Made by a program: the position numbers and the translations under genes. The notes beneath the pieces are model-generated. The model was not told the origin of the DNA. It worked only from the letters and a program-made list of their open reading frames with translations, and made no database searches. A stretch of DNA of 64,000 bases from Pseudomonadota bacterium. Lineage in GTDB: Bacteria > Pseudomonadota > Alphaproteobacteria > JACQOE01. Where the stretch lies: positions 10,354-74,353 of the forward strand of contig JACQOE010000023.1 in NCBI GenBank assembly GCA_016202695.1, given 5' to 3'. Shown piece after piece: positions 1 to 64,000 of the stretch (positions within the stretch are counted from its first letter, which is position 1; the number at the start of each line of letters is the position of its first letter).

Positions 1-1364
1 CGACTCAAGTTATTGAGTTCAAAAGCGTCAGCGTGGCTTCCCTTGGAAGCGAATCTTTTGCGCGCGTCGGCGCTCTGCTCGACAAGCTTAAACGTCAGCG
101 AGCGACATTGACGAATGAAATCATGCAGGCAGAAATAGAGGCGGCCAATGCCAAGAAAGTAGCGTCAACTTTGGCGTGGCTTCGCCGACGGATTGCGCCC
201 GCCGCCTTCGCTGCGCGACAAAAATATGTCGAAGACTGCGCCGATCGACTGGATGCGCTCAAGGAGATCAGGGATTCGCTCGTCATTGGTGTGGAGTTCG
301 CAATCAGCGACGATTCGAAGAAGTGTTTCCTCGATGTGCTTACCGCCTTTGATCGCGTCAGCCGATCTGCGCGAATCTGGGACATAACCTCGGCCCGGGC
401 AATCGACAGACCCAGCACGCGAAGCGCCGCAAACCAGGCGGTTGATGTGCGCCCTGTAGGATTCGATCGGGTTCACGACGACATTATGGCGACGGAATTC
501 AAGCCTCCACTGTTCATCAACGCCAACGGCGCGGATCTGCTGATTTATCCCGCGTTTGTTGTCGCGCAGGTGGCGGGTCGATTCGCGCTGCTGGACATTC
601 GCGAGGTGGAAATTACCGTAGCGCTCACCGGGTTCCTCGTCGAGGATGGAAACATTCCATCCGACACTCAAGTCGTTGCCAACACCTGGAAGTACGTCAA
701 CAAGAATGGCCAGCCGGATCGACGTTTCTCGTACAATCCGACTATACCCATTGCGCAGTATTGCAAGATTTTCTTCCGCGGCGCGGGTCTGAACGAAGCT
801 TGGATGGTGAGCAACGCCCAGGCTGGGATTGCGTTTGGCGAGGCGCTCCTCCGTTACAAAGAGTCCTTGACAGGTTCGGTAATGGAGGCCGAAGGCATCG
901 CCCCGCCGTCCGCCGACGAGTGGCCGGACGTTGACCTTCCAGAAAAGGTAGCGCCACCGCCCGTTGATTGGCGAACGTCAGTTGCCGTTGCTGGCTGCCT
1001 GTGTTCGATAGCCGCGATGGCGGGCATCATGACCGTGGTAAACAGTCCACAAAGTCTTTATCCATTTCCTGGCCTGAATCGCGAGCCGGCTACGCTGGCG
1101 CCTCCAGTCAAATCGGCTACGAAAGCGGCGCCGACGCCTAAAGCCACCGCCGTAGAGCCGTCCCTTACCGAGGCTGAAGTCGCGGAAATGCAGCAACTCC
1201 TCAAGAAAGCCGGATTCGATCCCGGGCTGGCGGATGGGAAAGCCGGAGCAAGTACGCGACAGGCCTTGCTTGACTGGGCCAGGAGCCGGCAAATCCAAAA
1301 CCCGAAGCTGGATCGAGCGACGCTAGAAGCGTTACGGCGAGGTGTCAGGGACCGCGCACGTTAG
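1..1364 (+). CDS. Bitopic membrane protein: unknown cytoplasmic N-domain, one TM helix, C-terminal peptidoglycan-binding (PG_binding_1-like) domain; 5' end may lie outside the window
   Basis: ORF 33..1364 (GTG) has no in-frame stop back to nt 3. TM helix VAVAGCLCSIAAMAGIMTVV. C-terminal LLKKAGFDPGLADGKAGASTRQALLDWA fits the PG-binding pattern. Region visibly more AT-rich than the rest of the window. Confidence 0.6.
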   Translation, partial: TQVIEFKSVSVASLGSESFARVGALLDKLKRQRATLTNEIMQAEIEAANAKKVASTLAWLRRRIAPAAFAARQKYVEDCADRLDALKEIRDSLVIGVEFAISDDSKKCFLDVLTAFDRVSRSARIWDITSARAIDRPSTRSAANQAVDVRPVGFDRVHDDIMATEFKPPLFINANGADLLIYPAFVVAQVAGRFALLDIREVEITVALTGFLVEDGNIPSDTQVVANTWKYVNKNGQPDRRFSYNPTIPIAQYCKIFFRGAGLNEAWMVSNAQAGIAFGEALLRYKESLTGSVMEAEGIAPPSADEWPDVDLPEKVAPPPVDWRTSVAVAGCLCSIAAMAGIMTVVNSPQSLYPFPGLNREPATLAPPVKSATKAAPTPKATAVEPSLTEAEVAEMQQLLKKAGFDPGLADGKAGASTRQALLDWARSRQIQNPKLDRATLEALRRGVRDRAR

Positions 1365-1582
1365 GTGCTCCCGCCCAGAAATCGAAGATGCGACGGCGGC
1401 GGTCCTTGGAAACACCGGCATCATCGAGCTCGATCCGCCCGCAAGCCGGGCGTTCGCGGCGGACCCATTCTCGCCGTGCAAACCAAACCGGCGCCTTCGC
1501 CGAGGCGCTTCTCTCTCCGCCCAAGCCGAACGAGCGGCTTCGCGCCGCGGCCCGGCGCTACCGGGCGCTGATCGGCGCCTGA
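1342..1582 (+). pseudogene. Decayed DUF1778/TacA-type antitoxin remnant (N-terminal RHH part missing, internal frameshift)
   Basis: Conserved DUF1778 tail AFAEALLSPPKPNERLRAAARRYRALIGA* lies in the 1388..1582 frame. The preceding AAVLGNTGIIELDPPASRAFA lies in the 1342 frame. Segments 1450-1492 and 1493-1535 look like a degenerate 43-nt tandem duplication. Confidence 0.5.
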
Positions 1583-1584
1583 GA

Positions 1585-2100
1585 GTGGCCGACGGCCCCC
1601 GCTTCCCCTACCGGATCGAGCCGCGCGGGCCGGGCCACGACCATGCGGCCTTCGACTGCGGCGTCGCCGCCCTCGACGGCTATCTCAGCACCCAGGCGGG
1701 GCAGGACGCCCGCCGCCGCGTCGCCGCCTGCTTCGTGCTCGTCCCCGCCCAGGGCAACACGGTCGCCGGATACTACACGCTCTCGGCGGCCAGCCTCGCC
1801 CTCGCCGACCTCCCGCCCGAGATCGCCAGGAAACTGCCGCGCTATCCCGCCGTGCCGGCCACGCTCATGGGCCGGCTCGCCATGGACCGCCGGCACCAGG
1901 GGCGCGGCCTCGGCGAGGTGCTGCTGATGAACGCCTTCGCCCGGTGTCTTGCGGCCAAGATCGCCTCCTTTGCCTTCGTGGTGGAGGCGAAGCACGTGCC
2001 GGCGGCCGCGTTCTACCGGCATTTCGGCTTCCGCCCGCTCATCGGCGATCCCCGCCGGCTGTTCCTGCCGATGGCCGAGGTCGCCCGGCTCTTCACCTGA
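1585..2100 (+). CDS. GNAT-family acetyltransferase toxin (TacT/AtaT-like)
   Basis: GTG at 1585, 2 nt after the antitoxin-remnant stop. Acetyl-CoA motif RLAMDRRHQGRGLGEVLL. C-terminal FYRHFGF. 171 aa, typical for DUF1778-partnered GNAT toxins. Confidence 0.75.
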   Translation: MADGPRFPYRIEPRGPGHDHAAFDCGVAALDGYLSTQAGQDARRRVAACFVLVPAQGNTVAGYYTLSAASLALADLPPEIARKLPRYPAVPATLMGRLAMDRRHQGRGLGEVLLMNAFARCLAAKIASFAFVVEAKHVPAAAFYRHFGFRPLIGDPRRLFLPMAEVARLFT

Positions 2101-2106
2101 ATCCCC

Positions 2107-2850
2107 CTACCCCTCCGGCCTTCCGTAGCCGGCCTTGCGCGCCTCCTCGTCGGAGCAGAAGAGCCGCGCCCCCGCCTGCCCGCCCGCCGGTGCCCCCGCC
2201 TGCGCCGCCGCCCCCGCCCCGGCCCGCTCGTACTCGGCGTCGGTCGGCACCAGATACACGCGCCGGCCCGCCGCATCGCGCACCCCCTTCACCGGGCAGC
2301 GCACGCCCTCGGGGCCCTGCTCCTCCGCCATCCGCTCGCCCGCCCGCCAGGCCCAGGGCGGCGTGAACGGCCCCCGCCACAGCCCGAGCCCGGCGCGGCG
2401 CGCCTCGCGCTCGGCCTCGGCGTACTCGGGTGCCGCCCCCGGCGCGGCCAGCGCGTAGCCCTGGCGCAGCAGCCGGATCGCGATCTCCTGGTGGTTGACC
2501 TCGCAGACCGCGGCGCGCCCGGCCCGGCCCGCGCCCGCGGGATCGCAGGAAACGGCGGCGCGCGAGACGGCGAGGAGCTTCCTCAGCGCCAGCGCCGCGT
2601 CCACCCCGCAGGGCCAGGGCCGCCCGTCGTGGAAGCAGAGCTGGCCGAGCTCGGGCGCGTCGATGCCGGAAAGCTCGACGGTCCGCCCCTCGATCTGAAG
2701 CGTGTCGGCGTCGATCACCCGCACCGGCGCACCGGCGGCGCCCTCGGCCCCGCGGCCTGCCCCGGCGAGCGCGCCGAGGAGCGCGAAGAGGGCCAGCCCG
2801 GCGACGACGAGCGCGAGGCGGCGGGCGACGGGGGCGCGGGGGCCGGGCAT
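2107..2850 (-). CDS. Secreted staphylococcal-nuclease (SNase/thermonuclease)-like protein with C-terminal extension
   Basis: Start at internal ATG 2850 gives a signal-like LALVVAGLALFALLGALAGA. SNase-like VIDADTLQIEGRTVELSGIDAPE, LLRQGYA, GLGLWRG. The longer 273-aa ORF start was rejected. Confidence 0.7.
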   Translation of the reverse strand: MPGPRAPVARRLALVVAGLALFALLGALAGAGRGAEGAAGAPVRVIDADTLQIEGRTVELSGIDAPELGQLCFHDGRPWPCGVDAALALRKLLAVSRAAVSCDPAGAGRAGRAAVCEVNHQEIAIRLLRQGYALAAPGAAPEYAEAEREARRAGLGLWRGPFTPPWAWRAGERMAEEQGPEGVRCPVKGVRDAAGRRVYLVPTDAEYERAGAGAAAQAGAPAGGQAGARLFCSDEEARKAGYGRPEG

Positions 2851-2968
2851 GGGGCGGGTTCTCCAATCGGGGCATACGGGGAGCCGCGGCGGGCGTCCCG
2901 CGCCGCCTCCCTCCGGGCGTCCCGGCAAGGGGCATAGCCCCCGATTGTGGCGAGAGTGCGGTGATCCG

Positions 2969-3057
2969 GAAGTCAGAAGTCAGAAGCCAGAAGGCAGGGA
3001 TCGGAAGGCGGGCAAGGAGGCCTCTGTCATCTGTCATCTGATCTCTGGTTTCTGATC
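2969..3057. repeat. Two heptamer tandem arrays in roughly inverted orientation
   Basis: 2969-2996 reads GAAGTCA GAAGTCA GAAGCCA GAAGGCA. 3023-3057 reads TCTGTCA TCTGTCA TCTGATC TCTGGTT TCTGATC. A 26-nt spacer separates them. Located in the intergenic region between the nuclease start and the mqsA stop. Confidence 0.8.
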
Positions 3058-3058
3058 C

Positions 3059-3088
3059 CCCGCCAGCACCTCGGCCACCTTGCGGGTC
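3059..3088. repeat. 30-bp direct repeat copy A (duplicate of the 3' end of the histidine kinase gene)
   Basis: CCCGCCAGCACCTCGGCCACCTTGCGGGTC is identical to 3948-3977. On the minus strand it would encode TRKVAEVLAG. Confidence 0.9.
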
Positions 3089-3138
3089 GGCGCGACCGCC
3101 GGTGTCATCCTCTTCCGCGCGGCTGGGCCGCCGCCTGC

Positions 3139-3540
3139 TCAAACAAGATCCTTCAGCAATTCCGGGTGCTTGTCCAAGAGCCGAAAGAGATTGACGACCG
3201 CCGGCATCGGCGTTGCGTCGCCACGTTCGTAGCGCGAGAAGGCGTTATGGCCACCGCCGGTGAGACGCGCGGCGGCAACCTGGCTCAAGCCGAGCTTGCG
3301 GCGGATGCGCTTGATTTCCTTGCGCTGGCGCTCGCGTTCGCGCCGGACCAATTCGTCTCCCGCCGCCGCGTAGCGCCGCGCGCTCGCGGCATCGAACTCC
3401 ACTTCGCCACAAGCCTCGCAGCGCCAGCCCGACAGCCCTTCCACGGTGGCGGTCGCGCCGGCGTGGTCGATGGCGAAGGTCTCGCTCTCGAAGCGCGTCA
3501 TGCCCTTGCGGGCCTCGCAGTTCGGACACCTCCGCGCCAT
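3139..3540 (-). CDS. mqsA: MqsA-type antitoxin (N-terminal Zn-ribbon + C-terminal XRE HTH)
   Basis: MARRCPNCE...WRCEACGE zinc ribbon. HTH LGLSQVAAARLTGGGHNAFSRYERG. ATG 3540 lies 2 nt after the mqsR stop. The longer 168-aa ORF start was rejected. Confidence 0.85.
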   Translation of the reverse strand: MARRCPNCEARKGMTRFESETFAIDHAGATATVEGLSGWRCEACGEVEFDAASARRYAAAGDELVRRERERQRKEIKRIRRKLGLSQVAAARLTGGGHNAFSRYERGDATPMPAVVNLFRLLDKHPELLKDLV

Positions 3541-3542
3541 GG

Positions 3543-3845
3543 TTACTTCTCCTTGAACTGGATCACCGGCGCCACGCCACGCAGGGTGAGCTTGATATAG
3601 GCTTCCTTCCTCACCGGCGTTGCCGCGTGATACACGTCCTGCCAAACGCGAGGATCGGCGTAGGCGGTCATCGACTTGTAGAAGTCGCGCCGCGAGAGCG
3701 AGGCGATCACCGCCAGCATTTCGGCCGTGGTCAATCCCATGTTGCGGCCGCCGTCCAGGGCGGTCTTGGTGAAAGCCGCCGCACCCAGCCCCGCGACCTC
3801 CGCCTGGACGCGCGCAAGATCGTAATGGGGCGTGCGCTTGTCCAC
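3543..3845 (-). CDS. mqsR: MqsR-type mRNA interferase toxin
   Basis: 100 aa. KRTPHYDLARVQ..., FYKSMT, VYH..., AYIKL... match the MqsR pattern. Toxin-first order with the downstream MqsA is typical. Confidence 0.85.
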   Translation of the reverse strand: MDKRTPHYDLARVQAEVAGLGAAAFTKTALDGGRNMGLTTAEMLAVIASLSRRDFYKSMTAYADPRVWQDVYHAATPVRKEAYIKLTLRGVAPVIQFKEK

Positions 3846-3850
3846 AGGAC

Positions 3851-3879
3851 GATATTACCCTTTAAGGGTATATTTGCAA
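3851..3879 (-). promoter_or_regulatory. Putative mqsRA promoter with MqsA-like operator palindrome in the spacer
   Basis: Minus strand has TTGCAA (3879-3874), a 16-17 nt spacer holding TACCC-TTAAA-GGGTA (3856-3870), and TAATAT (3857-3852) ending about 7 nt before the GTG at 3845. The palindrome resembles the E. coli MqsA ACCT-N-AGGT operator. Confidence 0.45.
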
Positions 3880-3931
3880 GTCGGGTCGGGCTGCGAAGGG
3901 GCGGTCCACCGAGGCCACCGCCCCGTCGCCC

Positions 3932-5683
<1,752 letters not shown>

Positions 5684-5719
5684 GCCTGGCGAGGCTCCCC
5701 CTTCCCTGCCGCGGCCGGG

Positions 5720-6793
5720 TCAGGCCGGGATCTTGCCCTTCAGACGGTAGACGTATCCGATGACCTCGGCCACCGCTTTATAGTGCTCGACCGGGATTTC
5801 CTGGTCGAGCTCGACGCCGGCGTAGAGGGCGCGGGCAAGCGGCGCGTTCTCGACGATCGGGACCTCGTGCGCCTCGGCCACCTCGCGGATTTTTTGGGCG
5901 ACGAAGTCGGCCCCCTTGGCCACCAGCCGGGGCGCCGCCATGGCCTCGATGTCGTAGGCAAGGGCGACGGCGAAGTGGGTGGGGTTGGTGATCACCACGT
6001 CGGCGGTGGGCACCGCCTGCATCATGCGCTGGCGGGCGCGCTCGATCCGGATCTGGCGGATGCGGCCCTTGACCTTGGGATCGCCCTCGGTCTGCTTGTA
6101 CTCGTCCTTGATCTCGGTCTTGGTCATGCGCAGCGACTTGGTGAACTCGTACTTCTGGTAGAGGAAGTCGGCCAGCGCGACCACGGTCATGAAGGCGACC
6201 ACGCCGAGAAAGAGCTTGACCGTCAGCTCGTAGAGGCGGGCAAGGAGCCGCGGCACCTCCAGGTCGACGAGGCCGGGCAGCGTCGCCAGCTCGGGCCGGA
6301 TCATGAGATAGAGGACGCCCGACACCAGCACCAGCTTGAGCATCGCCTTGGCGAACTCGACCAGGTTGCGCGTCGACACCAGTCGCTTGATGCCCTGCGC
6401 CGGGCTGAGCTTGGAGAACTTGGGCCTGACCGCCTCGAGCGAGAAGACGAAGCCGGTCTGGCCCAGCGCCACCAGGACCACGATCAGCACCATCACCGCG
6501 GCCATCGGCGCCAACGCCGTCCCGACCTGGCCCAGGGTCGCGTAGAGCAGCGCGCCGAGCCCGGGGCCGTCGGCGGGAAGCGCGTGCGGCTTCTCGATGA
6601 AGGCCTTGAGCGTGCGCGCGATCTCGCCCGAGGCGGAGGGAAGCAGCGTCGCCAGGCCGAGCGCCCCGGCCAGCAGCACCGACCAGTTGAGCACCTCGCG
6701 CGACTGCGCGATCTGCCCCTTCTTGCGCGCCTCCTCGATCTTCTTCTGAGTCGGCGATTCCGATTTGTCGGCGTCGGAATCGGTGTCGGCCAT
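5720..6793 (-). CDS. flhB: Flagellar export apparatus protein FlhB
   Basis: N-terminal EKSESPTQKKIEEARKKGQIAQSREV. Autocleavage site VVITNPTHFAVAL. 357 aa. Confidence 0.95.
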   Translation of the reverse strand: MADTDSDADKSESPTQKKIEEARKKGQIAQSREVLNWSVLLAGALGLATLLPSASGEIARTLKAFIEKPHALPADGPGLGALLYATLGQVGTALAPMAAVMVLIVVLVALGQTGFVFSLEAVRPKFSKLSPAQGIKRLVSTRNLVEFAKAMLKLVLVSGVLYLMIRPELATLPGLVDLEVPRLLARLYELTVKLFLGVVAFMTVVALADFLYQKYEFTKSLRMTKTEIKDEYKQTEGDPKVKGRIRQIRIERARQRMMQAVPTADVVITNPTHFAVALAYDIEAMAAPRLVAKGADFVAQKIREVAEAHEVPIVENAPLARALYAGVELDQEIPVEHYKAVAEVIGYVYRLKGKIPA

Positions 6794-6825
6794 GACCGTT
6801 CCCCTTCAGCCGGGACTGGCGCCCA

Positions 6826-7587
6826 CTATCGCGGCGCCAGGAAGCGGACGACGTCGTCCTCGAAGCGGCCGAGGAACAGCGTCATCAGACCCGCCACCGT
6901 GATCATCATGATGAGCAGCCCGTTCATCACCTGCAGCGGCAGGGCGACGAAGAACACCTGGATGGTCGGCACCAGCCGGACCATGAAGCCGAGCCCGAGG
7001 TAGAAGATCAGCGCCACCACCACGAAGGGGGCGGTGAGCTGGAAGGCGATGGCGAAGCTCTCCGACACCGTGCGCACGATCACCTCGGTGAAGTCGCCGA
7101 CCGGGGGCAGCGCGCCGGGGACGAAGAGCGCGTAGCTGTCGACGATCGCCTCGATCAGCAAGTGATGGAGGTCGGTCACCAGGATCAGGAGCACGCCGGT
7201 GAGGCCGAAGAAGCGGCCGACCAACGCGCCCTGCTGGCCGGCGATGGGGTCGAAGACGAGGGCGTTGGCCATGCCGGTGAGGAAGGCGAGCATCTGCCCG
7301 GCGGTGGGCAGCGCCGCGACCAGCAGCCTGACCACGGTGCCGAGGAAGAGGCCCACCGCGACCTCCGCCCCGACCACCAGCAGGAGCCCGGTCGGACTCG
7401 CCGGCAGGGGCGGCATCAGCGGCGTCACCACCGGCACGAACATCACCGTCAGGGCGAGCGCGAACACCAGGCGCACGCGCGCGCTCACCTCCTGGTCGGC
7501 GAAGGGCGGCATCACCGCCATCGCCGAGCCGAGCCGGGCGAAGACGACGATGTAGGGAAAGAGCCACGCCGGCAGGGCCTGAACCAC
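6826..7587 (-). CDS. fliR: Flagellar export apparatus protein FliR
   Basis: Polytopic 253-aa membrane protein between fliQ and flhB with a FliR-like hydrophobic pattern. Confidence 0.9.
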   Translation of the reverse strand: MVQALPAWLFPYIVVFARLGSAMAVMPPFADQEVSARVRLVFALALTVMFVPVVTPLMPPLPASPTGLLLVVGAEVAVGLFLGTVVRLLVAALPTAGQMLAFLTGMANALVFDPIAGQQGALVGRFFGLTGVLLILVTDLHHLLIEAIVDSYALFVPGALPPVGDFTEVIVRTVSESFAIAFQLTAPFVVVALIFYLGLGFMVRLVPTIQVFFVALPLQVMNGLLIMMITVAGLMTLFLGRFEDDVVRFLAPR

Positions 7588-7601
7588 CGCGCCCCCCCCA
7601 C

Positions 7602-7868
7602 TCAGCCGAGGCCCACGATGCGGTCGATCAGCTCGCGGGTGAAGTCGGAGATGGTATCGAGCATGAAGGGGAGGAAGACGAGAAGCGAGATGAAGATGAT
7701 CAGGATCTTGGGCACGAAGGTGAGGGTCATCTCGTTGATCTGGGTGATCGACTGCAGGAGCGAGATGATGACGCCGGCGAGAAGCCCGGCCAGCATCACT
7801 GGACCGCCCATCAGCAGCGCCACCAGGATCGCCTGGCGGGCGATGTCGAGCACGTCGGCATCCGTCAT
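7602..7868 (-). CDS. fliQ: Flagellar export apparatus protein FliQ
   Basis: 88 aa, two TM helices. GPVMLAGLLAGVIISLLQSITQINEMTLTFVPK is the FliQ signature. Confidence 0.95.
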   Translation of the reverse strand: MTDADVLDIARQAILVALLMGGPVMLAGLLAGVIISLLQSITQINEMTLTFVPKILIIFISLLVFLPFMLDTISDFTRELIDRIVGLG

Positions 7869-7898
7869 CTGCGGCGCCCTCCCCCCCGACGGCCGCGC

Positions 7899-8201
7899 CT
7901 AGATCGGCATGCGCAGGATGTCCTGGTAGGACTGGATGACGCGGTCGCGCAGCGCCACCGCGGTCTGCAGGGTGATCTCGGCGTTGGAGACGGCGCTGAT
8001 CACGTCGGCCAGCTCGGCCGTCCCGGCGATCGCCTGCAGGGACTTCTTCTCGCCCTCCTTCCCGACCTGGACCGCCTCGGTCACGGCGCTGCGCAGGAGG
8101 CCGGAGAAGTCGTCATTGGGGTTCGCCTTGCGCGGCGACAGATCGGCGGCGCCGGCGGCGTTGCGGTAGGCGTTGACGGCATTGGCGATGGTCACGCTCA
8201 T
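7899..8201 (-). CDS. fliE: Flagellar hook-basal body protein FliE
   Basis: 100 aa. C-terminal AEITLQTAVALRDRVIQSYQDILRMPI is typical of FliE. Confidence 0.9.
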   Translation of the reverse strand: MSVTIANAVNAYRNAAGAADLSPRKANPNDDFSGLLRSAVTEAVQVGKEGEKKSLQAIAGTAELADVISAVSNAEITLQTAVALRDRVIQSYQDILRMPI

Positions 8202-8236
8202 GGCGGCACTCCCTTATGGGCGCGAACGGGGCGGGA

Positions 8237-8647
8237 TCACCTCAGGATGTCGATGGCACGCTGGAGCATACGCTTGGAGACCTCGATGACGTTGAGGTTG
8301 GCGTTGTAGGTGCGCTGCGCCTCGCGCATGTCCATCAGCTCGACGAAGGAGTTGACGTTGGGCACCATCACGTAGCCGTCGGGATCGGCGGCCGGGTGGG
8401 TGGGATCGAACTTGCGGGTCAGCTCGGTCCGGTCGACGGACACCCGCCGCACGTCCACCAAGTCGGCGCCGAGCGCGCGGTCGAAGGCGTTGCGGAAGGT
8501 GACGATCTTTCGCCGGTAGGGATCGCCGCCGGCCTCGGTGGCGAGCGAGTCGCGGTTGGCGAGGTTCTCGGAAATGACGCGCAGCCGCACGCCCTGGGCC
8601 TTCATCCCGGAGGCGGAGATGCGCAGCGCTTTCACCAAGTCCATCAT
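8237..8647 (-). CDS. flgC: Flagellar proximal rod protein FlgC
   Basis: ISASGMKAQGVRLRVISENLAN N-terminus. C-terminal EAQRTYNANLNVIEVSKRMLQRAIDI. Confidence 0.95.
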   Translation of the reverse strand: MMDLVKALRISASGMKAQGVRLRVISENLANRDSLATEAGGDPYRRKIVTFRNAFDRALGADLVDVRRVSVDRTELTRKFDPTHPAADPDGYVMVPNVNSFVELMDMREAQRTYNANLNVIEVSKRMLQRAIDILR

Positions 8648-8677
8648 CGAAACGTATCTCCTTCGCGCGGGGCCGGC

Positions 8678-9094
8678 TCAGGTCGAGCCGCGGCCGGTGA
8701 TCGCGAGGCGCAGCATCGCGAGATACTTGCGGTAAAGCTTGGTGTTCAGGTCCTGCTGGTTCTGCACGTCCGAGACCTTCATCAGCTGCTCCTCGAGGAT
8801 CACGGCGTTGTGGTCGGGCGCCTCCTCGTAGGTCGCCCGGTCCTTGACCGCCTTGAAGTCCTGATCGGCGTTTCCGCGGGCGCCGACGAGGTGCTGGTCG
8901 GAGGTGCGACTCAGGCGGACGTTGAACGCGCTGTCGCGCACCAGGCGACCGAACTCGAGGGCCTTGAGGTCGCTCGGGCGGTAGCCGGGGGTGTCGGCGT
9001 TGGCGATGTTCTGCGACAGGACCTTCTGGCGCTGGTCCAGGTAGCCCTGCTGGAGGTGGGCCATGCCGAAGAGCCTGAGCTTCGAGATGTCCAT
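8678..9094 (-). CDS. flgB: Flagellar proximal rod protein FlgB
   Basis: RQKVLSQNIANADTPGYR rod N-terminal motif. First gene of the flgB-flgC-fliE order. Confidence 0.9.
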   Translation of the reverse strand: MDISKLRLFGMAHLQQGYLDQRQKVLSQNIANADTPGYRPSDLKALEFGRLVRDSAFNVRLSRTSDQHLVGARGNADQDFKAVKDRATYEEAPDHNAVILEEQLMKVSDVQNQQDLNTKLYRKYLAMLRLAITGRGST

Positions 9095-9215
9095 CGTTGG
9101 CTCCCGCGTCGTGGGGTTGGCCGGCCCCGGGTACGGGCGGCGGCGGCGCGCCCGGCGGAGGAATCTTTGCGGTTGCGCTCCCGCCTTGGGTTGGCGCTAG
9201 TATCCCGGCGGGGCG

Positions 9216-9302
9216 TTAACGAAGGGTAAATCCGCCCCGCGCGGCCGGGGCCGGCGCCGAGCGGCGCCCGGCCTGTCCGGCGGCGGTTAGGGTTTCCTTA
9301 AC
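9216..9302. promoter_or_regulatory. Two near-consensus CtrA-type boxes in the flgB/csrA divergent intergenic region
   Basis: TTAA-N7-TAAA at 9216-9230. TTAG-N7-TTAAC at 9287-9302. Confidence 0.35.
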
Positions 9303-9351
9303 CGGAGGGGCGCTATCCGCCTTAGGGAGACGCGCCAGCAGGTAGCGGACC

Positions 9352-9687
9352 ATGCTCTATCTCACCCGCAAGATCGGCGAATCGATCGTCATCAACGACG
9401 ACATCGAGATCACCGTCATCGACGTGCGCGGCAAGACGATCAAGCTCGGCTTCACCTTCCCCTCGGACGTGACCGTGCTGCGCCGCGAGATTTACGAGCG
9501 CATCCAGGCCGAGAACCGCGCCGCCGCCGAGGCAAGCCAGCACCTCAGCGAATCGATGGCGGCGCAGGCGCCTGCGGCGCGCGCGAACGTCGCCAAGGCG
9601 GCGGGCGCGGCCCAGGGCGCGCCCGAGGGCGAGGGCGAGCCGCGGCAGGCCGGAGACGGCCGCCCGGCGGGCGGCACCCTTCCCTGA
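9352..9687 (+). CDS. csrA: Carbon storage regulator CsrA (flagellar type) with ~45-aa Ala/Gly/Pro-rich C-terminal extension
   Basis: [51 protein letters not shown] is a canonical CsrA fold sequence. 111 aa total. Confidence 0.9.
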
Positions 9688-9707
9688 CGCGCCGGCGCCG
9701 GGGCGGC

Positions 9708-9722
9708 TTAACCGGTTGTTAA
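9708..9722. promoter_or_regulatory. Perfect CtrA-type box TTAA-N7-TTAA
   Basis: TTAACCGGTTGTTAA lies 46 nt upstream of the GTG at 9768. Confidence 0.5.
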
Positions 9723-9767
9723 GCGCGCCGTGGCATCGATGAGGGTGCGTTACCCACCCTGGCGACG

Positions 9768-10094
9768 GTGAACGACCCCGTGCCCGCGGACCACTCCCAG
9801 GACGACAAGACGCCGGCCAAGCGCCCGATCGCGGTGGCGCTCGGCTACGAGCGCGAGCGCGACGCCGCGCCGCGGGTGGTGGCGAGCGGGCGGGGCCGCA
9901 TCGCCGAGCAGATCCTCGAACTCGCCTTCGCCCACGGGGTGAAGGTGCGCGCCGACGCCGACCTCGCCGAGCTCCTCGCCGCCATCGACCTCGACAGCGA
10001 GATCCCGCCCGAGGCCTTCGCCGCGGTGGCCGAGATCCTGGTCTATGTCTACCGCGCCAACGGGCTGGCCCTGGCCGGCTGGGAGGAGCGATGA
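9768..10094 (+). CDS. Stand-alone FlhB C-terminal-domain-like protein (YlqH/EscU-C family)
   Basis: AVALGYERERDAAPRVVASGRGRIAEQILELAFAHGVKVRADADLAELL...IPPEAFAAVAEILVYVY aligns with FlhB-C after the NPTH site. No NPTH motif and no TM region. Confidence 0.8.
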   Translation: MNDPVPADHSQDDKTPAKRPIAVALGYERERDAAPRVVASGRGRIAEQILELAFAHGVKVRADADLAELLAAIDLDSEIPPEAFAAVAEILVYVYRANGLALAGWEER

Positions 10095-10414
10095 GCCCGG
10101 CCGACGAGGCGCGCCGGCTCCTCGACCAGGCAGGCGCCCAGGTGGACAAGGCGCGCGGCCTGATCGAGCAGGGCGAGGGCGTCGACCTCGCTCCGATGGA
10201 GGCGCGGATCACCGAACTCTGCGCCGCCATTGCCGCGCTCGGCGAAGCCGAGGCGCGGGCGCTGAGGCCGGCCCTGGTCGGGCTCCTCGACGAGGTGACC
10301 CGCCTCGGCGAGGAGCTGAAGCGCCGCCACCGCGACCTCGGCACCGAGCTCCAGGGCCTGGCCGAGCGCACCCGGGCGGCGACCGCCTACGGCCGGCGCG
10401 GCGGCAAGTCCTAG
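10091..10414 (+). CDS. Hypothetical coiled-coil protein, translationally coupled (ATGA) to the FlhB-C-like gene
   Basis: 107-aa helical, Ala/Leu/Glu/Arg-rich ORF. ATG 10091 overlaps the upstream stop. Followed by fliO. No family recognised. Confidence 0.5.
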   Translation: MSPADEARRLLDQAGAQVDKARGLIEQGEGVDLAPMEARITELCAAIAALGEAEARALRPALVGLLDEVTRLGEELKRRHRDLGTELQGLAERTRAATAYGRRGGKS

Positions 10415-10441
10415 CCTGGGGGCGGGGAAGGCGAAGGGCCG

Positions 10442-10759
10442 ATGGAGCCGAAGCAGATCCTGCTGGTCGCCGCCTCGCTGGCCCTGGTCCTCGGGCTCGT
10501 CTGGGTCTTCGCCCAGGTTTCGCGCCGGCTCGGATTCGGCCTGCCGGTGGCCCGCCGCGGCGCCGCCGGGCGGCGCCTGGCGGTGGTCGACTCGGCGCCG
10601 ATCGACGGCAAGCGCCGGCTCGTGCTGGTGCGCCGCGATCACGTCGAGCACCTGCTCGTGCTGGGGCCGACCGGCGAGCTGGTGGTCGAGGCCGGCATCG
10701 CCAGCCAACCCGCTTTGCCCCGCGCCGGCGCGTCGGACCCGACGGAGGGCCGCGCATGA
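10442..10759 (+). CDS. fliO: Flagellar biosynthesis protein FliO
   Basis: Single TM LLVAASLALVLGLVWVFAQV. RRLAVVDSAPIDGKRRLVLVRRDHVEHLLVLG is FliO-like. Stop overlaps the fliP ATG. Confidence 0.85.
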   Translation: MEPKQILLVAASLALVLGLVWVFAQVSRRLGFGLPVARRGAAGRRLAVVDSAPIDGKRRLVLVRRDHVEHLLVLGPTGELVVEAGIASQPALPRAGASDPTEGRA

Positions 10760-11535
10760 GCCGCGCCCTCGCCCGCCTTCGCGAAGCCCGCTTCGCCGGG
10801 CGCGACAAGGCCGCCCTCCTCCTCGCCCTCGCCGTCGCCGTCCTTGCCGGGGTGCCCGAGGCTGCGGCCCAGACCTTCTCGCTCGATCTCGGCCCCGGCG
10901 GCTCGACCACCGGGCGGATCGTCCAGATCATCGTCCTCATCACCGTCTTGAGCCTCGCCCCCTCGATCCTGGTGATGATGACGTCGTTCACCCGCATCGT
11001 GGTCGTGCTCTCGTTCCTGCGCACCGCGCTCGGCACCCAGCAGGCGCCGCCCAACGCGGTACTGATCAGCCTGGCGATGTTCCTCACCGCCTTCACCATG
11101 GCGCCGACCTTCGACCAAGCCTACCAGGCGGGGATCAGGCCCCTGGTTGCCGGCGACATCGAGGAGTTCGAGGCCTTTAACCGGGCGATGGTGCCGGTCC
11201 ACCGCTTCATGCTGCAGCACACCCGCGAGCGCGACATCGACATGTTCATGAGCGTGGCCAAGGAGCCGCCGGTGCCGCGGCCCGAGGACCTCAAGCTTCG
11301 GGTCTTGATCCCGGCGTTCATGATCAGCGAGCTCAGGCGCGCCTTCGAGATCGGCTTCCTTCTGTTCGTGCCGTTCCTGATCATCGACATGGTGGTGGCC
11401 TCGGTCCTGATGTCGATGGGAATGCTGATGCTGCCGCCGGTGATCATCGCCCTCCCCTTCAAGCTGATCTTCTTCGTCCTGGTCGACGGCTGGTACCTGA
11501 TCGCCGGCAGCCTGGTGCAGAGCTACGGCGGCTGA
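10756..11535 (+). CDS. fliP: Flagellar export apparatus protein FliP
   Basis: Internal ATG 10756 of ORF 10045..11535 gives a signal peptide plus LITVLSLAPSILVMMTSFTRIVVVLSFLR and AFEIGFLLFVPFLIIDMVVASVLMSMGM. The upstream Arg/Gly-rich part was rejected. Confidence 0.95.
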   Translation: MSRALARLREARFAGRDKAALLLALAVAVLAGVPEAAAQTFSLDLGPGGSTTGRIVQIIVLITVLSLAPSILVMMTSFTRIVVVLSFLRTALGTQQAPPNAVLISLAMFLTAFTMAPTFDQAYQAGIRPLVAGDIEEFEAFNRAMVPVHRFMLQHTRERDIDMFMSVAKEPPVPRPEDLKLRVLIPAFMISELRRAFEIGFLLFVPFLIIDMVVASVLMSMGMLMLPPVIIALPFKLIFFVLVDGWYLIAGSLVQSYGG

Positions 11536-11606
11536 GCGCGGGCGCGCCCGGCGGCTCGTTTGAACCGGGTTGCAAGAGGGGAAGCCGCGCCGCCCGGCGC
11601 GGGCGC

Positions 11607-12455
11607 TCAGGCGTCGGCGAGAAGCCTGCGGATCGCCGGCGGGTGGTGGAACGCGGCGGCGTGGAACTCGGGGCTATAGTAGCGGGTCTCGACCTTGGCC
11701 GCGGCAACGCGCGCCCTCAGCACCGCCGGGTCGAAGGGCAGGTAGTGCCGGCCCTTCACCGCCCAGCCATAGGCCATCGGCCCGCCGATGTAGGAGGGCA
11801 CCCCCGAGAGATAGCAGCTCGCCTCGTCGAACAGGCCGCGGAAGCAGCGGTAGGACTCCTGCAGCTCGGCCGGCTGCAGGTAGGGTACGCCGTTCTGGGT
11901 CACCAGCACGCCACCCTCGCTCAGGCGGTCGCGGCAGGCGGCGTAGAAGTCCGGGGTGAACAGCACCGCCCCCGGCCCCTGCGGATCGGTCGAGTCGACG
12001 ATGATCACGTCGAAGCTCTGCGCGGTCTCGTGGACGAACTTGATGCCGTCGGTGATGAGGAGCCGGGTGCGCGGATCGTCGAAGGCGCCAGCCGAGATCG
12101 TCGGCAGGTACTCGAGCGAGAGGTCGATCACCTTGCGGTCGATCTCGACCATGGTGACCGTCTCGACCGGATGCTTGAGCGCCTCGCGCAGGCAACCACC
12201 GTCGCCGCCGCCGATGATCAGCACCCGCCGGGCGGCGCCGTGCCCGAAGAGGGGCACGTGCACGATCGCCTCGTGGTAGAAGAACTCGTCGCGCTCGGTG
12301 GTCTGGATGACGCCGTCGAGCGCCAGCACCCGCCCGAAGAACGGGGTCTCGAAGATCACCAGCTCCTGGAGCCCGGTCCTTTCCCTGTAGACCTCGCGGG
12401 TGACCCGGAAACGCTGCCGCAAATGGGCGTGGAGCGTCTCCTCGAACCAGGTCAC
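11607..12455 (-). CDS. speE: Spermidine synthase
   Basis: GTG 12455 overlaps the speD stop (GTGA). LIIGGGDGG, VTMVEIDRKVIDLS, DVIIVDSTDPQGP motifs. 282 aa. Confidence 0.9.
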   Translation of the reverse strand: MTWFEETLHAHLRQRFRVTREVYRERTGLQELVIFETPFFGRVLALDGVIQTTERDEFFYHEAIVHVPLFGHGAARRVLIIGGGDGGCLREALKHPVETVTMVEIDRKVIDLSLEYLPTISAGAFDDPRTRLLITDGIKFVHETAQSFDVIIVDSTDPQGPGAVLFTPDFYAACRDRLSEGGVLVTQNGVPYLQPAELQESYRCFRGLFDEASCYLSGVPSYIGGPMAYGWAVKGRHYLPFDPAVLRARVAAAKVETRYYSPEFHAAAFHHPPAIRRLLADA

Positions 12456-13018
12456 TCGATCAGCCCCCGATCGACCTCGTCGATCAGCAGGCGCTCGGGC
12501 GCGAATGCCGCCGTCAGCACCGGCACCGACTTCTGCGGGTCGCAGTTCCCGCACATGAAAACGTCGATGGCCGCGAACGCACGCTCGGGCCAGGTGTGGA
12601 TGCTGATGTGCGACTCCGCCAGCACCGCCACCCCCGAGACCCCGCCCATCGGGGTGAAGCGGTGGACGTGGACGTGCAGCAGCGTCGCGTTGGCTGCCGC
12701 GACCGCGTCCCTGAGCGCGCGCTCGATCGCCTGCGGGTCGTCGAGGTTCTTCGCCCCCCAGAGGTCGAGCAGCAGGTGGCGACCGGCGAACACCTTGCCG
12801 TCGCGTTCGACGAAGTAGTCCAGCCCGCCGTCCGTGCCCGACTCGGCCGTGGCGCGCGCGGCGCCGGAGCGTGCCGCCGGTCCCTGCGGGCTCGCCTCGG
12901 AAACCGCCGCCACCTTCCAACCCGAACGGGAGAGAGAGTTCACGTCCCGATGCTCCCCCAGCAGACAAGAATAACCCGGAATTGGGGGCTGATTCGCCCA
13001 TTCGGGCGCGGAATGCAA
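12452..13018 (-). CDS. speD: S-adenosylmethionine decarboxylase proenzyme (SpeH/SpeD class 1); start uncertain
   Basis: Self-cleavage motif VLAESHISIHTWPE and DVFMCG. The N-terminal 60 aa of the ORF (TTG start) may be 5' leader rather than protein. Confidence 0.8.
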   Translation of the reverse strand: MHSAPEWANQPPIPGYSCLLGEHRDVNSLSRSGWKVAAVSEASPQGPAARSGAARATAESGTDGGLDYFVERDGKVFAGRHLLLDLWGAKNLDDPQAIERALRDAVAAANATLLHVHVHRFTPMGGVSGVAVLAESHISIHTWPERAFAAIDVFMCGNCDPQKSVPVLTAAFAPERLLIDEVDRGLIE

Positions 13019-13039
13019 GAAAAATCCGCACCCGGACCG

Positions 13040-13071
13040 AGAAAAGCCGGCTCCGGCGGCACTCCCGCCGG
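13040..13071 (-). terminator. Putative intrinsic terminator after the TPR gene (end of the fliL operon)
   Basis: Minus strand has CCGGCGG-GAGTG-CCGCCGG (13071-13053) 5 nt after the stop, then AGCCGGCTTTTCT. Confidence 0.5.
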
Positions 13072-13075
13072 GGGG

Positions 13076-16000
13076 CTAGTTGATCGCGCTCAGGCGGCCG
13101 CTGCGCACCCGCTCGCGGTAGGCACCCATGAAGGTCTGGAAGCTTTCGGCGAGCTTGATCCCCTCGCCCACCTCCTTGAAGTTGGCCAGGGTCACGTCGC
13201 TCTCGCGGGTGATGAGGGCGAACGCCTCGCGGAAGGGCGTCTTCAGCATCTCGGCCGCGTAACGGCGCTTGAGGCGGCCGAGGCCGCGTTCGTTGTCGCT
13301 GAGCGCCAGCGCCACCGCCAAGCTGGCGACGTCGCGGCTCTCGGCGAGATCGAGGCCGTTGCTGGCGTCCACCCCCGCCGCGACCAGGTTGTCGAGCGCG
13401 AGCGCCGCGGTGCGCCAGTCCCGGCGCTGCCAGTGGATCTCGGCGATCAGGCGCAGCCCGTCGACGCTTTCGTCGCCCTTGAGGACGGCGAGCGCCTCCT
13501 CGAGCTTGCCGTCCTCGACCAGGGCGCGGGCGCGGAGGTGCCGGCGCTGACCCGCCAGCTCGCCGGGAAGGCCGGCGATCTCGGTCTCGTCCAGCACCTT
13601 GAGCGCCTCCAGGGGCGCCTTGTTCAGGAGGTGGATGAGGGCGAGGCGGGCGCCCACGCGCGAGCGCTGCTCCCCCTTCAGCCGGTAGGTGATCTGGTGA
13701 TCGAGAACCTCCGCCGCCTTGCCCAGGAGGTCGACCGACACCAGCCGGTCGGCGAGCCGGCGGATCATCTCGTCGCCCTTCTCGCCCGCCGGGGTCAGCT
13801 CGCGGAACTCGTCGTAGAGCGCGATGGCGGTGATCGGCGGCATGGTGTCGGCGAGGCCGGCGAGGTAGAGCTCGTTGAAGGCGGTGGCCATCTTCAGGGT
13901 CACCAGCTGGGCGTCGCGATGGGTGGGGAAGTAGGTGGCGGCGATCTTCAGGGTCCTGAGCCCGTCGCGGTAGTTCTTCTCCTCGAAGTAGAGGTCGGCG
14001 AGCCGGTTGAGGAGGTCGAACTCGAAGTCGTCGCCCCGCCAGGCGAAGCGGAGCTTCTCCATCGCCTCGATCGCCGTCGGCCGGTCGATGCGCTCGATGC
14101 GCATCAAGAGGTCGAGCCGGGCGAGGTCGGCCTGGGAACGGGCCCGCCGGTCGCCGAACCGCTCGACCGAGTTCCAGGCGGCCAGCGCACCGTCGAAGTC
14201 GCCGCGGGCCTCGAGCAGCCGGCCGCGCAAGTACTCGTACTGGCCGGTATCGACCAGGGTGGTGTCGCCGCCCCGCTGCTGCTCGCGGGCGAGGATGCGG
14301 AAGATCTGCTCGGCGCGGCGCACGTCGCGGGTCTTGAGCGCGGCCTCGAAGGCGACCGACCCCAGCCGGCTCTTGAGCTTGGGCGGATAGGTGGGCAGCA
14401 GCGCCGCTCCGCTCCGGAACAGCGTCGCCGCGCCGCGCCAGTCGCCTCGCTGGGCGGCGAGCACCGCCCGCCACAGCTCGGCCTCGGTGTTCCTGGCCAG
14501 CGACGGGTGGCCAAGATCGGGCGTCGCCTCCTCGATCCGGCCCATGAGCAGGTTGGCCGCCCCGCGCATCAGCCGGAAGCCCGGATCGTCGGCCGCCTTC
14601 TCGTCGGCCCGGGCGATCACCTCGAGGATGCCGAGCGCCTCGGCGTCGAAGCCGTGGGCGAAGTAGAGGCGGGCGAGATCGAGCCGGGCGGAGTTGCGCC
14701 GGGCGCGGGGCGAGGCGATGATCGCCGCCTCGATCGCCTTGACGTTGGCGGTGAAGCCCTCGAGCCCGCCGCGCGCCCAGGCGTCGAAGTCGAACAGCCG
14801 GCTCACCGCGCTCGGCTCTCCGAGCGCCCTCTCCTGGGCCAATTGGCGGGTGTCGGGGGTGGCGGCGAGCCCGCCCGGGCGGGCGATGGTCAGTCCGCCC
14901 TGTGCGGTGCGGACGATGAGGTCGTCGGCCGTCGGCTCGATCACCACCCCCTGCGGGGTGGCGAGCAGCTTGAGGTCGGGATAGACCCGCTCCATGCGCA
15001 CCCCCAGCCCCGGGGTCTGGAGGGGCACGGCGAGGAGCATGTCGCCGACCTCGGGATCGCCGAAGCGCACGACCCTGCTGGTGCCGGTCGCCCGGATGAT
15101 GAGGGCGGTGCCCAGGGTGCGGCTTTGGCGGGCCTCGACCTCGACGGTCGATTCGGGCTCGACGTCGATGCGGGTGAAGGTCGCGATCCAGGCCCGCCCG
15201 TCGCGCCGGAAGCGGGGGTTGACGCCGTCGGGAAGGGTGAGCCGCAGCGCCGTCGCGCCCGGGGTCGGGATCTGGCGGGTGTCGGCGAGGAGCGGCTGCG
15301 CGCGCACCTGCGCGAGATCGAGCTGCGCCTCCTCGTCGAACAGGAGCCAGAGCTGACCGGCGCGGCGGAAGGCGGCGGCGCCCACCGCCCCCGGCCAGGG
15401 GAAGGTGAGGACGACCTCGCTCCCCTCCGCCTTCGCCGCCACCGCGAGCGCGCCGACCGGCGCGATCCGGGGCTCCTCCGGCCGCGAGGGCTCGGCCCCC
15501 GGCTGGCGCTCCTCGGCCTCGGCTCCGGCGCCGGTGAGCGCCGGGACCGCGGCCTCGCGCGGCGGCACCAGCGGGCGCGGGCGACCGCCCTCGGGGGCGG
15601 CGCCTTCGGCGGCCGCGACCTGGGGGGCGCGCGGCGCCTCGGCGACCGGAGAGGTGGCCGCCGGCGCGGCGCCCGGGGCGGATCCGGCGGGCGCGACCGT
15701 CGGGGCCTCGGGGGCCCGCGGCGAGACGGCCGGGGGCGCCGCCTGGCCGGCGCCAGAGGGGGCGGCGATGGTACGGGAGAACCGCCCCGAGCGGCGCGGC
15801 TCCTCGGCAGCGGGGACGGTAGCGTCTGCCGCCGGCGCGGCCTTTGCAGGCGCGACCGGCGCCGGCGTGGCGGGGCCGGCCGCCGGCCGCACGGCGGCGG
15901 TCCCGGCGGGCCGCGCCCGAGCCGGGGACGGCGGGCCGGCCGCGGCGGCGCCCGAGCCGTCGAGCACGTCGAGGACGATCCGGGTGCCGCTGCGGAAGTG

Positions 16001-16687
16001 ACGGACGCGCGCCCCCGGGCCGACGCCGAGGTTGAGGCTGAGCCCGTTTTGGTCGACCACCGCCTCGGCGCTCAGCACCTGGGCCGGGAGTTGCCCGCGC
16101 AGGCGGGCGAGATCGACCCCGGCCGGGCGGTCGAAGGCAACGACCACGATCTCGCCGTCCCGGCTGACCCGGTAGTCGACCGCCTGCGACCAGTCGAAGA
16201 CGAGGCGCCCGAAGCCGGCGTGCGCGCCGGTCCGCACCGGGAGTTCGCCGCCGGCCGGGGCGCGGGTCTCCTGGACGCCGCCGGGCGGCGACGGCGCGGC
16301 GGGGGCGGCCGCGGCCGGGCCAAGGAGGTCGACCACCACCGCCATGCCGTTGTTGAAGGTGCGAAGACCGAAGCTGCCGGTGAGCGAAAGCGTCAGCGTC
16401 CGGCCATCGGGGCCTGCCTCGGCCCCGGTCACGTATCCGCCGAGGTTGCGCACCAGCGGCGAAAGGTCGGTCCGGAACGGGCGGTCGAAGCCGACCACCA
16501 GCCGGGTCCCGGTCACCGTCGCCACATGGGCGACCGGCGTCCCCCAGTCGAAGACGATGCGGCCGTAGCCCTCGTGGGTCCAGGCGCGGGTGACGACCTC
16601 GGCCCGGTCCTGGGCGCCCGCCGCCGCCCAGCCGAGGGCGGCGACCGCGAGGAGGAGGGCGAGAAGCCGGCCGGCGGGGCGGCGCAT
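13076..16687 (-). CDS. 1203-aa secreted protein: AMIN-like beta modules + Pro/Ala linker + long TPR-like region; candidate periplasmic motor-associated scaffold
   Basis: Start ATG 16687 overlaps the motB stop (TGATG). Signal peptide MRRPAGRLLALLLAVAALGWAAAGA. Repeated modules GYGRIVFDW... and GFGRLVFDW.... About 190 aa of P/A-rich linker. The C-terminal ~700 aa are helical repeats. The 1412-aa ORF N-extension was rejected. Confidence 0.75.
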   Translation of the reverse strand: MRRPAGRLLALLLAVAALGWAAAGAQDRAEVVTRAWTHEGYGRIVFDWGTPVAHVATVTGTRLVVGFDRPFRTDLSPLVRNLGGYVTGAEAGPDGRTLTLSLTGSFGLRTFNNGMAVVVDLLGPAAAAPAAPSPPGGVQETRAPAGGELPVRTGAHAGFGRLVFDWSQAVDYRVSRDGEIVVVAFDRPAGVDLARLRGQLPAQVLSAEAVVDQNGLSLNLGVGPGARVRHFRSGTRIVLDVLDGSGAAAAGPPSPARARPAGTAAVRPAAGPATPAPVAPAKAAPAADATVPAAEEPRRSGRFSRTIAAPSGAGQAAPPAVSPRAPEAPTVAPAGSAPGAAPAATSPVAEAPRAPQVAAAEGAAPEGGRPRPLVPPREAAVPALTGAGAEAEERQPGAEPSRPEEPRIAPVGALAVAAKAEGSEVVLTFPWPGAVGAAAFRRAGQLWLLFDEEAQLDLAQVRAQPLLADTRQIPTPGATALRLTLPDGVNPRFRRDGRAWIATFTRIDVEPESTVEVEARQSRTLGTALIIRATGTSRVVRFGDPEVGDMLLAVPLQTPGLGVRMERVYPDLKLLATPQGVVIEPTADDLIVRTAQGGLTIARPGGLAATPDTRQLAQERALGEPSAVSRLFDFDAWARGGLEGFTANVKAIEAAIIASPRARRNSARLDLARLYFAHGFDAEALGILEVIARADEKAADDPGFRLMRGAANLLMGRIEEATPDLGHPSLARNTEAELWRAVLAAQRGDWRGAATLFRSGAALLPTYPPKLKSRLGSVAFEAALKTRDVRRAEQIFRILAREQQRGGDTTLVDTGQYEYLRGRLLEARGDFDGALAAWNSVERFGDRRARSQADLARLDLLMRIERIDRPTAIEAMEKLRFAWRGDDFEFDLLNRLADLYFEEKNYRDGLRTLKIAATYFPTHRDAQLVTLKMATAFNELYLAGLADTMPPITAIALYDEFRELTPAGEKGDEMIRRLADRLVSVDLLGKAAEVLDHQITYRLKGEQRSRVGARLALIHLLNKAPLEALKVLDETEIAGLPGELAGQRRHLRARALVEDGKLEEALAVLKGDESVDGLRLIAEIHWQRRDWRTAALALDNLVAAGVDASNGLDLAESRDVASLAVALALSDNERGLGRLKRRYAAEMLKTPFREAFALITRESDVTLANFKEVGEGIKLAESFQTFMGAYRERVRSGRLSAIN

Positions 16688-17397
16688 CAGCCCTCTCCGG
16701 TCTTGTCCAGGATGACCACGTCGACCCTCCGCGCGAGATCGAGCCGGCGCTCGCGGGGAAGGCGGGTCGTGATCAGCTCGAAGAGCGCGTCGGCGGCGCC
16801 GAAGGTGAGCACGCGGCGGGTGTAGCCCGCCCGGTGCATCTCGTTGGCGACCGAAGTCGCGCGCACCAGCGAGAGCTCCCAGTTGGAGGAGAAGCCCCGC
16901 CCGGTGACCGGCTGCGGATCGGTGTTGCCGTAGATCGCCACCAGGTTGGGGATGTTGCGCAGGATGCCGGCGAGGATGAATAGCGCGTTGCGCGCGCGGT
17001 CGTCCACCCGCACGCTCGCCGGGGCGAACAGGAGGTCGGTGGGCAGCGAGATCACCAGCCGGTCGTCGAGCCGGGTGAGGGTGCTCAGGTTCAGCACCGG
17101 GTCCTGGACGAGCTTCTGCTCGATCACGGCAAACATGTAGTCGAGGTTGGCCGCCGGCTGGGTGTCGGTGGTGCCGATGTTGAACTGGGCGGCGGGGGCG
17201 GCGTCGGTCTGAGTCGTGGGCGCGAAAGTGCGCGACATCGAATCGACCACCTCGGCGTACTCGTCGACCTTCATCTTCGACATCGCGAACAGCATGACGA
17301 AGAAGACGAGACACAGCGAAATGAGGTCGGCGAAGGTGAGCATCCAGGCCAGACTTCCCGGTTGCGCTTGCGGGACTTCATCGTCGTCGGTGGCCAT
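16687..17397 (-). CDS. motB: Flagellar stator protein MotB (OmpA-like C-domain)
   Basis: WMLTFADLISLCLVFFVMLF has the conserved Asp. PG-binding GNTDPQP...NWELSLVRATSVANEMHRAGY. Confidence 0.85.
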   Translation of the reverse strand: MATDDDEVPQAQPGSLAWMLTFADLISLCLVFFVMLFAMSKMKVDEYAEVVDSMSRTFAPTTQTDAAPAAQFNIGTTDTQPAANLDYMFAVIEQKLVQDPVLNLSTLTRLDDRLVISLPTDLLFAPASVRVDDRARNALFILAGILRNIPNLVAIYGNTDPQPVTGRGFSSNWELSLVRATSVANEMHRAGYTRRVLTFGAADALFELITTRLPRERRLDLARRVDVVILDKTGEG

Positions 17398-17400
17398 CGC

Positions 17401-18090
17401 TCACCCCCGGCGCCGGGCAAGGTCGGAGAAGTCGAGCACCGGCTCGTCGTCGGCGTGCAGGTAGAAGAAGAACTCCAGATTCTTGACCGGGCTCGGCTTG
17501 AGCCCGACCCTGAGCACCGACTTGGGCGCCCCGCGCTCGAGGAGCTGGCGGGCGAAGTTGCCGGCGCGGGCGACCTCGAGCGACGGGGTCTCGGGCAGCT
17601 TGTTGCCTGGCTCGTAAGGGGTGTTGATCAGGAACTCGAGCTCGTTCCGGTAGCCGGGCGGGCGCGCCGCGAGCGCCGCCGCAAGCCGCTCCAGGAACGG
17701 GCCGAGACCCGGCCTGATCGTAGCCGAGTCGGTCTCGAACAGCGCCTCGGGATGCATGCGGATGTACATCTGCCGGCCCGGCTGGACCACGTTCACCTGC
17801 GCCACCGGGATCGCCGTGGTGAACAGGTTGCCAAGGCGCTCCATGGCCTGGAGCGGGGTGAACGCCTCGCCCTGCTGCGAGGTGAACGGCACCGGCTTGG
17901 TCGAGGGCGGGATCAGCGACGAGAAAGCCGAGATCAGGCTGTCCATCACCTTCTTGGCCCTCACGTCCTCGAGCGTGGAGAGCGTGTTGAGGAGGATGAA
18001 GAAAGCCAGAAGCAGCAGGTACAGCGACAGGAACAGCGCGATCGAGGGGTCCGCCGTCTGCGGCTTCTTCGGGGCGTCGTCGTCGTCCAT
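17401..18090 (-). CDS. MotB-like paralog lacking the channel Asp and with degenerate OmpA motifs (pseudo-stator subunit)
   Basis: TM helix IALFLSLYLLLLAFFILL has Ser at the position aligned with MotB Asp. C-domain LFETDSATIRPG...LEVARAGNFARQLLERG is only loosely OmpA-like. Its stop lies 3 nt before the motB start. Confidence 0.6.
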   Translation of the reverse strand: MDDDDAPKKPQTADPSIALFLSLYLLLLAFFILLNTLSTLEDVRAKKVMDSLISAFSSLIPPSTKPVPFTSQQGEAFTPLQAMERLGNLFTTAIPVAQVNVVQPGRQMYIRMHPEALFETDSATIRPGLGPFLERLAAALAARPPGYRNELEFLINTPYEPGNKLPETPSLEVARAGNFARQLLERGAPKSVLRVGLKPSPVKNLEFFFYLHADDEPVLDFSDLARRRG

Positions 18091-18236
18091 CGAACCTCAG
18101 CGGTCCCGGGCCGCGGGCGACGCCCAAGCCGCAGGCGCGCGACAACTGGGCGCGCACCCGTGCCCGGGCGCAAGTGTACCACAAACGAGGCGGTCGGACG
18201 ATGCGCGCATGGCTAGCGCCGTGGCTGCGGGCCGGC

Positions 18237-19037
18237 TCAGCCGCCGGCCTCCTTCGCCTCCTTGGGGAGCTGCCGGCGCTCGGCGATCGCCGCCGTCAAC
18301 GTCTTGGCCCTCTCGGGGTCCATGGCGGCGAAGATCGGCGCCGTCTTCGCCTCGCGCATGCGCTCGACCACGTCGAGGACGATCGGCAGGTCGAGCTGCT
18401 CGAAGATGCGGGCGGCGTCGCGCGGCTTCATCGCCTCGTAGATCTTGACCAGGCTCTTGAGCTTCTCCTCCTCCTGCTCGCCGTACTTCTTGAGCAGGCC
18501 CTCGATGGTGGTCTTGAGCTCCTTGAGGTCGGCGATCTTCTTGTCGAGCCGCTTCTCGGCCGCCTGCAGCAGCCCTTCGCGCTGGACGATCTCGGACTCG
18601 CGCCGCTCGATCTCGTCGCGCCGGACGGCGAGGCCCTGCAGGAGCTCGATCTCGGCGCGGGTGAAGAGGGTGGGATCCGCGGGCAGCGCTTCGCCCGCCG
18701 GCTTTGCGGTCGGGCCCTTGCCGGCGCGGGCGCGGCCCGTTTCCAGCTCCTTGGCGAGGTCGGCGGCGGTGCCGCCGAAGGCCGACGCCTCGGGGAGCGT
18801 CTTCTTGATCCCCTTCTCCTTCGCCTCGCCCTCGCCGGCCTGCTGCGGAGCCGGCTTCGGCTGCGCGCGCGCCGGGGCCTGCTGTTGCTGCTGCGCCTGC
18901 GCCTGCTGCTGCGCCTGAGTCTGGGCCACGGCGAGGAACGCCGGCCCCGAAACCCCGCGCAGGATGTCGCCGAGCTTGACCGAGAGCAAGAGCGCGCCGC
19001 CGAAGATCACGGCCGGGAGGAAGCGAATCCGGAACAT
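18237..19037 (-). CDS. motE: MotE/FlbB-like protein (MgtE_N-type domain)
   Basis: N-terminal TM, Gln-rich stretch, coiled coil. C-terminal KIYEAMKPRDAARIFEQLDLPIVLDVVERM...AMDPERAKTLTAAI matches the MotE pattern. Confidence 0.7.
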   Translation of the reverse strand: MFRIRFLPAVIFGGALLLSVKLGDILRGVSGPAFLAVAQTQAQQQAQAQQQQQAPARAQPKPAPQQAGEGEAKEKGIKKTLPEASAFGGTAADLAKELETGRARAGKGPTAKPAGEALPADPTLFTRAEIELLQGLAVRRDEIERRESEIVQREGLLQAAEKRLDKKIADLKELKTTIEGLLKKYGEQEEEKLKSLVKIYEAMKPRDAARIFEQLDLPIVLDVVERMREAKTAPIFAAMDPERAKTLTAAIAERRQLPKEAKEAGG

Positions 19038-19053
19038 CCCGCCCCACCCTCCG

Positions 19054-19524
19054 TCAGCGACTCGCCTCGAGCGCGCGCAGGAGCTCGCGCTCGGTCTCGG
19101 AGCGGGTGGCGCCGGCGAAGCGGTCGCCGAGCGCGGTCGCGGCGCGGCCCGGCCGGACGGCGGGAGTCGCCTTCTCGGCGCGGGCGCTGGCCACGGCCCG
19201 GGCCCGCTGAACCTCGGACTCGAGGCGGTCGGCGAGGTCGCCGCCCCGCTTCGCCATATAGCTCAGGTCGTCCATCAGGGTTTGGGCCTTGCTCATCTCC
19301 TGCTGAAGCATCTTGCCGGTGTCGGCCGCCGCCGCGCGCAGCTTGTGGAGGCTGCCCTCGGCGCGGATGGTGGCCTCGTTGAAGCGGGCGATCAGATTGA
19401 TCAGCTCCGACTTGTCGCCCCTGAGCACGCCGAGACGCCGGTTGAGGATGTAGGCATAGACGATCGTCGCGACCAGCAGCACCGCGATGACCAGGTCGAG
19501 AGCGAGGGTGAGCACTGCCATCAT
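19054..19524 (-). CDS. Small bitopic coiled-coil protein downstream of fliM (DUF6468/PflI-like)
   Basis: Internal ATG 19524 gives MMAVLTLALDLVIAVLLVATIVYAYIL plus a coiled coil. Same position as pflI in the Caulobacter fliL-fliM operon. The remainder of the 496-aa ORF was rejected. Confidence 0.45.
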   Translation of the reverse strand: MMAVLTLALDLVIAVLLVATIVYAYILNRRLGVLRGDKSELINLIARFNEATIRAEGSLHKLRAAAADTGKMLQQEMSKAQTLMDDLSYMAKRGGDLADRLESEVQRARAVASARAEKATPAVRPGRAATALGDRFAGATRSETERELLRALEASR

Positions 19525-19529
19525 AGCCT

Positions 19530-20639
19530 TCAGCTTACTTTCTTGACGATCCGATCCACGACCTGCACGGCGACGCGGTCGCCCTTGCGGCCGGTGACGG
19601 CGGTGAACATCGGCACCTCGCCGCAGCGGACCGCGACCTGGGTGTGCGGGGTGGCGTTGAGGAGGATGCGCGAGCCGGGCTGGAACCCGAGCACGTCGCG
19701 CAGCCGCATGGTCTGCTCGTCGAGGACCACGTCGAGCTGGATCTCGGTCAGCCACAACTCCCGGGCGAGGTGCGTCTCCCAGATCGAGTCGCGGCCGAAC
19801 TTCTCGCCCATGAACATCTGCAGCAGAAGCTCGCGCACCGGCTCGAGGGTGGCATAGGGCAGAAGCAGCTCGAGGCGCCCGCCGCGGTCCTCCATGTCGA
19901 TCCTGAGCTTGGCGACGATGCCGGCATTGGAAGGGCGCGAGATGGTGGCGAAGCGGGGGTTGGTCTCCAGCCGCTCGAAGCGGAAGGTGACCGGGCTCAG
20001 CGGGTCGAAGGCGGCGGATAGGTCGCCCAGCACCACGTGCACCATGCGCTCGACCAGGTTGCGCTCGATGGTGGTGTAGGGCCGACCCTCGATGCGCATC
20101 GCCGCCGTGCCCCGCCGGCCGCCCAGGAGCACGTCGACGATCGAATAGATGAGGGAGCTGTCGACGACCAGGAGCCCGTAGTTGTCCCACTCCTCGGCCT
20201 TGAACACGGCGAGCATGGCGGGAAGCGGGATCGAGTTGAGATAGTCGCCGAAGCGCAGCGAGACGATGTTGTCGAGCGAGACCTCGACGTTGTCGGACGT
20301 GAAGTTGCGCAGACTCGTCGACATCATCCGCACCAGCCGGTCGTAGACCACCTCCAGCATCGGCAGGCGCTCGTAGGAGACCATGCCGCTGTTGATGATT
20401 TGCTGGATGCCGGAGCGCTCGCCGCCCTCGCCCGCCTCCTCGTCGAAGCCAAGCAGGCTGTCGATCTCGTCCTGATTGAGCACCCGCCCCGAGGTCGGCA
20501 CGCCCTCGCCCGCGGCCGCCGCCTCCTCGGCCATCGTTCCCCACTCGGCGCCGCCGGCCTTCTCGGAGACGGGCTTGACCTCGTCGCCGGCGCCGCTCGC
20601 CGGCGCTCCGTTGCCGGCGCTGGTCGGTGTGTCCGCCAT
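19530..20639 (-). CDS. fliM: Flagellar motor switch protein FliM
   Basis: CheY-binding-type N-motif LNQDEIDSLLGF. FliM middle and FliN-like C-domain pattern. 369 aa. Confidence 0.95.
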   Translation of the reverse strand: MADTPTSAGNGAPASGAGDEVKPVSEKAGGAEWGTMAEEAAAAGEGVPTSGRVLNQDEIDSLLGFDEEAGEGGERSGIQQIINSGMVSYERLPMLEVVYDRLVRMMSTSLRNFTSDNVEVSLDNIVSLRFGDYLNSIPLPAMLAVFKAEEWDNYGLLVVDSSLIYSIVDVLLGGRRGTAAMRIEGRPYTTIERNLVERMVHVVLGDLSAAFDPLSPVTFRFERLETNPRFATISRPSNAGIVAKLRIDMEDRGGRLELLLPYATLEPVRELLLQMFMGEKFGRDSIWETHLARELWLTEIQLDVVLDEQTMRLRDVLGFQPGSRILLNATPHTQVAVRCGEVPMFTAVTGRKGDRVAVQVVDRIVKKVS

Positions 20640-20705
20640 GACTGCGTCCCTCGTGGTCGATCTCGCCCGGCGCTGTGCGGCCGCCCCTCGGCGCCGATCA
20701 GAGCG

Positions 20706-21269
20706 CTATTGGATTAACATTTCCCTAAAAAGCACGTCGTTGATCTTGGTCGGAGCGGTGGCCGCGTTCACCCGCGCCAGAAGCTCCTCGCGCAGCCGGT
20801 AGACGCCGGCCGAACCGTGCAGGTCCTCCACCCTGAGCTCGCGCAGGTAGACCTGGAAGTTGTCCATGATCCGCGGCAGCGACGATTCGAGCTTGCTGGC
20901 GTCGTCGGGGTTGTCGAGCTCGAGCGTCACCCGCATCTTCAGGTACTGCGCCTTTCGCCCGCTGGCGTTGAGGTTCACGAGCACCTCGGGGAGCTCGTAG
21001 AAGGTCCCGGTTCGCGCCTTCTTCTGGCGCTCGATCTTCTCATCGGACGGGGGCTTCTCGGCGACCTCGTCGCCGCGACCGAAGATGAGGGCGATCAGGG
21101 GGTCGGCGGCACCGGTGAAGTAGGCGCCCGCGGCCGCCCCGATCACCAGGAGGAGCGGCAGCACCACCAGGAAGATGAGCCGCTTGCTGCCCTTCTTGCC
21201 CTCGCCGACCTCGACTTCGCCGGCCTCGAGGTCGCCTTCGTCCTGCTGGTTTGCGTCGTCGTCGGCCAT
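20706..21269 (-). CDS. fliL: Flagellar basal-body-associated protein FliL
   Basis: ATG 21269 preceded by GAGG. TM LIFLVVLPLLLVIGAAAGAYF. FYELPEVLVNLN...YLKMRVTLEL FliL signature. Confidence 0.9.
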   Translation of the reverse strand: MADDDANQQDEGDLEAGEVEVGEGKKGSKRLIFLVVLPLLLVIGAAAGAYFTGAADPLIALIFGRGDEVAEKPPSDEKIERQKKARTGTFYELPEVLVNLNASGRKAQYLKMRVTLELDNPDDASKLESSLPRIMDNFQVYLRELRVEDLHGSAGVYRLREELLARVNAATAPTKINDVLFREMLIQ

Positions 21270-21333
21270 GGCCTTGCCTCGCACGCTCCTTGCCCGCGCC
21301 CGCCGATACTAGGGCGGGCGGGTTAACGAGAGG

Positions 21334-21350
21334 TTGCACCGCACCGGCCG
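21334..21350 (-). promoter_or_regulatory. Weak candidate sigma54 promoter for fliL
   Basis: Minus strand reads CGGCCG-GTGCG-GTGCAA with GG/GC at correct 12-nt spacing, about 50 nt upstream of the ORF's upstream GTG (21284), about 65 nt from ATG 21269. Poor match outside GG/GC. Confidence 0.25.
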
Positions 21351-21518
21351 CCCGCCACCGCCGCGGCGAGAGCCACCGGGGCACGGGCCGGCGGGCGCGT
21401 CGCGGCCGGCTTTCAGGTTAACACAGAGATAGGGGTCCGCCCCCGGGGGATTTCAAGGGCGCGGCGAAGGCGCCCGCGGAGCGGCTCGGCCGGGCCCGCC
21501 CCGGCCCCCCCCCGGACG

Positions 21519-21576
21519 GGCAGTTTCTACCCGGCAAAGCCTGCCGAAAACGCCGCCGAGGGCGGCAGGATCTGTT
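21519..21576. promoter_or_regulatory. Cluster of three ftr-like palindromes (putative FlbD enhancer) in the fliL/flgF divergent region
   Basis: GGCAG-TTT-CTACC at 21519-21531. GGCAA-AGC-CTGCC at 21533-21545. GGCAG-GAT-CTGTT at 21564-21576. Confidence 0.5.
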
Positions 21577-21620
21577 CGCCGGCCAGACCATAGCCATTTG
21601 ATTTCGCTAAATTTTCCCAC

Positions 21621-21636
21621 TGGCACAAGGCATGCA
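21621..21636 (+). promoter_or_regulatory. sigma54 (-24/-12) promoter of flgF-flgG-flgA-flgH
   Basis: TGGCAC-AAGGC-ATGCA with GG/GC spacing as in the TGGCAC-N5-TTGCA consensus. About 73 nt upstream of the flgF ATG. Confidence 0.7.
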
Positions 21637-21708
21637 CCACGGGACCGGCAAGGCGACGGCGCGCGAGTGCCGGACGCGAACCACAACAAACCCAGTGTCG
21701 AACGAACG

Positions 21709-22452
21709 ATGGAAAACACAGTCTTCATTGCCCTTTCGCGCCAGATGGCCATGCAGCGCCAGATGGACGTGATCGCCAACAACCTGGCCAACGCCAACAC
21801 CTCGGGCTTCAAGGCCCAGCGGATGATGTTCGCCGAGCACCTCGTCCAGGTGCGCCACGTCGACCGCTTCCCCGGCGGCCGGGAGCTGGCCTTCGCCAGC
21901 GACGTCAAGGTCTACCGCGACTTGAGCGAGGGTCCGCTGCGCCATACCGGCAACCCGCTCGACATCGCCATCCACGGCGAGGGCTACTTTGCGGTCGATA
22001 CCCCGAACGGCGAGCGCTACACCCGCCACGGCCACTTCCGCCTCAACGAGACCGGGCAGATGGTCACCGACGACGGCAATCCCGTGCTCTCGAACACCAA
22101 TCAGCCGATCGTGATCACCGGCGCCGATCGGCGCATCGACGTCGCCCGCGACGGCACCGTCTCCACCGACAACGGGGTGATCGGCCGCATCCGGGTGGTG
22201 CGCTTCGCCGACGAGAACGCGGTGCGCAAGGAGGCCAACAGCCTCTACGCCGCCGACAGCCCGCCGACGGCCCTGGATCGGCCCTCGGTCGAGCAGGGAT
22301 TCATCGAGGAATCCAACGTCAAGCCGATCATCGAGCTGACCCAGATGATGACCACCATGCGCGAGTTCCAGGTCGTCTCCCAGATGCTCGAGCGCGAGAA
22401 CGAGCGCCAGAGCCAGGCGATCGACAAGCTCACTCGCGCCAGCGCCGCCTAG
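21709..22452 (+). CDS. flgF: Flagellar rod protein FlgF
   Basis: Internal ATG 21709 gives MENTVFIALSRQMAMQRQMDVIANNLANANTSGFK. C-terminal EESNVKPIIELTQMMTTMREFQ. Confidence 0.9.
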   Translation: MENTVFIALSRQMAMQRQMDVIANNLANANTSGFKAQRMMFAEHLVQVRHVDRFPGGRELAFASDVKVYRDLSEGPLRHTGNPLDIAIHGEGYFAVDTPNGERYTRHGHFRLNETGQMVTDDGNPVLSNTNQPIVITGADRRIDVARDGTVSTDNGVIGRIRVVRFADENAVRKEANSLYAADSPPTALDRPSVEQGFIEESNVKPIIELTQMMTTMREFQVVSQMLERENERQSQAIDKLTRASAA

Positions 22453-22468
22453 AAGGAGGGTTCGAGCC

Positions 22469-23254
22469 ATGCGGTCCCTGAACATCGCCGCCACCGGGAT
22501 GCTCGCCCAGCAGCTCAACGTCGAGGTCATCTCCAACAACCTCGCCAACATGAACACCACCGGTTACAAGCGCCAGCGGGCCGAGTTCCAGGACCTGCTC
22601 TACCAGAACCTGCGCCGGGTGGGCTCCACCTCCTCCGACACCGGCACGGTGGTGCCGGCGGGCGTGCAGATCGGGCTCGGCTCCAAGACCGCGGCCGTCT
22701 ACCGCATCACCGAGCAGGGCAACCTCCTGACCACCGGCAACGCCTTCGACCTGGCGGTCGAGGGCAAGGGCTTCTTCCGGGTCCAGATGCCGACCGGCGA
22801 GACCGCCTACACCCGCGACGGCACCTTCTCGATCAACGCCCAGGGCCAGCTGGTGACCGCCGACGGCTTCACGGTGCTGCCCGGAATCACGATCCCCAAC
22901 AACGCCATCGACGTGACCATCAACTCGAGCGGCGAGGTGCTGGTCAAGATCGACCAGCAGGTGGCGATCCAGAACGTCGGCCAGATCGAGCTCGCCACCT
23001 TCGCCAACGAGGCCGGACTGCAGGCGCTGGGCAACAACCTGTTCCTCGAGACCACCGCCTCGGGCACCGCCCAGGCGTCGGTGCCCGGCTCCGCCGGCTA
23101 CGGCAAGATCCAGCAGGGCTTCATCGAGACCTCGAACGTCAACGTCGTAAACGAGATCACCAGCCTCATCACCGCGCAGCGCGCCTACGAGATGAACTCG
23201 CGGGTCATCTCGGCCTCCGACGAGATGCTGCAGACGCTGTCGCGGCTGCGCTAG
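22469..23254 (+). CDS. flgG: Flagellar distal rod protein FlgG
   Basis: MRSLNIAATGMLAQQLNVEVISNNLANMNTTGYK and ETSNVNVVNEITSLITAQRAYEMNSRVI. 261 aa. Confidence 0.95.
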   Translation: MRSLNIAATGMLAQQLNVEVISNNLANMNTTGYKRQRAEFQDLLYQNLRRVGSTSSDTGTVVPAGVQIGLGSKTAAVYRITEQGNLLTTGNAFDLAVEGKGFFRVQMPTGETAYTRDGTFSINAQGQLVTADGFTVLPGITIPNNAIDVTINSSGEVLVKIDQQVAIQNVGQIELATFANEAGLQALGNNLFLETTASGTAQASVPGSAGYGKIQQGFIETSNVNVVNEITSLITAQRAYEMNSRVISASDEMLQTLSRLR

Positions 23255-23263
23255 GAGGGGGCC

Positions 23264-24277
23264 ATGATCATCCGTCTCATCCTCGCCGTCCTCTTCGGCC
23301 TCGCCCTCGGCTTCGCGGGGGGCGCGCCGCTCGGGCTGCGCAACGCCCACGCCGCGGCGCCCTCGGCCCAGGCCGCGGCCCAGGCGGGGACGCCCGCCTA
23401 CCTCAACGAGCAGGTGATGGTCAGCGACGGGCTGGTGCGGCTCGGCGACCTCTTCGCCAACGTCCCCGCCGAGCGGGCGGGAATCGCCGTCGGCTACGCC
23501 CCCGCCCCGGGCAGGCGCGCCATCTTCGACGTCCGCTGGCTGCTCAGTGTCGCCCGCAGCTACCGGATCGACTGGCGCCCGACCAGCCGCTACGACCGGG
23601 TGATCGTGGAGCGCGCGAGCCAGATCGTCTCGGGCCGCGAGATCGAGGAGGCCGTGCGCCAGGCCCTCGCCAAGAGCGGTCTCGGCCCCGACATCGACGT
23701 CCACCTCTCCCAGACCCAGCTCGAGCTGCACATCCCAAAGGAGGCCGATCCCACCATCCTGGTCGAGGACCTCGCCCAGGACGAGCCCAGCGGGCGCTTC
23801 AGTGCCGCCGTCGTCGTCTCGCCGAACTCGCCGCAGGCGGTGCGCACACGTATCGCCGGGCGGGTGAGCCGACTGGTCGAGGTCCCGGTCCCGGCCCAGA
23901 ACGTCGCCCCCGGCGCCGTCATCCGGCAGGACGACGTCCGCTGGCTCAAGCTCCCGGCCGAACGCCTGACGCGGAACGTGGTGACCGACGCCTCCGAGCT
24001 GATCGGCAAGGCCGCCAAGCGGGCGCTGCGCGCCGACGCGCCGGTGCAGGTCGCCGACATCCAGCGCCCGGTGCTGGTGGCCAAGGGAAGCCTGGTGACC
24101 ATCGTCCTCACCACCCCCTCTATGAGCCTCACCGCCCAGGGCAAAGCGCTGGAGGACGGCGCCGACGGCGACACCATCCCGGTGATGAACACCCGCAGCC
24201 GCAGGGTGCTCGACGCCATGGTCGCGGGCAGCGGCCAGGTGCGGGTGGTGCCCGCCCTCAGGCTCGTCAGCCAGTAG
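23264..24277 (+). CDS. flgA: Flagellar P-ring assembly chaperone FlgA (long form)
   Basis: Signal peptide. C-terminal SAF-like VLVAKGSLVTIVL...LTAQGKALEDGADGDTIPVMNTRSRRVLDAMV. Position between flgG and flgH. Confidence 0.8.
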   Translation: MIIRLILAVLFGLALGFAGGAPLGLRNAHAAAPSAQAAAQAGTPAYLNEQVMVSDGLVRLGDLFANVPAERAGIAVGYAPAPGRRAIFDVRWLLSVARSYRIDWRPTSRYDRVIVERASQIVSGREIEEAVRQALAKSGLGPDIDVHLSQTQLELHIPKEADPTILVEDLAQDEPSGRFSAAVVVSPNSPQAVRTRIAGRVSRLVEVPVPAQNVAPGAVIRQDDVRWLKLPAERLTRNVVTDASELIGKAAKRALRADAPVQVADIQRPVLVAKGSLVTIVLTTPSMSLTAQGKALEDGADGDTIPVMNTRSRRVLDAMVAGSGQVRVVPALRLVSQ

Positions 24278-24288
24278 GAGCGCGAGAG

Positions 24289-25050
24289 ATGACCCCCGGA
24301 TTCGCCCCCAAGGCCCTTAGGCTGGCCGCGCTTGTCGGGCTTGCCGGCCTCGTCGCGGGTTGCAATGCCCTCACCCGGCTCTCCGAGGTGGGCACGCCGC
24401 CCAAGCTTTCGGAAGTCGAGAGCCCGACGACCAAGCCAGGCTACCGGCCGATCAGCATGCCGATGCCGACGCCGAGCCGGATGGAACGCCAAGTGGCCTC
24501 GCTGTGGCGGCCCGGGGCGCGGCAGTTCTTCAAGGACAACCGCGCCGGCGAGGTGGGCGACATCCTGACCGTGATCGTCAAGATCTCGGACAAGGCCTCG
24601 CTGGCCAACAAGACCGAGCAGACCCGCGACAATTCGGAGTCGCTCGGCGTGCCCAGCCTGCTCGGCTTCGAGAGCAGCTTCGGCAAGCACCTCCCCCAGG
24701 CGGTCGATCCCTCCAGCCTGGTGGACATGAGCACCGACAGCACGACCAAGGGCGACGGCAAGATCGACCGCGCGGATACGGTCGAGGTGCGGGTCGCGGC
24801 CCTGGTCACCCAGGTCCTGCCCAACGGCAACCTAGTCATCGCCGGGCGCCAGGAGGTGCGGGTCAACTACGAGTTGCGCGAGCTCACCGTCTCGGGCGTG
24901 ATCCGGCCCTCCGACATCACCTCCGAGAACACCATCAACCACGACCAGGTTGCCGAGGCGCGGGTCGCCTATGGCGGCCGGGGCACGCTGAGCGACATCC
25001 AGCAGCCGCGCTACGGCCAGCAGATCCTCGACATCGTGCTGCCCTTCTAG
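24289..25050 (+). CDS. flgH: Flagellar L-ring lipoprotein FlgH
   Basis: Lipobox LVAGCN. GDILTVIV, LPNGNLVIAGRQEVRVNYELRELTVSGVIRPSDI. Confidence 0.95.
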   Translation: MTPGFAPKALRLAALVGLAGLVAGCNALTRLSEVGTPPKLSEVESPTTKPGYRPISMPMPTPSRMERQVASLWRPGARQFFKDNRAGEVGDILTVIVKISDKASLANKTEQTRDNSESLGVPSLLGFESSFGKHLPQAVDPSSLVDMSTDSTTKGDGKIDRADTVEVRVAALVTQVLPNGNLVIAGRQEVRVNYELRELTVSGVIRPSDITSENTINHDQVAEARVAYGGRGTLSDIQQPRYGQQILDIVLPF

Positions 25051-25071
25051 GCCGGATCCCCGCCGAACCGG

Positions 25072-25143
25072 GATCGGCGCCGCCCTCCGCCGGCGGCGCC
25101 GATCGGTCGCACACAATGATGGCCGGGGCGATGCGCCCCGGCC
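25072..25143. terminator. Two GC-rich perfect hairpins between convergent flgH and dksA
   Basis: 25072-25104 is a 13-bp stem (GATCGGCGCCGCC/GGCGGCGCCGATC). 25121-25143 is a 10-bp stem (GGCCGGGGCG/CGCCCCGGCC). No clear U-tracts. Confidence 0.5.
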
Positions 25144-25179
25144 AGTGAGTCCGCCGCCGGCCGTGCCGGCCCGGCGCCG

Positions 25180-25602
25180 TCACTCGAGGTCGTCGCGGCG
25201 CGTGCGCTCGAGCCGCTCGTGGCGCTCCTGGGCCTCGAGGCTCAAGGTGGCGATGGGGCGCGCCTCCAGCCGGCGGAGCGAGATCGGCTCATGGGTCTCC
25301 TCGCAGAAGCCGTAGGTCCCCCTCTCGATCCGCTCGAGGGCCTCGTTGATCTTGGCGATCAGCTTGCGGGCGCGGTCGCGGGTGCGCAGCTCCAGCGCCC
25401 GGTCGGCCTCAAGCGAGGCCCGATCGGCGATGTCCGGCTCCTGCGTCCCGCCCTCCTGGAGGTGCTGCAGGGTCAGGTTCGATTCCTTCAGGATGTCGAC
25501 CCGCCAGCGCAACAACTTCTGGCGGAAGTACTCCCGCTGGAGCGGGCTCATGAACTCTTCATTGTCGCTTGGTCGATAGTCGGGCGGTAGCGTGATCGTC
25601 AT
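25180..25602 (-). CDS. dksA: DksA/TraR-family RNA-polymerase-binding factor with degenerate (single-Cys) zinc finger
   Basis: Coiled-coil tip DIADRA. ELRTRDRARKLIAKI. Finger region GFCEETHEPISLRRLEARPIATLSLEAQ retains only the first of the four canonical Cys. Confidence 0.85.
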   Translation of the reverse strand: MTITLPPDYRPSDNEEFMSPLQREYFRQKLLRWRVDILKESNLTLQHLQEGGTQEPDIADRASLEADRALELRTRDRARKLIAKINEALERIERGTYGFCEETHEPISLRRLEARPIATLSLEAQERHERLERTRRDDLE

Positions 25603-25755
25603 TCGTCTTCCCCGGTAAGTCCTCCCGACTCGGAGGCGGCGCGGAGTATATGAATCGGCCCGCCGCCTCGCAAGAGGCAGGGAATTGAGGGAAATCAAGT
25701 GCATATGAGAGGGCTGCGGTCGCGACCCCGGCGGCGGGGTCGCCGCGGGGGCGGC

Positions 25756-26190
25756 TCAGGCGTAACGGCCGAACTTGGCCAGCTCAACCCGGGCGCGCAA
25801 CTCGATCTCGTCGAGGATGGCGGCGAGGCGAGGGTTGTCGGCGAGTTCGCGGCGGACGCGGACGAGCTTCAACAGCCGCTCGAGCCGGTCCCGCGGGACG
25901 CCGCCGACGACGAGCGCCCGACGGATCTCGTCGAGCTCGTCGAGCATCGCCTCGGCGCGCTGGCGAGCCCGCGCGTTGGCCCGCCCCGCGGTCGCATCGG
26001 GGACCTCCTGGGCGGCGAGGATCGAGTCGACCGCGCCGAGGGGGGCGCTTGCCCCGACCGGCGGCGGCTCGGCGTGGCCGTCGGCCGCTTGACGGAGCGT
26101 CTTCCTGAAGTCGCCACCGCGGGCCTCGCCGGCCTTCTCCGACCGGCGGACCGAGGGCGTGCGCGGCGTATTGACCCCGGTCACCTTCAT
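25756..26190 (-). CDS. fliX: Flagellar assembly regulator FliX
   Basis: MKVTG... N-terminus. C-terminal LAAILDEIELRARVELAKF. Divergent from flgI, as in Caulobacter. Confidence 0.75.
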   Translation of the reverse strand: MKVTGVNTPRTPSVRRSEKAGEARGGDFRKTLRQAADGHAEPPPVGASAPLGAVDSILAAQEVPDATAGRANARARQRAEAMLDELDEIRRALVVGGVPRDRLERLLKLVRVRRELADNPRLAAILDEIELRARVELAKFGRYA

Positions 26191-26409
26191 CGCTGGGGGG
26201 CCCTTGCTTCGGCCGCGCCCGAGGGGGCCCGACCCGCGGCTCGCAGGTGCGTCGCTGCCATTAAGCTTTTATATACGCTTTCCCCCCAACATCAAACGCG
26301 TTTGCGGAGCCCCGCGTCGGCCGACACGGCCTCGGCGCGGGGCGCCGGCGTAGGAGCCCGAAGGCCATGAGATGGGACGGTGTGGCGCGTTCGATCAGGC
26401 CCGGATGGG

Positions 26410-26445
26410 GCGGCAAGAATTGCCGCGCGGCCGGCGACGCTTGCC
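26410..26445. promoter_or_regulatory. ftr-like palindromes upstream of the flgI sigma54 promoter
   Basis: Perfect 17-bp palindrome GCGGCAAGAATTGCCGC at 26410-26426. Second weaker site GGCGA-CGC-TTGCC at 26433-26445. Confidence 0.55.
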
Positions 26446-26520
26446 TAGCCGGCGCCGACAGCGCCTCCTGGCGGGCGAAAGAAATCCTTTCGCCTCAATT
26501 GGTTGTCGATCAGAGCCAAG

Positions 26521-26536
26521 TGGCACGCCCTTCGCA
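26521..26536 (+). promoter_or_regulatory. sigma54 (-24/-12) promoter of the flgI operon
   Basis: TGGCAC-GCCCT-TCGCA with correct GG/GC spacing, about 55 nt upstream of ATG 26591. Confidence 0.7.
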
Positions 26537-26590
26537 CCCCAGGGCCGAAGCCTATGGTGCCGACACCCTGTTACAGGGGCAGAACGAAAA

Positions 26591-27760
26591 ATGACCGCGA
26601 ACGACCCAGGCCGGCTGCGCCCAGCCTTTGTTCCGATCCGCCAGGCGATCGAGCTCCTCGCCACCCTGATCCTGTTGGCCGGGCTCCTCGCCGCCAGCGG
26701 CGCCCATGCCGCCTCGCGGATCAAGGACATCGCCGATTTCGAGGGGGTGCGCGACAACCTCCTGGTCGGCTACGGATTGGCGGTCGGCCTCAACGGCACC
26801 GGCGATACCCTCGATTCCGCCGTCTTCACCAAGCAGAGCCTGGTCGGGATGCTCGAGCGGCTCGGCATCAACATCCGCGACCAGCTCGCCAAGCTCGGCA
26901 GCAAGAACGTCGCGGCGGTGATGGTGACCGCCGTCATCCCCCCCTTCTCGCGCCAGGGCACCCGCATCGACGTGACCGTGAGCGCGCTCGGCGATGCCAA
27001 GGACCTCCGCGGGGGCACGCTCCTGGTCACGCCGCTGATCGGCGCCGACGGCGAGGTCTACGCCGTCGCCCAGGGCCAGGTCGCCACCGGCGGCTTCACC
27101 GCCCAGGGCCAGGCCCAGACGGTCACCAAGGGGGTGCCGACGAGCGGCCGGATCGCCAACGGCGCCGTGGTCGAGCGCGAGGTGGGCTACGACCTTGGCA
27201 CCCTGCGCGCCGTCCACGTCGCCCTGCGCAACCCCGACTTCACCACCGCCCGGCGGGTCGCCCAGGCAATCAACGCCTTCCTCGGCACGCCCGCCGCGCG
27301 CATGAGCGACCCCGGCACGATCAGGGTCACCGTACCGCAGTCCTACGCCGGCGACGTGGCCGGGCTGATGACCGACATCGAGCAGCTGACGGTCGAACCC
27401 GACCAGGTGGCGCGGGTGGTGATCGACGAGAACTCGGGCATCATCGTGATGGGCGAGAACGTGCGCATCAGCACCATCGCCATCGCCCAGGGCAACCTCA
27501 CCATCCGGGTGACCGAGACGCCCCAGGTGTCGCAGCCCGGCCCCTTCGCCCAGGTCGGCGAGACGGTGACCGTGCCCCGCACCCAGATCGAGGTCCAGGA
27601 GGGCGCCGACCGGCGCCTGGCCGTGGTCGAGACCGGGGTCACGCTGCAGGAGCTGGTGAATTCGCTCAACGCCCTCGGCGTCGGCCCGCGCGACATGATC
27701 AGCATCCTGCAGGCGATCAAGGCCGCCGGCGCGATGCAGGCCGAGCTGCAGGTGATGTGA
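26591..27760 (+). CDS. flgI: Flagellar P-ring protein FlgI
   Basis: Internal ATG 26591. Signal peptide ending AHAASRIKDIADFEGVRDNLLVGYGLAVGLNGTGD. C-terminal ISILQAIKAAGAMQAELQVM. Confidence 0.95.
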   Translation: MTANDPGRLRPAFVPIRQAIELLATLILLAGLLAASGAHAASRIKDIADFEGVRDNLLVGYGLAVGLNGTGDTLDSAVFTKQSLVGMLERLGINIRDQLAKLGSKNVAAVMVTAVIPPFSRQGTRIDVTVSALGDAKDLRGGTLLVTPLIGADGEVYAVAQGQVATGGFTAQGQAQTVTKGVPTSGRIANGAVVEREVGYDLGTLRAVHVALRNPDFTTARRVAQAINAFLGTPAARMSDPGTIRVTVPQSYAGDVAGLMTDIEQLTVEPDQVARVVIDENSGIIVMGENVRISTIAIAQGNLTIRVTETPQVSQPGPFAQVGETVTVPRTQIEVQEGADRRLAVVETGVTLQELVNSLNALGVGPRDMISILQAIKAAGAMQAELQVM

Positions 27761-28083
27761 TGGACGAGCACACCCTCGTCGGCCGCGAGGCCGCCCTCGC
27801 GCGTGAGCCGGGCCTGCCCAAGCTCCCCAAGGCGGGGGCGAAGGCGGATGCGGCCAAGGTGCGCGAGGTGGCGGTCGAGTTCGAGGCCGTATTCCTCTCC
27901 GAGATGCTCCAGCACATGTTCGCCGGCCTCCCGGTCGACCCGCTGTTCGGCGGCGGGCCCGGCGAGGAGATGTACCGCGGGCTCCTGGTCGAGGAGTACG
28001 GCAAGCTCTTGGCCCGCTCGGGCGGCGTCGGCATCGCTGATGCGCTGCAGCGGGAGGTCCTCAGGATGCAGGAGGTAAAGTGA
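27760..28083 (+). CDS. flgJ: Rod-binding protein (FlgJ N-terminal domain only, no muramidase)
   Basis: ATG 27760 overlaps the flgI stop. VAVEFEAVFLSEMLQHMF...EMYRGLLVEEYGKLLARSGGVGIADAL is the FlgJ rod-binding pattern. 107 aa. Confidence 0.8.
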   Translation: MDEHTLVGREAALAREPGLPKLPKAGAKADAAKVREVAVEFEAVFLSEMLQHMFAGLPVDPLFGGGPGEEMYRGLLVEEYGKLLARSGGVGIADALQREVLRMQEVK

Positions 28084-28526
28084 CCATGAACGCCGCCGCC
28101 CGGGTGCGCAATTTCCACGATATCGGCTCCCGCCTTGCCGCGCTGATCGAGGTCGAGAACGGCCTCCTGGCGGCGATGCGGGCGCGCGAGATCAAGGACC
28201 TGCAGCCGGAGAAGTCGCGTCTGGTGCGGGCCCTTGAGGAGGCCCACCAGTCGCTCCAGGGGACCGCCGGAGCGTTCGCCGCCGCCGACTCCCGGCTCCT
28301 CGGCGAGGTCGCCGAGCTGGTCCGCCGCCTCGAAACCCTGTCCGAGGAGAACGTCGGCCGCCTGACCGCCGCGAGCGAGGCCAACCGCCGGCTGTTCGAG
28401 GCGATCGTCGAGGCGGTGCGGACCAAGCGCGCCCAGGGCAGCTCCTATTCACGCACCGGCACCACCGCCCAGGGCACCTCCGGCAACGGCCAGCCGATCT
28501 CGATGGCCCTCGATCGGCGGCTCTAG
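28080..28526 (+). CDS. Putative FlgN-like export chaperone
   Basis: 148-aa helical protein directly upstream of flgK-flgL. Start overlaps the flgJ stop. Similarity to FlgN judged only from size, position and helical pattern. Confidence 0.4.
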   Translation: MTMNAAARVRNFHDIGSRLAALIEVENGLLAAMRAREIKDLQPEKSRLVRALEEAHQSLQGTAGAFAAADSRLLGEVAELVRRLETLSEENVGRLTAASEANRRLFEAIVEAVRTKRAQGSSYSRTGTTAQGTSGNGQPISMALDRRL

Positions 28527-28536
28527 GGTCCCCACG

Positions 28537-30462
28537 ATGTCCCTCGGTCTTGCCCTGACCAGTTCGGTTTCCGGTCTGCTGACCACGCAGAGCGGGCTGA
28601 ACACGGTCGCCACCAACATCAGCAACGTCAATACCGAGGGCTACACCCGCAAGACCGCCAGCCAGGAGACGGTCATCCTCGGCGGGATGGGCGCCGGCGT
28701 CCAGATCAGCGAAATCACCCGCACCGTCGACCAGTACCTGCTGCGCACGCTCCGCACCGAGACCTCCAAGCTGGGCGAGTTCCGGGTCCTCGACGACTTC
28801 TTCGACCGCACCCAGGTTCTCTTCGGCCAACCCGGGGACCACAACTCGATCAGCGCCCTGATCAACGGCCTCGCGACCGCGGTCGAGGCCCTCGCCACCG
28901 AGCCCGAGAAGGCGGCCCCCCAGCTCTCGGTGGTCGACGCCGCCCGGCGGCTGGCGCGCGAGCTGAACACCCTCACCACCCGCATCCAGGATCTCCGCTA
29001 CGAGGCCGACCGGCAGATCAAGGCGGCGGTCGACATCGTCAACACCCAGCTCTCCAACATCGCCGACATCAACATCAAGATCGTCCGCGAGAAGGCCCTC
29101 GACCGCCCCGCCGGCGACCTCGAGGATCAGCGCGACCGGGCCCTTGCCATCATCGCCGAGTACATGGACATCCGCTCCTTCGAGCGTTCCGACGGCAACA
29201 TGGTGATCCTCTCCGGCTCGGGACAGACGCTCCTCGACGGGGACGCGGTGACCCTCACCCACACCCCGGTGAGCAGCATGCAACCGGGCAGCCTGTACGA
29301 CAGCGCCGACCCGGTGGGGGGCACGGTGAAGGGAATCTTCGTCGGCAGCGTCGCCGCCGCCAACGACATCACCGGGAGCATCGATTCGGGCCGGATCGCG
29401 GCCCTGGTCGAGATGCGCGACCGCCACCTTGTCAACCTCCAGGACCAGCTCGCCGAGCTCGCCTCGCAGCTGACCGAGGAGATCAACACGCTCCACAACC
29501 AGGGGGCGGGTCTGCCGCCGGCGCAGACCCTCACCGGCACCCGCACCGGGCTCACCCTGGCGACCACCATCGACCCCGACTCGGGGGCCGGCACCTACGG
29601 CTCGATCCGAATCGCCATCACCGACACGTCCGGGGTGCTGGACGGAGCCGCGCTCGACCTCGACCTCGACGCGCTGCACGCCGCCCTGGTCGCCGACGCG
29701 GTGATCGCCGGCGGCGACCCGCTCACCGTCGAGCACATCGTCAACGCCCTCAACGGCGAGTACGCGGCGACCGGATCGCTCGCCCTCTCGACCCCGATCG
29801 ACGGGCTGCCGCAGGTGGTGGACGCGGCGAGCGGCGGCCTCTCGGGCGACTTCGCCGCCGTCCAGAACGGCCGGCTGGTGGTTTCCACCTCGTCCGGTTT
29901 CGGCATCGCCATCGACGAGCTCGACTCGACCATCGACGACGGCGGGACCAGCCGCGGCCTGTCGATGTACTTCGGGCTCAACGACTTCTTCACCTACACC
30001 GACTCGAGCAACATCGCCGGGACGCTGGCGGTGCGCTCGGACATCGTCACCCAGCCCTCGCTCTTCTCGCGCGGCGCGCTCCAGGAGGAGCCGGCGGGAA
30101 GCGGCACCTTTTACCTCGGCGCCGGCGACGACTCGATCGTCCGCCAGATCGCCGCCAAGTTCGAGGAGACCCTGAGCTTCCCGCTCACCGGCGAGCTGCC
30201 GGCCTCGACCCAGACCTTCGAGAACCTTGCCGCCCAGATCGTCGCCAACAACGCCAAGCTCGCCGACGACGCCTCGCGCGATTTTTCCTTCCAGGAGCGC
30301 CTGCAGGAGACGCTCAAGTACAAGTCCGACTCGTTCAGCGGCGTGAACCTGGACGAGGAGATGGCGCTGATGGTGCAACTCGAACAGGCCTACAACGCCT
30401 CCGCCCGGATGATCCAGGTGGTCAACGAGATGTTCGACGAGCTCGTGAACATCGTGAGGTAG
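28537..30462 (+). CDS. flgK: Hook-filament junction protein FlgK (HAP1)
   Basis: MSLGLALTSSVSGLLTTQSGLNTVATNISNVNTEGYTRK. C-terminal GVNLDEEMALMVQLEQAYNASARMIQVVNEMFDEL. Confidence 0.95.
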   Translation: MSLGLALTSSVSGLLTTQSGLNTVATNISNVNTEGYTRKTASQETVILGGMGAGVQISEITRTVDQYLLRTLRTETSKLGEFRVLDDFFDRTQVLFGQPGDHNSISALINGLATAVEALATEPEKAAPQLSVVDAARRLARELNTLTTRIQDLRYEADRQIKAAVDIVNTQLSNIADINIKIVREKALDRPAGDLEDQRDRALAIIAEYMDIRSFERSDGNMVILSGSGQTLLDGDAVTLTHTPVSSMQPGSLYDSADPVGGTVKGIFVGSVAAANDITGSIDSGRIAALVEMRDRHLVNLQDQLAELASQLTEEINTLHNQGAGLPPAQTLTGTRTGLTLATTIDPDSGAGTYGSIRIAITDTSGVLDGAALDLDLDALHAALVADAVIAGGDPLTVEHIVNALNGEYAATGSLALSTPIDGLPQVVDAASGGLSGDFAAVQNGRLVVSTSSGFGIAIDELDSTIDDGGTSRGLSMYFGLNDFFTYTDSSNIAGTLAVRSDIVTQPSLFSRGALQEEPAGSGTFYLGAGDDSIVRQIAAKFEETLSFPLTGELPASTQTFENLAAQIVANNAKLADDASRDFSFQERLQETLKYKSDSFSGVNLDEEMALMVQLEQAYNASARMIQVVNEMFDELVNIVR

Positions 30463-30472
30463 GAGCGGAGCG

Positions 30473-31924
30473 ATGCCCGTACAGGTCTCCAACCTCGCGC
30501 AGCACAACCTCACGCTCAGCGCCATCCTGCGCACGCAGCAGAGCATCTTCGAGCGCGAGGTCCAGGTCTCGTCGGGCAAGCAGGCGCAGCGCTACGCCGG
30601 CGTCGCCGACCAGGCGACGCGGCTGCTCAACCTCAAGAACGCGACCATCAAGACCGACCAGTTCCTCGCCAACAACACCTCGGTCAACCTGAGACTTCAG
30701 CTGATGGAGAGCACGCTCTCCAACATGTTCGACCTCGCCTCCGACTTCCGCTCCCAGCTGGTGGCGGCGCTGAACTCGTCGCGCTCGGGCGGGGCGCAGC
30801 CGACCTCGGTGGTGGGGTCGCGGACCTTCGCCACCCCGGCGACGACCGAGATCACCGCCGGCGCCAACGGCTACGGCACGCTGACCATCACCGTGACCGG
30901 CGGCGGTGGCGTCGACGGCACCCTCGACCTCGACCTCGACACGCTCCGCCAGGAGCTGGAGAACGACGGCGTGATCGGCGCCGGCGATCCGCTCACCGTG
31001 ACCCACGTGGTCAATGCCCTCAACGGCGTCTACGGCACCGGCGGGGCGAGCGAGCTCACCAATCCGGTCGAGGGCCTGCCGCAAGAGACGGCCACCGCCC
31101 AGGGCGGCGTCTCGGGCGACTTCGCGGCGATCGACGCCGACGGCTTCTTCCGCCTCGCCGTGCTCTCGCCGACCGGCGAGCAGACCTACCGGCTGGCGAT
31201 CGACGACAGCGCCACCACCTTCGACAATTTCGACGGCGAGAGCGGCTTTGCCGAGTTCTTCGGCTTCTCCACCGACCAGGCGACCGCGCCGGCGGCCGCG
31301 GACATCAACCTTCGCACCCAGGCCGAGAACGCGCTCCGCGGGCTCGCCAACATGGTCAACGTCGATCTCGACGGGCGCTACCTGTTTGCCGGCAGCCGCA
31401 TCGATACCCTGCCCTGGGACGTCGACGCGTTCCTCGCCGACAGCTCGATCGCCTTCCCGCCGCTCGATGCCGACGCCGATTACTCGACCGCCTGGTATGC
31501 CGGCGATTCGACCACGACGCAGGCGCGGCTCGACGCCTCCTTCACCCTGGACTACGGCATCGCCGGCAACAACCAGACCTTCGAGCGCTTCGCCCGGGCG
31601 CTGCGCGCGGTGGTCGACTCGCGCGATTCCACCGGCGCCTACCGGTCCGACCGGCTGAGCGGCGCGCTCGAGCTCCTCAACCGGGTGGTCAAGGACCTGC
31701 CGGACCTCCGCACCCAGGTCGGCAACGGCCTCAAGGCGATCGACGATGCCGGCAAGACCCACGCCGACTTCAAGCTCTACGCGGAGGAGTCGATCTCCGA
31801 CATCGAGAACGTCGATGTGGTCGATGCCATCAACCGACTGAACGCCGATCAGGCGCAAATACAAGCCTCTTACTTGGCGGTGTCGAGGATAAGGACCCTC
31901 AGCCTTGCTAACTTCCTGAGGTAA
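30473..31924 (+). CDS. flgL: Hook-filament junction protein FlgL (HAP3)
   Basis: Flagellin-like termini (IFEREVQVSSGKQAQRYAG...; DVVDAINRLNADQAQIQASYLAVSRI). Follows flgK. Confidence 0.9.
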   Translation: MPVQVSNLAQHNLTLSAILRTQQSIFEREVQVSSGKQAQRYAGVADQATRLLNLKNATIKTDQFLANNTSVNLRLQLMESTLSNMFDLASDFRSQLVAALNSSRSGGAQPTSVVGSRTFATPATTEITAGANGYGTLTITVTGGGGVDGTLDLDLDTLRQELENDGVIGAGDPLTVTHVVNALNGVYGTGGASELTNPVEGLPQETATAQGGVSGDFAAIDADGFFRLAVLSPTGEQTYRLAIDDSATTFDNFDGESGFAEFFGFSTDQATAPAAADINLRTQAENALRGLANMVNVDLDGRYLFAGSRIDTLPWDVDAFLADSSIAFPPLDADADYSTAWYAGDSTTTQARLDASFTLDYGIAGNNQTFERFARALRAVVDSRDSTGAYRSDRLSGALELLNRVVKDLPDLRTQVGNGLKAIDDAGKTHADFKLYAEESISDIENVDVVDAINRLNADQAQIQASYLAVSRIRTLSLANFLR

Positions 31925-32017
31925 GGAGCGACGACGATGCACACCCAAGCGGTTTCCGTCCGGGAGGGTCGAGGTTTCGACGATCCCGTCCCCATCCACA
32001 TGAGGAGTGAAGAGTCG

Positions 32018-32521
32018 ATGAAGACTGCCACCGTCCAGGCCAGCCCCGCCTTCGAGGCGGAGGTCGCGGCCGAGCCCTCGGCCGAGGTTCCGGGCTCGAT
32101 CGTCGTCGAGACCCGCTTCGGCGAGATCGAGTTCCAGTGGGACAAGGCCCTCTACATGCCGACCGGCCTGCTCGGCTTCCCCGAGCACCATGCCTTCGGC
32201 CTCGCCAACCTGCCGAACCAGCAGATGTCGCAGTTCAAGCTGCTGCAGTGCCTCACCGATCCCGGCATCTCCTTCATCGTCGCGCCGCTCAACGTCGAGA
32301 GCGGGGCGATCGCCGGGGAGGACCTGGCGAAGGCCGGGGCCTCGCTCGCCATCCTCCGGGGGGACATGACCGTTCTCCTGGTGGTCACGGTGCGCAAGGC
32401 CGAGCAGGGGATCGCCATGACCGTCAACCTGCAGGCGCCGATCATCATCGACATGCGGCGCCAGACGGCGTGGCAGTTCGTCCTGCCCGGCGAGAAGTAC
32501 CCGGTGCAGCGGCCGCTCTGA
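32018..32521 (+). CDS. fliW: Flagellar assembly factor FliW (CsrA antagonist)
   Basis: ATG 32018 preceded by GAGGAG. VETRFGEIEF...GLLGFPEHHAFGL...FKLLQCL...FIVAPL...TVNLQAPIIID pattern. Confidence 0.85.
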   Translation: MKTATVQASPAFEAEVAAEPSAEVPGSIVVETRFGEIEFQWDKALYMPTGLLGFPEHHAFGLANLPNQQMSQFKLLQCLTDPGISFIVAPLNVESGAIAGEDLAKAGASLAILRGDMTVLLVVTVRKAEQGIAMTVNLQAPIIIDMRRQTAWQFVLPGEKYPVQRPL

Positions 32522-32705
32522 GCCGGTCCGGCAGAGGAAGCGGCCTTGACAGGGTCCGGGAGCCCACGAGCGATGCCCAAGTCAATGACGAGCGCCCATC
32601 CAGCGGACGCGCCCCGCCACCGCGGGGCCGGGCCGGCGTGGGGGCCTCGGCGCCCGGCCGGGCGCAGGGACGACGGGCCATCGCCTCGAGGGTCCGTGGG
32701 CCGGC

Positions 32706-32768
32706 GGCAAGTTCTGCCTACCCGGCAAGATTTGCCGGGCAGACGGCGCCCCGCCGGCAGAAATTGCC
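32706..32768. promoter_or_regulatory. Three ftr-like palindromes (putative FlbD enhancer) upstream of the flagellin promoter
   Basis: GGCAA-GTT-CTGCC at 32706-32718. Perfect 19-bp palindrome CCCGGCAAGATTTGCCGGG at 32721-32739. GGCAG-AAA-TTGCC at 32756-32768. Confidence 0.6.
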
Positions 32769-32868
32769 CGGTCCGAACCGCGCCCGAGGGGGTGGGACGG
32801 CGCGCTCGGACTGGCCAATTCCCGGATTCTCCTCGCTTTTCGGAAACCGTCCCGCCCGAGCTTACTTC

Positions 32869-32884
32869 TGGCATTGCTCTTGCA
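32869..32884 (+). promoter_or_regulatory. sigma54 (-24/-12) promoter of the flagellin gene
   Basis: TGGCAT-TGCTC-TTGCA, near-perfect consensus, about 110 nt upstream of ATG 32993. Confidence 0.8.
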
Positions 32885-32940
32885 GTTGTCTTTGGCAGAT
32901 GCCCGCAGTGCGGGCACTGGGAAGCAACGTTGAACCATGT

Positions 32941-32990
32941 TGGCAGGAAGCCAGGCGTAAGCTGTCGCCAGCATTCCACGTAGGAGGTAG
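32941..32990 (+). promoter_or_regulatory. Flagellin 5' leader with two candidate CsrA sites
   Basis: Hairpin TGGC-AGGAA-GCCA (32941-32953) presents GGA in the loop. A second GGA lies within the SD AGGAGG (32982-32987). Confidence 0.5.
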
Positions 32991-32992
32991 CC

Positions 32993-34153
32993 ATGAGTCT
33001 TAACGTCATTTCCAACTTCGCCGCGAACGTCGCCCACCGGAACCTCGTCACTTCCGACATGCAGGCGACCAACTCGCTGGCGAAGCTGTCGGCCGGTTCG
33101 CGCGTCCTGTCCGCCAAGGACGACGCCGCGTCGATGGCGATCGGCTCGCGCCTGCGGGCCGAGGTCGCCTCGCTGTCCACCGCCCAGGTGAACGCCGGGC
33201 AGGCGGTCTCGATGCTGCAGATCGTCGACGGCGCCCTGGGCACCATCGACACGATCCTGGTGCGCATGAAGCAGCTCTCGGTGCAGGCGGCCTCGGAAAA
33301 CCTGTCCAACACCGAGCGCACGTTCCTCTACAACGAGTTCGACGCGCTGCGGACGGAAATCGACCGGCTCGCGGCCGACACCGAGTTCAACAGCGTCAAG
33401 CTCCTGAACGGCACCATCACGCTCACCGGCGGAAGCTTCGGCACCAACATCGAGGCGGCCGACGGGTTCGCGGCCTTCACCTTCAAGCAGAACGCCCCGA
33501 ACGTCAGCGACACCAACAACTTCTCGGTCGCCTACAGCAGCGCCACCGACGTGCTGACGGTGACCAACACCTCGACCGGCCAGGTCGACACGGTGGCGAG
33601 CGTGACCGCGCCTTCGGCCGGCGCCACCTCGGCGGTCGTGTTCTCGAAGTTCGGCCTCACCATCACGCTCTCGAGCAACTTCTCCAACTCCACCGCGATC
33701 TCGGCCAACAACACCTTCACGGTCTCCGCCTCGACCGCGGCGACGACCCTGACCTACAAGATCGGCACCGGGGCGGTGGCGGCCGAGGACGACATCACCA
33801 TCACCCTCGCCCAGGCGACGACCGCGTCCCTCAACGCCAACCTGGCCACGGTCAACTTCGCGACCAGCGTCGCCAACGCCGGCCTCGCGATCGGCTATGT
33901 CGGCTCGGCGATCGACCAGCTCAACACCTCGCGCGCCGATGCTGGTGCGGCGCAGAACCGGCTCGAGTTCGCCACCAACAACATCCGTTCGTCGATGGAG
34001 AACCTCGAGGCCTCGCGCAGCACCCTGTTGGACTTGGACGTGGCACAGGAGATGACCACCTTCACCAGCCGTCAGATCCTGTTGCAGGCGGGCATCTCGA
34101 TGTTGGCCCAGGCCAACCAGCTGCCCCAGAACCTGCTCCGGCTGTTCCAGTAG
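32993..34153 (+). CDS. fliC: Flagellin
   Basis: N-terminal LAKLSAGSRVLSAKDDAASMAIGSRL. C-terminal MTTFTSRQILLQAGISMLAQANQLPQNLLRLFQ. 386 aa. Confidence 0.95.
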   Translation: MSLNVISNFAANVAHRNLVTSDMQATNSLAKLSAGSRVLSAKDDAASMAIGSRLRAEVASLSTAQVNAGQAVSMLQIVDGALGTIDTILVRMKQLSVQAASENLSNTERTFLYNEFDALRTEIDRLAADTEFNSVKLLNGTITLTGGSFGTNIEAADGFAAFTFKQNAPNVSDTNNFSVAYSSATDVLTVTNTSTGQVDTVASVTAPSAGATSAVVFSKFGLTITLSSNFSNSTAISANNTFTVSASTAATTLTYKIGTGAVAAEDDITITLAQATTASLNANLATVNFATSVANAGLAIGYVGSAIDQLNTSRADAGAAQNRLEFATNNIRSSMENLEASRSTLLDLDVAQEMTTFTSRQILLQAGISMLAQANQLPQNLLRLFQ

Positions 34154-34167
34154 GATAGGAGGTAGGC

Positions 34168-34194
34168 GGGAGAGGCGGCGCCGCTGCCTCTCCC
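34168..34194 (+). terminator. Hairpin after flagellin (possible terminator/attenuator, no U-tract)
   Basis: GGGAGAGGC-N9-GCCTCTCCC, a 9-bp perfect stem 15 nt after the stop. Confidence 0.4.
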
Positions 34195-34225
34195 GGCCCC
34201 TCCCACGGCAGGTAGTTGGATTTGA

Positions 34226-34636
34226 ATGGAGGGAAAAATGGAACTCACTCGTGTGGGTCCGAACATTCCCGCCGCATCCGGACAGGCAGCTCGGTCGGTG
34301 GGAACGGCGTCGCCGGCACCGCCGGCGGCCCAGGCTCCGGGCGGAACCAGGGCAGTTACCGAGCAGGTCGTCAACTCCACCGGGGCCTCCTCGCTCGCCG
34401 CCCTTGAGCGGGCGGTGACCCAGGTCCACCGGCACGGGGAGCGGCACCAGGGGGCGACCCTTCCGCCGGACTACAACGTCGAGCTCGCCATCGACGAGGC
34501 GACCGGACGGGTCTACGGCAAGATGGTGAGCAAGGAGACCGGCGAGGTGATCGGTCAGATTCCGTCGCGCGAGATGATGGCGCTCCTCGCCCGGACGCGC
34601 GAGATCCTCGGCCCCCTGCTCGACCAGAGCACATGA
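34226..34636 (+). CDS. flaG: FlaG-family protein (start may be ATG 34238)
   Basis: C-terminal LAIDEATGRVYGKMVSKETGEVIGQIPSREMMALL is the FlaG signature. Located between flagellin and fliD. Confidence 0.8.
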   Translation: MEGKMELTRVGPNIPAASGQAARSVGTASPAPPAAQAPGGTRAVTEQVVNSTGASSLAALERAVTQVHRHGERHQGATLPPDYNVELAIDEATGRVYGKMVSKETGEVIGQIPSREMMALLARTREILGPLLDQST

Positions 34637-34704
34637 GTCGGCAGCGGGCCGACCCGGCCCCGCCTCCTTGAGGAAACCGGAACTCAGGCGCCCGAGACGT
34701 CGCC

Positions 34705-37041
34705 ATGGCCGACCTTAACTTCAACAATGTCTTCGTCAGCGACGCCGGCCGGGTGTCCTTCTCGGGCCTGACTTCCGGAATCGATTTCCGCTCCGCGGTC
34801 GACGCGATCGTCAAGGCCAAGAGCATCCCGGTCGACACGCTGCAGACGCGGATCACCGAGAACGACGAGAAGATCGCCGCGCTCAAGACGCTGCGCACCG
34901 ACCTCACGGCGGTGCGCGAGTCGCTCTCCACCCTCTACGGGGCGCTCAGCATCGACGACTCCAAGGATGTTTTCCAGTCGAAGCAGGTCTTCGCCACCTC
35001 GACCCGCACCGACAGCACCACCCCGACCACGGCGGCCAACCTGGTCGGGGTGGCGGTGACCAACCAGGCCGAGCTCGGGCGCCACACGGTCGAGGTCCTG
35101 CAGGCGGCCAGGGCGCACAAGATCAGCAGCAACGCGCAGGGCAGCCAGAGCAACGCGCTCGGCCTCGCCGGCACCATCACCATCAACGGCCAGAGCATCA
35201 CCGTCGCCGCCACCGACTCGCTCCTCGATCTGCGCGACCGCATCAACGCCACCAGCGACGACTCCGACGTCACGGCCAGCGTCGTCTCGGCGAGCAGCGG
35301 CGAGCACTACCTGGTGCTGACCGCGACCGAGACCGGCCAGACGATGACGGTGGCCGACTCCGCCGGCACGGTGCTGCAGAGCCTCGGCGTCATCGACGGC
35401 GGCGGCAACATCGTCAATGAGTTGCAGGCGGCCAAACTGGCCGAGATCCGCGCCGACGGGCTGACCGACAACCGGGTCACCCAGTTCGTCTCCGACGCGG
35501 TCGCCGACCCGGACGCCGCCCTCGGCCTCGGCACCGCCGGCACCCTCCGCTTCGCCTTCGGCGCCGGCTTCGCCACCACCGTCGACATCCCCTACCTCAC
35601 CACCGACAGCCTGCAGGACGTGGCCGACGCCATCAACGGCGACGCCACCCTGGCGGCCAACGGCATCTCCGCCTCGATCGCGCTCGGCCTCGACGGCTAT
35701 CACCTGACCATCGGCGGCACCACCGACTTCAACCTCACCGAGGTCGGCGGCGGCTCGATCCGCACCGACCTCAACCTCCAGGACGACCTCCACATCTCCG
35801 AGGTCTTCACCAGCAAGACCACTGCCCTCGGCATCACCGAGACCTACACCTTCACCGACACCTCGGCGGCGACCCTGTTTACCCTCAACGTCACCTCGGG
35901 AATGACGCTCGAGGACATCCAGGCGGCGATCGACGCCGACGCCGACCTGACGGCGACGATCGAGGAGTACGGCGGCGGCTACCGGCTGCGGGTGACCGAC
36001 GTCAACACCGGCGACATCGCGGTGGTCACCCCGTCCGGCTCCGACGCGCTCGGCTTCAACTCCAAGACTCGCATCGTCGAGCGCACCTCCAACACCATCA
36101 ACGACCTCTTCCAGGGGGTCACGCTGACGCTCTTCGACGAGGAGGTCGGCACCACCGTCAACATCGACGTCGACCGCAACCTCTCGGCGGTCAAGACCGC
36201 CGTCGAGGGCTTCGTCACCGCCTACAACGACCTCAAGGTCTACCTCAACGAGCAGACCTTCGTCGATCCCATCACCGGGGCGCGGGGCGAGAACGCGACC
36301 CTGCTCGGCAGCACCACCGTCGCCAACATCGAGAGCACGCTGCAGCGCATCCTCGGCACCAACGTCAGCGGGGTGAGCTCGGCCTTCTCCGTGCTCGCCC
36401 AGGTCGGCGTCACCTTCGTTCCCGACGCCGAGGTCGACGATCCCCTCAACAAGGACACCCTCACGATCGACGAGAGCAAGCTCGACGAAGCGCTGCTCAA
36501 CAACCCCGAGGACGTGCGCAAGCTGTTCGCCTTCAACTTCACCTCCTCGGACCCGCGCATCGTGCTGCTCGGCTTCAACGGCCAGCCCGCCTTCCGCTCC
36601 GCCGGCTACACCCTCGACGTGGTTTGGGGCGGCGCCTCGCTGACCTCGGCGACCGTGACCGGCGACACCGCCGACAGCGTCAGCGTCAGCGGCCGCATCA
36701 TCACCGTCGACGCGGGCGACGCGACCGGCCTCACCCTCTATTTCAGCGGCGACGCCAGCGTCAGCGGCATCCAGCTCGACTTCACCCTCGGCGTCGGCAT
36801 GGAGCTCTTCTTCGCCGTCGACGACGTCCTCAACACCACCTCGGGCGCGGTCGAGAACGAGATCAAGTCGCTCGAGGGCCAGAACGACCTGCACGAGGAC
36901 CGGATCGAGCAGATGCTCGATCGGATCGATCTCCTGCGCGAGAACCTGCTGGCGCGCTTCATCGCCATGGAGCAGGCGATCGAGCGCAACAACAACATCG
37001 TCGATCAGATCCAGCAGACCTTCGCCCCGAAGACGAGTTAG
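34705..37041 (+). CDS. fliD: Filament cap protein FliD (HAP2), long form (778 aa)
   Basis: FSGLTSGIDFRSAVDAIVKAKSIPVDTLQTRI...KIAALKTLRTDL. C-terminal coiled coil LRENLLARFIAMEQAI. Confidence 0.9.
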   Translation: MADLNFNNVFVSDAGRVSFSGLTSGIDFRSAVDAIVKAKSIPVDTLQTRITENDEKIAALKTLRTDLTAVRESLSTLYGALSIDDSKDVFQSKQVFATSTRTDSTTPTTAANLVGVAVTNQAELGRHTVEVLQAARAHKISSNAQGSQSNALGLAGTITINGQSITVAATDSLLDLRDRINATSDDSDVTASVVSASSGEHYLVLTATETGQTMTVADSAGTVLQSLGVIDGGGNIVNELQAAKLAEIRADGLTDNRVTQFVSDAVADPDAALGLGTAGTLRFAFGAGFATTVDIPYLTTDSLQDVADAINGDATLAANGISASIALGLDGYHLTIGGTTDFNLTEVGGGSIRTDLNLQDDLHISEVFTSKTTALGITETYTFTDTSAATLFTLNVTSGMTLEDIQAAIDADADLTATIEEYGGGYRLRVTDVNTGDIAVVTPSGSDALGFNSKTRIVERTSNTINDLFQGVTLTLFDEEVGTTVNIDVDRNLSAVKTAVEGFVTAYNDLKVYLNEQTFVDPITGARGENATLLGSTTVANIESTLQRILGTNVSGVSSAFSVLAQVGVTFVPDAEVDDPLNKDTLTIDESKLDEALLNNPEDVRKLFAFNFTSSDPRIVLLGFNGQPAFRSAGYTLDVVWGGASLTSATVTGDTADSVSVSGRIITVDAGDATGLTLYFSGDASVSGIQLDFTLGVGMELFFAVDDVLNTTSGAVENEIKSLEGQNDLHEDRIEQMLDRIDLLRENLLARFIAMEQAIERNNNIVDQIQQTFAPKTS

Positions 37042-37059
37042 CCGGACGGAAGGGCGCGG

Positions 37060-37074
37060 TTAACCATTTTTTTA
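37060..37074. promoter_or_regulatory. CtrA-like half-consensus box upstream of fliS
   Basis: TTAA-CCATTTT-TTTA. Shares GTTAACCA-TTTTT with the fliF upstream site at 42571-42585. Confidence 0.25.
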
Positions 37075-37125
37075 CGGAGACCCCGTCATCCTTCAGCCAG
37101 GCTCCCGCTTCCGGAGGAATTAGGC

Positions 37126-37746
37126 ATGGTTCACAAAGCGGCCCAGCACTATCGCAACCATCAGGTGAGGACCGCCTCGCCCGCGGGCCTAGTGGCCATG
37201 CTCTACGACCAGGCGATCGCCTCGCTCAACGATGCCGTGCGGGCGATCGGGGCGCGCGAGATCGAGAAGCGCTGGCGGGCCAACAACCGGGCGGTCGAGA
37301 TCATCACCGTCCTCTCCGCCACCCTCGATCGCGAGCAGGGCGGCGTGATCGCCGAGAACCTCGACCGGCTCTACCAGTTCATGATCGCCCGCCTGATCGA
37401 CGTCGACCTCAAGAACGACCCCGCGGCGGCCCGCGACGTGATCGGGCTCCTGCAGCCCCTGGCCGAGGCCTGGCGCCAGCTCGCCGAGCAGACCACCGAG
37501 GCGCAGCAGCAGGAGATGCGCCGCGCCGAGGCGGCCGGCGGCAAGGCCGCCGCCCCGACCGCCGGCAACGGCGCCGCGCCGACCCACGCCAACGGCAACG
37601 GCAACGGCAACGGCAAGGCCCAGCCCGGCGCGGCCGAGATGCCCGCCGCCGAAACCCTGACTCCGCCACGCCCGAAGACGGGCGGGCGCCCCGCCTATCC
37701 CGAGCCGGGCGCGCCGAACGGCGGCGGGGTTAGCGTGTCCGCCTAG
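37126..37746 (+). CDS. fliS: Flagellin chaperone FliS with ~80-aa low-complexity C-terminal extension
   Basis: YRNHQVRTASPAGLVAMLYDQAI...NNRAVEIITVLSATLD...LDRLYQFMIARL is the FliS core. The tail contains NGNGNGNG encoded by (AACGGC)x4 at 37591-37614. Confidence 0.85.
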   Translation: MVHKAAQHYRNHQVRTASPAGLVAMLYDQAIASLNDAVRAIGAREIEKRWRANNRAVEIITVLSATLDREQGGVIAENLDRLYQFMIARLIDVDLKNDPAAARDVIGLLQPLAEAWRQLAEQTTEAQQQEMRRAEAAGGKAAAPTAGNGAAPTHANGNGNGNGKAQPGAAEMPAAETLTPPRPKTGGRPAYPEPGAPNGGGVSVSA

Positions 37747-37771
37747 ACTCCTCCGGCCTGGCTTGTTGACC

Positions 37772-37803
37772 GCGCCCCCGCCCCGGCGGGGGCGCTTTCG
37801 TTT
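37772..37803 (+). terminator. Intrinsic terminator after fliS
   Basis: GCGCCCCCGCC/GGCGGGGGCGC GC-rich hairpin (37772-37795) followed by TTTCGTTT. Confidence 0.7.
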
Positions 37804-37872
37804 GGCCCCCCGGCAGGGCGCCCGGCCCGGCCGGCCGACCGCGCCCGGGCGCGCCCGCGAAGCCCGCCGCCC

Positions 37873-37885
37873 GGCACAATCTGCC
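37873..37885. promoter_or_regulatory. ftr-like palindrome upstream of the fliK promoter
   Basis: GGCAC-AAT-CTGCC, about 110 nt upstream of the -24 element at 37995. Confidence 0.4.
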
Positions 37886-37994
37886 CGCCCGGCCCAGAAG
37901 TTCTTGCCCGCGAGGGGGCGGAATTTTCCTTTTCCTGTCTCACGGGCGATTTGAAAAGTTATTTATTTTCATTGAGTTAGATTGATCTTCCCGG

Positions 37995-38010
37995 TGGCCC
38001 GGGGCTTGCT
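37995..38010 (+). promoter_or_regulatory. sigma54 (-24/-12) promoter of fliK-flgD-flgE
   Basis: TGGCCC-GGGGC-TTGCT with correct spacing, about 56 nt upstream of ATG 38066. Preceded by a conspicuous AT-rich tract at 37940-37990. Confidence 0.65.
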
Positions 38011-38065
38011 CCATCCCCCTCGGCATCACGCCGCGGAAGGCAAGAGCCTCAGGACACACCACACC

Positions 38066-39853
38066 ATGACCATCCCCCCGCTGGAGACGACCAGTCCGTT
38101 CGAGGCCCTCGGCATCCCGGTCAAGACGGGTCCGCAGGGCCCCGCCTTCTCCGACTTCCTGAGGGCGGCGACGGATCGCGCCTTCGAGCCGACCGAGCCG
38201 CTGCGCGAGCGGGTGGAGGAGACGGCCGGCGCCGCCGATCGCCCGCGGCACGAGGAGCGGGCCGACCGGGACACGCGCCGGGCCGCGGACCGCGATCGCG
38301 CCGACGAGCCGGCGGCGGGCGCGCGGAAGCGCGACCGCGAGACGAGCCCCGAGGCCGAGCGCGCCCGCGGGCACGACGAGGCCGGGCCGGGCGACGAGTC
38401 GCGCCGGCCCGAGGCGCCGCCTCGGCGCGAGCCGGCCCGGGCGCGCGACGAGACCCGCTCCGGCGACGAGACGGGCCCCGCCGACAAGGCCGAGGCCGAG
38501 TCCGTCGCCACATCCGCGCCGGCCTCCGTCACCGACATCCCGGCCGCAGCCGGCGCCGTGCCCCTCACGGGCGCGCTCGCCGCGGCCGCCGCCGGTGCCG
38601 CCCCGACCTCGACTCCGGGCGCCGACGTGAGCGGCCTGGTCGCAGCGGCGGTGCTCAACGAGATCCACCAGGCCCAGGGCGCCCGCCCCGGGCCGGTCCC
38701 CGCGGCCGCCGTCGGCGGGCCCGCGACGCTGGTTTCGCCGACCGCCCTCCTGGCTGCCGGCGCCGGCGAGGGCGAGGCTCCCGCCGCCCCGCAGCCCGGC
38801 ACCGCCGAGGGCCAACAGGTCGAGGTCATCCGCACCGGCCTCGCCGCCACCGCGCAGGCCGCGGTCGAGCAGCTCAAGGAGCGCCTTGCGCGGCCCGGTG
38901 AGGGCCAGCGCCCGGCGTCCGGCGAGCGCGTCGGCGTCAAGGTCGAGGTCGCCCGCGCCGGCGAGCAGATGGTTTCGCGGCCGTCCGCCAGCCTCGCCCC
39001 GAACGCGGCCCTGGCCGCGGCCGAGGCCGAGGGCGATGAGGGCGACGCGCAGCCCGGCTCGGCTCACGCCCTCGGCAAGGGCGAGTCCCGGCCCGGCACC
39101 GCTGCCGGCGCCGCCGGGCCGGCGACCCCGGGCCCGCAGCGCGACGCCGCCCCCGGCCAGCCCGACCCCAACCCCGCCGCCGGGCGTGCGTCCTTTGCCC
39201 CGCTCCCGGGGACGGCCGAGGGCGAGCGGGCCGTGCGCGCCCGCGCCGAGAGCCGACCCGGCTTCTCCCCGGCCGCTGGACCGACCGCCGAGCCCGGCCG
39301 ACCTGCCGGGGCGACGGGCGGATCGGACGGTGCCGCCCCGGCCGGCGGCGCATTCGCGCCGAGCGCGCCCGCCGGCGCCGCCTCGACCGGCGCCTCGCAG
39401 GCCGGGCGTCCGCCCCTGCCCCCGCCGGCCGTTTCCCAGCAGGTGGCGGTCCACATCCTCAAGGCGGTGGACCAGGGCAGCGACCGGATCAGCATTCAGC
39501 TCCGCCCCGAGTCGCTCGGCCGGGTGGACGTGCGGCTCGATGTCGGCCACGACGGCCGGGTGAGCGCGATGATCAGCGCCGAGAGGCCGGAGACGCTGGA
39601 GCTCTTGCAGCGCGATGCGCGGAGCCTCGAGCGGGCGTTGCAGGACGCCGGCCTCGGCGCCGACTCGAATTCGCTCAGCTTCAACTTGCTCGGGCGCGGC
39701 TCGCGCGAGCCGGGCTTCGGGCGCGATCTGGCCGGGGTCGGCCTCGATGCCCCGCTCGGGCCTGAGGCCGACGAGGCTCCGATCGAGGTCACCCAGGTCG
39801 ACGGCGCGAGCTACGTCAGCCGCGGCGCCGGCGGCGTGGACATCCGCGTCTGA
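38066..39853 (+). CDS. fliK: Hook-length control protein FliK
   Basis: Internal ATG 38066. Pro/Ala-rich centre. C-terminal Flg_hook-type SDRISIQLRPESLGRVDVRLDVGHDGRVSAMISAERPETLELLQRDARSLERALQDAGL. Confidence 0.85.
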   Translation: MTIPPLETTSPFEALGIPVKTGPQGPAFSDFLRAATDRAFEPTEPLRERVEETAGAADRPRHEERADRDTRRAADRDRADEPAAGARKRDRETSPEAERARGHDEAGPGDESRRPEAPPRREPARARDETRSGDETGPADKAEAESVATSAPASVTDIPAAAGAVPLTGALAAAAAGAAPTSTPGADVSGLVAAAVLNEIHQAQGARPGPVPAAAVGGPATLVSPTALLAAGAGEGEAPAAPQPGTAEGQQVEVIRTGLAATAQAAVEQLKERLARPGEGQRPASGERVGVKVEVARAGEQMVSRPSASLAPNAALAAAEAEGDEGDAQPGSAHALGKGESRPGTAAGAAGPATPGPQRDAAPGQPDPNPAAGRASFAPLPGTAEGERAVRARAESRPGFSPAAGPTAEPGRPAGATGGSDGAAPAGGAFAPSAPAGAASTGASQAGRPPLPPPAVSQQVAVHILKAVDQGSDRISIQLRPESLGRVDVRLDVGHDGRVSAMISAERPETLELLQRDARSLERALQDAGLGADSNSLSFNLLGRGSREPGFGRDLAGVGLDAPLGPEADEAPIEVTQVDGASYVSRGAGGVDIRV

Positions 39854-39886
39854 ACCGCGGAACCGCTGAACGGGAGCACGAGAGAG

Positions 39887-40573
39887 ATGCCAACCTCGGG
39901 ACTGACCGGCCTCACCGCGACGATCCCGCCGGCCCAGGCGACTTCGGCGAGCGAGGCTGCCCGCACCAAGATCGCCAACAACCTCGACACCTTCCTCAAG
40001 ATGCTGACCACCCAGTTGCAGAACCAGGATCCGATCGATCCGATGAAGACCAACGAGTTCACCACCCAGCTCGTGCAGTTCGCCGGGGTCGAGCAGCAGA
40101 TCGCCACCAACGCCAACCTCGAGAAGCTGCTGTCGCTGCAGCAGGCCTCGCAGATGGCCGACGCCGCGAGCTACATCGACAAGACCGTCGAGGCCGAGGG
40201 GGCCTTCAGCCCCCTGAGCGACGGACAGGCCGAGTTCGCCTACACCCTGCCGCAGCCGGCCAAGCAGGTGCGGCTCACCGTGGCCAACGCGCTCGGCGTG
40301 CCGGTCTATCAGACCAGCGGCGAGAGCACGGCCGGGACCCACCACTTCACCTGGGACGGGCGCGACGTGAACGGCATCCAACTTCCCGACGGCTCCTACG
40401 GCCTCACCGTGGTGGCGCTGGACGGCCAGGACCGGCCGATCCCGGCCACCACCGGCGCCATCGGCGCGGTGAGCGCGGTCAGCGTCGAGAACGGCGAGCT
40501 GATGCTCTGGCTCAACAAGGTCAAGGTGCCGGTCAGCAAGGTGACCAGCATCCGGGCGCCGGCGGCGCCCTGA
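39887..40573 (+). CDS. flgD: Hook cap/assembly protein FlgD
   Basis: LDTFLKMLTTQLQNQDPIDPMKTNEFTTQLVQFAGVEQ. C-terminal FLgD Ig-like part HHFTWDGRDVNG. Confidence 0.95.
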   Translation: MPTSGLTGLTATIPPAQATSASEAARTKIANNLDTFLKMLTTQLQNQDPIDPMKTNEFTTQLVQFAGVEQQIATNANLEKLLSLQQASQMADAASYIDKTVEAEGAFSPLSDGQAEFAYTLPQPAKQVRLTVANALGVPVYQTSGESTAGTHHFTWDGRDVNGIQLPDGSYGLTVVALDGQDRPIPATTGAIGAVSAVSVENGELMLWLNKVKVPVSKVTSIRAPAAP

Positions 40574-40654
40574 CGTCATCCGCTGCCGCCACCGAACGAC
40601 GGGTCCCATGCGGATGCCAACGGATAAAATTCTCGGGTTCGAAGGAGAAGCACG

Positions 40655-42301
40655 ATGAGTATCTTCGGCGCCATGTTCTCCGGGGTCTCCGGGCTGAACG
40701 TCAACTCGACGGCGCTCGGCGCGATCTCGGACAACATCACCAACGCCAACACGACCGGCTACAAGGCGACCGAGGTCAGTTTCTCGACCCTGGTCACGCA
40801 GCAGGTCTCCAAGACCCAGTACACGCCGGGCGGCGCGATCACCAAGCCGCGGGCGCTGATCGACGTGCAGGGGCTCCTTCAGGCCAACACCTCGCCGACC
40901 GCGCTTGCCATCTCCGGGCAGGGATTCTTCGTCGTCAACAAGGCGCTCGACCCCACCGACTCGACCCAGGCCGAGTTCGTCTTCACCCGCGCCGGGGACT
41001 TCAAGCCCGACGAGACCGGGTTCCTCAAGAACACCGCCGGCTTCTTCCTGATGGCCTGGCCGCTCGATGTCGCCGGCGACATCCAGTCCGGCGTCAACAC
41101 CTCGATCGTCGACGACCTGGTCCCGGTGAATCTCCTCACCATCGGCGGCAACGCCACCCCGACGACGGACGTCGAGCTGGGCATCAACCTGCCGGCGACC
41201 GACGAGACCGGCGACACCGAGGCGACCAACGTGCGCGTGTTCGACTCCCTCGGCGTGCCCCACGACCTGACCCTCACCTGGACAAAGCAGGCCGATTCCG
41301 GCACCTCGGGCGTCACCTTCAACGACGACATCGACACCGATGTGGCCGATCTGGCGGTGGGCGGCACGGTCGCGCTCTCGACCTTCACCCTGGTCGACGG
41401 CTCCGGCACCTCGCACACCGTCACCGTCACCCTCGTGAAGGCATCCGAGGCGGGCGCCGCCGACACCTTCACCGTGCAGAGCGTCTCCTTCGCCGGCGGC
41501 ACCGCGACCCTCAACGCCGACAGCACCAACCTGATCACCTTCGCGGCCAGCGCCACCACCGACACCATCAAGTACGACTTCTCCTTCACGAGCAGCGGCG
41601 CCGACGATCAGACGGTGACGCTGGACTTCAGCGGCCTCGCGCTCGCCGCCGCCACCGCCTTGAACGCCGCGACCGTGACCAACGACAAGTTCGGCACCTG
41701 GCAGCTCGCCATCACCGGCGACGACGCGACGCTGCTGAGCGGCGGCACCCAGACCGTGCGCTTCAACCCCGACGGCTCGCTCAACTATCCCCCGACCTTC
41801 GACGCCGAGATCGACTGGACGGCCCCGAACTCCGATGACTCGACCCTCACCTTCGACCTCGGCACCTCGGGCGACACCGACGGCCTCACCCAGTTCGCCT
41901 CCGACTACACCCCCACCTTCATCAACCAGAACGGCGCCACCTTCGGCTTCTTCAGCGGGGTGACGGTGAGCGACACCGGAACGCTGAGCGCCCTGTTCGA
42001 CAACGGCGAGACCCGGCCGGTCTACCAGGTCCCGCTCGCCACCTTCCCCAACCCGAACGGCCTCGTCGCCCAGACCGGCAACGCCTACGAGCAGTCCGAC
42101 TTCTCCGGCCAGTACTTCCTGCGCGAGGCCGGGGCCGGCGGCTCGGGCCGGCTCGCGGCCGCGGCGCTGGAAACCTCGACCGTGGACCTGGCCGAGGAGT
42201 TCACCCGCATGATCATCGTCCAGCGCGCCTACTCGGCCAACGCCCGCACCATCACCACCGCCGACGAGATGCTGGAGGAACTGATCCGGCTGAAGCGGTA
42301 A
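40655..42301 (+). CDS. flgE: Flagellar hook protein FlgE
   Basis: MSIFGAMFSGVSGLNVNSTALGAISDNITNANTTGYK. C-terminal LETSTVDLAEEFTRMIIVQRAYSANARTITTADEMLEELIRLK. Confidence 0.95.
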   Translation: MSIFGAMFSGVSGLNVNSTALGAISDNITNANTTGYKATEVSFSTLVTQQVSKTQYTPGGAITKPRALIDVQGLLQANTSPTALAISGQGFFVVNKALDPTDSTQAEFVFTRAGDFKPDETGFLKNTAGFFLMAWPLDVAGDIQSGVNTSIVDDLVPVNLLTIGGNATPTTDVELGINLPATDETGDTEATNVRVFDSLGVPHDLTLTWTKQADSGTSGVTFNDDIDTDVADLAVGGTVALSTFTLVDGSGTSHTVTVTLVKASEAGAADTFTVQSVSFAGGTATLNADSTNLITFAASATTDTIKYDFSFTSSGADDQTVTLDFSGLALAAATALNAATVTNDKFGTWQLAITGDDATLLSGGTQTVRFNPDGSLNYPPTFDAEIDWTAPNSDDSTLTFDLGTSGDTDGLTQFASDYTPTFINQNGATFGFFSGVTVSDTGTLSALFDNGETRPVYQVPLATFPNPNGLVAQTGNAYEQSDFSGQYFLREAGAGGSGRLAAAALETSTVDLAEEFTRMIIVQRAYSANARTITTADEMLEELIRLKR

Positions 42302-42325
42302 CACTTTCCCGCGGTTCCCTCCGCC

Positions 42326-42362
42326 GGGCCCGGCGCGGTGCATGAGGTACCGTGCCGGGCCC
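42326..42362 (+). terminator. Putative terminator after flgE
   Basis: 14-bp stem GGGCCCGGCGCGGT/ACCGTGCCGGGCCC (one G-U), then ATCGTCTTTG. Confidence 0.55.
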
Positions 42363-42570
42363 ATCGTCTTTGCCCCGGGCGGGCGCCCAAACCACGATCT
42401 CCCCCGACCGCCCGGCGGCTAATCACATTTCACCTAGAGTCAATCTCGTTATTTACGAAAATTTGCTGTGATTTTTCGCCGCCCGAGCCGACCCTCGACC
42501 GACCGGGGGCGGGCGGCCGCGTCGCGCGCCCGTTTCCGAGCCGGTGCGGGACCCCCGGGGCAAGCCCTCG

Positions 42571-42585
42571 TTAACCACTTTTTCA
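42571..42585. promoter_or_regulatory. CtrA-like half-consensus box upstream of fliF
   Basis: TTAA-CCACTTT-TTCA about 95 nt upstream of GTG 42678. An AT-rich tract lies at 42415-42475. Confidence 0.3.
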
Positions 42586-42677
42586 CTCCCGAGGCCCTAA
42601 CGTGCGGGCGTGGAAATCCGCCGTCCGACGCACCACTTTCAGAGCCCGCCGGCAGCGGTGGGGAGGGGAACCGAGCC

Positions 42678-44330
42678 GTGAATCCCGTTTTCGAGATGCT
42701 GCGCAACCTCGGGCCGATGCGCGTCTCCGCCATCGCCGGAGCCGGGCTGGCCCTGATCGCGTTCTTCATCTTCCTCACCTCGCGGGTCGCCTCGCCGACC
42801 ATGTCGATCCTGTTCGGCGACCTCGACCCGAGCGACGCCAGCCAGATCGTCGCCCAACTCGAGGCGAAGAAGATCCCCTACGAGATCAAGGCCAACGGCA
42901 GCCAGATCTTCGTCCCCGCCGACACCGTACTCCAGACCCGCATGGCGCTCGCCCAGGAAGGACTGCCGGGCGGCGGCTCGATCGGATACGAGGTCTTCGA
43001 CCGGCGCGACCCGCTGGGGACCACCAGCTTCGTGCAGAACATCAATCAGCTCCGCGCCCTCGAGGGCGAGCTCGCCCGCACCATCCGCTCGCTGCAGCAG
43101 GTGCGCGCCGCGCGCGTGCACCTGGTCCTGCCCCGGCGCGAGATTTTCACCCGCGAGCGCCAGGAGCCGACCGCCTCGGTGGTGGTCACCACCCGCGGCG
43201 GGCGCGTCCTCGAGAAGGAGCAGGTGCGCGCCGTCCAACACCTGGTCGCGGCGGCGGTGCCGCGGCTCAAGCCGACCAGCGTGACCGTGATCGACGACAA
43301 GGGCAACCTGCTCGCGCGCAGCGTCGACCAGGCCGACGGCGGCCTCATCGCCGCCACCACCGAGGAGCTGCGCCGCGGCTACGAGGCGCGGCTGGCCCGC
43401 ACCGCCGAGGAGCTGCTCGAGCGGACCGTCGGCTTCGGCCGGGTCCGCGCCGAGGTTTCGGTCGACATGGACTTCGACCGCGTCACCACCACCAGCGAGG
43501 ACTTCAACCCCGAGCGGCAGGTGGTGCGCTCGACCCAGACCGTCGAGGAGACGAGCACCCAAGCCGACCGCGACGCCGCCCAGGCGGTGACGGTGGCCAA
43601 CCAGCTCCCCGACGCCAACCTCAACCAGCAGGCCGGGACGGCCTCCAACTCCTCCGAGCGGCGGAGCGAGGAGACGGTCAACTTCGAGATCAGCAAGACC
43701 GTGCGCAACCAGATCCGCGAGAGCGGGGTGGTGCGGCGGGTCTCGGTCGCGGTACTGGTCGACGGCGTCTACACCCCGCCCCAGGGGGGCGGCGAGCCCA
43801 CCTACCAGGCCCGCACCCAGCAGGAGCTCGAGCAGATGGCCACCCTGGTCCGTTCGGCCATCGGCTACAACGCCGAGCGGGGCGATACGGTGGAAGTGAT
43901 CAATATGCGATTCGCCCCGGTTGATGATAGAATTGGCGACACGGGTCCGCCGACCCTGTTCGGCCTCGAGAAGCAGGATCTGGTGCGGATCGTAGAAATC
44001 GTGGTCCTGAGCATCGTGGCCCTGCTGGTCATCTTGCTGGTGGTGCGGCCGCTGGTCACCCGGGCCTTCGAGGCGCTGCCCGGCGCCATCGAGGCGGGCC
44101 GCGAGGCGCTCGCCCGCGCCGAGGAGGAGGTGGCGCCGCCGCCGGCACTGGCCGCCCCCGAGGCCGCCGCCCTGCTCGAGGACGAGGTCGACGAGGAGTT
44201 GCTTATCGACATCTCCCGCATCGAAGGTCGCGTCAAAGCCTCCTCGGTGCGCAAGATTTCCGAGATCGTGGACAAGCACCCCGAGGAGGCCCTGGGCATC
44301 ATCCGCGCCTGGATGTACCAGGAGGGCTAA
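42678..44330 (+). CDS. fliF: Flagellar MS-ring protein FliF
   Basis: GTG 42678 preceded by GGGAGGGG. TM, then LFGDLDPSDASQIVAQLEAKKIPYEI...LPGGGSIGYEVFD. C-terminal KHPEEALGIIRAWM. The upstream part of ORF 42468 was rejected. Confidence 0.9.
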   Translation: MNPVFEMLRNLGPMRVSAIAGAGLALIAFFIFLTSRVASPTMSILFGDLDPSDASQIVAQLEAKKIPYEIKANGSQIFVPADTVLQTRMALAQEGLPGGGSIGYEVFDRRDPLGTTSFVQNINQLRALEGELARTIRSLQQVRAARVHLVLPRREIFTRERQEPTASVVVTTRGGRVLEKEQVRAVQHLVAAAVPRLKPTSVTVIDDKGNLLARSVDQADGGLIAATTEELRRGYEARLARTAEELLERTVGFGRVRAEVSVDMDFDRVTTTSEDFNPERQVVRSTQTVEETSTQADRDAAQAVTVANQLPDANLNQQAGTASNSSERRSEETVNFEISKTVRNQIRESGVVRRVSVAVLVDGVYTPPQGGGEPTYQARTQQELEQMATLVRSAIGYNAERGDTVEVINMRFAPVDDRIGDTGPPTLFGLEKQDLVRIVEIVVLSIVALLVILLVVRPLVTRAFEALPGAIEAGREALARAEEEVAPPPALAAPEAAALLEDEVDEELLIDISRIEGRVKASSVRKISEIVDKHPEEALGIIRAWMYQEG

Positions 44331-44344
44331 TCGGCGCGCCGCTC

Positions 44345-44378
44345 GCAGCCGCGCAAGAGTTGCAGCCGCGCAAGAGTT
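44345..44378. repeat. Perfect 17-bp tandem duplication in the fliF-fliG spacer
   Basis: GCAGCCGCGCAAGAGTT x2 immediately upstream of the fliG SD (GAGGAAGG). Confidence 0.9.
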
Positions 44379-44392
44379 GAGGAAGGTCGGCG

Positions 44393-45412
44393 ATGCCGCG
44401 CGCGAAGGAGGACTTCCGGACTCTCACCGGGCCGCAGAAGGCGGCGATCCTGATGCTGTCGCTGGGCGAGGAGTACTCCTCGAAGATGTTCGCCCTGATG
44501 GACGACGAGGAGATCAAGGAGATCTCCCAGACCATGTCGAATCTCGGCACGGTCGGCGCCAGCCTGGTGGAGCGGCTGTTCGTCGAGTTCGCCGACAAGC
44601 TCTCGGCCACCGGCTCGCTGTTCGGCTCGTTCGAGACCACCGAGCGGCTGCTCCTCAAGAGCATGCCCAAGGACCGGGTCGACCAGATCATGGAGGACAT
44701 CCGCGGTCCGGCCGGGCGGACGATGTGGGAGAAGCTCAACAACGTCAACGAGACGGTGCTGGCCAACTACCTCAAGAACGAGTACCCGCAGACGGTGTCG
44801 GTGGTGCTCTCGAAGATCAACTCCGACCACGCGGCGCGGGTTCTGGGCCTCCTGCCGGAGAACTTCTCGATGGAGGTGATCATGCGCATGCTGCGCATGG
44901 AGCCGGTGCAGAAGGAGGTTCTCGACCACGTCGAGCGGACGCTGCGGAGCGAGTTCATGGCGAATCTGGCGCGGACCCAGCGGCGCGATCCGCACGAGAT
45001 GATGGCCAACATCTTCAACTCGCTCGACCGGGCGACGGAGAACCGGTTCCTGACCTCGCTGGAGGAGCGGAACCGGGAGTCGGCGGAGAAGATCAAGTCG
45101 CTGATGTTCACCTTCGAAGACCTGCTCCGGCTGGATACCGGCGGCGTCCAGACGCTCCTGCGCCACGCCCCCAAGGAGAGGCTCGCGGTCGCGCTCAAGG
45201 GCGCAAGCGACACGATCAAGGAGCTGTTCTTCAAGAACATGTCGGAGCGGGCCGGCAAGATGCTGAAGGAGGACATGGAGGCACTTGGGCCGGTGCGGCT
45301 GCGCGACGTCGACGAAGCGCAGGCGGCTGTGGTTTCGCTCGCCAAGGACCTTGCCAACTCGGGCCAGATCGTCATCGCCGAGGGCAAGGAGGAGGACGAG
45401 CTGGTGTATTAG
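44393..45412 (+). CDS. fliG: Flagellar motor switch protein FliG
   Basis: [17 protein letters not shown]...EIKEISQTM... and MFTFEDL...EAQAAVV pattern. 339 aa. Confidence 0.95.
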
Positions 45413-45469
45413 CCGGCCGACGTGACGAGCGCGGCGCGGAGAAGGATGGACGAAAGACGGCGACAGACG

Positions 45470-46438
45470 ATGACCACGGCACACCAAGTCCTGTTCCACA
45501 GGGTCTTCGACGACGGCGACTCGCTGCCGCCGCCCGCGAGCGACGGCGCGCAGAACCTGCGCAAGTTCGTCTTCCAGTTGAGCCTCGCCGAAGCGGACGA
45601 CCTGCCGCCGCTCACGGAGGCGGCGCGGCTGGCCTTCCTCGAGGGCCGCGATGGCCGCGCCGATGGGGCCGGGTCGGCCCCCCAGGTCCGCCCCTTCATC
45701 ATCGAGACCCGGTTCGGCGGCGAGGAGGAGGAGGACGAGGAGCCCGAGCCCGAGCCCGAGCCGGCACCGGTCGAGCCCGAGCCCGAGCCCGAGCCGACCT
45801 TCGGTGCCGAAGATCTGGCGCGGGCGCGCGCCGAGGGCGTCGCCGAGGGGCGCGAGGCGGGGGTGCGCGAGCTGCGCGCCTCCCTCGATCAGGCCTCGGC
45901 CGAGGCGCTCGAGCAGTTGGCGGCCCGGCTTCCGGCGCTCGCCGAGGCGCAGCGCGAGAGCAACGAGCGGCTGCAGTCGCAGGCGATCGCGGTCGCCGCC
46001 GTGGTCATGCGCAAGATCTTCCCCGAGCTGACCCGCCGCCACGGCACCGCCGAGATCGAGGCCATGATCCGCGACTGCCTGCGCGACCTCCTGCACGAGC
46101 CGCGGGTGATCGTCCGGCTTGGCCCGGAGCTCGCCGACTCGCTCAGGCCGCGGATCGAGGCGACCGCCCAGGCGGGCGGCTTCGTCGGCCAGCTCAGCGT
46201 CGTCGCCGACGAGGTGATGGCGCCCGGCGACTGCCGGGTCGAGTGGGGCGCGAGCGGCAGCGAGCGCGTCTCTGCCCGGCTGTGGGAGGAAATCGACCGG
46301 ATCGTCTCCGGGGCACTCGGCGTTTCGCTGTCCGAGGTGGAGGGGCCGGCCGAGGAGGCGGGCCCGCCGCCGCCGGCCAAGGACGCCGCCGGCGAGGCCC
46401 AAGACGAGCGCCGGGCCGAACCCGGCGGAAACCAGTGA
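45470..46438 (+). CDS. fliH: FliH-like flagellar export ATPase regulator (FlbE position); start uncertain (45422/45446/45470)
   Basis: Coiled coil followed by VIVRLGPELADSL...GDCRVEWGASGSERV, typical of the FliH C-domain. Contains (EP)n repeats from (GAGCCC)n at 45740-45796. Confidence 0.7.
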   Translation: MTTAHQVLFHRVFDDGDSLPPPASDGAQNLRKFVFQLSLAEADDLPPLTEAARLAFLEGRDGRADGAGSAPQVRPFIIETRFGGEEEEDEEPEPEPEPAPVEPEPEPEPTFGAEDLARARAEGVAEGREAGVRELRASLDQASAEALEQLAARLPALAEAQRESNERLQSQAIAVAAVVMRKIFPELTRRHGTAEIEAMIRDCLRDLLHEPRVIVRLGPELADSLRPRIEATAQAGGFVGQLSVVADEVMAPGDCRVEWGASGSERVSARLWEEIDRIVSGALGVSLSEVEGPAEEAGPPPPAKDAAGEAQDERRAEPGGNQ

Positions 46439-46459
46439 CGCGACGGTGAGGAGTGCACC

Positions 46460-46843
46460 ATGGCGGACGAGAACGAGGCCGTTGAACAGGAAGCCGAGGG
46501 CCGCTCGGCGAACAATGCCGGGGCGCCCGCGCGCACGGCCGCCGAGACCCTCGCGGCCGATCTGGCGGACGAGCACGCCGGACCGCGCAGCTCCCGCGAC
46601 CTCGAGGCGGTCTACGACATCACCGTCCAGGTCTCGGCCGTGCTCGGCAAGGCGAACATGCAGGTGAGCCAGCTCCTCAAGCTCGGGCGCGGCGCGGTGG
46701 TCGAGCTCGACCGCAAGGTCGGCGAGGCGATCGACATCTACGTCAACAACCGGCTGGTCGCGCGCGGCGAGGTGGTGCTGGTCGACGACAACCGCCTCGG
46801 CGTGACCATGACCGAGATCATCAAGACCGACCGGGCCACCTGA
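46460..46843 (+). CDS. fliN: Flagellar motor switch protein FliN
   Basis: DITVQVSAVLGKANMQVSQLLKLGRGAVVELDRKVGEAIDIYVNNRLVARGEVVLVDDNRLGVTMTEI is a SpoA/FliN domain. Confidence 0.95.
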   Translation: MADENEAVEQEAEGRSANNAGAPARTAAETLAADLADEHAGPRSSRDLEAVYDITVQVSAVLGKANMQVSQLLKLGRGAVVELDRKVGEAIDIYVNNRLVARGEVVLVDDNRLGVTMTEIIKTDRAT

Positions 46844-46881
46844 GGACCGGGCGGGCGGGAAGGCAGGGCGGGTGAGCGGCA

Positions 46882-47706
46882 ATGGCTGACGCCGGCGAAG
46901 TTGCAGGCAGCGTATCGATCGGCGCCGCGCGCACACAGCTCGACCTGGCCACGGTCATCGGGCTGGTCGCCGGCTTCGGCCTGGTGGCCGCCGCCCTCGT
47001 CCTCGGCGGCGCCCCGGGCGCGTTCGTCGACATCCCCTCGGTGCTGATCGTGATCATCGGCACGTTGTCGATCACCATGGTCTCGTACTCCCTCACCGAG
47101 ATGCTGAGGGCCGGCAAGCTGTTCATGAAGACCATGTTCTTCTCCGGCCGCGACGCCTCGGAAGCGGCGATGCAGGTGCTCCAACTGGCCGAGATCGCCC
47201 GCAAGAGCGGCGTCTTGTCGCTGCAGAACGTGCTCGAGGACCTCAAGAGCGAGCAGTTCCTCTACAAGGGCATCTCGCTGGTCGTCGACGGCACCCCCGG
47301 CGAGGAGGTCGAGGTGATCATGCGCCGCGACATGAACTCGACCCTCGCCCGCCACCAGAGGAGCGCCGGAATCATGCGCCGCGCGGCCGAGGTCTCGCCG
47401 GCCATGGGCCTGATCGGCACCCTGATCGGGCTGGTGCAGATGCTCGGCAACCTCGAGGACCCCTCCAGCATCGGCCCGTCGATGGCGGTGGCGCTGCTGA
47501 CCACCTTCTACGGCGCGGTCATGGCCAACATGCTGTTCCTGCCGCTGGCCGCGAAACTCGACCGCAACTCCCAGGAGGAGGCGCTGACCAACAGCGTGTT
47601 CCTGATGGGGGCGGCCTCGATCGGCCGGCAGGAGAACCCGCGCCGGCTGGAGATGCTGATCAACAGCGTGCTGCCGCCGGCGAAGCGGGTGAGCTTCTTC
47701 GAGTAG
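46882..47706 (+). CDS. motA: Flagellar stator protein MotA
   Basis: Four-TM MotA/TolQ/ExbB pattern. PAMGLIGTLIGLVQML, AVALLTTFYGAVMANMLFLPLA. Confidence 0.85.
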   Translation: MADAGEVAGSVSIGAARTQLDLATVIGLVAGFGLVAAALVLGGAPGAFVDIPSVLIVIIGTLSITMVSYSLTEMLRAGKLFMKTMFFSGRDASEAAMQVLQLAEIARKSGVLSLQNVLEDLKSEQFLYKGISLVVDGTPGEEVEVIMRRDMNSTLARHQRSAGIMRRAAEVSPAMGLIGTLIGLVQMLGNLEDPSSIGPSMAVALLTTFYGAVMANMLFLPLAAKLDRNSQEEALTNSVFLMGAASIGRQENPRRLEMLINSVLPPAKRVSFFE

Positions 47707-47756
47707 CGGCGGCGCGGTTTCCGACCCACAGACAAGGAGCACGGGAAGCTAGCATC

Positions 47757-49139
<1,383 letters not shown>

Positions 49140-49181
49140 CGGGTGCGGGGCGCGGGCCGGCGATGAGGTGAGCGAGGGGCG

Positions 49182-51299
49182 ATGGCCGATACACCGACAG
49201 GAACAGCGGTCGCCACGACCGGGCGCCAGACCCTCGACCGGTTCGTCGACGCGCTGCGCCGGGGGGACATCGCGCTCGCCATCGGCGTCATCGCCATCCT
49301 GGTCGTCCTCATCCTGCCGATGCCGAAATGGCTGCTCGACTTCTCGCTCGCCCTCTCGATCACCTTCTCGGTGATGATCCTGATGACAGCGGTGTTCGTC
49401 GAGAAGCCGCTCCAGTTCAGCTCGTTCCCGACCGTGCTCCTGATCGCGACGATGATGCGGCTCTCGCTCAACCTCGCCTCGACCCGCCTGATCCTCGCCG
49501 ACGGGCACACCGGGACCGACGCCGCCGGCAAGGTGATCCAGGCCTTCGGCGGTTTCGTCATGAGCGGCAACTTCGTCATCGGCATCATCGTCTTCTCGAT
49601 CCTGGTGATCGTGAACTTCGTGGTCATCACCAAGGGCTCGGGGCGCATCGCCGAGGTCTCCGCCCGCTTCAACCTCGACGCCATGCCGGGCAAGCAGATG
49701 GCGATCGACGCCGACCTCTCGGCCGGGCTGATCGACGAGGCCGACGCCCGGCGGCGGCGCAAGGAGCTGGAGGAGGAGAGTGCCTTCTTCGGGGCCATGG
49801 ACGGCGCCGCCAAGTTCGTCCGCGGCGACGCCATCGCCGGGCTGCTCATCACCTTCATCAACATCGTCGGCGGCATGATCATCGGCGTCGTCCAGCACGG
49901 CCTGACCATGTCGCGGGCGGCCGAGTCCTACACCCTGCTCACCGTCGGCGACGGGCTGGTGACCCAGATCCCGGCGATCGTGGTCTCCACTGCCGCCGGC
50001 CTGGTGGTGACCAAGGCCGGGATCGAGGGCTCGACCAACCGCACCCTGATCAGCCAGTTCGGGGCGTTCCCGCGCGGGCTGGGTCTGGTTTCCGCGCTCT
50101 CCGTCACCCTCGCCCTTCTCCCTGGGATGCCGCTCGCCCCGTTCATGCTCCTCGCCGCGGCCACCGGCGCTGGGGCGTGGCTGACCTCGCGCCGGCAGGC
50201 CGAGGTCGAGACGCGCAAGGCCGAGGTCGAGGCCGAGGAGCGTCGGGCCAAGGTCCCGGTCGCCGAGGAGGCGATTTCGACCGCGCTCAGGATCGACCTC
50301 ATCCGCCTCGAGCTCGGCTACGGGCTGCTGCCGCTGATCAACAGCGAGAAGGGCCAGAAGCTGACCGAGCAGATCCGCTCGCTCCGCCGCCAGCTCGCCG
50401 CCGAGATGGGCTTCGTCATGCCCTCGGTGCGCATCCAGGACAACATGCAGCTTCCGGCCAACACCTACGTGGTGCGGATCAAGGAGATCGACGCCGGGCG
50501 CGGCGACCTCAAGCCCAACGCCCTCTTGGTGATGGACCCGCGCGGCGAGGAGATCACCCTTCCCGGCGAGCAAACCGCGGAGCCCACCTTCGGGCTGCCG
50601 GCGATGTGGGTCGAGGAGAGCCACCGCGAGGAGGCGATGTTCCGCGGCTACACCGTCGTCGACCCGCAGACCGTGATCACCACCCATCTCACCGAGGTGA
50701 TCAAGGAGAACATGCCGGAGCTCTTGTCCTACGCCGAGACCCAGAAGCTGCTCGACGATCTCGACAAGGAGCACCAGAAGCTGGTTTCCGACATCGTCCC
50801 CAGCCAGATCACCGTCGGCGGCATCCAGCGGGTGCTCCAGAACCTGCTCCGCGAGCGCATCTCGATCCGCGATCTGCCCACCATCCTCGAGGGCATCTCC
50901 GAGGCCTGCGGGCACACCCGCAACATCATGCTGATCACCGAGCACGTGCGCTCGCGCCTCGCGCTCCAGCTCTCCAACGCCTACACCAACGAGCAAGGCT
51001 TCATCCCGCTCATCACCCTCTCCGCCGACTGGGAGCAGGCCTTCGCCGAGTCGCTGGCGGGCACGGGCGAGGAGCGCCAGCTGTCGATGGCCCCCTCGCG
51101 GCTGCAGGACTTCATCAACCACGTCCGCCAGACCTTCGAGCGCCACGCCATGATGGGCGAGTCCCCGGTGCTGCTCACCAGCCCGATCCTGCGCCCCTAC
51201 GTGCGCTCGATCATCGAGCGCTTCCGCCCCTCGACCACGGTGATGTCGCAGAACGAGATCCACCCCAAGGCGCGGATCAAGACCCTGGGGTCCATCTAG
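49182..51299 (+). CDS. flhA: Flagellar export gate protein FlhA
   Basis: FPTVLLIATMMRLSLNLASTRLIL, AEVSARFNLDAMPGKQMAIDADL, and a C-terminal cytoplasmic domain. 705 aa. Confidence 0.95.
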   Translation: MADTPTGTAVATTGRQTLDRFVDALRRGDIALAIGVIAILVVLILPMPKWLLDFSLALSITFSVMILMTAVFVEKPLQFSSFPTVLLIATMMRLSLNLASTRLILADGHTGTDAAGKVIQAFGGFVMSGNFVIGIIVFSILVIVNFVVITKGSGRIAEVSARFNLDAMPGKQMAIDADLSAGLIDEADARRRRKELEEESAFFGAMDGAAKFVRGDAIAGLLITFINIVGGMIIGVVQHGLTMSRAAESYTLLTVGDGLVTQIPAIVVSTAAGLVVTKAGIEGSTNRTLISQFGAFPRGLGLVSALSVTLALLPGMPLAPFMLLAAATGAGAWLTSRRQAEVETRKAEVEAEERRAKVPVAEEAISTALRIDLIRLELGYGLLPLINSEKGQKLTEQIRSLRRQLAAEMGFVMPSVRIQDNMQLPANTYVVRIKEIDAGRGDLKPNALLVMDPRGEEITLPGEQTAEPTFGLPAMWVEESHREEAMFRGYTVVDPQTVITTHLTEVIKENMPELLSYAETQKLLDDLDKEHQKLVSDIVPSQITVGGIQRVLQNLLRERISIRDLPTILEGISEACGHTRNIMLITEHVRSRLALQLSNAYTNEQGFIPLITLSADWEQAFAESLAGTGEERQLSMAPSRLQDFINHVRQTFERHAMMGESPVLLTSPILRPYVRSIIERFRPSTTVMSQNEIHPKARIKTLGSI

Positions 51300-51314
51300 C
51301 ACTCGGCGCGGGCG

Positions 51315-52325
51315 ATGCGGCTCAAGATCTTCACCGCCCCCACCATGGCCCAGGCCATGGCCCAGGTGCGCCGCGAGCTGGGCGAGGACGCGATCATCGT
51401 CTCCAGCCAGCGGGTGCCCAAGGGGCGGGGATTCCGCATCACCGCCGCCCTCGAGAGCGAGGGGGAGGCAGGGCTGGCCGCCCCCGCCGGGCCGGGGCGC
51501 GGCGAGGCGGTGGACAGCATCCGCCAGACGCTCGCCTACCACGGCATCGCCGGCGACCTCGCCGAGCGGCTGCTGAAGACCGTCGAGGCCCTCGATCTTG
51601 CCGACCCCGTGATGCCGCTCGCCGGCGCCATCGAGGCGAGCTTCAGCTTCGCGCCCCTGCCCGAGCGCCTCGGCGAGCGCCCCTTCGCCTTCATCGGCAC
51701 GCCCGGCTCCGGCAAGACGACGATGGTGGCGAAGCTCGCCGCGAGGGCGGTGATCGCCGGCCGGCCGGTGCGCGTTATCACCACCGACACGATACGTGCC
51801 GGCGCAGTGGCCCAGCTTGGCGCGATCGCCCGCGTCCTCAAGCTCGAGCTCGGCGAGGCCAAGACGCCCGCCGATCTCACCAGGGAGGTCAAGGCCCTCG
51901 CCGCCGGCACCCTCACCTTCATCGATACCCAGGCGGCCAACCCCTACGACCCCGAGACCACCGCCCCGTTGCGCTCCTTCATCGAGGCGGCCGAGGCCGA
52001 GGCGGTGCTCGTCCATCCCGCCGGAACCGAGGTCAGGGAGTCGGCGGAGGTGGCCGAGATCTTCGCCCGCCTGGGCGCCACCCGGCTGGTCGCCACCCGG
52101 GTCGATGCCGCGCGCCGCCTGGGCGGGCTCCTCGCCGGAGCCGACGCCGCCGGACTGATGTTCAGCGAGGTGAGCGCGAGCGCGAAGATCGCCGGCGGCC
52201 TCAAGCCCTTGAGCCCGCTCCTCCTCGCCCGCCTGCTCTTCACCGGCGACCTGCCGGCGCCGAGCGCCGCCGCCCCGGACAAGCCGAGCCGGGGCAGGAC
52301 CTCCCATTCCGAGGCCGTAACATGA
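51315..52325 (+). CDS. flhF: SRP-type GTPase FlhF
   Basis: FIGTPGSGKTTMVAKLAA, ITTDTIRAGAVAQL, FIDTQAANPYD G-motifs. Follows flhA. Confidence 0.85.
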   Translation: MRLKIFTAPTMAQAMAQVRRELGEDAIIVSSQRVPKGRGFRITAALESEGEAGLAAPAGPGRGEAVDSIRQTLAYHGIAGDLAERLLKTVEALDLADPVMPLAGAIEASFSFAPLPERLGERPFAFIGTPGSGKTTMVAKLAARAVIAGRPVRVITTDTIRAGAVAQLGAIARVLKLELGEAKTPADLTREVKALAAGTLTFIDTQAANPYDPETTAPLRSFIEAAEAEAVLVHPAGTEVRESAEVAEIFARLGATRLVATRVDAARRLGGLLAGADAAGLMFSEVSASAKIAGGLKPLSPLLLARLLFTGDLPAPSAAAPDKPSRGRTSHSEAVT

Positions 52326-53116
52326 ATCAAACCGCATCCTCGCCCGCCCCCGCCGCCGGCCCCGCCGCGCTCCCGCGCGGGCGCAACATCATCGCCGTCG
52401 CCTCCGGCAAGGGCGGGGTGGGCAAGACCTGGTTCGCGATCACCCTCGCCCACGGCTTCGCCCGGCTCGGACGCCGCGCGCTCCTCTTCGACGCCGACCT
52501 CGGCCTCGCCAACGTCGACATCCAGCTCGGGCTGATGCCCAAGCACGACCTCTCGGGCGTGCTCGCCGGGCGGCTGACCCTCGCCCAGGCGACGATCACT
52601 TACGCCGAGGGCGGGTTCGACATCGTCGCCGGGCGCTCCGGCTCGGCCGGCCTTGCCAGCGTTCCCACCAGCCGCCTGCAGACGCTGGGCGACGACCTGG
52701 GCGCGCTCGCCGCGGGCTACGACCGGGTGATCCTCGACCTCGGCGCCGGGGTCGAGCGCACGGTGCGGCAGATGACCGCCCATGCCGGGCTCTGCATCGT
52801 CATCACCACCGAGGAGCCGACCGCGCTCACCGACGCCTACGCTTTCATCAAGCTCACCGCCATGGAGCGCCCCTCGACCGACCTCCGGGTGGTGGTCAAC
52901 ATGGCGGCCAATCCGCGCTCCGGAGAGCGCACCTACAAGACGCTGCTCAAGGCCTGTGAGGGGTTCCTCAAGATCTCGCCGCCGCTGGTCGGCGTCGTTC
53001 GCCAGGACGACAAGGTCCGCGACGCGATCCGCAACCAGACCGCGCTCCTCACCCGCCACCCAACCTGCGCCGCCGCCGGCGACGTCGAGGCGATCGTTAG
53101 GAAGCTCCTGGAATGA
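52322..53116 (+). CDS. flhG: MinD/ParA-type ATPase FlhG (FleN)
   Basis: ATG 52322 overlaps the flhF stop (ATGA). Deviant Walker A IAVASGKGGVGKT. LFDADLGLANVD. Confidence 0.85.
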   Translation: MNQTASSPAPAAGPAALPRGRNIIAVASGKGGVGKTWFAITLAHGFARLGRRALLFDADLGLANVDIQLGLMPKHDLSGVLAGRLTLAQATITYAEGGFDIVAGRSGSAGLASVPTSRLQTLGDDLGALAAGYDRVILDLGAGVERTVRQMTAHAGLCIVITTEEPTALTDAYAFIKLTAMERPSTDLRVVVNMAANPRSGERTYKTLLKACEGFLKISPPLVGVVRQDDKVRDAIRNQTALLTRHPTCAAAGDVEAIVRKLLE

Positions 53117-53131
53117 CGCCCTGATCGGCCC

Positions 53132-54841
53132 ATGACCTCGGTCACGCCCCCGCTCGCGATCCCGCAGCCGCCGACGGCGGCCCAGCAGCCGGTCACGCTT
53201 GCGCTCGCCGAGGCGTCGAAGGCGGTGCGGGCGCTGGCGGTCGGAAGCCTGCTCAGCGGCGAGGTGGCGCAGGTGCGCGAGGGGCTGGTGGCGCTGCGCA
53301 CGCCATTGGGCCCGGTGGCCCTGGCGGCCAACCTCTCCGTCGCCGTCGGCGCCCATCTCACCCTCAGGATCGCCGCCGGCGGCGAGCGCGGGCAGGTGCA
53401 GCTCCTCGCCCTCGGCGACCGTCCCGTGGTCGGCCTCCGCGGCGCCAGCCTGCTGGTCAAGGGCGCCGTCCCCACCGGGGCGATCGCCACCGCCGCCGCC
53501 GCGACCGTGGGCGCGGGCGTGAGGGCGGCCATCGCTCCGCTCGCCCCCGGAACCACGCTCGCCGCGACGCTCGTGCGCGCGCCTCCCACCGCCCCCGGCG
53601 CCGCGGCGCCGGCCCCGGCGTCGGCGCCGGGCGGGCTCGGCGCCGTCCTCGCCGCCGGCGCGCCGCTCTCGGTGCGGGTGCTCGCCGTCACCCCCACGGG
53701 GGCGGCCGGAGCGGCGACCCCGACGCCGGGCGCCCCCGCCCTCCAGCCCGGGCCGGGGCCGGCGGGTGCGGTCGTCGCCGCCACCGTGGTCGCCGCCGCC
53801 GGCGGCCAGACCCTGGTGCAGAGCCCGATCGGCTGGCTCTCGCTCGCCACCCCGGCGACGCTGCCGCTGGGCACCAGCCTGTCGCTCGAGATCACCGCCG
53901 GCGCGGTCGCCTCGCACGGCCCCGCCGAGCAGGGCGCCTCGGGCCCGGCGGGCGCGGCCCAGACGGCGGCGGCGGGCGCGACGCCGGCCGCCCCGGGGGC
54001 ATCACCTCCGCCCGCCGTTGCCACCGGCCTCTCGGGCCCGGGCCTGAGCGTCGCCGCCCAGAGCACCCTCCAGCAGGTTCCGGCGGCCGGGACCCCGGGC
54101 GCCGAGGCCGCCGCCGAGCGGCCGGCGCCGGCGGCGCCCGCCGGCGCGGCAACCGCGGCCGAGGAGTCGGCGCAGGTCCCTCGCCCCTGGCCGAGCCTGA
54201 CCGAGGCGGTGCGGCTCCTCGCCGCCGCCGAGCCGATGGCCTATCGACAGCTCCTGCAGGCGCTGCCCCAGCCCGGGCCGCAGCTCACCGCCAACGTCCT
54301 CTTCTTCCTCGTCGCGCTGCGCGGCGGCGACGTCAGGGCGTGGCTCGGCGAGGGGCCGCTGCGTGCGCTCGAGCGGGCGGGGCGGGGCGACCTCGTCGCC
54401 CGCCTGGGCGAGGAGTTCCGGCGGGGCGGCCGCGGCCTCGGCGAGCCCGCCGCGGGCGAGTGGCGGAGCGTCGGCCTTCCCTTCTTCACCGGCGCCGCGG
54501 TCGAGGAGGTGCGGCTTCACCTGCGCCGCCACGGCGAGGAGGCCGACGAGGAAGGCGGGCGCGGCGGCGGCGCCGAGACCCGCTTCGTGATCGACCTCGA
54601 CCTCTCCCGCCTCGGGCGCATGCAGCTCGACGGCTTCGTGCGCAAGGCGACCCGGCGCTTCGACCTGATCGTGCGCACGCGCGCGGCGCTGCCGGTCGCG
54701 ATGCGGGGCGAGATCAACCGCATCTTCTCCGAGTCCTGCGCCGCCACCGGCCTTGCCGGCGAGATCGGCTTCCAGGCCACGGCCCGGTTCGTCGAGGTCG
54801 AGCCCGCCCCGCCGGCCCGCCACGAGGGCATCCTGGCATGA
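53132..54841 (+). CDS. Unknown 569-aa protein with Pro/Ala-rich centre and FliK-like (Flg_hook-like) C-terminal module
   Basis: Three loosely repeated N-terminal beta-like segments (GEVAQVREGLVALRTPLG...GAHLTLRI etc.). C-terminal TRFVIDLDLSRLGRMQLDGFVRKATRRFDLIVRT resembles the FliK ISIQLRPESLGRVDVRL pattern. Starts 16 nt after flhG. Confidence 0.55.
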   Translation: MTSVTPPLAIPQPPTAAQQPVTLALAEASKAVRALAVGSLLSGEVAQVREGLVALRTPLGPVALAANLSVAVGAHLTLRIAAGGERGQVQLLALGDRPVVGLRGASLLVKGAVPTGAIATAAAATVGAGVRAAIAPLAPGTTLAATLVRAPPTAPGAAAPAPASAPGGLGAVLAAGAPLSVRVLAVTPTGAAGAATPTPGAPALQPGPGPAGAVVAATVVAAAGGQTLVQSPIGWLSLATPATLPLGTSLSLEITAGAVASHGPAEQGASGPAGAAQTAAAGATPAAPGASPPPAVATGLSGPGLSVAAQSTLQQVPAAGTPGAEAAAERPAPAAPAGAATAAEESAQVPRPWPSLTEAVRLLAAAEPMAYRQLLQALPQPGPQLTANVLFFLVALRGGDVRAWLGEGPLRALERAGRGDLVARLGEEFRRGGRGLGEPAAGEWRSVGLPFFTGAAVEEVRLHLRRHGEEADEEGGRGGGAETRFVIDLDLSRLGRMQLDGFVRKATRRFDLIVRTRAALPVAMRGEINRIFSESCAATGLAGEIGFQATARFVEVEPAPPARHEGILA

Positions 54842-55338
54842 GGGAGCCCCCCCGCCGCCGGCCCCGCGAGCCCATGCTCCCGGCCGCCGACGCGCCCGCG
54901 GACCGCGACGAGGACCGCGCCAGGCGCTTCGCCGCGATGGAGGCGCTGGCCGCGCGCCGGCGCCTCATCGTCCCCGCCCCCAATCCCAGCACCGGCGTCG
55001 ACTACATCGTCAGCCTGGAAGGCGAGCTCAAGGTGAGGGCGCTGCCGGCTCCGGTCGCGGTCACCCTCCGCTATGTGCCCGACCGCGAGGTGCTGCCGCC
55101 GGCCAGCCTCGCGACCTACTTCGCCGCCCTCGGCGAGGCGGCGTGGGCCTCGCTCGAGGAGCTGGCGGTGGCGCTGCTGACCGACCTCAGCAACGAGCTG
55201 GTCCCGCGCTGGCTGGAGGTGGTGGTGACGGCCGAGCTTCCCGGCGCCGACGCCTCCCGCATCCACCGCGTGATCCTTCAGGACCGCCAGCCCCGTTGGG
55301 ACAACCGTTGGCTGATCGGCCGCCTCGCCGCGGTGTGA
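54838..55338 (+). CDS. QueF/T-fold-like protein lacking the catalytic Cys (tentative)
   Basis: ATG overlaps the upstream stop (ATGA). NPSTGVDY...LRYVPDREVL..SLATYF...DLSNELVPRWLEVVV parallels QueF CPxTGQPDF...YIPD..ESKSLKLY...DL...PRYIEV, but with Asn for Cys and no ExK. Confidence 0.35.
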   Translation: MREPPRRRPREPMLPAADAPADRDEDRARRFAAMEALAARRRLIVPAPNPSTGVDYIVSLEGELKVRALPAPVAVTLRYVPDREVLPPASLATYFAALGEAAWASLEELAVALLTDLSNELVPRWLEVVVTAELPGADASRIHRVILQDRQPRWDNRWLIGRLAAV

Positions 55339-55377
55339 GGCGCCGCCGCGGCCGGCCGCCGCAAGGAGGACAGAGGA

Positions 55378-56343
55378 ATGAGACTGCGGCCTGCCGTCGT
55401 GGCGACGATCGCCCTTCTCGCCCTTGCCCCGGGGGCGGCCGGCGCCGAGGTCCGGATCGAGTCGTTCAGGCTGCCGGCGGGCGCCCATCCCCACGACGTG
55501 GCTCCCGCCCCCGACGGCGGCGTCTGGTACACGGCCCAGCATCAGGGCGCGCTCGGCCGGCTCGATCCCGCGACCGGCGAGGTGCGGCAGATTCCCTTGG
55601 GCGAGGGCTCGGCGCCGCACGGGGTGATCGTCGGCCCCGACGGCGCCCCCTGGATCACCGACGGCGGGCTCAACGCCATCGTCCGCGTCGATCCCCGGAG
55701 CCTGGCCGTGACCCGCTACCCGCTGCCCAAGGACACCGGCTACGCCAACCTCAACACCGCCGCCTTCGACCGCGCCGGGCGGCTGTGGTTCACCGGCCAG
55801 GGCGGCTATTACGGCCGGCTCGATCCCGCCTCGGGCGAGGTGCGGGTGTTCAAGGCCCCGCGCGGGCGGGGGCCCTACGGCATCGCCGCCACGCCCGAGG
55901 GCGAGGTCTACTACGCCTCGCTGGCGGGGAGCCACATCGCCCGCATCGACCTCGAGACCGGCGGGGCGAGCGTGATCGAGCCCCCCACCCCCGGCCAGGG
56001 GGCGCGCCGGGTGTGGGCGGACTCGAAGGGCCGGGTCTGGGTGAGCGAGTGGAACTCGGGCCAGGTGAGCGTGTTCGAGCCCGGGAGCGGGGCCTGGCGG
56101 AGCTGGAAGCTTCCGGGCGAGCGCCCGCGCGCCTACGCGGTGTACGTCGACGAGACGGACACGGTGTGGCTCTCCGACTTCGCCGCCAACGCGATTCTCC
56201 GCTTCGACCCCGAAAGCGGGCGCTTCGAGGTCTTCCCGAGCCCCCGCCCCGGGGCCGGGGTGCGCCAGATCCTGGGCCGGGCGGGCGAGGTGTGGGCGCC
56301 CGAGTCGGGCACCGACCACCTGGTCGTCTACCGCACGAAGTAG
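55378..56343 (+). CDS. Secreted beta-propeller protein, virginiamycin-B-lyase (Vgb)-like
   Basis: Signal peptide. Repeated blades with PHDVAPAPDGGVWYT, PHGVIVGPDGAPWITD, PYGIAATPEGEVYYAS, GRVWVSEW. Confidence 0.6.
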   Translation: MRLRPAVVATIALLALAPGAAGAEVRIESFRLPAGAHPHDVAPAPDGGVWYTAQHQGALGRLDPATGEVRQIPLGEGSAPHGVIVGPDGAPWITDGGLNAIVRVDPRSLAVTRYPLPKDTGYANLNTAAFDRAGRLWFTGQGGYYGRLDPASGEVRVFKAPRGRGPYGIAATPEGEVYYASLAGSHIARIDLETGGASVIEPPTPGQGARRVWADSKGRVWVSEWNSGQVSVFEPGSGAWRSWKLPGERPRAYAVYVDETDTVWLSDFAANAILRFDPESGRFEVFPSPRPGAGVRQILGRAGEVWAPESGTDHLVVYRTK

Positions 56344-56720
56344 GCCCCGCCGCCGGGACTTCGCTCCCAGGTCCGCACAACCCGCACCGGGTAGGCCGGG
56401 AAAATTGCGGCGGGACTGGGAAAAATAGCCTATTTCTCGGCCGTTAGTCCCACTCGGGGCGCGGGCGGCCCCGGCCCCCGCCCGCCCGGCGGCCGGTCCG
56501 TTTCCCAACTTCTCCACCGCCCGCGCCATTTTTAATCCATCTCCGCTAAGTTTCACCATATTGGTACATATGGTGGCGCGCCGCAAGGGTGTCAAGGGCC
56601 GGCCCCGGCTCACGTCGGTCGCCGCCCCTCCGCCGGCACGGGCGGCGCCGCGGACAGGGCCGCCGGGGAGCGAAGGCGGGGCCGGGGCCGCGAGGCAACG
56701 TCAGGCGGGGCGAAGGCCGG

Positions 56721-56749
56721 TTGACGGAACATACAGAAAGACGTATATT
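56721..56749 (+). promoter_or_regulatory. sigma70-like promoter that would give a leaderless higB-like mRNA
   Basis: TTGACG (56721-26), a 17-nt spacer, TATATT (56744-49). The A of ATG 56756 is 7 nt downstream. No SD sequence. Confidence 0.45.
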
Positions 56750-56755
56750 TGTATA

Positions 56756-57118
56756 ATGAACGGCGAATCGAAGCCGGTCAGGTGGGTCGGATCGTCGCGA
56801 AGGGACCTGAAGACGTTTCCGAGGGCGGTACAGCGGCACATCGGGCAGGCGCTGTATGCCGCCCAGTGCGGCGAGGAGTACCCGTCGGTCAAGGCGCTGA
56901 AAGGCTTCGGCGGGCGGTCCGTGCTCGAAATCGTCACCCCCCACGGCACCGGCACCTACCGGGCGGTCTACACGGTGCGCTTTCGAGATGCGATCTATGT
57001 TCTCCATGCCTTCCAGAAGAAATCGACGACGGGTCGCGCCACGCCCGGGAAGGAGATCGCCCTGATCGCCGAACGGCTCGCCGCCGCCGAGCGGGATCAC
57101 AGAGAGAGGCAGAACTAG
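56756..57118 (+). CDS. HigB/RelE-superfamily toxin (phage Gp49-like)
   Basis: KPVRWVGSSRRDLKTFP...GFGGRSVLEI...YRAVYTVRF.DAIYVLHAFQKKS pattern. 120 aa. The longer ORF start at 56561 was rejected. Confidence 0.8.
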   Translation: MNGESKPVRWVGSSRRDLKTFPRAVQRHIGQALYAAQCGEEYPSVKALKGFGGRSVLEIVTPHGTGTYRAVYTVRFRDAIYVLHAFQKKSTTGRATPGKEIALIAERLAAAERDHRERQN

Positions 57119-57120
57119 CC

Positions 57121-57450
57121 ATGGCAAGGAAGACGAGACTCCGGGTCGAGGAAGGCAGCGGCAACGTCTTCGCCGACCTGGGCTTTCGCAACCCCGGGCA
57201 AGAGCGGCTCAAGGCGCATCTCACGCTGCAGATCTATCGCCTCGTCAAGGAGCGCGGCCTGACCCAGGCCCAGGCGGGCGAGATCCTCGGCATCAGGCAG
57301 CCGCACGTCTCCAGCCTGATGCGGGGCCAGTCGGGCGCGTTCTCGGTCGGGCGCCTGATGGAATTCCTCACCGCGCTGGGCCAGGACGTGCGGATTACGG
57401 TCGGGCCGAAGCGCAAGGCCCGCGCCGAGATGTCCGTGGTGGCGCGATAA
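57121..57450 (+). CDS. XRE-family HTH antitoxin (HigA-like)
   Basis: GSGNVFADLGF, then HTH RGLTQAQAGEILGIRQPHVSSLMRGQ and LMEFLTALGQDVRI. Starts 2 nt after the toxin stop. Confidence 0.8.
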   Translation: MARKTRLRVEEGSGNVFADLGFRNPGQERLKAHLTLQIYRLVKERGLTQAQAGEILGIRQPHVSSLMRGQSGAFSVGRLMEFLTALGQDVRITVGPKRKARAEMSVVAR

Positions 57451-57754
57451 GGACGACTCCTCGGTAAACGACCCGGGGGCGGCGGCGCGAGACCGGGCCG
57501 CGGCGGGCCGCCGGATGCGTCCGAATCTAACGCATGGCCCCGGTAGCATGGTCCCGAGCCGAGCCGACGGAGGCGGGCCATGCCGGGACCTCACGACAAG
57601 CAGGTGGTCATGGGTTACCTCGCGAATCTCGCGCGGCGACTGAGCCGCTCGTCGCCCGGGGCGCGGGCGAATCTCGCGAACATCCTGGCGAGGAGCGCCG
57701 AGCGATGGGGAAGCGAGGGCCGGCGCCGTTACGCTGCGGTCCTCGCGGCGCGGC

Positions 57755-60700
57755 TCAGGCGTCGATCACGCTGTCGCAGTCGCCGGCCGCCACCGCGTTC
57801 ATGTAGGCGAGGATCAAATCCTTGGTGCGGTAGCGGCCGAAGGCGGCCTCGTCCTCGCGCTTGACGATGGGGAAGGTCTCCAGCACGTAGGCGGCCTCCT
57901 CGCGCGAGAGCCCGTAGAGGTGGAAGAAGATCGCGTCGAGGCGGGCCCGGCGGTGGCGCCGGTCCTCCTCGTCCCAGGCGAAGGGCGGCCCCTCGTGGCC
58001 CATGTCGCGGGCGAAGGGCGCCATGTCGTGGGCGGTGTAGGTGAGCCGCAGCACCTCGCGGCGGATGATCTCGGCGGCGGTCGCGCGGCCGAAGCGGCGA
58101 TTTAAGCTGCGGCGAGAAATCATCGGAAGCTGCTCGACGATGAACAGATTAAGTGTTTGTCCGTGGACCTTTTGTCTGGCAATGAAATCAAAGCAGAGCG
58201 CGTTTAGGTTCGCTAACAAGACGGGTGCCCAATCTTGATAATCTTCGAGGTCTGCGGGTCGATCAGGAATTAGAATTGGAATTTTGTTGCCGAATCCCAC
58301 GAATGGCACGATAGCCGCAATCATCGTGCGTTCGTTCGTCGGAGCAGTAATCTCTTTGAAGGCCAGCACCCAGGAAAGCCCCGGGACCAAGTTCGCCTGA
58401 GCACTTGGAACCCAATATTGAGGTATTGGCACCCACTCCGGATCGGAGTGTTGCGCATCGGTTGCTGCTTCGGGTTGTGCTGGCCGATTTAGATTCTCAG
58501 GGTTCACGATCACGCTGGCCGCCCGGTGGTCGTAAGCCTGGACCATCTTTCCCTCGTACAGCGGCACGTACTCGCCGTCGCCCCGGCGCCAGCGGTTGCC
58601 GGCCACCCGGTAGAAGCCTTCGCCCTCCAGCGCGGCGGCCGTCCGGAACAGGTGCGAGTCGTTGGTCATGTCGAACATCCGCACATACCGCACTCGCCAG
58701 ACACGCGCGGGCGGTTCGGTGCGCCGGTCCACCAGTACGGGCAGGCGGGCGTAGACCGCGGTCGTGATCTCGGCATCGCGGCGGGTGCGGAATACGGGGG
58801 CTGTTCCCGTGTTCGGATTGACCCTGCCGAAATCGTCGGGCGTCAGGCGGAAGCGTCGCTCTTTATCCTCCAACTCGGTCACCGCGTGCAGGAAGAAGGC
58901 GCACTCCGCGGCCTCGAACCGCCGCTCGCGCCCGCCGGCGACGAAGGCGCAGAACTTGAATCGGCTGTGCACGTCCGCGAAGAACACCTTCTTGTTCTCG
59001 AAATCGAAGAGGGCGGCGAGGCGCCCGTCGGTCGAGACCTTGCCGAAGAATCGGCTGGCGCCGAGGTCGGAAGCGATGCCCGAGGGAACAAGCAGCCCGA
59101 CCATGCCCTTCCCGTGCACGAGACGCTGCCCGCGCTCGACGAACAGCGAGTAGATGTTGATGTCGCCGGAGGACAGGAGCGGATATTCGCCGCAGGCGCG
59201 CGCGACCCGCGCTCCCGCCTCGGCCCGCTCGCGCGCCTTGGCGTACTCGTGGGCGAGCGGGTCGTCTCTGTTCCGTAGCTCCTCGACCACCCGCTTGCGG
59301 TCGGCGGCGCGCTGGGCGAGCGCGATTTCCGGGTTGCGCGCCGCGAACCACTCCACCTCCTGGAGTTTGATCCGGTCCCATGGCGGATTGCCGATGATGG
59401 CGTCGAATCCGCCGCGCGGCTCGCTCGCCTCCCACTCCCGCCACACGCCGGGGAAGGCCACCTGCCAATGCAGAAATCGCTCGCGCGCGGCGACGGCGGC
59501 GGCCTTCGCCACTAGGTCGGCGGCTCCCTCCCTGGTCTCCCGATCCATGGGCTTGACCCGGCGGCCGAGATGCAATTGTTCGGGGGTCGCGTCGGCGAAC
59601 AGGCCGGCGTCCCGCTCCGTCCCGTCGCCCTCGCGGCGGATCGGGATCTCGCCGACGATCACCCGGAAGGGGTCGCCGAACGCGCCCTCCAGAATCGCGC
59701 TCAGCGCGACGGGAACCCGCCGGCCGCCGAGGTCGTCGATCCCTAGCCAGCGGAGCGCCTGGCGGAAGTCGAGGAACCGGCGGAGCGGCCCGGTCGCGGC
59801 GACGACTCCGCCGAACTCGTCAGCGGAGGTGCGCACCTCGGCGATGTCGGCGTCGGTCAATTCCTCGATGTGGCGCATCCCGGCGATGGCGTTCCGCGCC
59901 TGCTGCACGAACGGGTTGATCAGGAGGCCGTAGCGCTCCGACACCTCGCGCATCACCGGCCCGACCCACTCGCCGAAGAGCGAGTCCCCGCAACGCAGAT
60001 GGTGGTCGAGGAACGAGAGCGGCGCGCCGACCGTGAAGGTGTGCAGCCACAGCGATACCTTGGCCAGTTCCACCGCCATCGGGTTCTTGTCCACCCCGTA
60101 GATCACCCGCTTCAGGATCATCCGGCGGACGAGGTGGCGGTCGTCGAGCTGGTCGCGCTCGATCGCCCAGCGCCGGGCCTCGGCCTCGTGCAGGATGCGG
60201 GCGCGGATCGCGGCGATGCGCTCGACGAGCGGCGAGCGGTAGGGCTCCTCCTCGGTCGCCCAATCGACCAGGGCCTCGGCCTCGGCGATCGCCTCCAGCG
60301 CCCGGTCGGCGAGGTAATCGACCAGCGAGACCAGGAAGTGGCCGCTGCCCATCGCCGGGTCGCAGACCTTGATCTCAAGGTACGCCAAGGCGGGGTCAAG
60401 CCGTCGCAGGTCGGCCAGGCGCTCGGCCCGCCGCGCGCGCGAGGAGCGAAGCTCGTCCACCTTCGTATAGAAGGCGTCGCGGCGTTCCTCGATCAGCGGC
60501 CCGACGGTGCGCCGGATGATGAGGTCCACCAGGTCCTGATGGGTGTAGTAGCTGCCGCTCGACTTGCGGGCGAACGGGTTGAGGCGGACGACCACCGATC
60601 CGCCCTCGCCCACGCCAAGCGAGCGTTCGAGCAGCCGCTCGTAGATCGAGCCCAGTTGCTGGACCGAGAGGTCGCGGTAGTTGATCCATTTCCGCCCGCC

Positions 60701-61919
60701 ACCCTCCGCGCGCCGCGAGAGGGCGTCGAGAATCGCGGCGAAGGGCTTGTCGGGAATGTCGGTGCGCTCCAGGAGCGGGTGTTGGGCCGGATCGAACAGG
60801 CCGCCGTTGTAGGGCGGAAGGCCGAGCGTTTCGTCGCCGTCGTGGATGGCGCGGAAGAGGTCCTTGAGCGCGCGGTGATACCGGGCCTGCCGGTCGCTGA
60901 AGGTGTCGCGGGCGTCGGTGCGCCCGCGCACGTCCTCGCGGATGCGGCGGAGTGAGTAGTCGTCGTAGCGCCGCTCGCGCGCCGGCAGCAGGCTCCGGTC
61001 CTCGGCGTAGAGGATGAACAGCAGGCGGTAGAGGAGGGTGAGCGCGGCGACACGCACCTCCTCCAGGTAGGCGGAGCCGGGCGGGCGCGGCGCCTCGGGG
61101 TCGTTGCGGGCGAGTTCGCGCGCGAGCGCGGGGAACACGGTCTCGAAGACGACACCGCTCAGGCTCTCGGCGACGCGGGCCTCCCACAGCCGCCCTTCCG
61201 CCAAGGCGAACTGGTGGAACGTGCGGCCGTCGGGAAGCGAGGGCAGGAACGCCTGGCGGCGGAAGAGAAGCAGGAAAGCCTTCAGATGATGGCCCCGCTC
61301 CTCGGCCCGGGGGGCGAAGAGGTCGGGCTCAACCCCCCGCACGCCCGCGAGCACAGGGAGATCGAACTCGACGAACTCCTCGGAGCGAGAGCGCGCACCC
61401 TGAAAGTAGAGCCGCCAGTGCCGCCCGTTGGTCAGGATGCCCCACTGGATGCGCTTCTCAGACGCCACCTCGGCGCGGGAGAGATAGCGGAGCATCTGGG
61501 TCGAGGGCACGCCGTCGTCGAAAAGGTCGGGCTCGCGGCCGCGGTCAAGCGGGCGGCCCCAGCGCTTGGCCTCCAGGATGGCGATCGCGTGGGAGTATCG
61601 GCGCTCGTCGCGCCGCTCGCGCTCGGCCGTCCGGCGCTCGGCCGTGTCGGCGAAGAGTAGATAGTCGGGTATGGCGATTCTGGCCCGGCGCCGCCTGCTG
61701 GGGCAGGAAATCGGCCCAGCCGAGCGCGCCCAGGAGCGGGTCGATCAGGTGCCGCTCGGTCTGCGCCTCGTTGGGATTTCCGTCGACCGGGAACGCTTGG
61801 AAGATCCCGGCGATGTACTCGCGGAAGGCATCGACCTCGGCATCGCCGAGCGTTTGCCACGCTTCCGTCTCGGCGATTCCCTGATCGAGGAAATCCTGGG
61901 TGAAGAGCGATCCCTGCAC
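57755..61919 (-). pseudogene. Type IIG restriction-modification enzyme (PD-ExK nuclease + gamma-class N6-adenine methyltransferase + specificity region), interrupted by a +1 frameshift near 61676-61697
   Basis: ORF 61545..61919 encodes the N-terminus up to GALGWADFLPQQ. The 57755..61510 frame, read upstream of its GTG, gives IAIPDYLLF...AILEAKRW (nuclease motif). Motif I DPAMGSGHFLV. Motif IV GNPPW. Confidence 0.75.
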
Positions 61920-62012
61920 GGCTCCCCTCGGCCGCGTTGCCGGCCGAGCGACGCCGGCCCAGGCTCAGGGTACGTGCGCGCCTCGATGCCGGCAAGCTAG
62001 GGAAACGCCCCC

Positions 62013-62195
62013 CTACCCCGGCCGGGGGGCGATGCCGGCCCGGGCCTGGAACTTGAGGGCGCCGAACTCGTCCAGCATCGCCCGGTCGAGCCTGGCGATA
62101 CGCTGGCGCTCGGCCCGCTCGCGGGCGAGGCGCTTCCTCTTCGTGCCAATTCCGATCGATCGAGTCGCAATGGCGGTTGCGTTCTCTTTCGTCAT
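62013..62195 (-). CDS. Small basic hypothetical protein (60 aa); a truncated paralog lies at about 63230-63325
   Basis: MTKENATAIATRSIGIGTKRKRLARERAERQRIARLD. The second copy begins MTPKTESIGRDEHETSAAAIERRKRLA. Coding status uncertain. Confidence 0.3.
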   Translation of the reverse strand: MTKENATAIATRSIGIGTKRKRLARERAERQRIARLDRAMLDEFGALKFQARAGIAPRPG

Positions 62196-62248
62196 CGCCG
62201 GGCATGACCCGGCGATCCATGGATGCGCGGGTCAAGCCCGCGCATGAC
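62191..62248. repeat. REP/MITE-like double-hairpin palindromic element
   Basis: Stems ATCGCCGGG/CCCGGCGAT (62194-62216) and TGCGCGGG/CCCGCGCA (62224-62244). Pseudo-translation ...AGHDPAIHG..GQARA is typical of alphaproteobacterial intergenic repeats. Confidence 0.6.
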
Positions 62249-62328
62249 CACCTGGGAAGAACTCGAATCGGTCTAACGCGCCCCCACTCGCCCGTTCTAT
62301 CTTTCGCGCTAGCAACGCGGAGGCGGCG

Positions 62329-62410
62329 ATGGCGCAGGTCCGGGTGCGCAACCTGGACGAGGCGGTGGTCGAGCGCCTCAAGGACCGCGCCCGCCTGCGC
62401 GGCCGGAGCC
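62329..62410 (+). pseudogene. 5' fragment of a FitA/VapB-like antitoxin gene (paralog of 63499..63732)
   Basis: MAQVRVRNLDEAVVERLKDRARLRG matches MAQVLVRNVDEAVVERLKERARRRG, including the upstream AGCAACGCGGAGGCGGCG. Similarity ends where the opposite-strand PIN gene begins. Confidence 0.65.
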
Positions 62411-62461
62411 GCTCCGGCGTGGCGGAGGCCCGCCGGCGCGGCGGGGCTGCCAGAAACGCCG

Positions 62462-62881
62462 TTAGCGGCCGATTCGATCCCGGAACGCGGCAGGCGCCAG
62501 GATCGGCACGGCGAACATGCCTGCGAGAGCCAGCAAATCCTTGTCGCCGGTCAGCAACGCGTCGGCCTTGGCCGCCAGCGCCAGTTCCAGGAACGGGCGG
62601 TCGAAGGGATCGCGGCAGCGGGGAACCTTGGTCCGCTTCGGCGCCCTGACGGTTTCGCACCAGGGGAGATAATCGCCCAGCAGGTCCTCGCGTTCGTCGG
62701 CGGTGAGGTGGAACTTCGGATACGACAGAACCCGGATCAATTCCGCCGTGGTGTCGCGGCTGGCCAGCGGGCGGATGGCTTCCGAGCGCCAGGCATGGCG
62801 CAGCCACGATAGCGACCCCGCGTGGAACAGCAGGGCCGAAAGCAAAACATTGGTGTCGAGGACGACGCGCGGCTGGGTCAT
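62462..62881 (-). CDS. PIN-domain toxin (PIN_3-type)
   Basis: VVLDTNVLLSALL...SRDTTAELIRVLSYPKF...CRDPFDRPFLELALAAKADALLTGDKDLL. 139 aa. Confidence 0.8.
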   Translation of the reverse strand: MTQPRVVLDTNVLLSALLFHAGSLSWLRHAWRSEAIRPLASRDTTAELIRVLSYPKFHLTADEREDLLGDYLPWCETVRAPKRTKVPRCRDPFDRPFLELALAAKADALLTGDKDLLALAGMFAVPILAPAAFRDRIGR

Positions 62882-63114
62882 CCGGCCTTGCGCGCCCTCT
62901 TGCGCGACCAGGTCACGGCCTCCGCCACGTCGCTCTCGGTGATGCCCAGATCGGCGAGCTTGGCGCGCACGGCATCGGCGCGATTGAGACGCACGGGCGT
63001 CAGGACGATGCGCCCGTTGTCCTCGGTCACGTCGAAATACTCAGTGCCCCGAAAGGGCGACAACACCGCCTTCGGCAGGGTCAACTGGTTCTTGGCTGTC
63101 AGCTTGGCGAGCAT
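62878..63114 (-). CDS. AbrB/SpoVT-type antitoxin
   Basis: AKLTAKNQLTLPKAV...IVLTPV looped-hinge-helix pattern. Stop overlaps the PIN start (ATGA). Confidence 0.65.
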   Translation of the reverse strand: MLAKLTAKNQLTLPKAVLSPFRGTEYFDVTEDNGRIVLTPVRLNRADAVRAKLADLGITESDVAEAVTWSRKRARKAG

Positions 63115-63316
63115 GGCGAATTCCTACAGTAAGGATGTAAGGATAAGATACTTTCTCCTTGGGGCATTTTCAATGATATCCCATCCACCTCGACCATATG
63201 ACCTTCGCCGGCTCGGCGGGCCCGGCCGGGGCGAGCGCGAGGGCGAGGCGCTTCCTCCGCTCGATCGCGGCGGCGGACGTTTCGTGCTCGTCCCGTCCGA
63301 TCGACTCTGTTTTCGG

Positions 63317-63425
63317 CGTCATGGCCGGGCCGGCCCAAGGCCGAGTCCCGGCCATCCACGCCTCCGCGTGCCGCCAAGGCGACGTGGATCACCCAGGCCG
63401 CCTCGCGGCCGCCCGGCGATGACGG
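63317..63425. repeat. REP/MITE-like palindromic element (same family as 62191-62248)
   Basis: GTCATGGCCGGG...CCCGGCCATCCACG (stem 63321-29/63347-55) plus a second GC hairpin (GGCCGC-CTC-GCGGCC). Pseudo-translation ...VDHPGRLAAARR. Confidence 0.55.
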
Positions 63426-63498
63426 GCCACGCAAACGGATCCCATTTCACTCCCCGCCTGTCCATGATATCATTCGTGATAGCAACGCGGAGGCGGCG

Positions 63499-63732
63499 AT
63501 GGCCCAGGTCCTGGTGCGGAACGTGGACGAGGCGGTGGTCGAGCGGCTAAAGGAGCGCGCGCGCCGGCGCGGTGTCTCCCTCGAACAGCAGCTTCGCGAC
63601 ATCCTTGCCGAGGCCGCCGGCCCCGGCCGGCCCGGCCTGCTGGCCGAACTCGCCCGCTGCCGCTCGCTCACGCCCGCCGGCCACCGCACGCCCGCCGAGG
63701 AGGCGGTGCGCGAGGCGCGCGAGGCCGAATGA
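63499..63732 (+). CDS. FitA/VapB-like ribbon-helix-helix antitoxin
   Basis: MAQVLVRNVDEAVVERLKERARRRGVSLEQQLRDILAEA. 77 aa. Stop overlaps the vapC-like ATG. Confidence 0.75.
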   Translation: MAQVLVRNVDEAVVERLKERARRRGVSLEQQLRDILAEAAGPGRPGLLAELARCRSLTPAGHRTPAEEAVREAREAE

Positions 63733-64000
63733 CCCTGGTGGTGGACGCCTCCGTCGCGCTCAAGTGGTTCGTGGCCGAGGCCGGGTCCGCGGCCGCCATC
63801 GCCCTCCTGGAGGGCGACCGCCCGCTGATCGCCCCCGAGTTGGTGCTGGCCGAGCTTTGCAACGCCGCCTGGCGCCTGCTGCAACGGGGCGAACTGGTGC
63901 CCGAGCAGGTCGAGGCCATCGCCGCCCATGCGCCGCTCGCCTTCGCCGAGCTCAGCCCCCTGGCGCCGCTCACCCGGGCGGCGAGCCGCATCGCGGTCGC
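63729..64000 (+). CDS. VapC-like PIN-domain toxin, 3' end beyond the window
   Basis: My own translation gives MTLVVDASVALKWFVAEAGSAAAIALLEGDRPLIAPELVLAELCNAAWRLLQRGEL... (PIN N-terminal Asp and hallmark pattern). Open to the window end. Confidence 0.75.
   Translation, partial: MTLVVDASVALKWFVAEAGSAAAIALLEGDRPLIAPELVLAELCNAAWRLLQRGELVPEQVEAIAAHAPLAFAELSPLAPLTRAASRIAV

Follow-up and report, generated by a model that had tools for sequence, protein, structure and literature searches.

A Flagellar Operon Probably Encoding an Alphaproteobacterial E-Ring/Spoke Stator Scaffold, with an Asp-less MotB Paralogue Beside the Canonical Stator Subunit

The window analyzed here, meaning the whole stretch of 64,000 nucleotides, carries a flagellar operon on its minus strand that begins with fliL (20706-21284; Pfam FliL, 2.9e-21). 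It continues with fliM (19530-20639; Pfam FliM, 1.3e-64; TIGR01397, 7e-89), a gene for a single-pass membrane protein of 155 aa (19054-19521; Pfam DUF6468, 3.3e-21) and motE (18237-19037). The operon closes with three coupled genes, which encode an Asp-less MotB paralogue of 229 aa, here called pseudo-MotB (17401-18090), a canonical MotB of 236 aa (16687-17397) and a secreted protein of 1203 aa, here called BIG (13076-16687, stop codon included). In the sequence TGATG, the stop codon of motB and the start codon of the BIG gene overlap, 3 nt separate the pseudo-motB stop from the motB start, and a gap of 146 nt lies between motE and pseudo-motB. An independent gene call on a public contig returned the same five genes. 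The original prediction had placed three tightly coupled minus-strand genes after fliL-fliM and motA about 30 kb away; the open reading frames, the overlap and the spacing bear this out, and the measured distance to motA is 28.8 kb. This motA (46882-47706, plus strand), identified by reading its translation, follows fliN with no motB behind it and is the only motA of the window, which also holds no second motB.

The motE gene, coding for an E-ring protein, is the key to this system. Its product of 266 aa has an N-terminal transmembrane (TM) helix, a coiled coil and an MgtE_N head, which scores 28.3 bits against the Pfam MgtE_N model (cut-off 25.9 bits), while the NCBIfam collar_FlbB model is matched at 3.8e-9, under its cut-off. 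A C-terminal MgtE_N (ARM-like) head behind a long helix, encoded in a flagellar context, identifies the protein as one of the MotE/FlgY/FlbB type (COG3334). In size and topology it resembles Caulobacter CC_2059 (264 aa, with a TM helix; PMC13023049). The gene stands two genes upstream of that for BIG in the same operon; its identity as motE had been overlooked in the original prediction.

The product of 16687-17397 is, as had been predicted, a canonical MotB. It carries Asp24 in its TM helix, a plug (Pfam MotB_plug, 3.4e-14) and an OmpA-like domain (Pfam OmpA, 1.6e-5) with the motifs GNTD and NWELSLVRA, and the TM Asp is kept in 61 of 61 orthologues.

Its neighbor, pseudo-MotB, shares with MotB and PomB a single N-terminal TM helix with an AFF motif, a plug-like helix and a C-terminal OmpA-like domain. 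The score against MotB_plug (22.1 bits) falls just under the threshold of 24 bits, and several MotB models of NCBIfam are matched below their cut-offs. Profile comparison with hhalign aligns the protein to a MotB profile over 187 columns at 99.1% probability, with Ser22 placed at MotB Asp24, as the original reading of a MotB-shaped protein with Ser at the Asp position had it. The AF2 model (pLDDT 88.8) consists of one long TM/plug helix followed by the OmpA-like domain, for which the best PDB match is the periplasmic domain of Salmonella MotB. Two differences set the protein apart from MotB and PomB, namely the replacement of the proton-binding Asp by Ser, Gly or Ala family-wide and the absence of the Asp of the GxTD motif. 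At the former position, 58 syntenic orthologues show S43/G8/A6 and the top 150 cluster representatives S83/G34/A26/C2/P1, with Asp in 0/58 and 0/150. Because Asp is absent from both sets and Ser22 stands at Asp24, pseudo-MotB is, on the evidence of its sequence, not a functional MotB. The peptidoglycan motifs had been described as degenerate, which is right for the GxTD Asp (the motif reads INTP) and overstated otherwise: the OmpA-type Arg175 is kept in 55 of 58 orthologues, so the motif is only partly degenerate.

The pseudo-MotB family is large, with 977 cluster representatives matching at E <= 1e-3 and 469 at E <= 1e-10, and every named member checked is annotated as "hypothetical protein". 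Wherever the gene is found it lies directly upstream of motB, between motE and the spoke gene. A 3-nt spacer or an overlap connects it with motB. At least 90% conservation is reached at 16 positions in the syntenic orthologues and at 15 in an alignment of 80 cluster representatives. Overall, pseudo-MotB is the most divergent protein of the set, despite a conserved TM helix: the entropy of this helix is 1.07, compared with 0.89 in MotB, whereas the single-pass anchors of FliL, MotE and the DUF6468 protein range over 1.47-1.83. Conservation of the TM and plug-like segments extends to every face and nearly equals that in MotB, as would suit a helix enclosed within a protein complex, and the TM helix retains the MotB-type motif LxxLLxAFF(I/V)xL. 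Vibrio MotY and the OmpA-extended TssL offer a comparison as accessory proteins with OmpA domains; unlike pseudo-MotB, MotY has no TM helix, and TssL is part of another machine. This conserved Asp-less MotB is apparently an undescribed component, as no description of it was found.

BIG begins with a Sec-type signal peptide (residues 1-25, MRRPAGRLLALLLAVAALGWAAAGA, 16613-16687; cleavage site predicted from sequence). This is the only hydrophobic window of the protein and the only segment that exceeds the Kyte-Doolittle threshold, in keeping with a periplasmic protein without TM helices. Two AMIN-like beta modules follow, at residues ~30-122 (16322-16600) and ~148-243 (15959-16246), which match each other at a BLASTP E-value of 4e-17; module 1 is conserved over 32 orthologues. 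A low-complexity linker at residues 245-420 (15428-15955) contains 33% Ala and 20% Pro and is unalignable between homologues. Beyond it, two more beta-sandwich modules occupy residues ~421-605 (14873-15427; 424-602 in the AF2 model), with 7 and 8 strands at a pLDDT of about 80-90, and the first of these shows homology to module 2 of the N-terminal pair (hhalign 94%, E 1.2e-7). The remainder is largely a TPR-like alpha-superhelix of about 29 helices at residues ~635-1160 (13208-14785), and the AF2 model of residues 420-1203, with a pLDDT of 84, combines the beta-sandwich with this long superhelix. All these segments are encoded on the minus strand. The architecture read from the translation in the original prediction is thereby recovered in each part, from the signal peptide of an otherwise TM-free protein, the two clear modules of ~90 aa and the Pro/Ala linker to the TPR-like helices and the two further modules that had been called probable.

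The AMIN identity of the beta modules is not established by sequence. Module 2 matches the Pfam AMIN-like family PF24837 at E 2.8e-4 and 21.4 bits over ~30 residues, below the 27-bit cut-off. The same sub-threshold match recurs in many BIG homologues, four of which reach 24.9-25.3 bits, each over ~25-30 residues only, and no match to AMIN (PF11741) or AMIN-like (PF24837) exceeds the gathering score. Alignment by hhalign to residues 34-145 of E. coli AmiC gives a probability of 2.4%, with the first strands in register, and a PDB profile search returns PilQ at E 2.3.

Two conserved motifs of BIG, LRFAWRGDDFE and ELTPxGxxGDEMIRRLADRL, were used to gather its relatives, which occur in at least 580 species genomes. 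The order fliL-fliM-DUF6468-motE-(cheY-cheZ)-pseudoMotB-motB-BIG is found, among the 80 loci examined, in essentially all of those that have upstream sequence, divergent members included, and fliM and motE flank the DUF6468 gene in almost all related loci for which upstream sequence exists. In about 10 related loci, of which that of Magnetospirillum moscoviense is an example, the spoke gene is adjoined by neither MotB gene, so the pairing of spoke and MotB is not obligatory at the locus level. The Caulobacter order, which we take to be fliL-fliM-CC_2060-CC_2059-CC_2058, would match these loci. Furthermore, hhalign shows the TPR domain of BIG to be homologous to proteins of plasmid-borne flagellar clusters in Erythrobacter (99.9%) and Salipiger (Roseobacteraceae; 97.5%). 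The original prediction had named as refuting either homologues unlinked to flagellar genes or membership of the large protein in a known unrelated family; linkage is tight in the 80 loci, and PDB profile searches give generic TPR matches only, with BcsC at E 0.04.

Among all PDB chains, the best Foldseek match of the BIG model is 9hmf_K, a chain of the periplasmic flagellar scaffold of Campylobacter jejuni. The match covers 816 aligned columns at E 8e-10, with 11% identity and a TM-score of 0.27, and many unrelated TPR proteins score nearly as high. From its length of 773 residues and the published model, 9hmf_K is taken to be mature PflA, the radial spoke of the proximal disk in C. jejuni and H. 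pylori (PDB 9HMF). In PflA, a beta-sandwich, itself termed AMIN-like, is combined with a linker and 16-17 TPRs; PflA has FlgY, the E-ring counterpart of MotE here, as its partner and positions stator complexes. BIG has the same general plan of a secreted protein with AMIN-like beta-sandwich, linker and TPR superhelix, and its central modules occupy the position equivalent to the PflA beta-sandwich. The suggested link between the two is one of fold and architecture, at the TM-score given above: no sequence similarity is detectable, and PflA is absent from the PDB sequence-search matches of BIG. BIG is also about 400 residues longer, with two beta modules adjoining the TPR region where PflA has one, and unlike PflA it carries an additional pair of N-terminal AMIN-like modules on a Pro/Ala tether. 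The operon shows no evident PflB homologue, and the PflC/PflD/FlgP disks of Campylobacter lie outside the system considered here.

Closer in phylogeny are proteins characterized in other Alphaproteobacteria. MotC of S. meliloti, a protein of 434 aa known, together with MotE, since 2004, is periplasmic, TPR-rich, dependent on MotE and needed for rotation; it differs from BIG in lacking an AMIN-like domain, and the S. meliloti motE lies between flgI and flgH. MotK of the Fla2 system of Cereibacter sphaeroides resembles BIG by description, being a periplasmic protein with an N-terminal AMIN domain and TPR-like helices encoded in a fliL/motE cluster. It binds MotE and MotB2, its mutant is Mot-, and it is required for rotation and dispensable for assembly (PMC10954123); MotK has 652 aa and one AMIN-like domain, compared with the 1203 aa of BIG, and no MotB paralogue is described in its system. 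Caulobacter FssB (CC_2058), a secreted TPR protein with an AMIN-like N-terminus, is encoded directly downstream of the motE homologue CC_2059, and its deletion results in a paralyzed flagellum (PMC7885107). In Caulobacter, motB lies elsewhere in the genome and an Asp-less MotB beside fssB is not reported. Such proteins are treated as PflA homologues partnering a MotE/FlgY E-ring, CC_2059/CC_2058 being a FlgY/PflA pair, by Feng et al. (PMC11870540) and in a review of the E-ring (PMC13023049). Feng et al. (PMC11870540) also list PflA-like proteins of ~1100-1250 aa in the Rhodospirillales Magnetospirillum, Thalassospira and Rhodospirillum centenum a few genes from a FlgY homologue, and the position of BIG near motE matches the accession spacing in their table. 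Like the gene for BIG, those for FssB, MotK and these listed proteins are located downstream of motE.

By fold, architecture and genomic position, BIG is probably a member of the described flagellar spoke class of PflA, MotK and FssB, proteins by which the torque-generating units are kept in place. The statement in the original prediction that no characterized alphaproteobacterial equivalent was known is contradicted by MotC/MotE, FssB (PMC7885107) and MotK (PMC10954123). Its proposal of an undescribed stator scaffold was wrong as to "undescribed", and the stator-anchoring role that it suggested, or one of recruiting stators, agrees with the characterized relatives and analogues. A cage built of the three proteins together, which it also proposed, would be conjectural.

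The locus as a whole probably encodes an alphaproteobacterial (Rhodospirillales-type) E-ring/spoke stator scaffold together with a stator B subunit. [quoted passage not shown] The TPR superhelix of BIG would run radially from this hub to the stator ring, and the beta-sandwich modules adjoining it may bind a partner at the periphery, in the way that PflB is held by the beta-sandwich of PflA. On their tether of ~175 residues, the two N-terminal AMIN-like modules could fasten the assembly to peptidoglycan. So built, the scaffold would recruit MotA5-MotB2 units, set them at their proper radius and assist in opening them; spoke loss should therefore give assembled but paralyzed flagella. By analogy with the characterized relatives, BIG may be expected to bind MotE and MotB, and its loss to give a Mot- phenotype. 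Pseudo-MotB, made in step with MotB, is most likely a non-conducting MotB-type subunit or an anchor, and would carry no protons, serving instead to connect stator, scaffold and wall structurally. It most likely takes a MotB-type position inside the MotA pentamer, either paired with MotB in a heterodimer or in complexes of its own.

Pseudo-MotB might instead be a free-standing anchor of the scaffold in the inner membrane, outside the MotA pentamer, with its OmpA-like domain binding the spoke beta-sandwich, peptidoglycan or both. This is a real possibility, if a doubtful one. In C. jejuni, the N-terminal beta-sandwich and linker of PflA bind the membrane-anchored PflB, a contact essential for scaffold assembly, and the candidate PflAB homologues outside Campylobacterota resemble PflA more than PflB (Feng et al., PMC11870540). 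That the gene stands, wherever it is found, between those for MotE and the spoke would suit such an anchor, as would the retained OmpA-type Arg. A plain anchor does not readily account, however, for a TM/plug segment conserved on all faces far above the anchors of FliL, MotE and DUF6468, nor for the preserved MotB-type TM motif.

A second alternative concerns MotE and BIG, which could be a chaperone-client pair that aids stator folding or opening and is no permanent part of the motor. This was the original view in S. meliloti, where MotC is lost to degradation if MotE is missing and MotE was put forward as the chaperone of MotC; the dependence for stability between MotE and its partner is reversed in C. 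sphaeroides, which shows close pairing. It appears unlikely here, given that MotE-sfGFP reaches the flagellar structure whether or not MotK, MotA2 and MotB2 are present, that FlgY and FlbB are visible as rings in situ, and that 1203 aa with several modules of the AMIN-like wall-binding type and a long tether look structural. That BIG is a generic periplasmic TPR protein (BcsC-, YbgF- or BamD-like), unrelated to motility and a neighbor by chance, would suit the weak generic TPR matches, which are all that Pfam, NCBIfam and PDB sequence searches return for its helical part, but is scarcely credible beside the overlap with the motB stop and the best PDB fold match to a flagellar scaffold chain, and is already contradicted by the flagellar synteny in 80 loci, divergent members and plasmid-borne flagellar clusters. 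Equally far-fetched is the idea that pseudo-MotB results from faulty annotation or is a duplicate in decay, on its way to becoming a pseudogene: the proton-binding and peptidoglycan-motif Asp are both missing, but the reading frame is intact (GC3 0.94), the fold is confidently predicted, the operon position is fixed, and the family size and the 16 and 15 highly conserved positions already contradict such decay.

Within the preferred reading of a MotE-BIG scaffold with its stator B subunit, one specific form of the pseudo-MotB role can be put forward tentatively, as a proposal that is on balance improbable. Here pseudo-MotB would be a true stator subunit, either in a MotA5-MotB-MotB' complex with a single proton-binding Asp or in non-conducting MotA5-MotB'2 units interleaved among the others of the stator ring, and its OmpA-like domain would be specialized for docking onto the spoke and not onto peptidoglycan. 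No described flagellar MotA5B2 stator that combines two different B subunits is known to us. If true, this would represent a heteromeric or "dummy" flagellar stator, and would bear on whether both Asp residues are needed in the 5:2 rotary mechanism.

The window has a GC content of ~70% and carries an alphaproteobacterial flagellar supercluster, in which a single, tightly packed minus-strand gene series runs from fliL to the gene for a large secreted protein of 1203 aa, referred to here as BIG. This series comprises fliL (20706-21284, -), fliM (19530-20639, -), a gene for a single-pass membrane protein with a DUF6468 domain (19054-19521, -), a motE-like gene (18237-19037, -; 266 aa, TM helix plus MgtE_N domain), a gene for a 229-aa MotB-like protein without the Asp (pseudo-motB; 17401-18090, -), a canonical motB (16687-17397, -; 236 aa) and BIG (13076-16687, -). 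Only 3 nt separate pseudo-motB from motB, and the motB stop overlaps the BIG start in the sequence TGATG. These gene calls are reproduced on an independent public contig, and BIG is identical to a hypothetical protein from a 'Proteobacteria bacterium' MAG. A scan of the operon for terminators and promoters returned nothing exceeding chance. The sole motA in the window is located at 46882-47706, 3' of fliN, with no motB after it.

BIG displays a composite architecture. Its signal peptide is its only hydrophobic segment, and the N-terminal part contains two tandem beta modules of ~95 aa each, which match one another (BLASTP E 4e-17), and are kept in 32 orthologues. These are followed by a linker of 176 residues (33% Ala, 20% Pro). 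An AlphaFold2 model of residues 420-1203 (pLDDT 84) shows two beta-sandwich modules at ~424-602 and a TPR-like superhelix of ~29 helices at ~635-1160, which contains the conserved motif region with WRGD and GDEMIRRLADRL. The descriptive statements of the original prediction all proved accurate, including its expectation that two further modules would follow the linker. The first central module is homologous to the N-terminal ones (hhalign 94%, E 1.2e-7); therefore, BIG carries three, probably four, modules of one kind. Judged by their sequence, these modules can be called AMIN-like, the published label for the beta-sandwich of the Campylobacter jejuni spoke protein PflA, AMIN identity itself not being established: matches to Pfam PF24837 recur in many BIG homologues, always under the gathering score, the alignment of a BIG module with the AMIN domain of E. 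coli AmiC by hhalign was not significant, and a profile search of the PDB with the modules yielded chance matches only, such as lp_1913 at E 0.03. BcsC-like and YbgF-like identities were considered and rejected, and profile searches placed BIG in no known unrelated family.

When the BIG 420-1203 model was compared with 350,542 PDB chains, it matched best by fold with 9hmf_K (E 8e-10), a chain of 773 residues from the C. jejuni periplasmic flagellar scaffold, which, from its length and the published model, is taken to be mature PflA. In PflA, a beta-sandwich at the N-terminus is joined by a linker to 16-17 TPRs, and the protein makes the radial spokes. The alignment extends over both proteins. 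At a TM-score of 0.27 and 11% identity, the likeness lies in architecture alone; numerous generic TPR proteins come close to the same score, and the fold match on its own would constitute a lead rather than proof.

The case for BIG as a probable spoke is made by its genomic context together with the literature. The 266-aa protein encoded upstream is a homologue of MotE/FlgY/FlbB, with MgtE_N over threshold, and this family is now regarded as building, on its own, the E-ring that surrounds the MS-ring (PMC13023049). In every characterised system the E-ring protein is paired with a TPR protein: FlgY with PflA, MotE with MotC in S. meliloti, CC_2059 with CC_2058 in Caulobacter, and MotE with MotK in Cereibacter sphaeroides. 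MotK combines an AMIN domain with TPRs and binds both MotE and MotB2, and its mutants are Mot- (PMC10954123). CC_2058 is FssB, whose deletion leaves flagella assembled but paralysed (PMC7885107). BIG appears akin to MotK, MotC and CC_2058 by description and context. No Caulobacter protein, FssB included, was among the matches listed in protein searches with full BIG, a 13-sequence profile or a profile confined to the C-terminal region so as to exclude the Pro/Ala linker; Rhodospirillales dominate these matches. Feng et al. reported PflA-like proteins of 1102-1242 aa adjoining a FlgY homologue in Magnetospirillum, Thalassospira, Rhodospirillum centenum, Rhodopseudomonas and Maricaulis, with the Thalassospira pair bearing accession numbers five apart (PMC11870540). 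The Thalassospira locus found here (motE, cheY, cheZ, pseudo-motB, motB, BIG) has the matching spacing. From the size, the FlgY neighbourhood and the accession spacing of these entries, it follows that the BIG family is already catalogued as the alphaproteobacterial PflA-type spoke. An undescribed stator scaffold had been proposed for this locus; the proposed function agrees with what is known of the relatives, and the claim of novelty falls, as the class had been catalogued. The literature apparently contains no experimental study of any Rhodospirillales member of the BIG type.

A BIG relative is encoded in at least 580 species genomes. Synteny was examined in the best 80 loci of the scan, all close relatives, and wherever upstream sequence is present the order fliL-fliM-DUF6468-motE-(cheY-cheZ)-pseudoMotB-motB-BIG is kept, so that the homologues are linked to flagellar genes. 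Approximately 10 of these loci (e.g., Magnetospirillum moscoviense) are without both MotB genes and have BIG directly after the motE region, the arrangement also of the Caulobacter genome. In nearly all related loci the DUF6468 gene separates fliM from motE (e.g., L084, 5928-6557; L085, 4579-5037), and an Erythrobacter plasmid shares this arrangement; no paper mentioning the domain was found. In most related loci, motE and pseudo-motB are separated by cheY (128 aa) and a cheZ-like gene (L018, 7159-8251; L058, 7329-8392; L085, 5845-6986). A motA in this 1.2-kb gap was ruled out, since MotA was detected by tblastn in none of the loci and the gap is accounted for by cheY and cheZ. The corresponding gap of the window (18091-18236) spans only 146 nt and contains neither gene, so this organism either lost them or never gained them. 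Downstream of BIG lie unrelated polyamine genes for S-adenosylmethionine decarboxylase (AdoMetDC) and spermidine synthase (11607-12943), which also directly follow the spoke gene in ~20 of the 80 loci, L007, L018, L021, L031, L032, L040, L041 and L047 among them. Shorter relatives of BIG, matching it over the TPR domain only, are found in flagellar clusters carried on plasmids of Erythrobacter aureus (L084, 7986-9632; 548 aa; hhalign 99.9%) and Salipiger (L083, 7827-9632; 601 aa; 97.5%), and at these lengths they are too short to hold the AMIN-like and central beta modules. The Erythrobacter locus has an additional, second FliL-family gene in the opposite orientation.

The other unusual member of the operon is pseudo-MotB. 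Its TM, plug and OmpA-like regions all align with the MotB profile (hhalign 99.1%), Ser22 falling opposite Asp24. Its AlphaFold2 model (pLDDT 88.8) combines a single long TM/plug helix with an OmpA-like domain, which among PDB entries best matches the periplasmic domain of MotB from Salmonella and from Helicobacter. Asp never occupies the critical position, either in 58 syntenic orthologues (Ser 43, Gly 8, Ala 6) or in the 150 best representatives of 50%-identity clusters (Ser 83, Gly 34, Ala 26, Cys 2, Pro 1). Clustered at that identity, the family numbers 977 representatives at E <= 1e-3 and 469 at E <= 1e-10; divergent representatives share the same genomic context, and every named member looked up is labelled 'hypothetical protein'. 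The peptidoglycan motif is half kept, with the OmpA-type Arg in 55 of the 58 and the GxTD Asp missing. The TM helix is the most conserved part (mean column entropy 1.07, versus 2.33 for the whole protein), in the same genomes, MotB has a similar value (0.89), and the plain anchors of FliL (1.47), MotE (1.67) and DUF6468 (1.83) are far more variable. Nearly all positions from 20 to 34 are conserved, and we infer that such all-face conservation is in keeping with a helix enclosed by other proteins of an assembly, like MotB inside the MotA pentamer. A literal and incomplete literature search, hence a weak negative, found nothing relevant on an Asp-less MotB paralogue. One divergent pseudo-MotB-like ORF (L074, 8368-9165) has a TM-helix Asp two residues out of register (LLALDLMLMAFF), which may represent either a reverted or an intermediate form. 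Canonical MotB orthologues, aligned for the window gene at 16687-17397, have an invariant TM Asp and the GxTD Asp in only 40 of 61.

By analogy with its homologues, MotE would form the hub around the MS-ring. Following PflA, BIG would be the radial spoke, its TPR end meeting MotE and its beta-sandwich end lying near the stators, and its extra N-terminal modules, AMIN-like with AMIN identity not established, may reach peptidoglycan on the Pro/Ala tether. As FssB and MotK suggest, this assembly would recruit, position and help open MotA5-MotB2 units, and the motor should therefore be paralysed without it. Pseudo-MotB would act as a non-conducting subunit of the MotB type, and wherever its gene was found, those for the real MotB and the spoke accompany it. 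We tentatively favour its pairing with MotB as a heterodimer in one stator unit. A free-standing, PflB-like anchor is nearly as likely: no homologue of a PflB-like rim protein was seen in this operon, and a separate anchor could fill that rim position. Residence in separate MotA complexes is improbable, and the remaining probability falls to some other role.

Other ORFs of the window were recognised by eye. A CsrA-like ORF (9346-9687) and a FliW-like ORF (31925-32521) within the flagellar cluster suggest a CsrA-FliW flagellin feedback circuit. Two ORFs of the cluster reach ~77-78% GC: 53117-54841 (574 codons), visibly Ala/Pro-rich, and 37976-39853 (625 codons), whose position immediately before a FlgD-like ORF suggests a FliK-like protein. 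Beyond the flagellar genes, at the edges of the window, are a GNAT-type ORF (1327-2100), an MqsR-like small ORF (3543-3854) and a 1330-aa ORF (57755-61744) resembling a restriction-modification enzyme.

The scaffold is thus an enlarged form of the known E-ring/PflA-type spoke, and BIG adds little that is new. It extends this scaffold to the Rhodospirillales in an elaborated form, with three, probably four, AMIN-like modules and a long tether, which is useful for annotation because 'hypothetical' or 'TPR protein' is the label that such genes now bear. Of greater value is pseudo-MotB, a large and strongly conserved family that is MotB-shaped and cannot carry protons. A conserved Asp-less MotB for which no description was found makes the locus worth an experiment. 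If pseudo-MotB sits in MotA pentamers, it would provide a natural experiment on the stator mechanism and a new way to couple stators with their scaffold.

Follow-up and report, generated by a model that had tools for sequence, protein, structure and literature searches.

Putative FlbD-binding, ftr-type enhancers upstream of a sigma-54 flagellin promoter in an uncultured alphaproteobacterium

Three inverted repeats of the form GGCAR-N3-YTGCC lie 113-163 bp 5' of a TGGCAT-N5-TTGCA element, in the 471-bp gap between the stop codon of fliW (32521) and the ATG of a flagellin gene (32993), within the 64,000-nt stretch of alphaproteobacterial DNA that was analyzed (hereafter the window). Analysis of these elements, of the proteins encoded around them and of the corresponding loci across the class points, with a probability that we put at roughly 0.87, to the three dyads being FlbD-binding enhancers of the ftr type, which would act on a sigma-54 promoter transcribing the flagellin-flaG-fliD-fliS genes.

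According to the mechanism favored by these observations, sigma-54 RNA polymerase would wait as a closed complex on the TGGCAT-N5-TTGCA element, and FlbD dimers would occupy the three GGCA-N5-TGCC sites, centered 108-158 bp 5' of the -24 element. These dimers would nucleate the active AAA+ ring, contact the polymerase through DNA looping and drive ATP-dependent opening of the promoter, with transcription starting near 32895. FlbD binding, activation and the start site are all inferred here, as is the assembly of the three dimers into a single hexamer. FliX would gate FlbD by the completion of the early (MS-ring, switch and export) structure, so that flagellin would be transcribed late, alongside flgFGAH, flgI-flgKL-fliW and fliK-flgD-flgE, which display the same promoter-plus-dyad layout. 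A leader of about 98 nt would probably add a translational checkpoint involving FliW and CsrA.

Organization of the flagellar gene cluster

Pfam searches reveal one large flagellar cluster in the window, with the order fliM and fliL (reverse strand), flgF-flgG-flgA-flgH, dksA and fliX (reverse strand), flgI followed by a rod-binding-like ORF, an unknown ORF and flgK-flgL-fliW, then flagellin-flaG-fliD-fliS, fliK-flgD-flgE and the long string fliF-fliG-fliH-fliN-motA-flbD-flhA-flhF. The positions of the genes and of the predicted control elements are collected in Table 1. A second flagellar system was considered and rejected, as outside the window there are only flagellin paralogs, a fliG paralog and a fragment of the FliF C-terminus. 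The second fliG paralog (contig C49, 7640-8644; 49% identical) and the fragment resembling the C-terminus of FliF (contig C48, 59929-60279) both lie outside the flagellar cluster.

Table 1. Genes and predicted control elements discussed in the text (positions refer to the window unless a contig is named)
Feature	Position	Strand	Details
csrA	9352-9687	+	TIGR00202, 84 bits (cut-off 70)
flgF control region (predicted)	21516-21636	+	sites 21516-21534 (9.9 bits) and 21530-21548 (19.1 bits); promoter TGGCACAAGGCATGCA, 21621-21636
fliX	25756-26190	-	Pfam FliX, 118 bits (cut-off 25)
flgI control region (predicted)	26409-26536	+	sites 26409-26427 (19.9 bits) and 26430-26448 (6.0 bits); promoter TGGCACGCCCTTCGCA, 26521-26536
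fliW	31937-32521	+	Pfam FliW; closes the flgI operon, immediately 5' of the enhancer array
Putative enhancer site 1, GGCGGCAAGTTCTGCCTAC	32703-32721		core GGCAAGTTCTGCC, 32706-32718; center 158 bp 5' of the -24 GG; 17.8 bits
Putative enhancer site 2, CCCGGCAAGATTTGCCGGG	32721-32739		core GGCAAGATTTGCC, 32724-32736; center 140 bp 5' of the GG; 23.6 bits
Putative enhancer site 3, GCCGGCAGAAATTGCCCGG	32753-32771		core GGCAGAAATTGCC, 32756-32768; center 108 bp 5' of the GG; 20.5 bits
Predicted sigma-54 promoter of flagellin, TGGCAT-N5-TTGCA, TGGCATTGCTCTTGCA	32869-32884	+	-24 GG 32870-71; -12 GC 32882-83
Predicted flagellin leader, about 98 nt	32895-32992	+	predicted fold: 5' hairpin and TGGC-AGGAA-GCCA hairpin, 32941-32953 (GGA loop)
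Flagellin, 386 aa	32993-34153	+	Pfam Flagellin_N, Flagellin_C
fliK-flgD-flgE control region (predicted)	37870-38010	+	site 37870-37888 (16.5 bits); promoter TGGCCCGGGGCTTGCT, 37995-38010
flbD, sigma-54 activator, 460 aa	47757-49139	+	Pfam; NCBIfam NF050807
Flagellin paralog outside the cluster	C21:9024-11231		
Flagellin paralog outside the cluster	C4:54015-54833		
Flagellin paralog outside the cluster	C4:104043-104990		
C13 protein, 261 aa	C13:24050-24835		3' of ftr-like sites and a sigma-54-like promoter

The flagellin promoter and its upstream dyads

The predicted flagellin promoter departs from TGGCAC-N5-TTGCA by a single mismatch and stands 109 nt 5' of the flagellin ATG, predicting a transcription start near 32895, relative to which the centers of the dyads fall at -133 to -183. 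Direct reading of the DNA places the promoter and the three dyads exactly where a sequence-only reading of the window had placed them, and the distance that it had claimed for the dyads, 100-165 bp upstream, agrees with the one found. It had further described the middle copy as embedded in a perfect 19-bp palindrome. The inverted repeat itself stands, with perfect 8-bp arms flanking a 3-nt GAT center, but CCCGGCAAGATTTGCCGGG falls short of a perfect palindrome, since GAT is not self-complementary. Measured between centers, sites 1 and 2 are separated by 18 bp and sites 2 and 3 by 32 bp, the latter being about three helical turns; on account of its 18-bp distance from site 2, site 1 is off helical phase with the other two. 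No IHF-like sequence (WATCAANNNNTTR, with at most one mismatch) was found in 32770-32868, between the flagellin enhancer and the promoter, and an IHF site is an accessory rather than a defining feature of FlbD/ftr-dependent promoters.

The spacer between fliW and flagellin is rich in GC inverted repeats; the ORFs that can be drawn in it were rejected as spurious high-GC frames, and neither the spacer nor the leader matches any Rfam family. As no terminator was found between the two genes, read-through from the flgI operon into flagellin is possible, and the flgI operon itself carries the same promoter-plus-dyad control as flagellin. This opens an alternative account in which the sigma-54 match is not a working promoter, flagellin being transcribed by such read-through or from an unrecognized promoter, and the dyads are there by chance. 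Apart from the terminator-free interval, it could draw on the three flagellin paralogs outside the cluster, which have neither a sigma-54 promoter nor the dyad. However, inspection of 32300-34400 revealed no sigma-70-like promoter, and the flagellin genes of other families share a sigma-54 promoter 100-130 nt 5' of the ATG with dyads upstream, rendering the alternative very unlikely; the counts given below bear on its chance component.

The same layout at flgF, flgI and fliK

When the GG and GC are made mandatory and at least 10 of the 11 consensus letters are required, exactly four sigma-54 matches are recovered in the window, beginning at 21621 (flgF), 26521 (flgI), 32869 (flagellin) and 37995 (fliK), and all four have a dyad 88-163 bp upstream. 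The recurrence of the dyad at the other sigma-54 promoters, as claimed from the sequence alone, was thus borne out in its strict form for flgF and flgI and in a relaxed form for fliK: the fliK dyad (GGCACAATCTGCC, 37873-37885) has a C at position 5 and fits GGCA-N5-TGCC, but not GGCA(A/G). The two sites of the flgI region are 21 bp apart, and the flgF region contains an IHF-like match (at most one mismatch) at 21591-21603.

Frequency of the dyad in the window and the genome

The strict dyad GGCARNNNYTGCC occurs five times in the window, against 0.49 copies expected, and at least five copies were obtained in none of 100 shuffles. The five are confined to three intergenic regions, with three at flagellin and one each at flgF (21533) and flgI (26412). 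Across the 3.36-Mb assembly, which has a G+C content of 71%, there are 15 exact copies, i.e., the five of the cluster and 10 in the other 3.3 Mb, so that the equal frequency elsewhere which the sequence-only reading had named as evidence against its proposal is not seen. Both the genome-wide total and the number outside the cluster are below the approximately 25-35 copies expected from composition, and the motif is therefore rare outside the flagellar cluster.

A further measure was provided by a weight matrix trained only on sites from other genomes, with none from this genome. This matrix yields 12 matches of at least 14 bits in the genome, seven of which are in the window, all 5' of sigma-54 promoters, and its best match in the entire genome is flagellin site 2; random 300-bp stretches of the same genome reach 14 bits with a frequency of 0.0003. 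Taken together, the counts in the window and the genome, the matrix matches and the random stretches exclude a chance origin of the dyads, and the genome-wide scan with its enrichment at flagellar sigma-54 promoters, as proposed from the sequence alone, came out in favor of the FlbD operator. The exact dyads on contigs C16, C92 and C99 and at 11734 of the window were attributed to chance, being in coding DNA, as was that at C5:3362, which is in a low-GC stretch. Sigma-54-like matches on contigs C34, C69, C21 and C22 and at C88:37056 are unproven, being accompanied by neither the dyad nor typical sigma-54 target genes.

Conservation of the control region across Alphaproteobacteria

Of the 201 genomes sampled from the class, 129 encode FliX, and Caulobacter vibrioides is the only control genome in which it was detected, a distribution that identifies the class as Alphaproteobacteria. 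The relatives compared (n=30) all belong to other families of the same class, same-order genomes being absent from the sample. The DNA between fliX and flgI was collected from 110 loci, comprising a set of 30 and a further 80 from named genomes, chosen as those closest to the FliX described here, the latter being mostly Rhodospirillales-like and without Caulobacter; Azospirillum, Dongia, Magnetospirillum, Kordiimonas and Tistlia are among the genera represented. A TGGCAC/T-N5-T[CT]GC promoter directed at flgI is present in 91 of the 110 loci, and in 61 of these 91 an exact GGCA-N5-TGCC is found 40-220 bp (mostly 75-135 bp) 5' of the promoter. A weaker second site is frequent, and the commonest spacing between neighboring sites is 21 bp.

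Circularity was avoided by counting all inverted repeats of the form 4-N(0-10)-4 in the 170 bp upstream of the promoter and in 170 bp of downstream control DNA. In this enumeration GGCA-N5-TGCC ranks first (61/87 loci versus 2/87 in the control DNA), and the next-ranked CGGC-N7-GCCG (31/87) and GCAA-N3-TTGC (22/87) are extensions of the same element. Flagellin genes of other families display this layout as well, with three-site arrays in, among others, the genomes G006 and G009, and hence the triple array is not special to this organism. The motif itself is not particular to it either, and would represent a class-wide FlbD/ftr box.

These observations also bear on a reading of the dyads as purely structural hairpins, such as terminators or attenuators of the flgI...fliW transcript or REP-like GC-rich palindromes, with no role in activation. 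Their location 3' of the fliW stop codon, the abundance of GC inverted repeats in the spacer and a clear hairpin directly after ribBA that adjoins the site on contig C13 (see below) are in keeping with such a role. However, the GGCA and TGCC letters themselves are conserved, beyond mere pairing, in genomes of 33% to 70% G+C; the position of the dyad is set by the sigma-54 promoter and not by the upstream stop codon; the spacer has no T-tract or terminator-like site (none was seen in 32300-34400), and the motif is scarce in the rest of the genome. We accordingly consider a purely structural role highly improbable, and retain the enhancer reading.

A further signal in the fliX-flgI regions (L031-L142) is TTAA-N7-TTAA, the third most enriched inverted repeat (22/87 loci versus 0), which appears to be the CtrA box expected at the divergent fliX promoter. 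In the window, CtrA-like boxes are seen before fliX (TTAA-N7-TATA, 26261-26275) and before fliS (GTTAACCAT, 37052-37068), and GTTAAC half-sites are present between fliL and flgF (21322-21327 and 21417-21422).

The predicted regulators: FlbD, FliX and RpoN

FlbD is known to bind ftr motifs, activating middle and late flagellar genes and repressing early ones, and FliX to inhibit or stimulate it depending on the assembly of early structures (PMC3930126; PMC3096577). ChIP-seq of Caulobacter FlbD shows peaks at class III/IV promoters (PMC4083442). The presence in the window of an FlbD-like enhancer-binding protein and of FliX, both claimed from the sequence alone, was confirmed by domain searches. 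The former combines a weak or atypical receiver domain, in which the acidic pair near the N-terminus is absent, with a sigma-54-interaction (AAA+) domain bearing GAFTGA and a Fis-type HTH. Over residues 1-456, and thus with the HTH included, it matches the NCBIfam FlbD equivalog with 752.5 bits (cut-off 750). The fliX product is recovered by Pfam (Table 1), and the NCBIfam FliX models match it below their cut-offs. Sigma-54 itself (rpoN) is encoded on contig C6.

FlbD is the sole strong match to PF00158 in the assembly, the next matches scoring 21-26 bits. With one activator and one sigma-54, FlbD must serve every sigma-54 promoter that works within the assembled 87% of the genome. NtrC, NtrX and NifA were not found in this 87%-complete assembly. 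In this lineage sigma-54 may serve the flagellum alone, or the missing 13% may encode other activators; at 87% completeness, a second activator could indeed be missing from the assembly. The dyads could then be bound by another regulator from the unassembled part, whether a repressor or a further enhancer-binding protein, and the several sigma-54-like matches elsewhere that have no dyad could point to another activator. Set against this are the status of FlbD as the only strong PF00158 protein and as an equivalog-level ortholog down to its HTH, the restricted occurrence of the dyad in this genome, where few places other than flagellar sigma-54 promoters have it, and its association with fliX and flgI throughout the class. 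Binding by a regulator other than FlbD is hence judged unlikely. The proposal, first made from the sequence alone, that the dyad is the FlbD operator and marks the late flagellar regulon draws support from its enrichment, its position, its class-wide conservation and the equivalog-level match of FlbD.

The flagellin leader and translational control

The predicted leader (Table 1) is suggestive of a further layer of control. The flagellin Shine-Dalgarno sequence, AGGAGG (32982-32987), is partly sequestered in the predicted fold, and together with the GGA hairpin it constitutes a putative pair of CsrA sites. Searches of the 87%-complete genome recovered neither FlbT nor FlaF. Given these GGA sites, the presence of fliW and csrA, and the failure to find FlbT or FlaF, the translation of flagellin looks to be controlled by FliW and CsrA within the FlbD/FliX hierarchy. 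The leaders of the flagellin paralogs outside the cluster also carry GGA hairpins, e.g., CCGGTC-AGGAT-GACCGG on contig C21.

Sites beyond the flagellar cluster and a candidate member of the regulon

Four high-scoring matches of the foreign-site matrix lie outside the flagellar cluster, on contigs C13, C88, C46 and C5, of which the last two are doubtful. On C13, an ftr-like site at 23954 is accompanied by a second one 22 bp away, the two being 80 and 102 bp upstream of the sigma-54-like promoter TGGCATCGGGCTTGCG, which precedes the gene for a 261-aa protein. This protein has no match in Pfam, NCBIfam or PDB. Its homologs, however widely they are disseminated (80 of the 201 sampled Alphaproteobacteria), are all annotated as "hypothetical" and share the conserved core GFWDFLDIINPLQHIPMISTLYREITGD. 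Examination of 19 loci of this family (L143-L162) revealed a sigma-54 promoter before the gene in 17, with an exact GGCA-N5-TGCC 65-105 bp 5' of the promoter in about 12 of the 17. The neighbors of these genes are non-flagellar, ribBA being frequent among them. By virtue of this recurrent arrangement the C13 family is a candidate for an unrecognized member of the FlbD regulon. A broader proposal, which we advance tentatively as possible rather than probable, is that FlbD is the sole sigma-54 activator of the lineage and that GGCA-N5-TGCC marks its whole sigma-54 regulon, with the C13 family included; if this were true, the family would represent an unrecognized late flagellar or envelope component.

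The site on C88 (42706; 20.1 bits) lies about 200 bp 5' of a weak sigma-54 match. Downstream of it (C88:42706-46153) is the gene for a 1072-aa protein with RTX-like repeats, adjoining genes for HlyD- and ABC-type secretion.

Comparison with known sigma-54-dependent systems

The closest parallel is with Caulobacter crescentus, in which the class III/IV operons (flgF, flgI, the hook operon and fljK/fljL) combine sigma-54 promoters, ftr enhancers, FlbD and FliX. The same types of elements and proteins are seen here, and the late operons (rod and rings, flgI, hook and flagellin) would be controlled alike. The sites resemble those of Caulobacter in being partial palindromes of about 19 bp, in multiple copies, roughly 100-160 bp 5' of a -24/-12 promoter; this likeness is one of layout and of proteins. 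A further parallel, coming from the cross-genome comparison, is that the class II side bears CtrA-like boxes of the form TTAA-N7-TTAA. There are also differences. Caulobacter ftr enhancers are roughly 100 bp from the promoter, whereas those of flagellin here are somewhat further upstream. An IHF site lies between enhancer and promoter at several, though not all, Caulobacter promoters; the flagellin promoter described here has no IHF-like site. Further, the flagellin is of the 386-aa type, flbD is embedded in the long fliF-to-flhF string and, as FlbT and FlaF were not found, post-transcriptional control apparently falls to FliW and CsrA.

In its layout the flagellin control region is also comparable to that of enteric glnAp2, where dimers of NtrC bind several dyads 100-150 bp upstream, oligomerize and reach the promoter by looping. 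However, NtrC has a different recognition sequence and is phosphorylated by NtrB, in contrast to the atypical receiver of FlbD and its control by FliX. [quoted passage not shown] FlgR is not known to require an enhancer, and the binding sites of FlrC lie 3' of the promoter, as opposed to the clear upstream dyads of the present system. To our knowledge, the flagellar activator of Campylobacter and Helicobacter is the only such activator of the genome, a state apparently shared by this assembly.

Implications

The control of flagellin in this organism is the well-known FlbD/FliX/sigma-54 late flagellar system in a new lineage, and the known mechanism is left unchanged by these results. What they allow is for the late flagellar regulon to be annotated with confidence in an uncultured member of the Alphaproteobacteria that stands at a great distance from its relatives. 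Across the class, in genomes ranging from 33% to 70% G+C, the FlbD box and its distance from the promoter vary hardly at all, so that one matrix is enough to annotate the late flagellar promoters of metagenome-assembled genomes. The same matrix also flags unannotated members of the regulon, such as the C13 family. Finally, the combination with FliW and CsrA, in the absence of FlbT and FlaF, suggests that the checkpoints acting on flagellin at transcription and at translation are independently exchangeable.

Follow-up and report, generated by a model that had tools for sequence, protein, structure and literature searches.

Two conserved genes closing the alphaproteobacterial flhA-flhF-flhG operon encode a modular protein of an unnamed family and a QueF-type T-fold protein without catalytic residues

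Two adjacent open reading frames immediately downstream of flhG, here called P1 and P2, were analysed in a 64,000-nucleotide stretch of alphaproteobacterial DNA (the window). By their conservation, both are real genes, and in related genomes they are members of the same flagellar gene string. We consider it the best explanation, with a probability of roughly 0.4, that they are co-inherited accessory genes which close an early (class II) operon of the Rhodospirillales type (...fliN-motA-flbD-flhA-(flhF)-flhG-P1-P2) and tune the polar flagellum. Comparative data suggest that both probably help to build this flagellum, as accessory factors of its early assembly. To judge from its sequence, P2 clearly exemplifies an enzyme fold, that of QueF from tRNA queuosine synthesis, which has lost its chemistry and has been recruited into a motility operon.

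FlhF and FlhG are central regulators of flagellar position and number in bacteria. To our knowledge, their mechanism has been studied almost exclusively in gammaproteobacteria, Campylobacter and Bacillus. In a large alphaproteobacterial group, which includes the plant-associated and genetically tractable Azospirillum, the flhA-flhF-flhG operon ends in one or two additional conserved genes, which the reference genomes of the group call “hypothetical”. The pair thereby provides a concrete starting point for asking how alphaproteobacteria control polar flagellation, and P2 offers a test case for the capabilities of a dead T-fold protein. The preliminary description of this DNA knew of no flagellar role for either protein, and this still holds: both are “hypothetical protein” in the RefSeq genome of Azospirillum lipoferum 4B, where the orthologues of P1 and P2 are AZOLI_RS19710 and AZOLI_RS19705, neither is covered by a named family, and our literature search for P1, P2 or a QueF-like/T-fold protein in flagellar systems yielded nothing relevant.

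The flhA-P2 locus

The part of the window that contains P1 and P2 is organized as follows:

47757..49139, plus strand: flbD-like sigma54-dependent activator (ORF; homologues in relatives carry Sigma54_activat/HTH_8), an upstream member of the conserved gene string
49182..51299, plus strand: flhA, FHIPEP export gate (ORF; FHIPEP domain in syntenic genes)
51315..52325, plus strand: flhF, SRP-type GTPase (ORF; SRP54 domain in syntenic genes)
52322..53116, plus strand: flhG, MinD/ParA-type ATPase (Pfam CbiA/ParA/AAA_31)
53132..54841, plus strand: P1 (ORF1), a 569-aa modular protein of an unnamed family
54838..55338, plus strand: P2 (ORF2), a QueF-type T-fold protein without catalytic residues, 166 aa in the ATGA-overlap reading

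Both frames have the positions and lengths originally given for them. The spacing between flhG and P1 is close, as described, and amounts to 15 rather than 16 nt (the flhG stop codon TGA lies at 53114-53116). The flhF/flhG junction is also an ATGA overlap, and no promoter-like or terminator-like site was found between flhA and the end of P2. The same window contains a canonical fliK at about 37982-39853, recovered with Flg_hook at E=1.4e-16 in a scan of its own genome. P1 is located in the class II flhA-flhG operon and not with the hook genes. A role of P1/P2 as a stand-in for FliX, the regulator of FlbD, was rejected because FliX is encoded in the window's genome.

The region has a G+C content of 75-85% and is overlapped by many long spurious ORFs in all frames, and P1 and/or P2 could on these grounds be regarded as chance open frames. 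We assign practically no probability to this reading, which the conservation data already refute: protein-level homologues with conserved motifs and synteny are present in hundreds of genomes, and the AF2 models of both proteins are confident.

Distribution, synteny and a natural fusion

The proposal that P1 and P2 are conserved operon members together with flhA-flhF-flhG was borne out by a survey of loci in relatives. The order flbD-flhA-(flhF)-flhG-P1-P2 is near-universal across 420 representative clusters from many families. At the 55 P2 loci whose upstream sequence extends to 5 kb or more, P1 directly precedes P2 in every case (55/55), flhA is found upstream in 54 and flhG in 53, and flbD precedes flhA in 48/55, as determined by tblastn; flhF is present in 38/55 only, and is missing from 16 of the 53 loci which carry flhG. 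Loci with P1 only follow the same pattern, with P1 directly after flbD-flhA-(flhF-flhG) and flhA upstream in 20/20; flhG is its immediate neighbour in 17, and the remaining three have no flhF or flhG nearby. Of 301 alphaproteobacterial genomes sampled, 118 carry a single copy of P1, and about 40 carry P2. Junctions between P1 and P2 are either stop/start overlaps or gaps of 5-35 nt.

Several complete genomes contain P2 without P1, and in four lineages (L077, L141, L143, L145) such a P2 directly follows flhG. Since P1 also occurs without flhF/flhG, neither dependence is strict. A few P2 genes (L071, L074, L142, L144) are located away from flagellar genes. In one lineage P1 and P2 are naturally fused into a single protein of 816 aa, represented by three near-identical sequences on four contigs from different sources, which argues for joint action of the two proteins.

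P1 is a modular protein whose C-terminus may be remotely FliK-like

P1 can be divided into the following parts:

53192..53431, plus strand: beta domain 1, a small beta barrel (residues 21-100; AF2 pLDDT 82-95)
53438..54178, plus strand: Pro/Ala-rich disordered linker (residues 103-349; pLDDT below 50)
53744-53896, plus strand: degenerate second beta-domain copy inside the linker (about residues 205-255)
54179..54433, plus strand: helical half of the C-terminal domain (residues 350-434; AF2 helices at 354-434, pLDDT 79-95)
54461..54778, plus strand: beta-beta-beta-alpha-beta half of the C-terminal domain (residues 444-549; AF2 strands plus helix), remotely T3S4/Flg_hook-like

The N-terminus, with a conserved peptide M-x-T-V-x-P-P-P, had been described as three loosely repeated segments. 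Two beta domains are real, as the N-terminal one is homologous, family-wide, to that preceding the C-terminal region (hhalign Prob 98%, E=4e-14), and the middle copy is merely a fragment. The long Pro/Ala region noted earlier indeed extends over residues 103-349; it consists of 58% Ala+Pro+Gly and is predicted to be disordered. The C-terminal domain of about 220 residues is confidently modelled, and its helical half displays the conserved motifs W..L.EA, LFFLAALRGGD and WLG. No membrane segment was predicted in P1 or P2, and nothing in P1 resembles the membrane or peptidoglycan anchors of HubP/FimV. None of 41 P1 homologues bears an informative name, and no family in Pfam or NCBIfam scans covers the protein. 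The best Foldseek matches, of low significance, were RavZ, Ulp1 and other CE-clan proteases, and a protease reading was dropped because neither a His nor a Cys is invariant in the family.

That P1 is a second FliK-like protein, as the preliminary description had it, is weakly supported. The secondary-structure order modelled for its last 100 residues, strand-strand-strand-helix-strand, matches that of the T3S4 fold, and hhalign of the 74-sequence P1 alignment against the Flg_hook region of alphaproteobacterial FliKs gave an in-register match over 83 columns (Prob <2%, P about 0.03), whose score was reached by 2-4 of 200 shuffles (empirical P about 0.01-0.02). It is the very pairing that had been proposed, and it places the P1 motif L-x-x-L-G in register with P-x-x-L-G of FliK. 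Among Foldseek matches to the C-terminal part, the SS (T3S4) domain of PscP (5cuk) scored prob 0.97 and TM 0.51 at a non-significant E=0.21, and no PDB entry matched P1 at E<=0.001. Searches with Flg_hook (PF02120) did not detect P1 or any of the 74 family members in Pfam, nor, at E<=10, anything besides the real FliK in the window's own genome; one homologue (G025) does match Flg_hook at the right place, but at a chance-level E=0.28. BLASTP of P1 against the window's FliK was not significant, P1 HMM profiles retrieved noise alone from PDB sequences (no FliK, PscP or YscP), and HMMs of the beta domains found no match in 30 alphaproteobacterial FliK loci. Overall, the T3S4 similarity stays below every database-level threshold. 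A shallower P1 alignment of 26 sequences aligned with FliK out of register in hhalign, a match that is meaningless.

In general layout, P1 resembles FliK, YscP and PscP in its long Pro-rich linker of variable length, in a C-terminal module of three strands, a helix and a further strand, where an L-G turn follows strand 1, and in the location of its gene within a flagellar cluster. It differs from them in the lack of a Pfam match and in the extra conserved helical half-domain that precedes the module, and from alphaproteobacterial FliKs in its repeated beta domains and its place in the class II flhA-flhG operon, with a canonical FliK encoded elsewhere in the cluster. P1 thus does not fit the description of a single hook-length controller whose gene lies among the hook genes.

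P2 is a QueF relative without the catalytic residues

The preliminary description regarded P2 as a Cys-less pseudo-enzyme of the QueF/T-fold type, and profile comparison, AF2 modelling, Foldseek and the absence of a conserved Cys all agree with it. By sequence profile and structural model, P2 is a genuine QueF-type T-fold protein. The single sequence scores far below the curated QueF cut-offs (TIGR03139, E=7e-5, 22.6 bits vs 86.9; PF14489, E=0.007, 16.9 bits vs 27.3), and no Pfam or NCBIfam family covers it. The profile of the P2 family (86 sequences) matches B. subtilis QueF (4FGC/4F8B) at E=3.5e-5, QueF-L at E=0.013 and GCH-I at 0.11, and also recovers the housekeeping QueF in dozens of genomes, that of the window included. 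The AF2 model (pLDDT 90.5) has the beta-beta-alpha-alpha-beta-beta order of the T-fold core, and Foldseek places QueF first (4fgc/4f8b, E=2.8e-7, TM 0.74/0.68), ahead of FolE and QueF-L.

Three of the four motif parallels to QueF drawn earlier are reproduced by profile alignment with the B. subtilis enzyme: LRYVPD corresponds to YIPD, SLATYF to SKSLKLY, and PRWLEV to PRYIEV. The fourth, NPSTGVDY with CPKTGQPDF, is not, as NPSTGVDY aligns with F-P-N-K-H-V-N-R-D-Y upstream of the catalytic loop. The catalytic Cys is therefore absent, as was claimed, but no Asn has taken its place; the Cys/Asp loop has been exchanged in its entirety, with Cys55 opposite Leu64 and Asp62 opposite Ala71 within a variable loop. 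No column of the 86-member alignment has a conserved Cys, and 64 members, like the P2 of the window, have no Cys at all. The ExK motif is missing, as had been noticed, although the label “substrate motif” does not fit this QueF motif, which we take to be an NADPH-binding one: E(S/L)K(S/L)(K/Y/F)(K/Y/L)(Y/F/W) is absent, the aligned stretch is P-P-A-S-L-A-T-Y-F, and the family conserves only Y-(L/F) of it. Two features of the P2 family stand out:

55156..55158, plus strand: codon of Glu107, aligned to the T-fold substrate-anchoring Glu97 of B. subtilis QueF and invariant in 86/86 members
55279..55305, plus strand: family-specific C-terminal motif (E/Q)DRQPxWDN, not in QueF, with Q151, P152, W154 and N156 invariant

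In comparison with unimodular QueF (YkvM; preQ0 reductase; 4F8B/4FGC; PF14489, TIGR03139), P2 has the same T-fold, a similar size and common motifs (R-Y-V-P-D/Y-I-P-D, x-x-Y-L, the T-fold Glu, and P-R-W-(L/V)-x-V/P-R-Y-I-E-V), but lacks Cys55, Asp62 and the E-S-K-S-L-K-L-Y motif, has a different C-terminus, and is encoded in a flagellar operon, while its genome has a normal QueF gene at another place (PF14489, E=6e-30). A second PF14489 match in that genome was rejected as a P2 paralogue, since it is FolE.

Possible functions of P1 and P2

The flagellar function, binding partners and mode of action of the two proteins are proposed here from gene order and predicted structure. In the reading we prefer, P1 may be a long, flexible, cytoplasmically made adaptor, whose Pro/Ala linker varies and whose C-terminal domain is conserved; it would dock by this domain on the nascent export gate/basal body, on the FlhA/FlhB side. 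P2 would bind P1 and/or FlhG as a non-catalytic and probably oligomeric T-fold module, its oligomerisation and any ligand binding being extrapolated from other T-fold proteins, and both would jointly tune the polar flagellum in its early assembly, number or placement.

Genes of ParA/MinD ATPases usually adjoin those of their partners (ParB, MinE, McdB, PomXY), and by this analogy P1 and P2 could be partners of FlhG that set flagellar number and position, P1 as a scaffold at the pole or an adaptor that activates the ATPase, with P2 as a cofactor. We regard this as rather doubtful, although much of the gene order is in its favour: P1 lies right after flhG at 53/55 P2 loci and 17/20 P1-only loci, P2 takes its position where P1 is missing, and flhF is absent from 16/53 loci with flhG. 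Moreover, the FlhF-activator motif DQAxxLR is absent from the N-terminus of the window's FlhG and from all 74 homologues at related loci. ParA/MinD partners (ParB, MinE, McdB, PomX/PomY) are encoded immediately downstream of the ATPase, and in many cases they are mostly disordered and carry a conserved peptide at the N-terminus, as in P1. The analogy derives from gene order only, and P1 also occurs without flhG, being placed directly after flhA at the 3/20 loci with no flhF/flhG nearby; furthermore, it has no anchor comparable to that of HubP/FimV. The gammaproteobacterial FlhF/FlhG accessories FipA and HubP/FimV, which are needed there for polar flagellum placement (PMC11620751), are likewise lineage-specific and encoded or acting with flhF/flhG, but they share no sequence or domain relationship with P1/P2; FipA and HubP are membrane-anchored, and P1/P2 have no predicted membrane segment. 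A related suggestion, which we consider a long shot, is that P2 acts as a ligand-sensing pseudo-enzyme. The retained Glu anchors the guanine-like edge of ligands in T-fold proteins, and the pocket could bind preQ0/preQ1, GTP or a related nucleotide, or a pterin, and feed this signal, together with P1, into FlhG control of polar flagella; with the DQAxxLR helix lacking in FlhG and flhF often absent, P1/P2 would then replace the FlhF-activation circuit.

We find it improbable that P1 works as a real second FliK, whether as secreted ruler or as export-specificity switch, with P2 as its dedicated export chaperone. The layout of P1 (N-terminal part, variable Pro-rich linker, C-terminal beta-beta-beta-alpha-beta with L-x-x-L-G) and the PscP T3S4 domain among its Foldseek matches agree with a ruler, and P2 is small, acidic (median pI of the family 5.2) and tightly coupled to P1, to the point of fusion, although a covalent chaperone-substrate fusion would be odd. 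The window's genome already has its canonical FliK, as do relatives, 12-20 kb from P1; none of the 74 P1 members matches Flg_hook, no copy of its beta domains was detected in alphaproteobacterial FliKs, and the gene is not beside the hook genes. A dedicated chaperone is further weakened because some genomes, several of them complete, have P2 without P1, and the T-fold is not among known T3S chaperone folds. Still less credit can be given to P2 as a hitch-hiking enzyme or small-molecule binder of deazapurine or pterin metabolism, functionally unrelated to P1. In its favour are the chemical versatility of T-fold enzymes, the invariance of the T-fold Glu and the few P2 genes distant from flagellar genes; against this, P2 retains none of Cys55, Asp62 and the QueF motif, its genome also encodes a normal QueF, flagellar synteny is near-universal across the 420 clusters, and one lineage has P2 fused to P1.

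The start codon of P2

Since most P2 family members are about 132 aa long, with the domain at residues 4-129, translation of the window's P2 may start at Met34 (ATG at 54937) rather than at the ATG at 54838. It would then yield a protein of 133 aa, separated from P1 by a 95-nt gap and with no ATGA overlap, and the translational coupling proposed for the window is accordingly uncertain. In many Azospirillum loci, ATGA-type overlaps between P1 and P2 are found at the conserved start.

Gene order downstream of flhG

The region has a G+C content of 70-85% and spurious ORFs are numerous; despite these, a single clear gene string is readable on the plus strand, followed by a beta-propeller gene:

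47757-49139, + strand, gene for an flbD-like sigma54 activator
49182-51299, + strand, flhA
51315-52325, + strand, flhF
52322-53116, + strand, flhG, with MinD/ParA-type domains
53132-54841, + strand, P1 (ORF1), 569 aa
54838-55338, + strand, P2 (ORF2), 166 aa if the ATGA start is read
55378-56343, Vgb-lyase/SGL-type beta-propeller gene (domain match), next gene after P2

Both ORFs noticed downstream of flhG in the preliminary description are real features of the string, and P1 does lie directly 3′ of flhG, at a measured gap of 15 nt instead of 16. No sigma70-like promoter or terminator-like site was found from flhA to the end of P2, and no sigma54-like promoter between position 48442 and the end of P2. 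Since the beta-propeller gene is not kept at the same position in the relatives compared, P2 is the last gene of the conserved unit. The operon is an early one, also carrying C-ring, MotA, FlbD and export-gate genes, and the hook genes are located elsewhere. The beta-propeller gene itself begins 39 nt after P2, and has an N-terminal hydrophobic leader and a strong AAGGAGG Shine-Dalgarno sequence.

Distribution and synteny

The P2 family comprises 420 representative clusters at E≤1e-10 in 1.84 billion proteins, nearly all of them stand-alone proteins of 120-165 aa. We fetched 80 genomic P2 loci, including those of Azospirillum brasilense, A. lipoferum-group species, Magnetovibrio blakemorei, Aestuariispira, Caenispirillum and Hwanghaeella, as well as many Thalassospiraceae and Rhodospirillales MAGs, and restricted synteny counts to the 55 with at least 5 kb of upstream sequence. 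There, P1 is found directly upstream of P2 in 55/55, with flhA upstream in 54, flhG in 53 and flbD in 48; flhF is present in just 38, so that it is missing in about 30% of P2 loci. The proposed membership in an flhA-flhF-flhG operon thus extends to relatives, and the linkage is tight: at most P1-P2 junctions the genes overlap by ATGA or are spaced by 5-35 nt. In A. lipoferum 4B (RefSeq), the overlapping (ATGA) pair is annotated as WP_014188891 and WP_014188890, both “hypothetical protein”. A chance origin of the ORFs, conceivable at this G+C content, is unlikely for two genes conserved in this manner. A small number of P2 genes show no linkage to flagellar genes.

Among 301 sampled alphaproteobacterial genomes, full-length P2 is present in about 40, whereas the P1 family is far wider, being found in 118 (102 of 253 genera), always as a single copy. 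One species-level lineage carries a natural P1-P2 fusion of 816 aa (P0186, P0197 and P0198, from metagenome and NCBI assemblies), represented by three sequences 99.5-99.9% identical on four contigs from three sources, with the P1 C-terminal domain at residues 445-640 and the P2 domain at 692-813.

P2 is a QueF-type T-fold protein

As a single sequence, P2 matches the QueF models only weakly and far under cut-off (PF14489, E=0.007; TIGR03139, E=7e-5). A profile from 86 family members (the window protein, database homologues and 78 genomic loci) matched QueF of B. subtilis (4FGC/4F8B; E=3.5e-5), QueF-L, the archaeosine synthase (E=0.013), and GTP cyclohydrolase I (E=0.11), and across the 301 genomes it recovered housekeeping QueF in dozens (E=1e-4 to 1e-10), that of the window genome included. 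AF2 gave P2 a high-confidence model (pLDDT 90.5, pTM 0.84) with the order beta-beta-alpha-alpha-beta-beta, and in Foldseek comparison with the PDB QueF came top (E=2.8e-7, TM 0.74/0.68), followed by FolE and QueF-L. The fold of P2 is therefore of a known kind, the T-fold.

HMMER profile alignment upheld three of the motif pairs initially proposed, LRYVPD/YIPD, SLATYF/SKSLKLY and PRWLEV/PRYIEV. The fourth was misplaced: NPSTGVDY aligns with QueF FPNKHVNRDY and not with the catalytic CPKTGQPDF loop, so that, instead of a Cys-to-Asn replacement, variable residues take the place of the loop bearing Cys55 and Asp62. The ExK (NADPH) motif, reported as missing, is indeed not conserved in the family, nor is any Cys, 64 of the 86 members having none at all. 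The T-fold Glu (QueF Glu97) is retained as Glu107, in the 166-aa numbering, in all 86 sequences, and the family has an invariant C-terminal motif of its own, (E/Q)DRQPxWDN. Because a normal QueF (E=6e-30) and FolE are encoded elsewhere in the same genome, P2 represents an extra, non-catalytic paralogue. Judged by its sequence, P2 is a catalytically dead QueF-type protein, as the idea of a Cys-less pseudo-enzyme had anticipated, and an active enzyme is unlikely.

P1 is modular, and its similarity to FliK is weak

In the AF2 model of P1, built on a 26-sequence alignment, two domains are confident, an N-terminal beta domain (residues 21-100) and a C-terminal domain (350-560), with a disordered Pro/Ala-rich region (103-349) between them. 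One half of the C-terminal domain is helical (354-434); the other is rich in beta structure and closed by strand-strand-strand-helix-strand elements (482-549). Most family members have a second copy of the beta domain (hhalign Prob 98%, E=4e-14), placed immediately ahead of the C-terminal domain, which copy in the window P1 is degenerate (about residues 205-255). The extreme N-terminus (53132-53170; P1-family alignment) is conserved as M-x-T-V-x-P-P-P-P-x-P-P, yet predicted to be disordered; a role as a short linear motif for binding or export is conceivable.

The designation of P1 as a second FliK-like protein was over-stated. Pfam scans found no Flg_hook in the window P1 or in the C-terminal domains of 74 homologues; a whole-genome scan at E≤10 returned the real FliK as sole match (about 37982-39853, E=1.4e-16). 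BLASTP of P1 against the window FliK was not significant, P1 profiles retrieved no FliK, PscP or YscP from PDB sequences, and the P1 beta domains were not found in alphaproteobacterial FliKs. Two results would fit a distant relationship. With a 74-sequence P1 alignment, hhalign aligned RFVIDLDLSRLGRMQLDG... to FliK DRISIQLRPESLGRVDVRLDV... over 83 columns, in the register originally proposed and implied by predicted secondary structure. Its score of 17.5 was matched by 4/200 column shuffles and 2/200 block shuffles of the FliK alignment. Foldseek of P1 against the PDB gave no match at E≤0.001; it listed the PscP substrate-specificity-switch domain (5cuk) with prob 0.97, TM 0.51 and an rmsd of 3.1 across 70 columns, but E=0.21. 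The link to FliK is weak; the C-terminal domain is likely a T3S4-like fold outside the Flg_hook family, and P1 is thus possibly also of a known fold.

In one of about 25 P1-bearing genomes scanned, a chance-level Flg_hook match (E=0.28, 12.9 bits; G025:C2:1908276-1908461, minus strand, locus L137) falls exactly at the C-terminal end of the P1 homologue.

Possible roles

We infer that P1 and P2 have an accessory part in the early assembly of the polar flagellum. In the preferred reading P1 would be a flexible adaptor, attached to the export gate or the basal body by its C-terminal domain, and P2 a non-catalytic T-fold module binding P1 and/or FlhG. In the main rival reading both would be partner proteins of the MinD/ParA-type FlhG. 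For it speak four lineages where P2 lies directly 3′ of flhG without any P1 match (L077, L141, L143, L145). In further P1-only loci, P1 follows flbD-flhA-(flhF-flhG) in 20/20; three of these are devoid of flhF or flhG, P1 being immediately 3′ of flhA, which speaks against it. Less likely is a true second FliK with P2 as its chaperone: the hhalign register would fit it, but a canonical FliK already sits 12-20 kb from P1 in the window genome and in relatives. Substitution for FliX by the pair was ruled out, as FliX is present. Our literature search found no paper on either family; the genes are widespread, and tractable organisms are among those that carry them.

The DQAxxLR-type N-terminal motif of FlhG, known from Vibrio, Shewanella and Bacillus, activates FlhF. 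FlhG N-termini in alphaproteobacterial clusters of this type are short, and the motif occurs in 0/74 homologues from related loci (window 52322-53116; L037-L139). No flhF lies between flhA and flhG in 16/53 flhG-bearing P2 loci (L037-L116, e.g. L037, L048, L049, L087), so that FlhG is kept without FlhF in many of the lineages concerned; it is likewise missing there in Shumkonia mesophila (L006).

Locus variants

A truncated P1 of 248 aa, whose C-terminal domain is reduced to the T3S4-like half, lies between flhG and P2 in L146 (7343-8086, plus strand). One clade has a CheR-like methyltransferase gene between P1 and P2 (L147 7347-8291, minus strand; also L148-L150), and its P2 is without the (E/Q)DRQPxWDN motif. 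An inserted DDE transposase (IS) gene separates flhA from flhF in one metagenomic relative (L001 3205-4518, minus strand), with the operon order otherwise intact.
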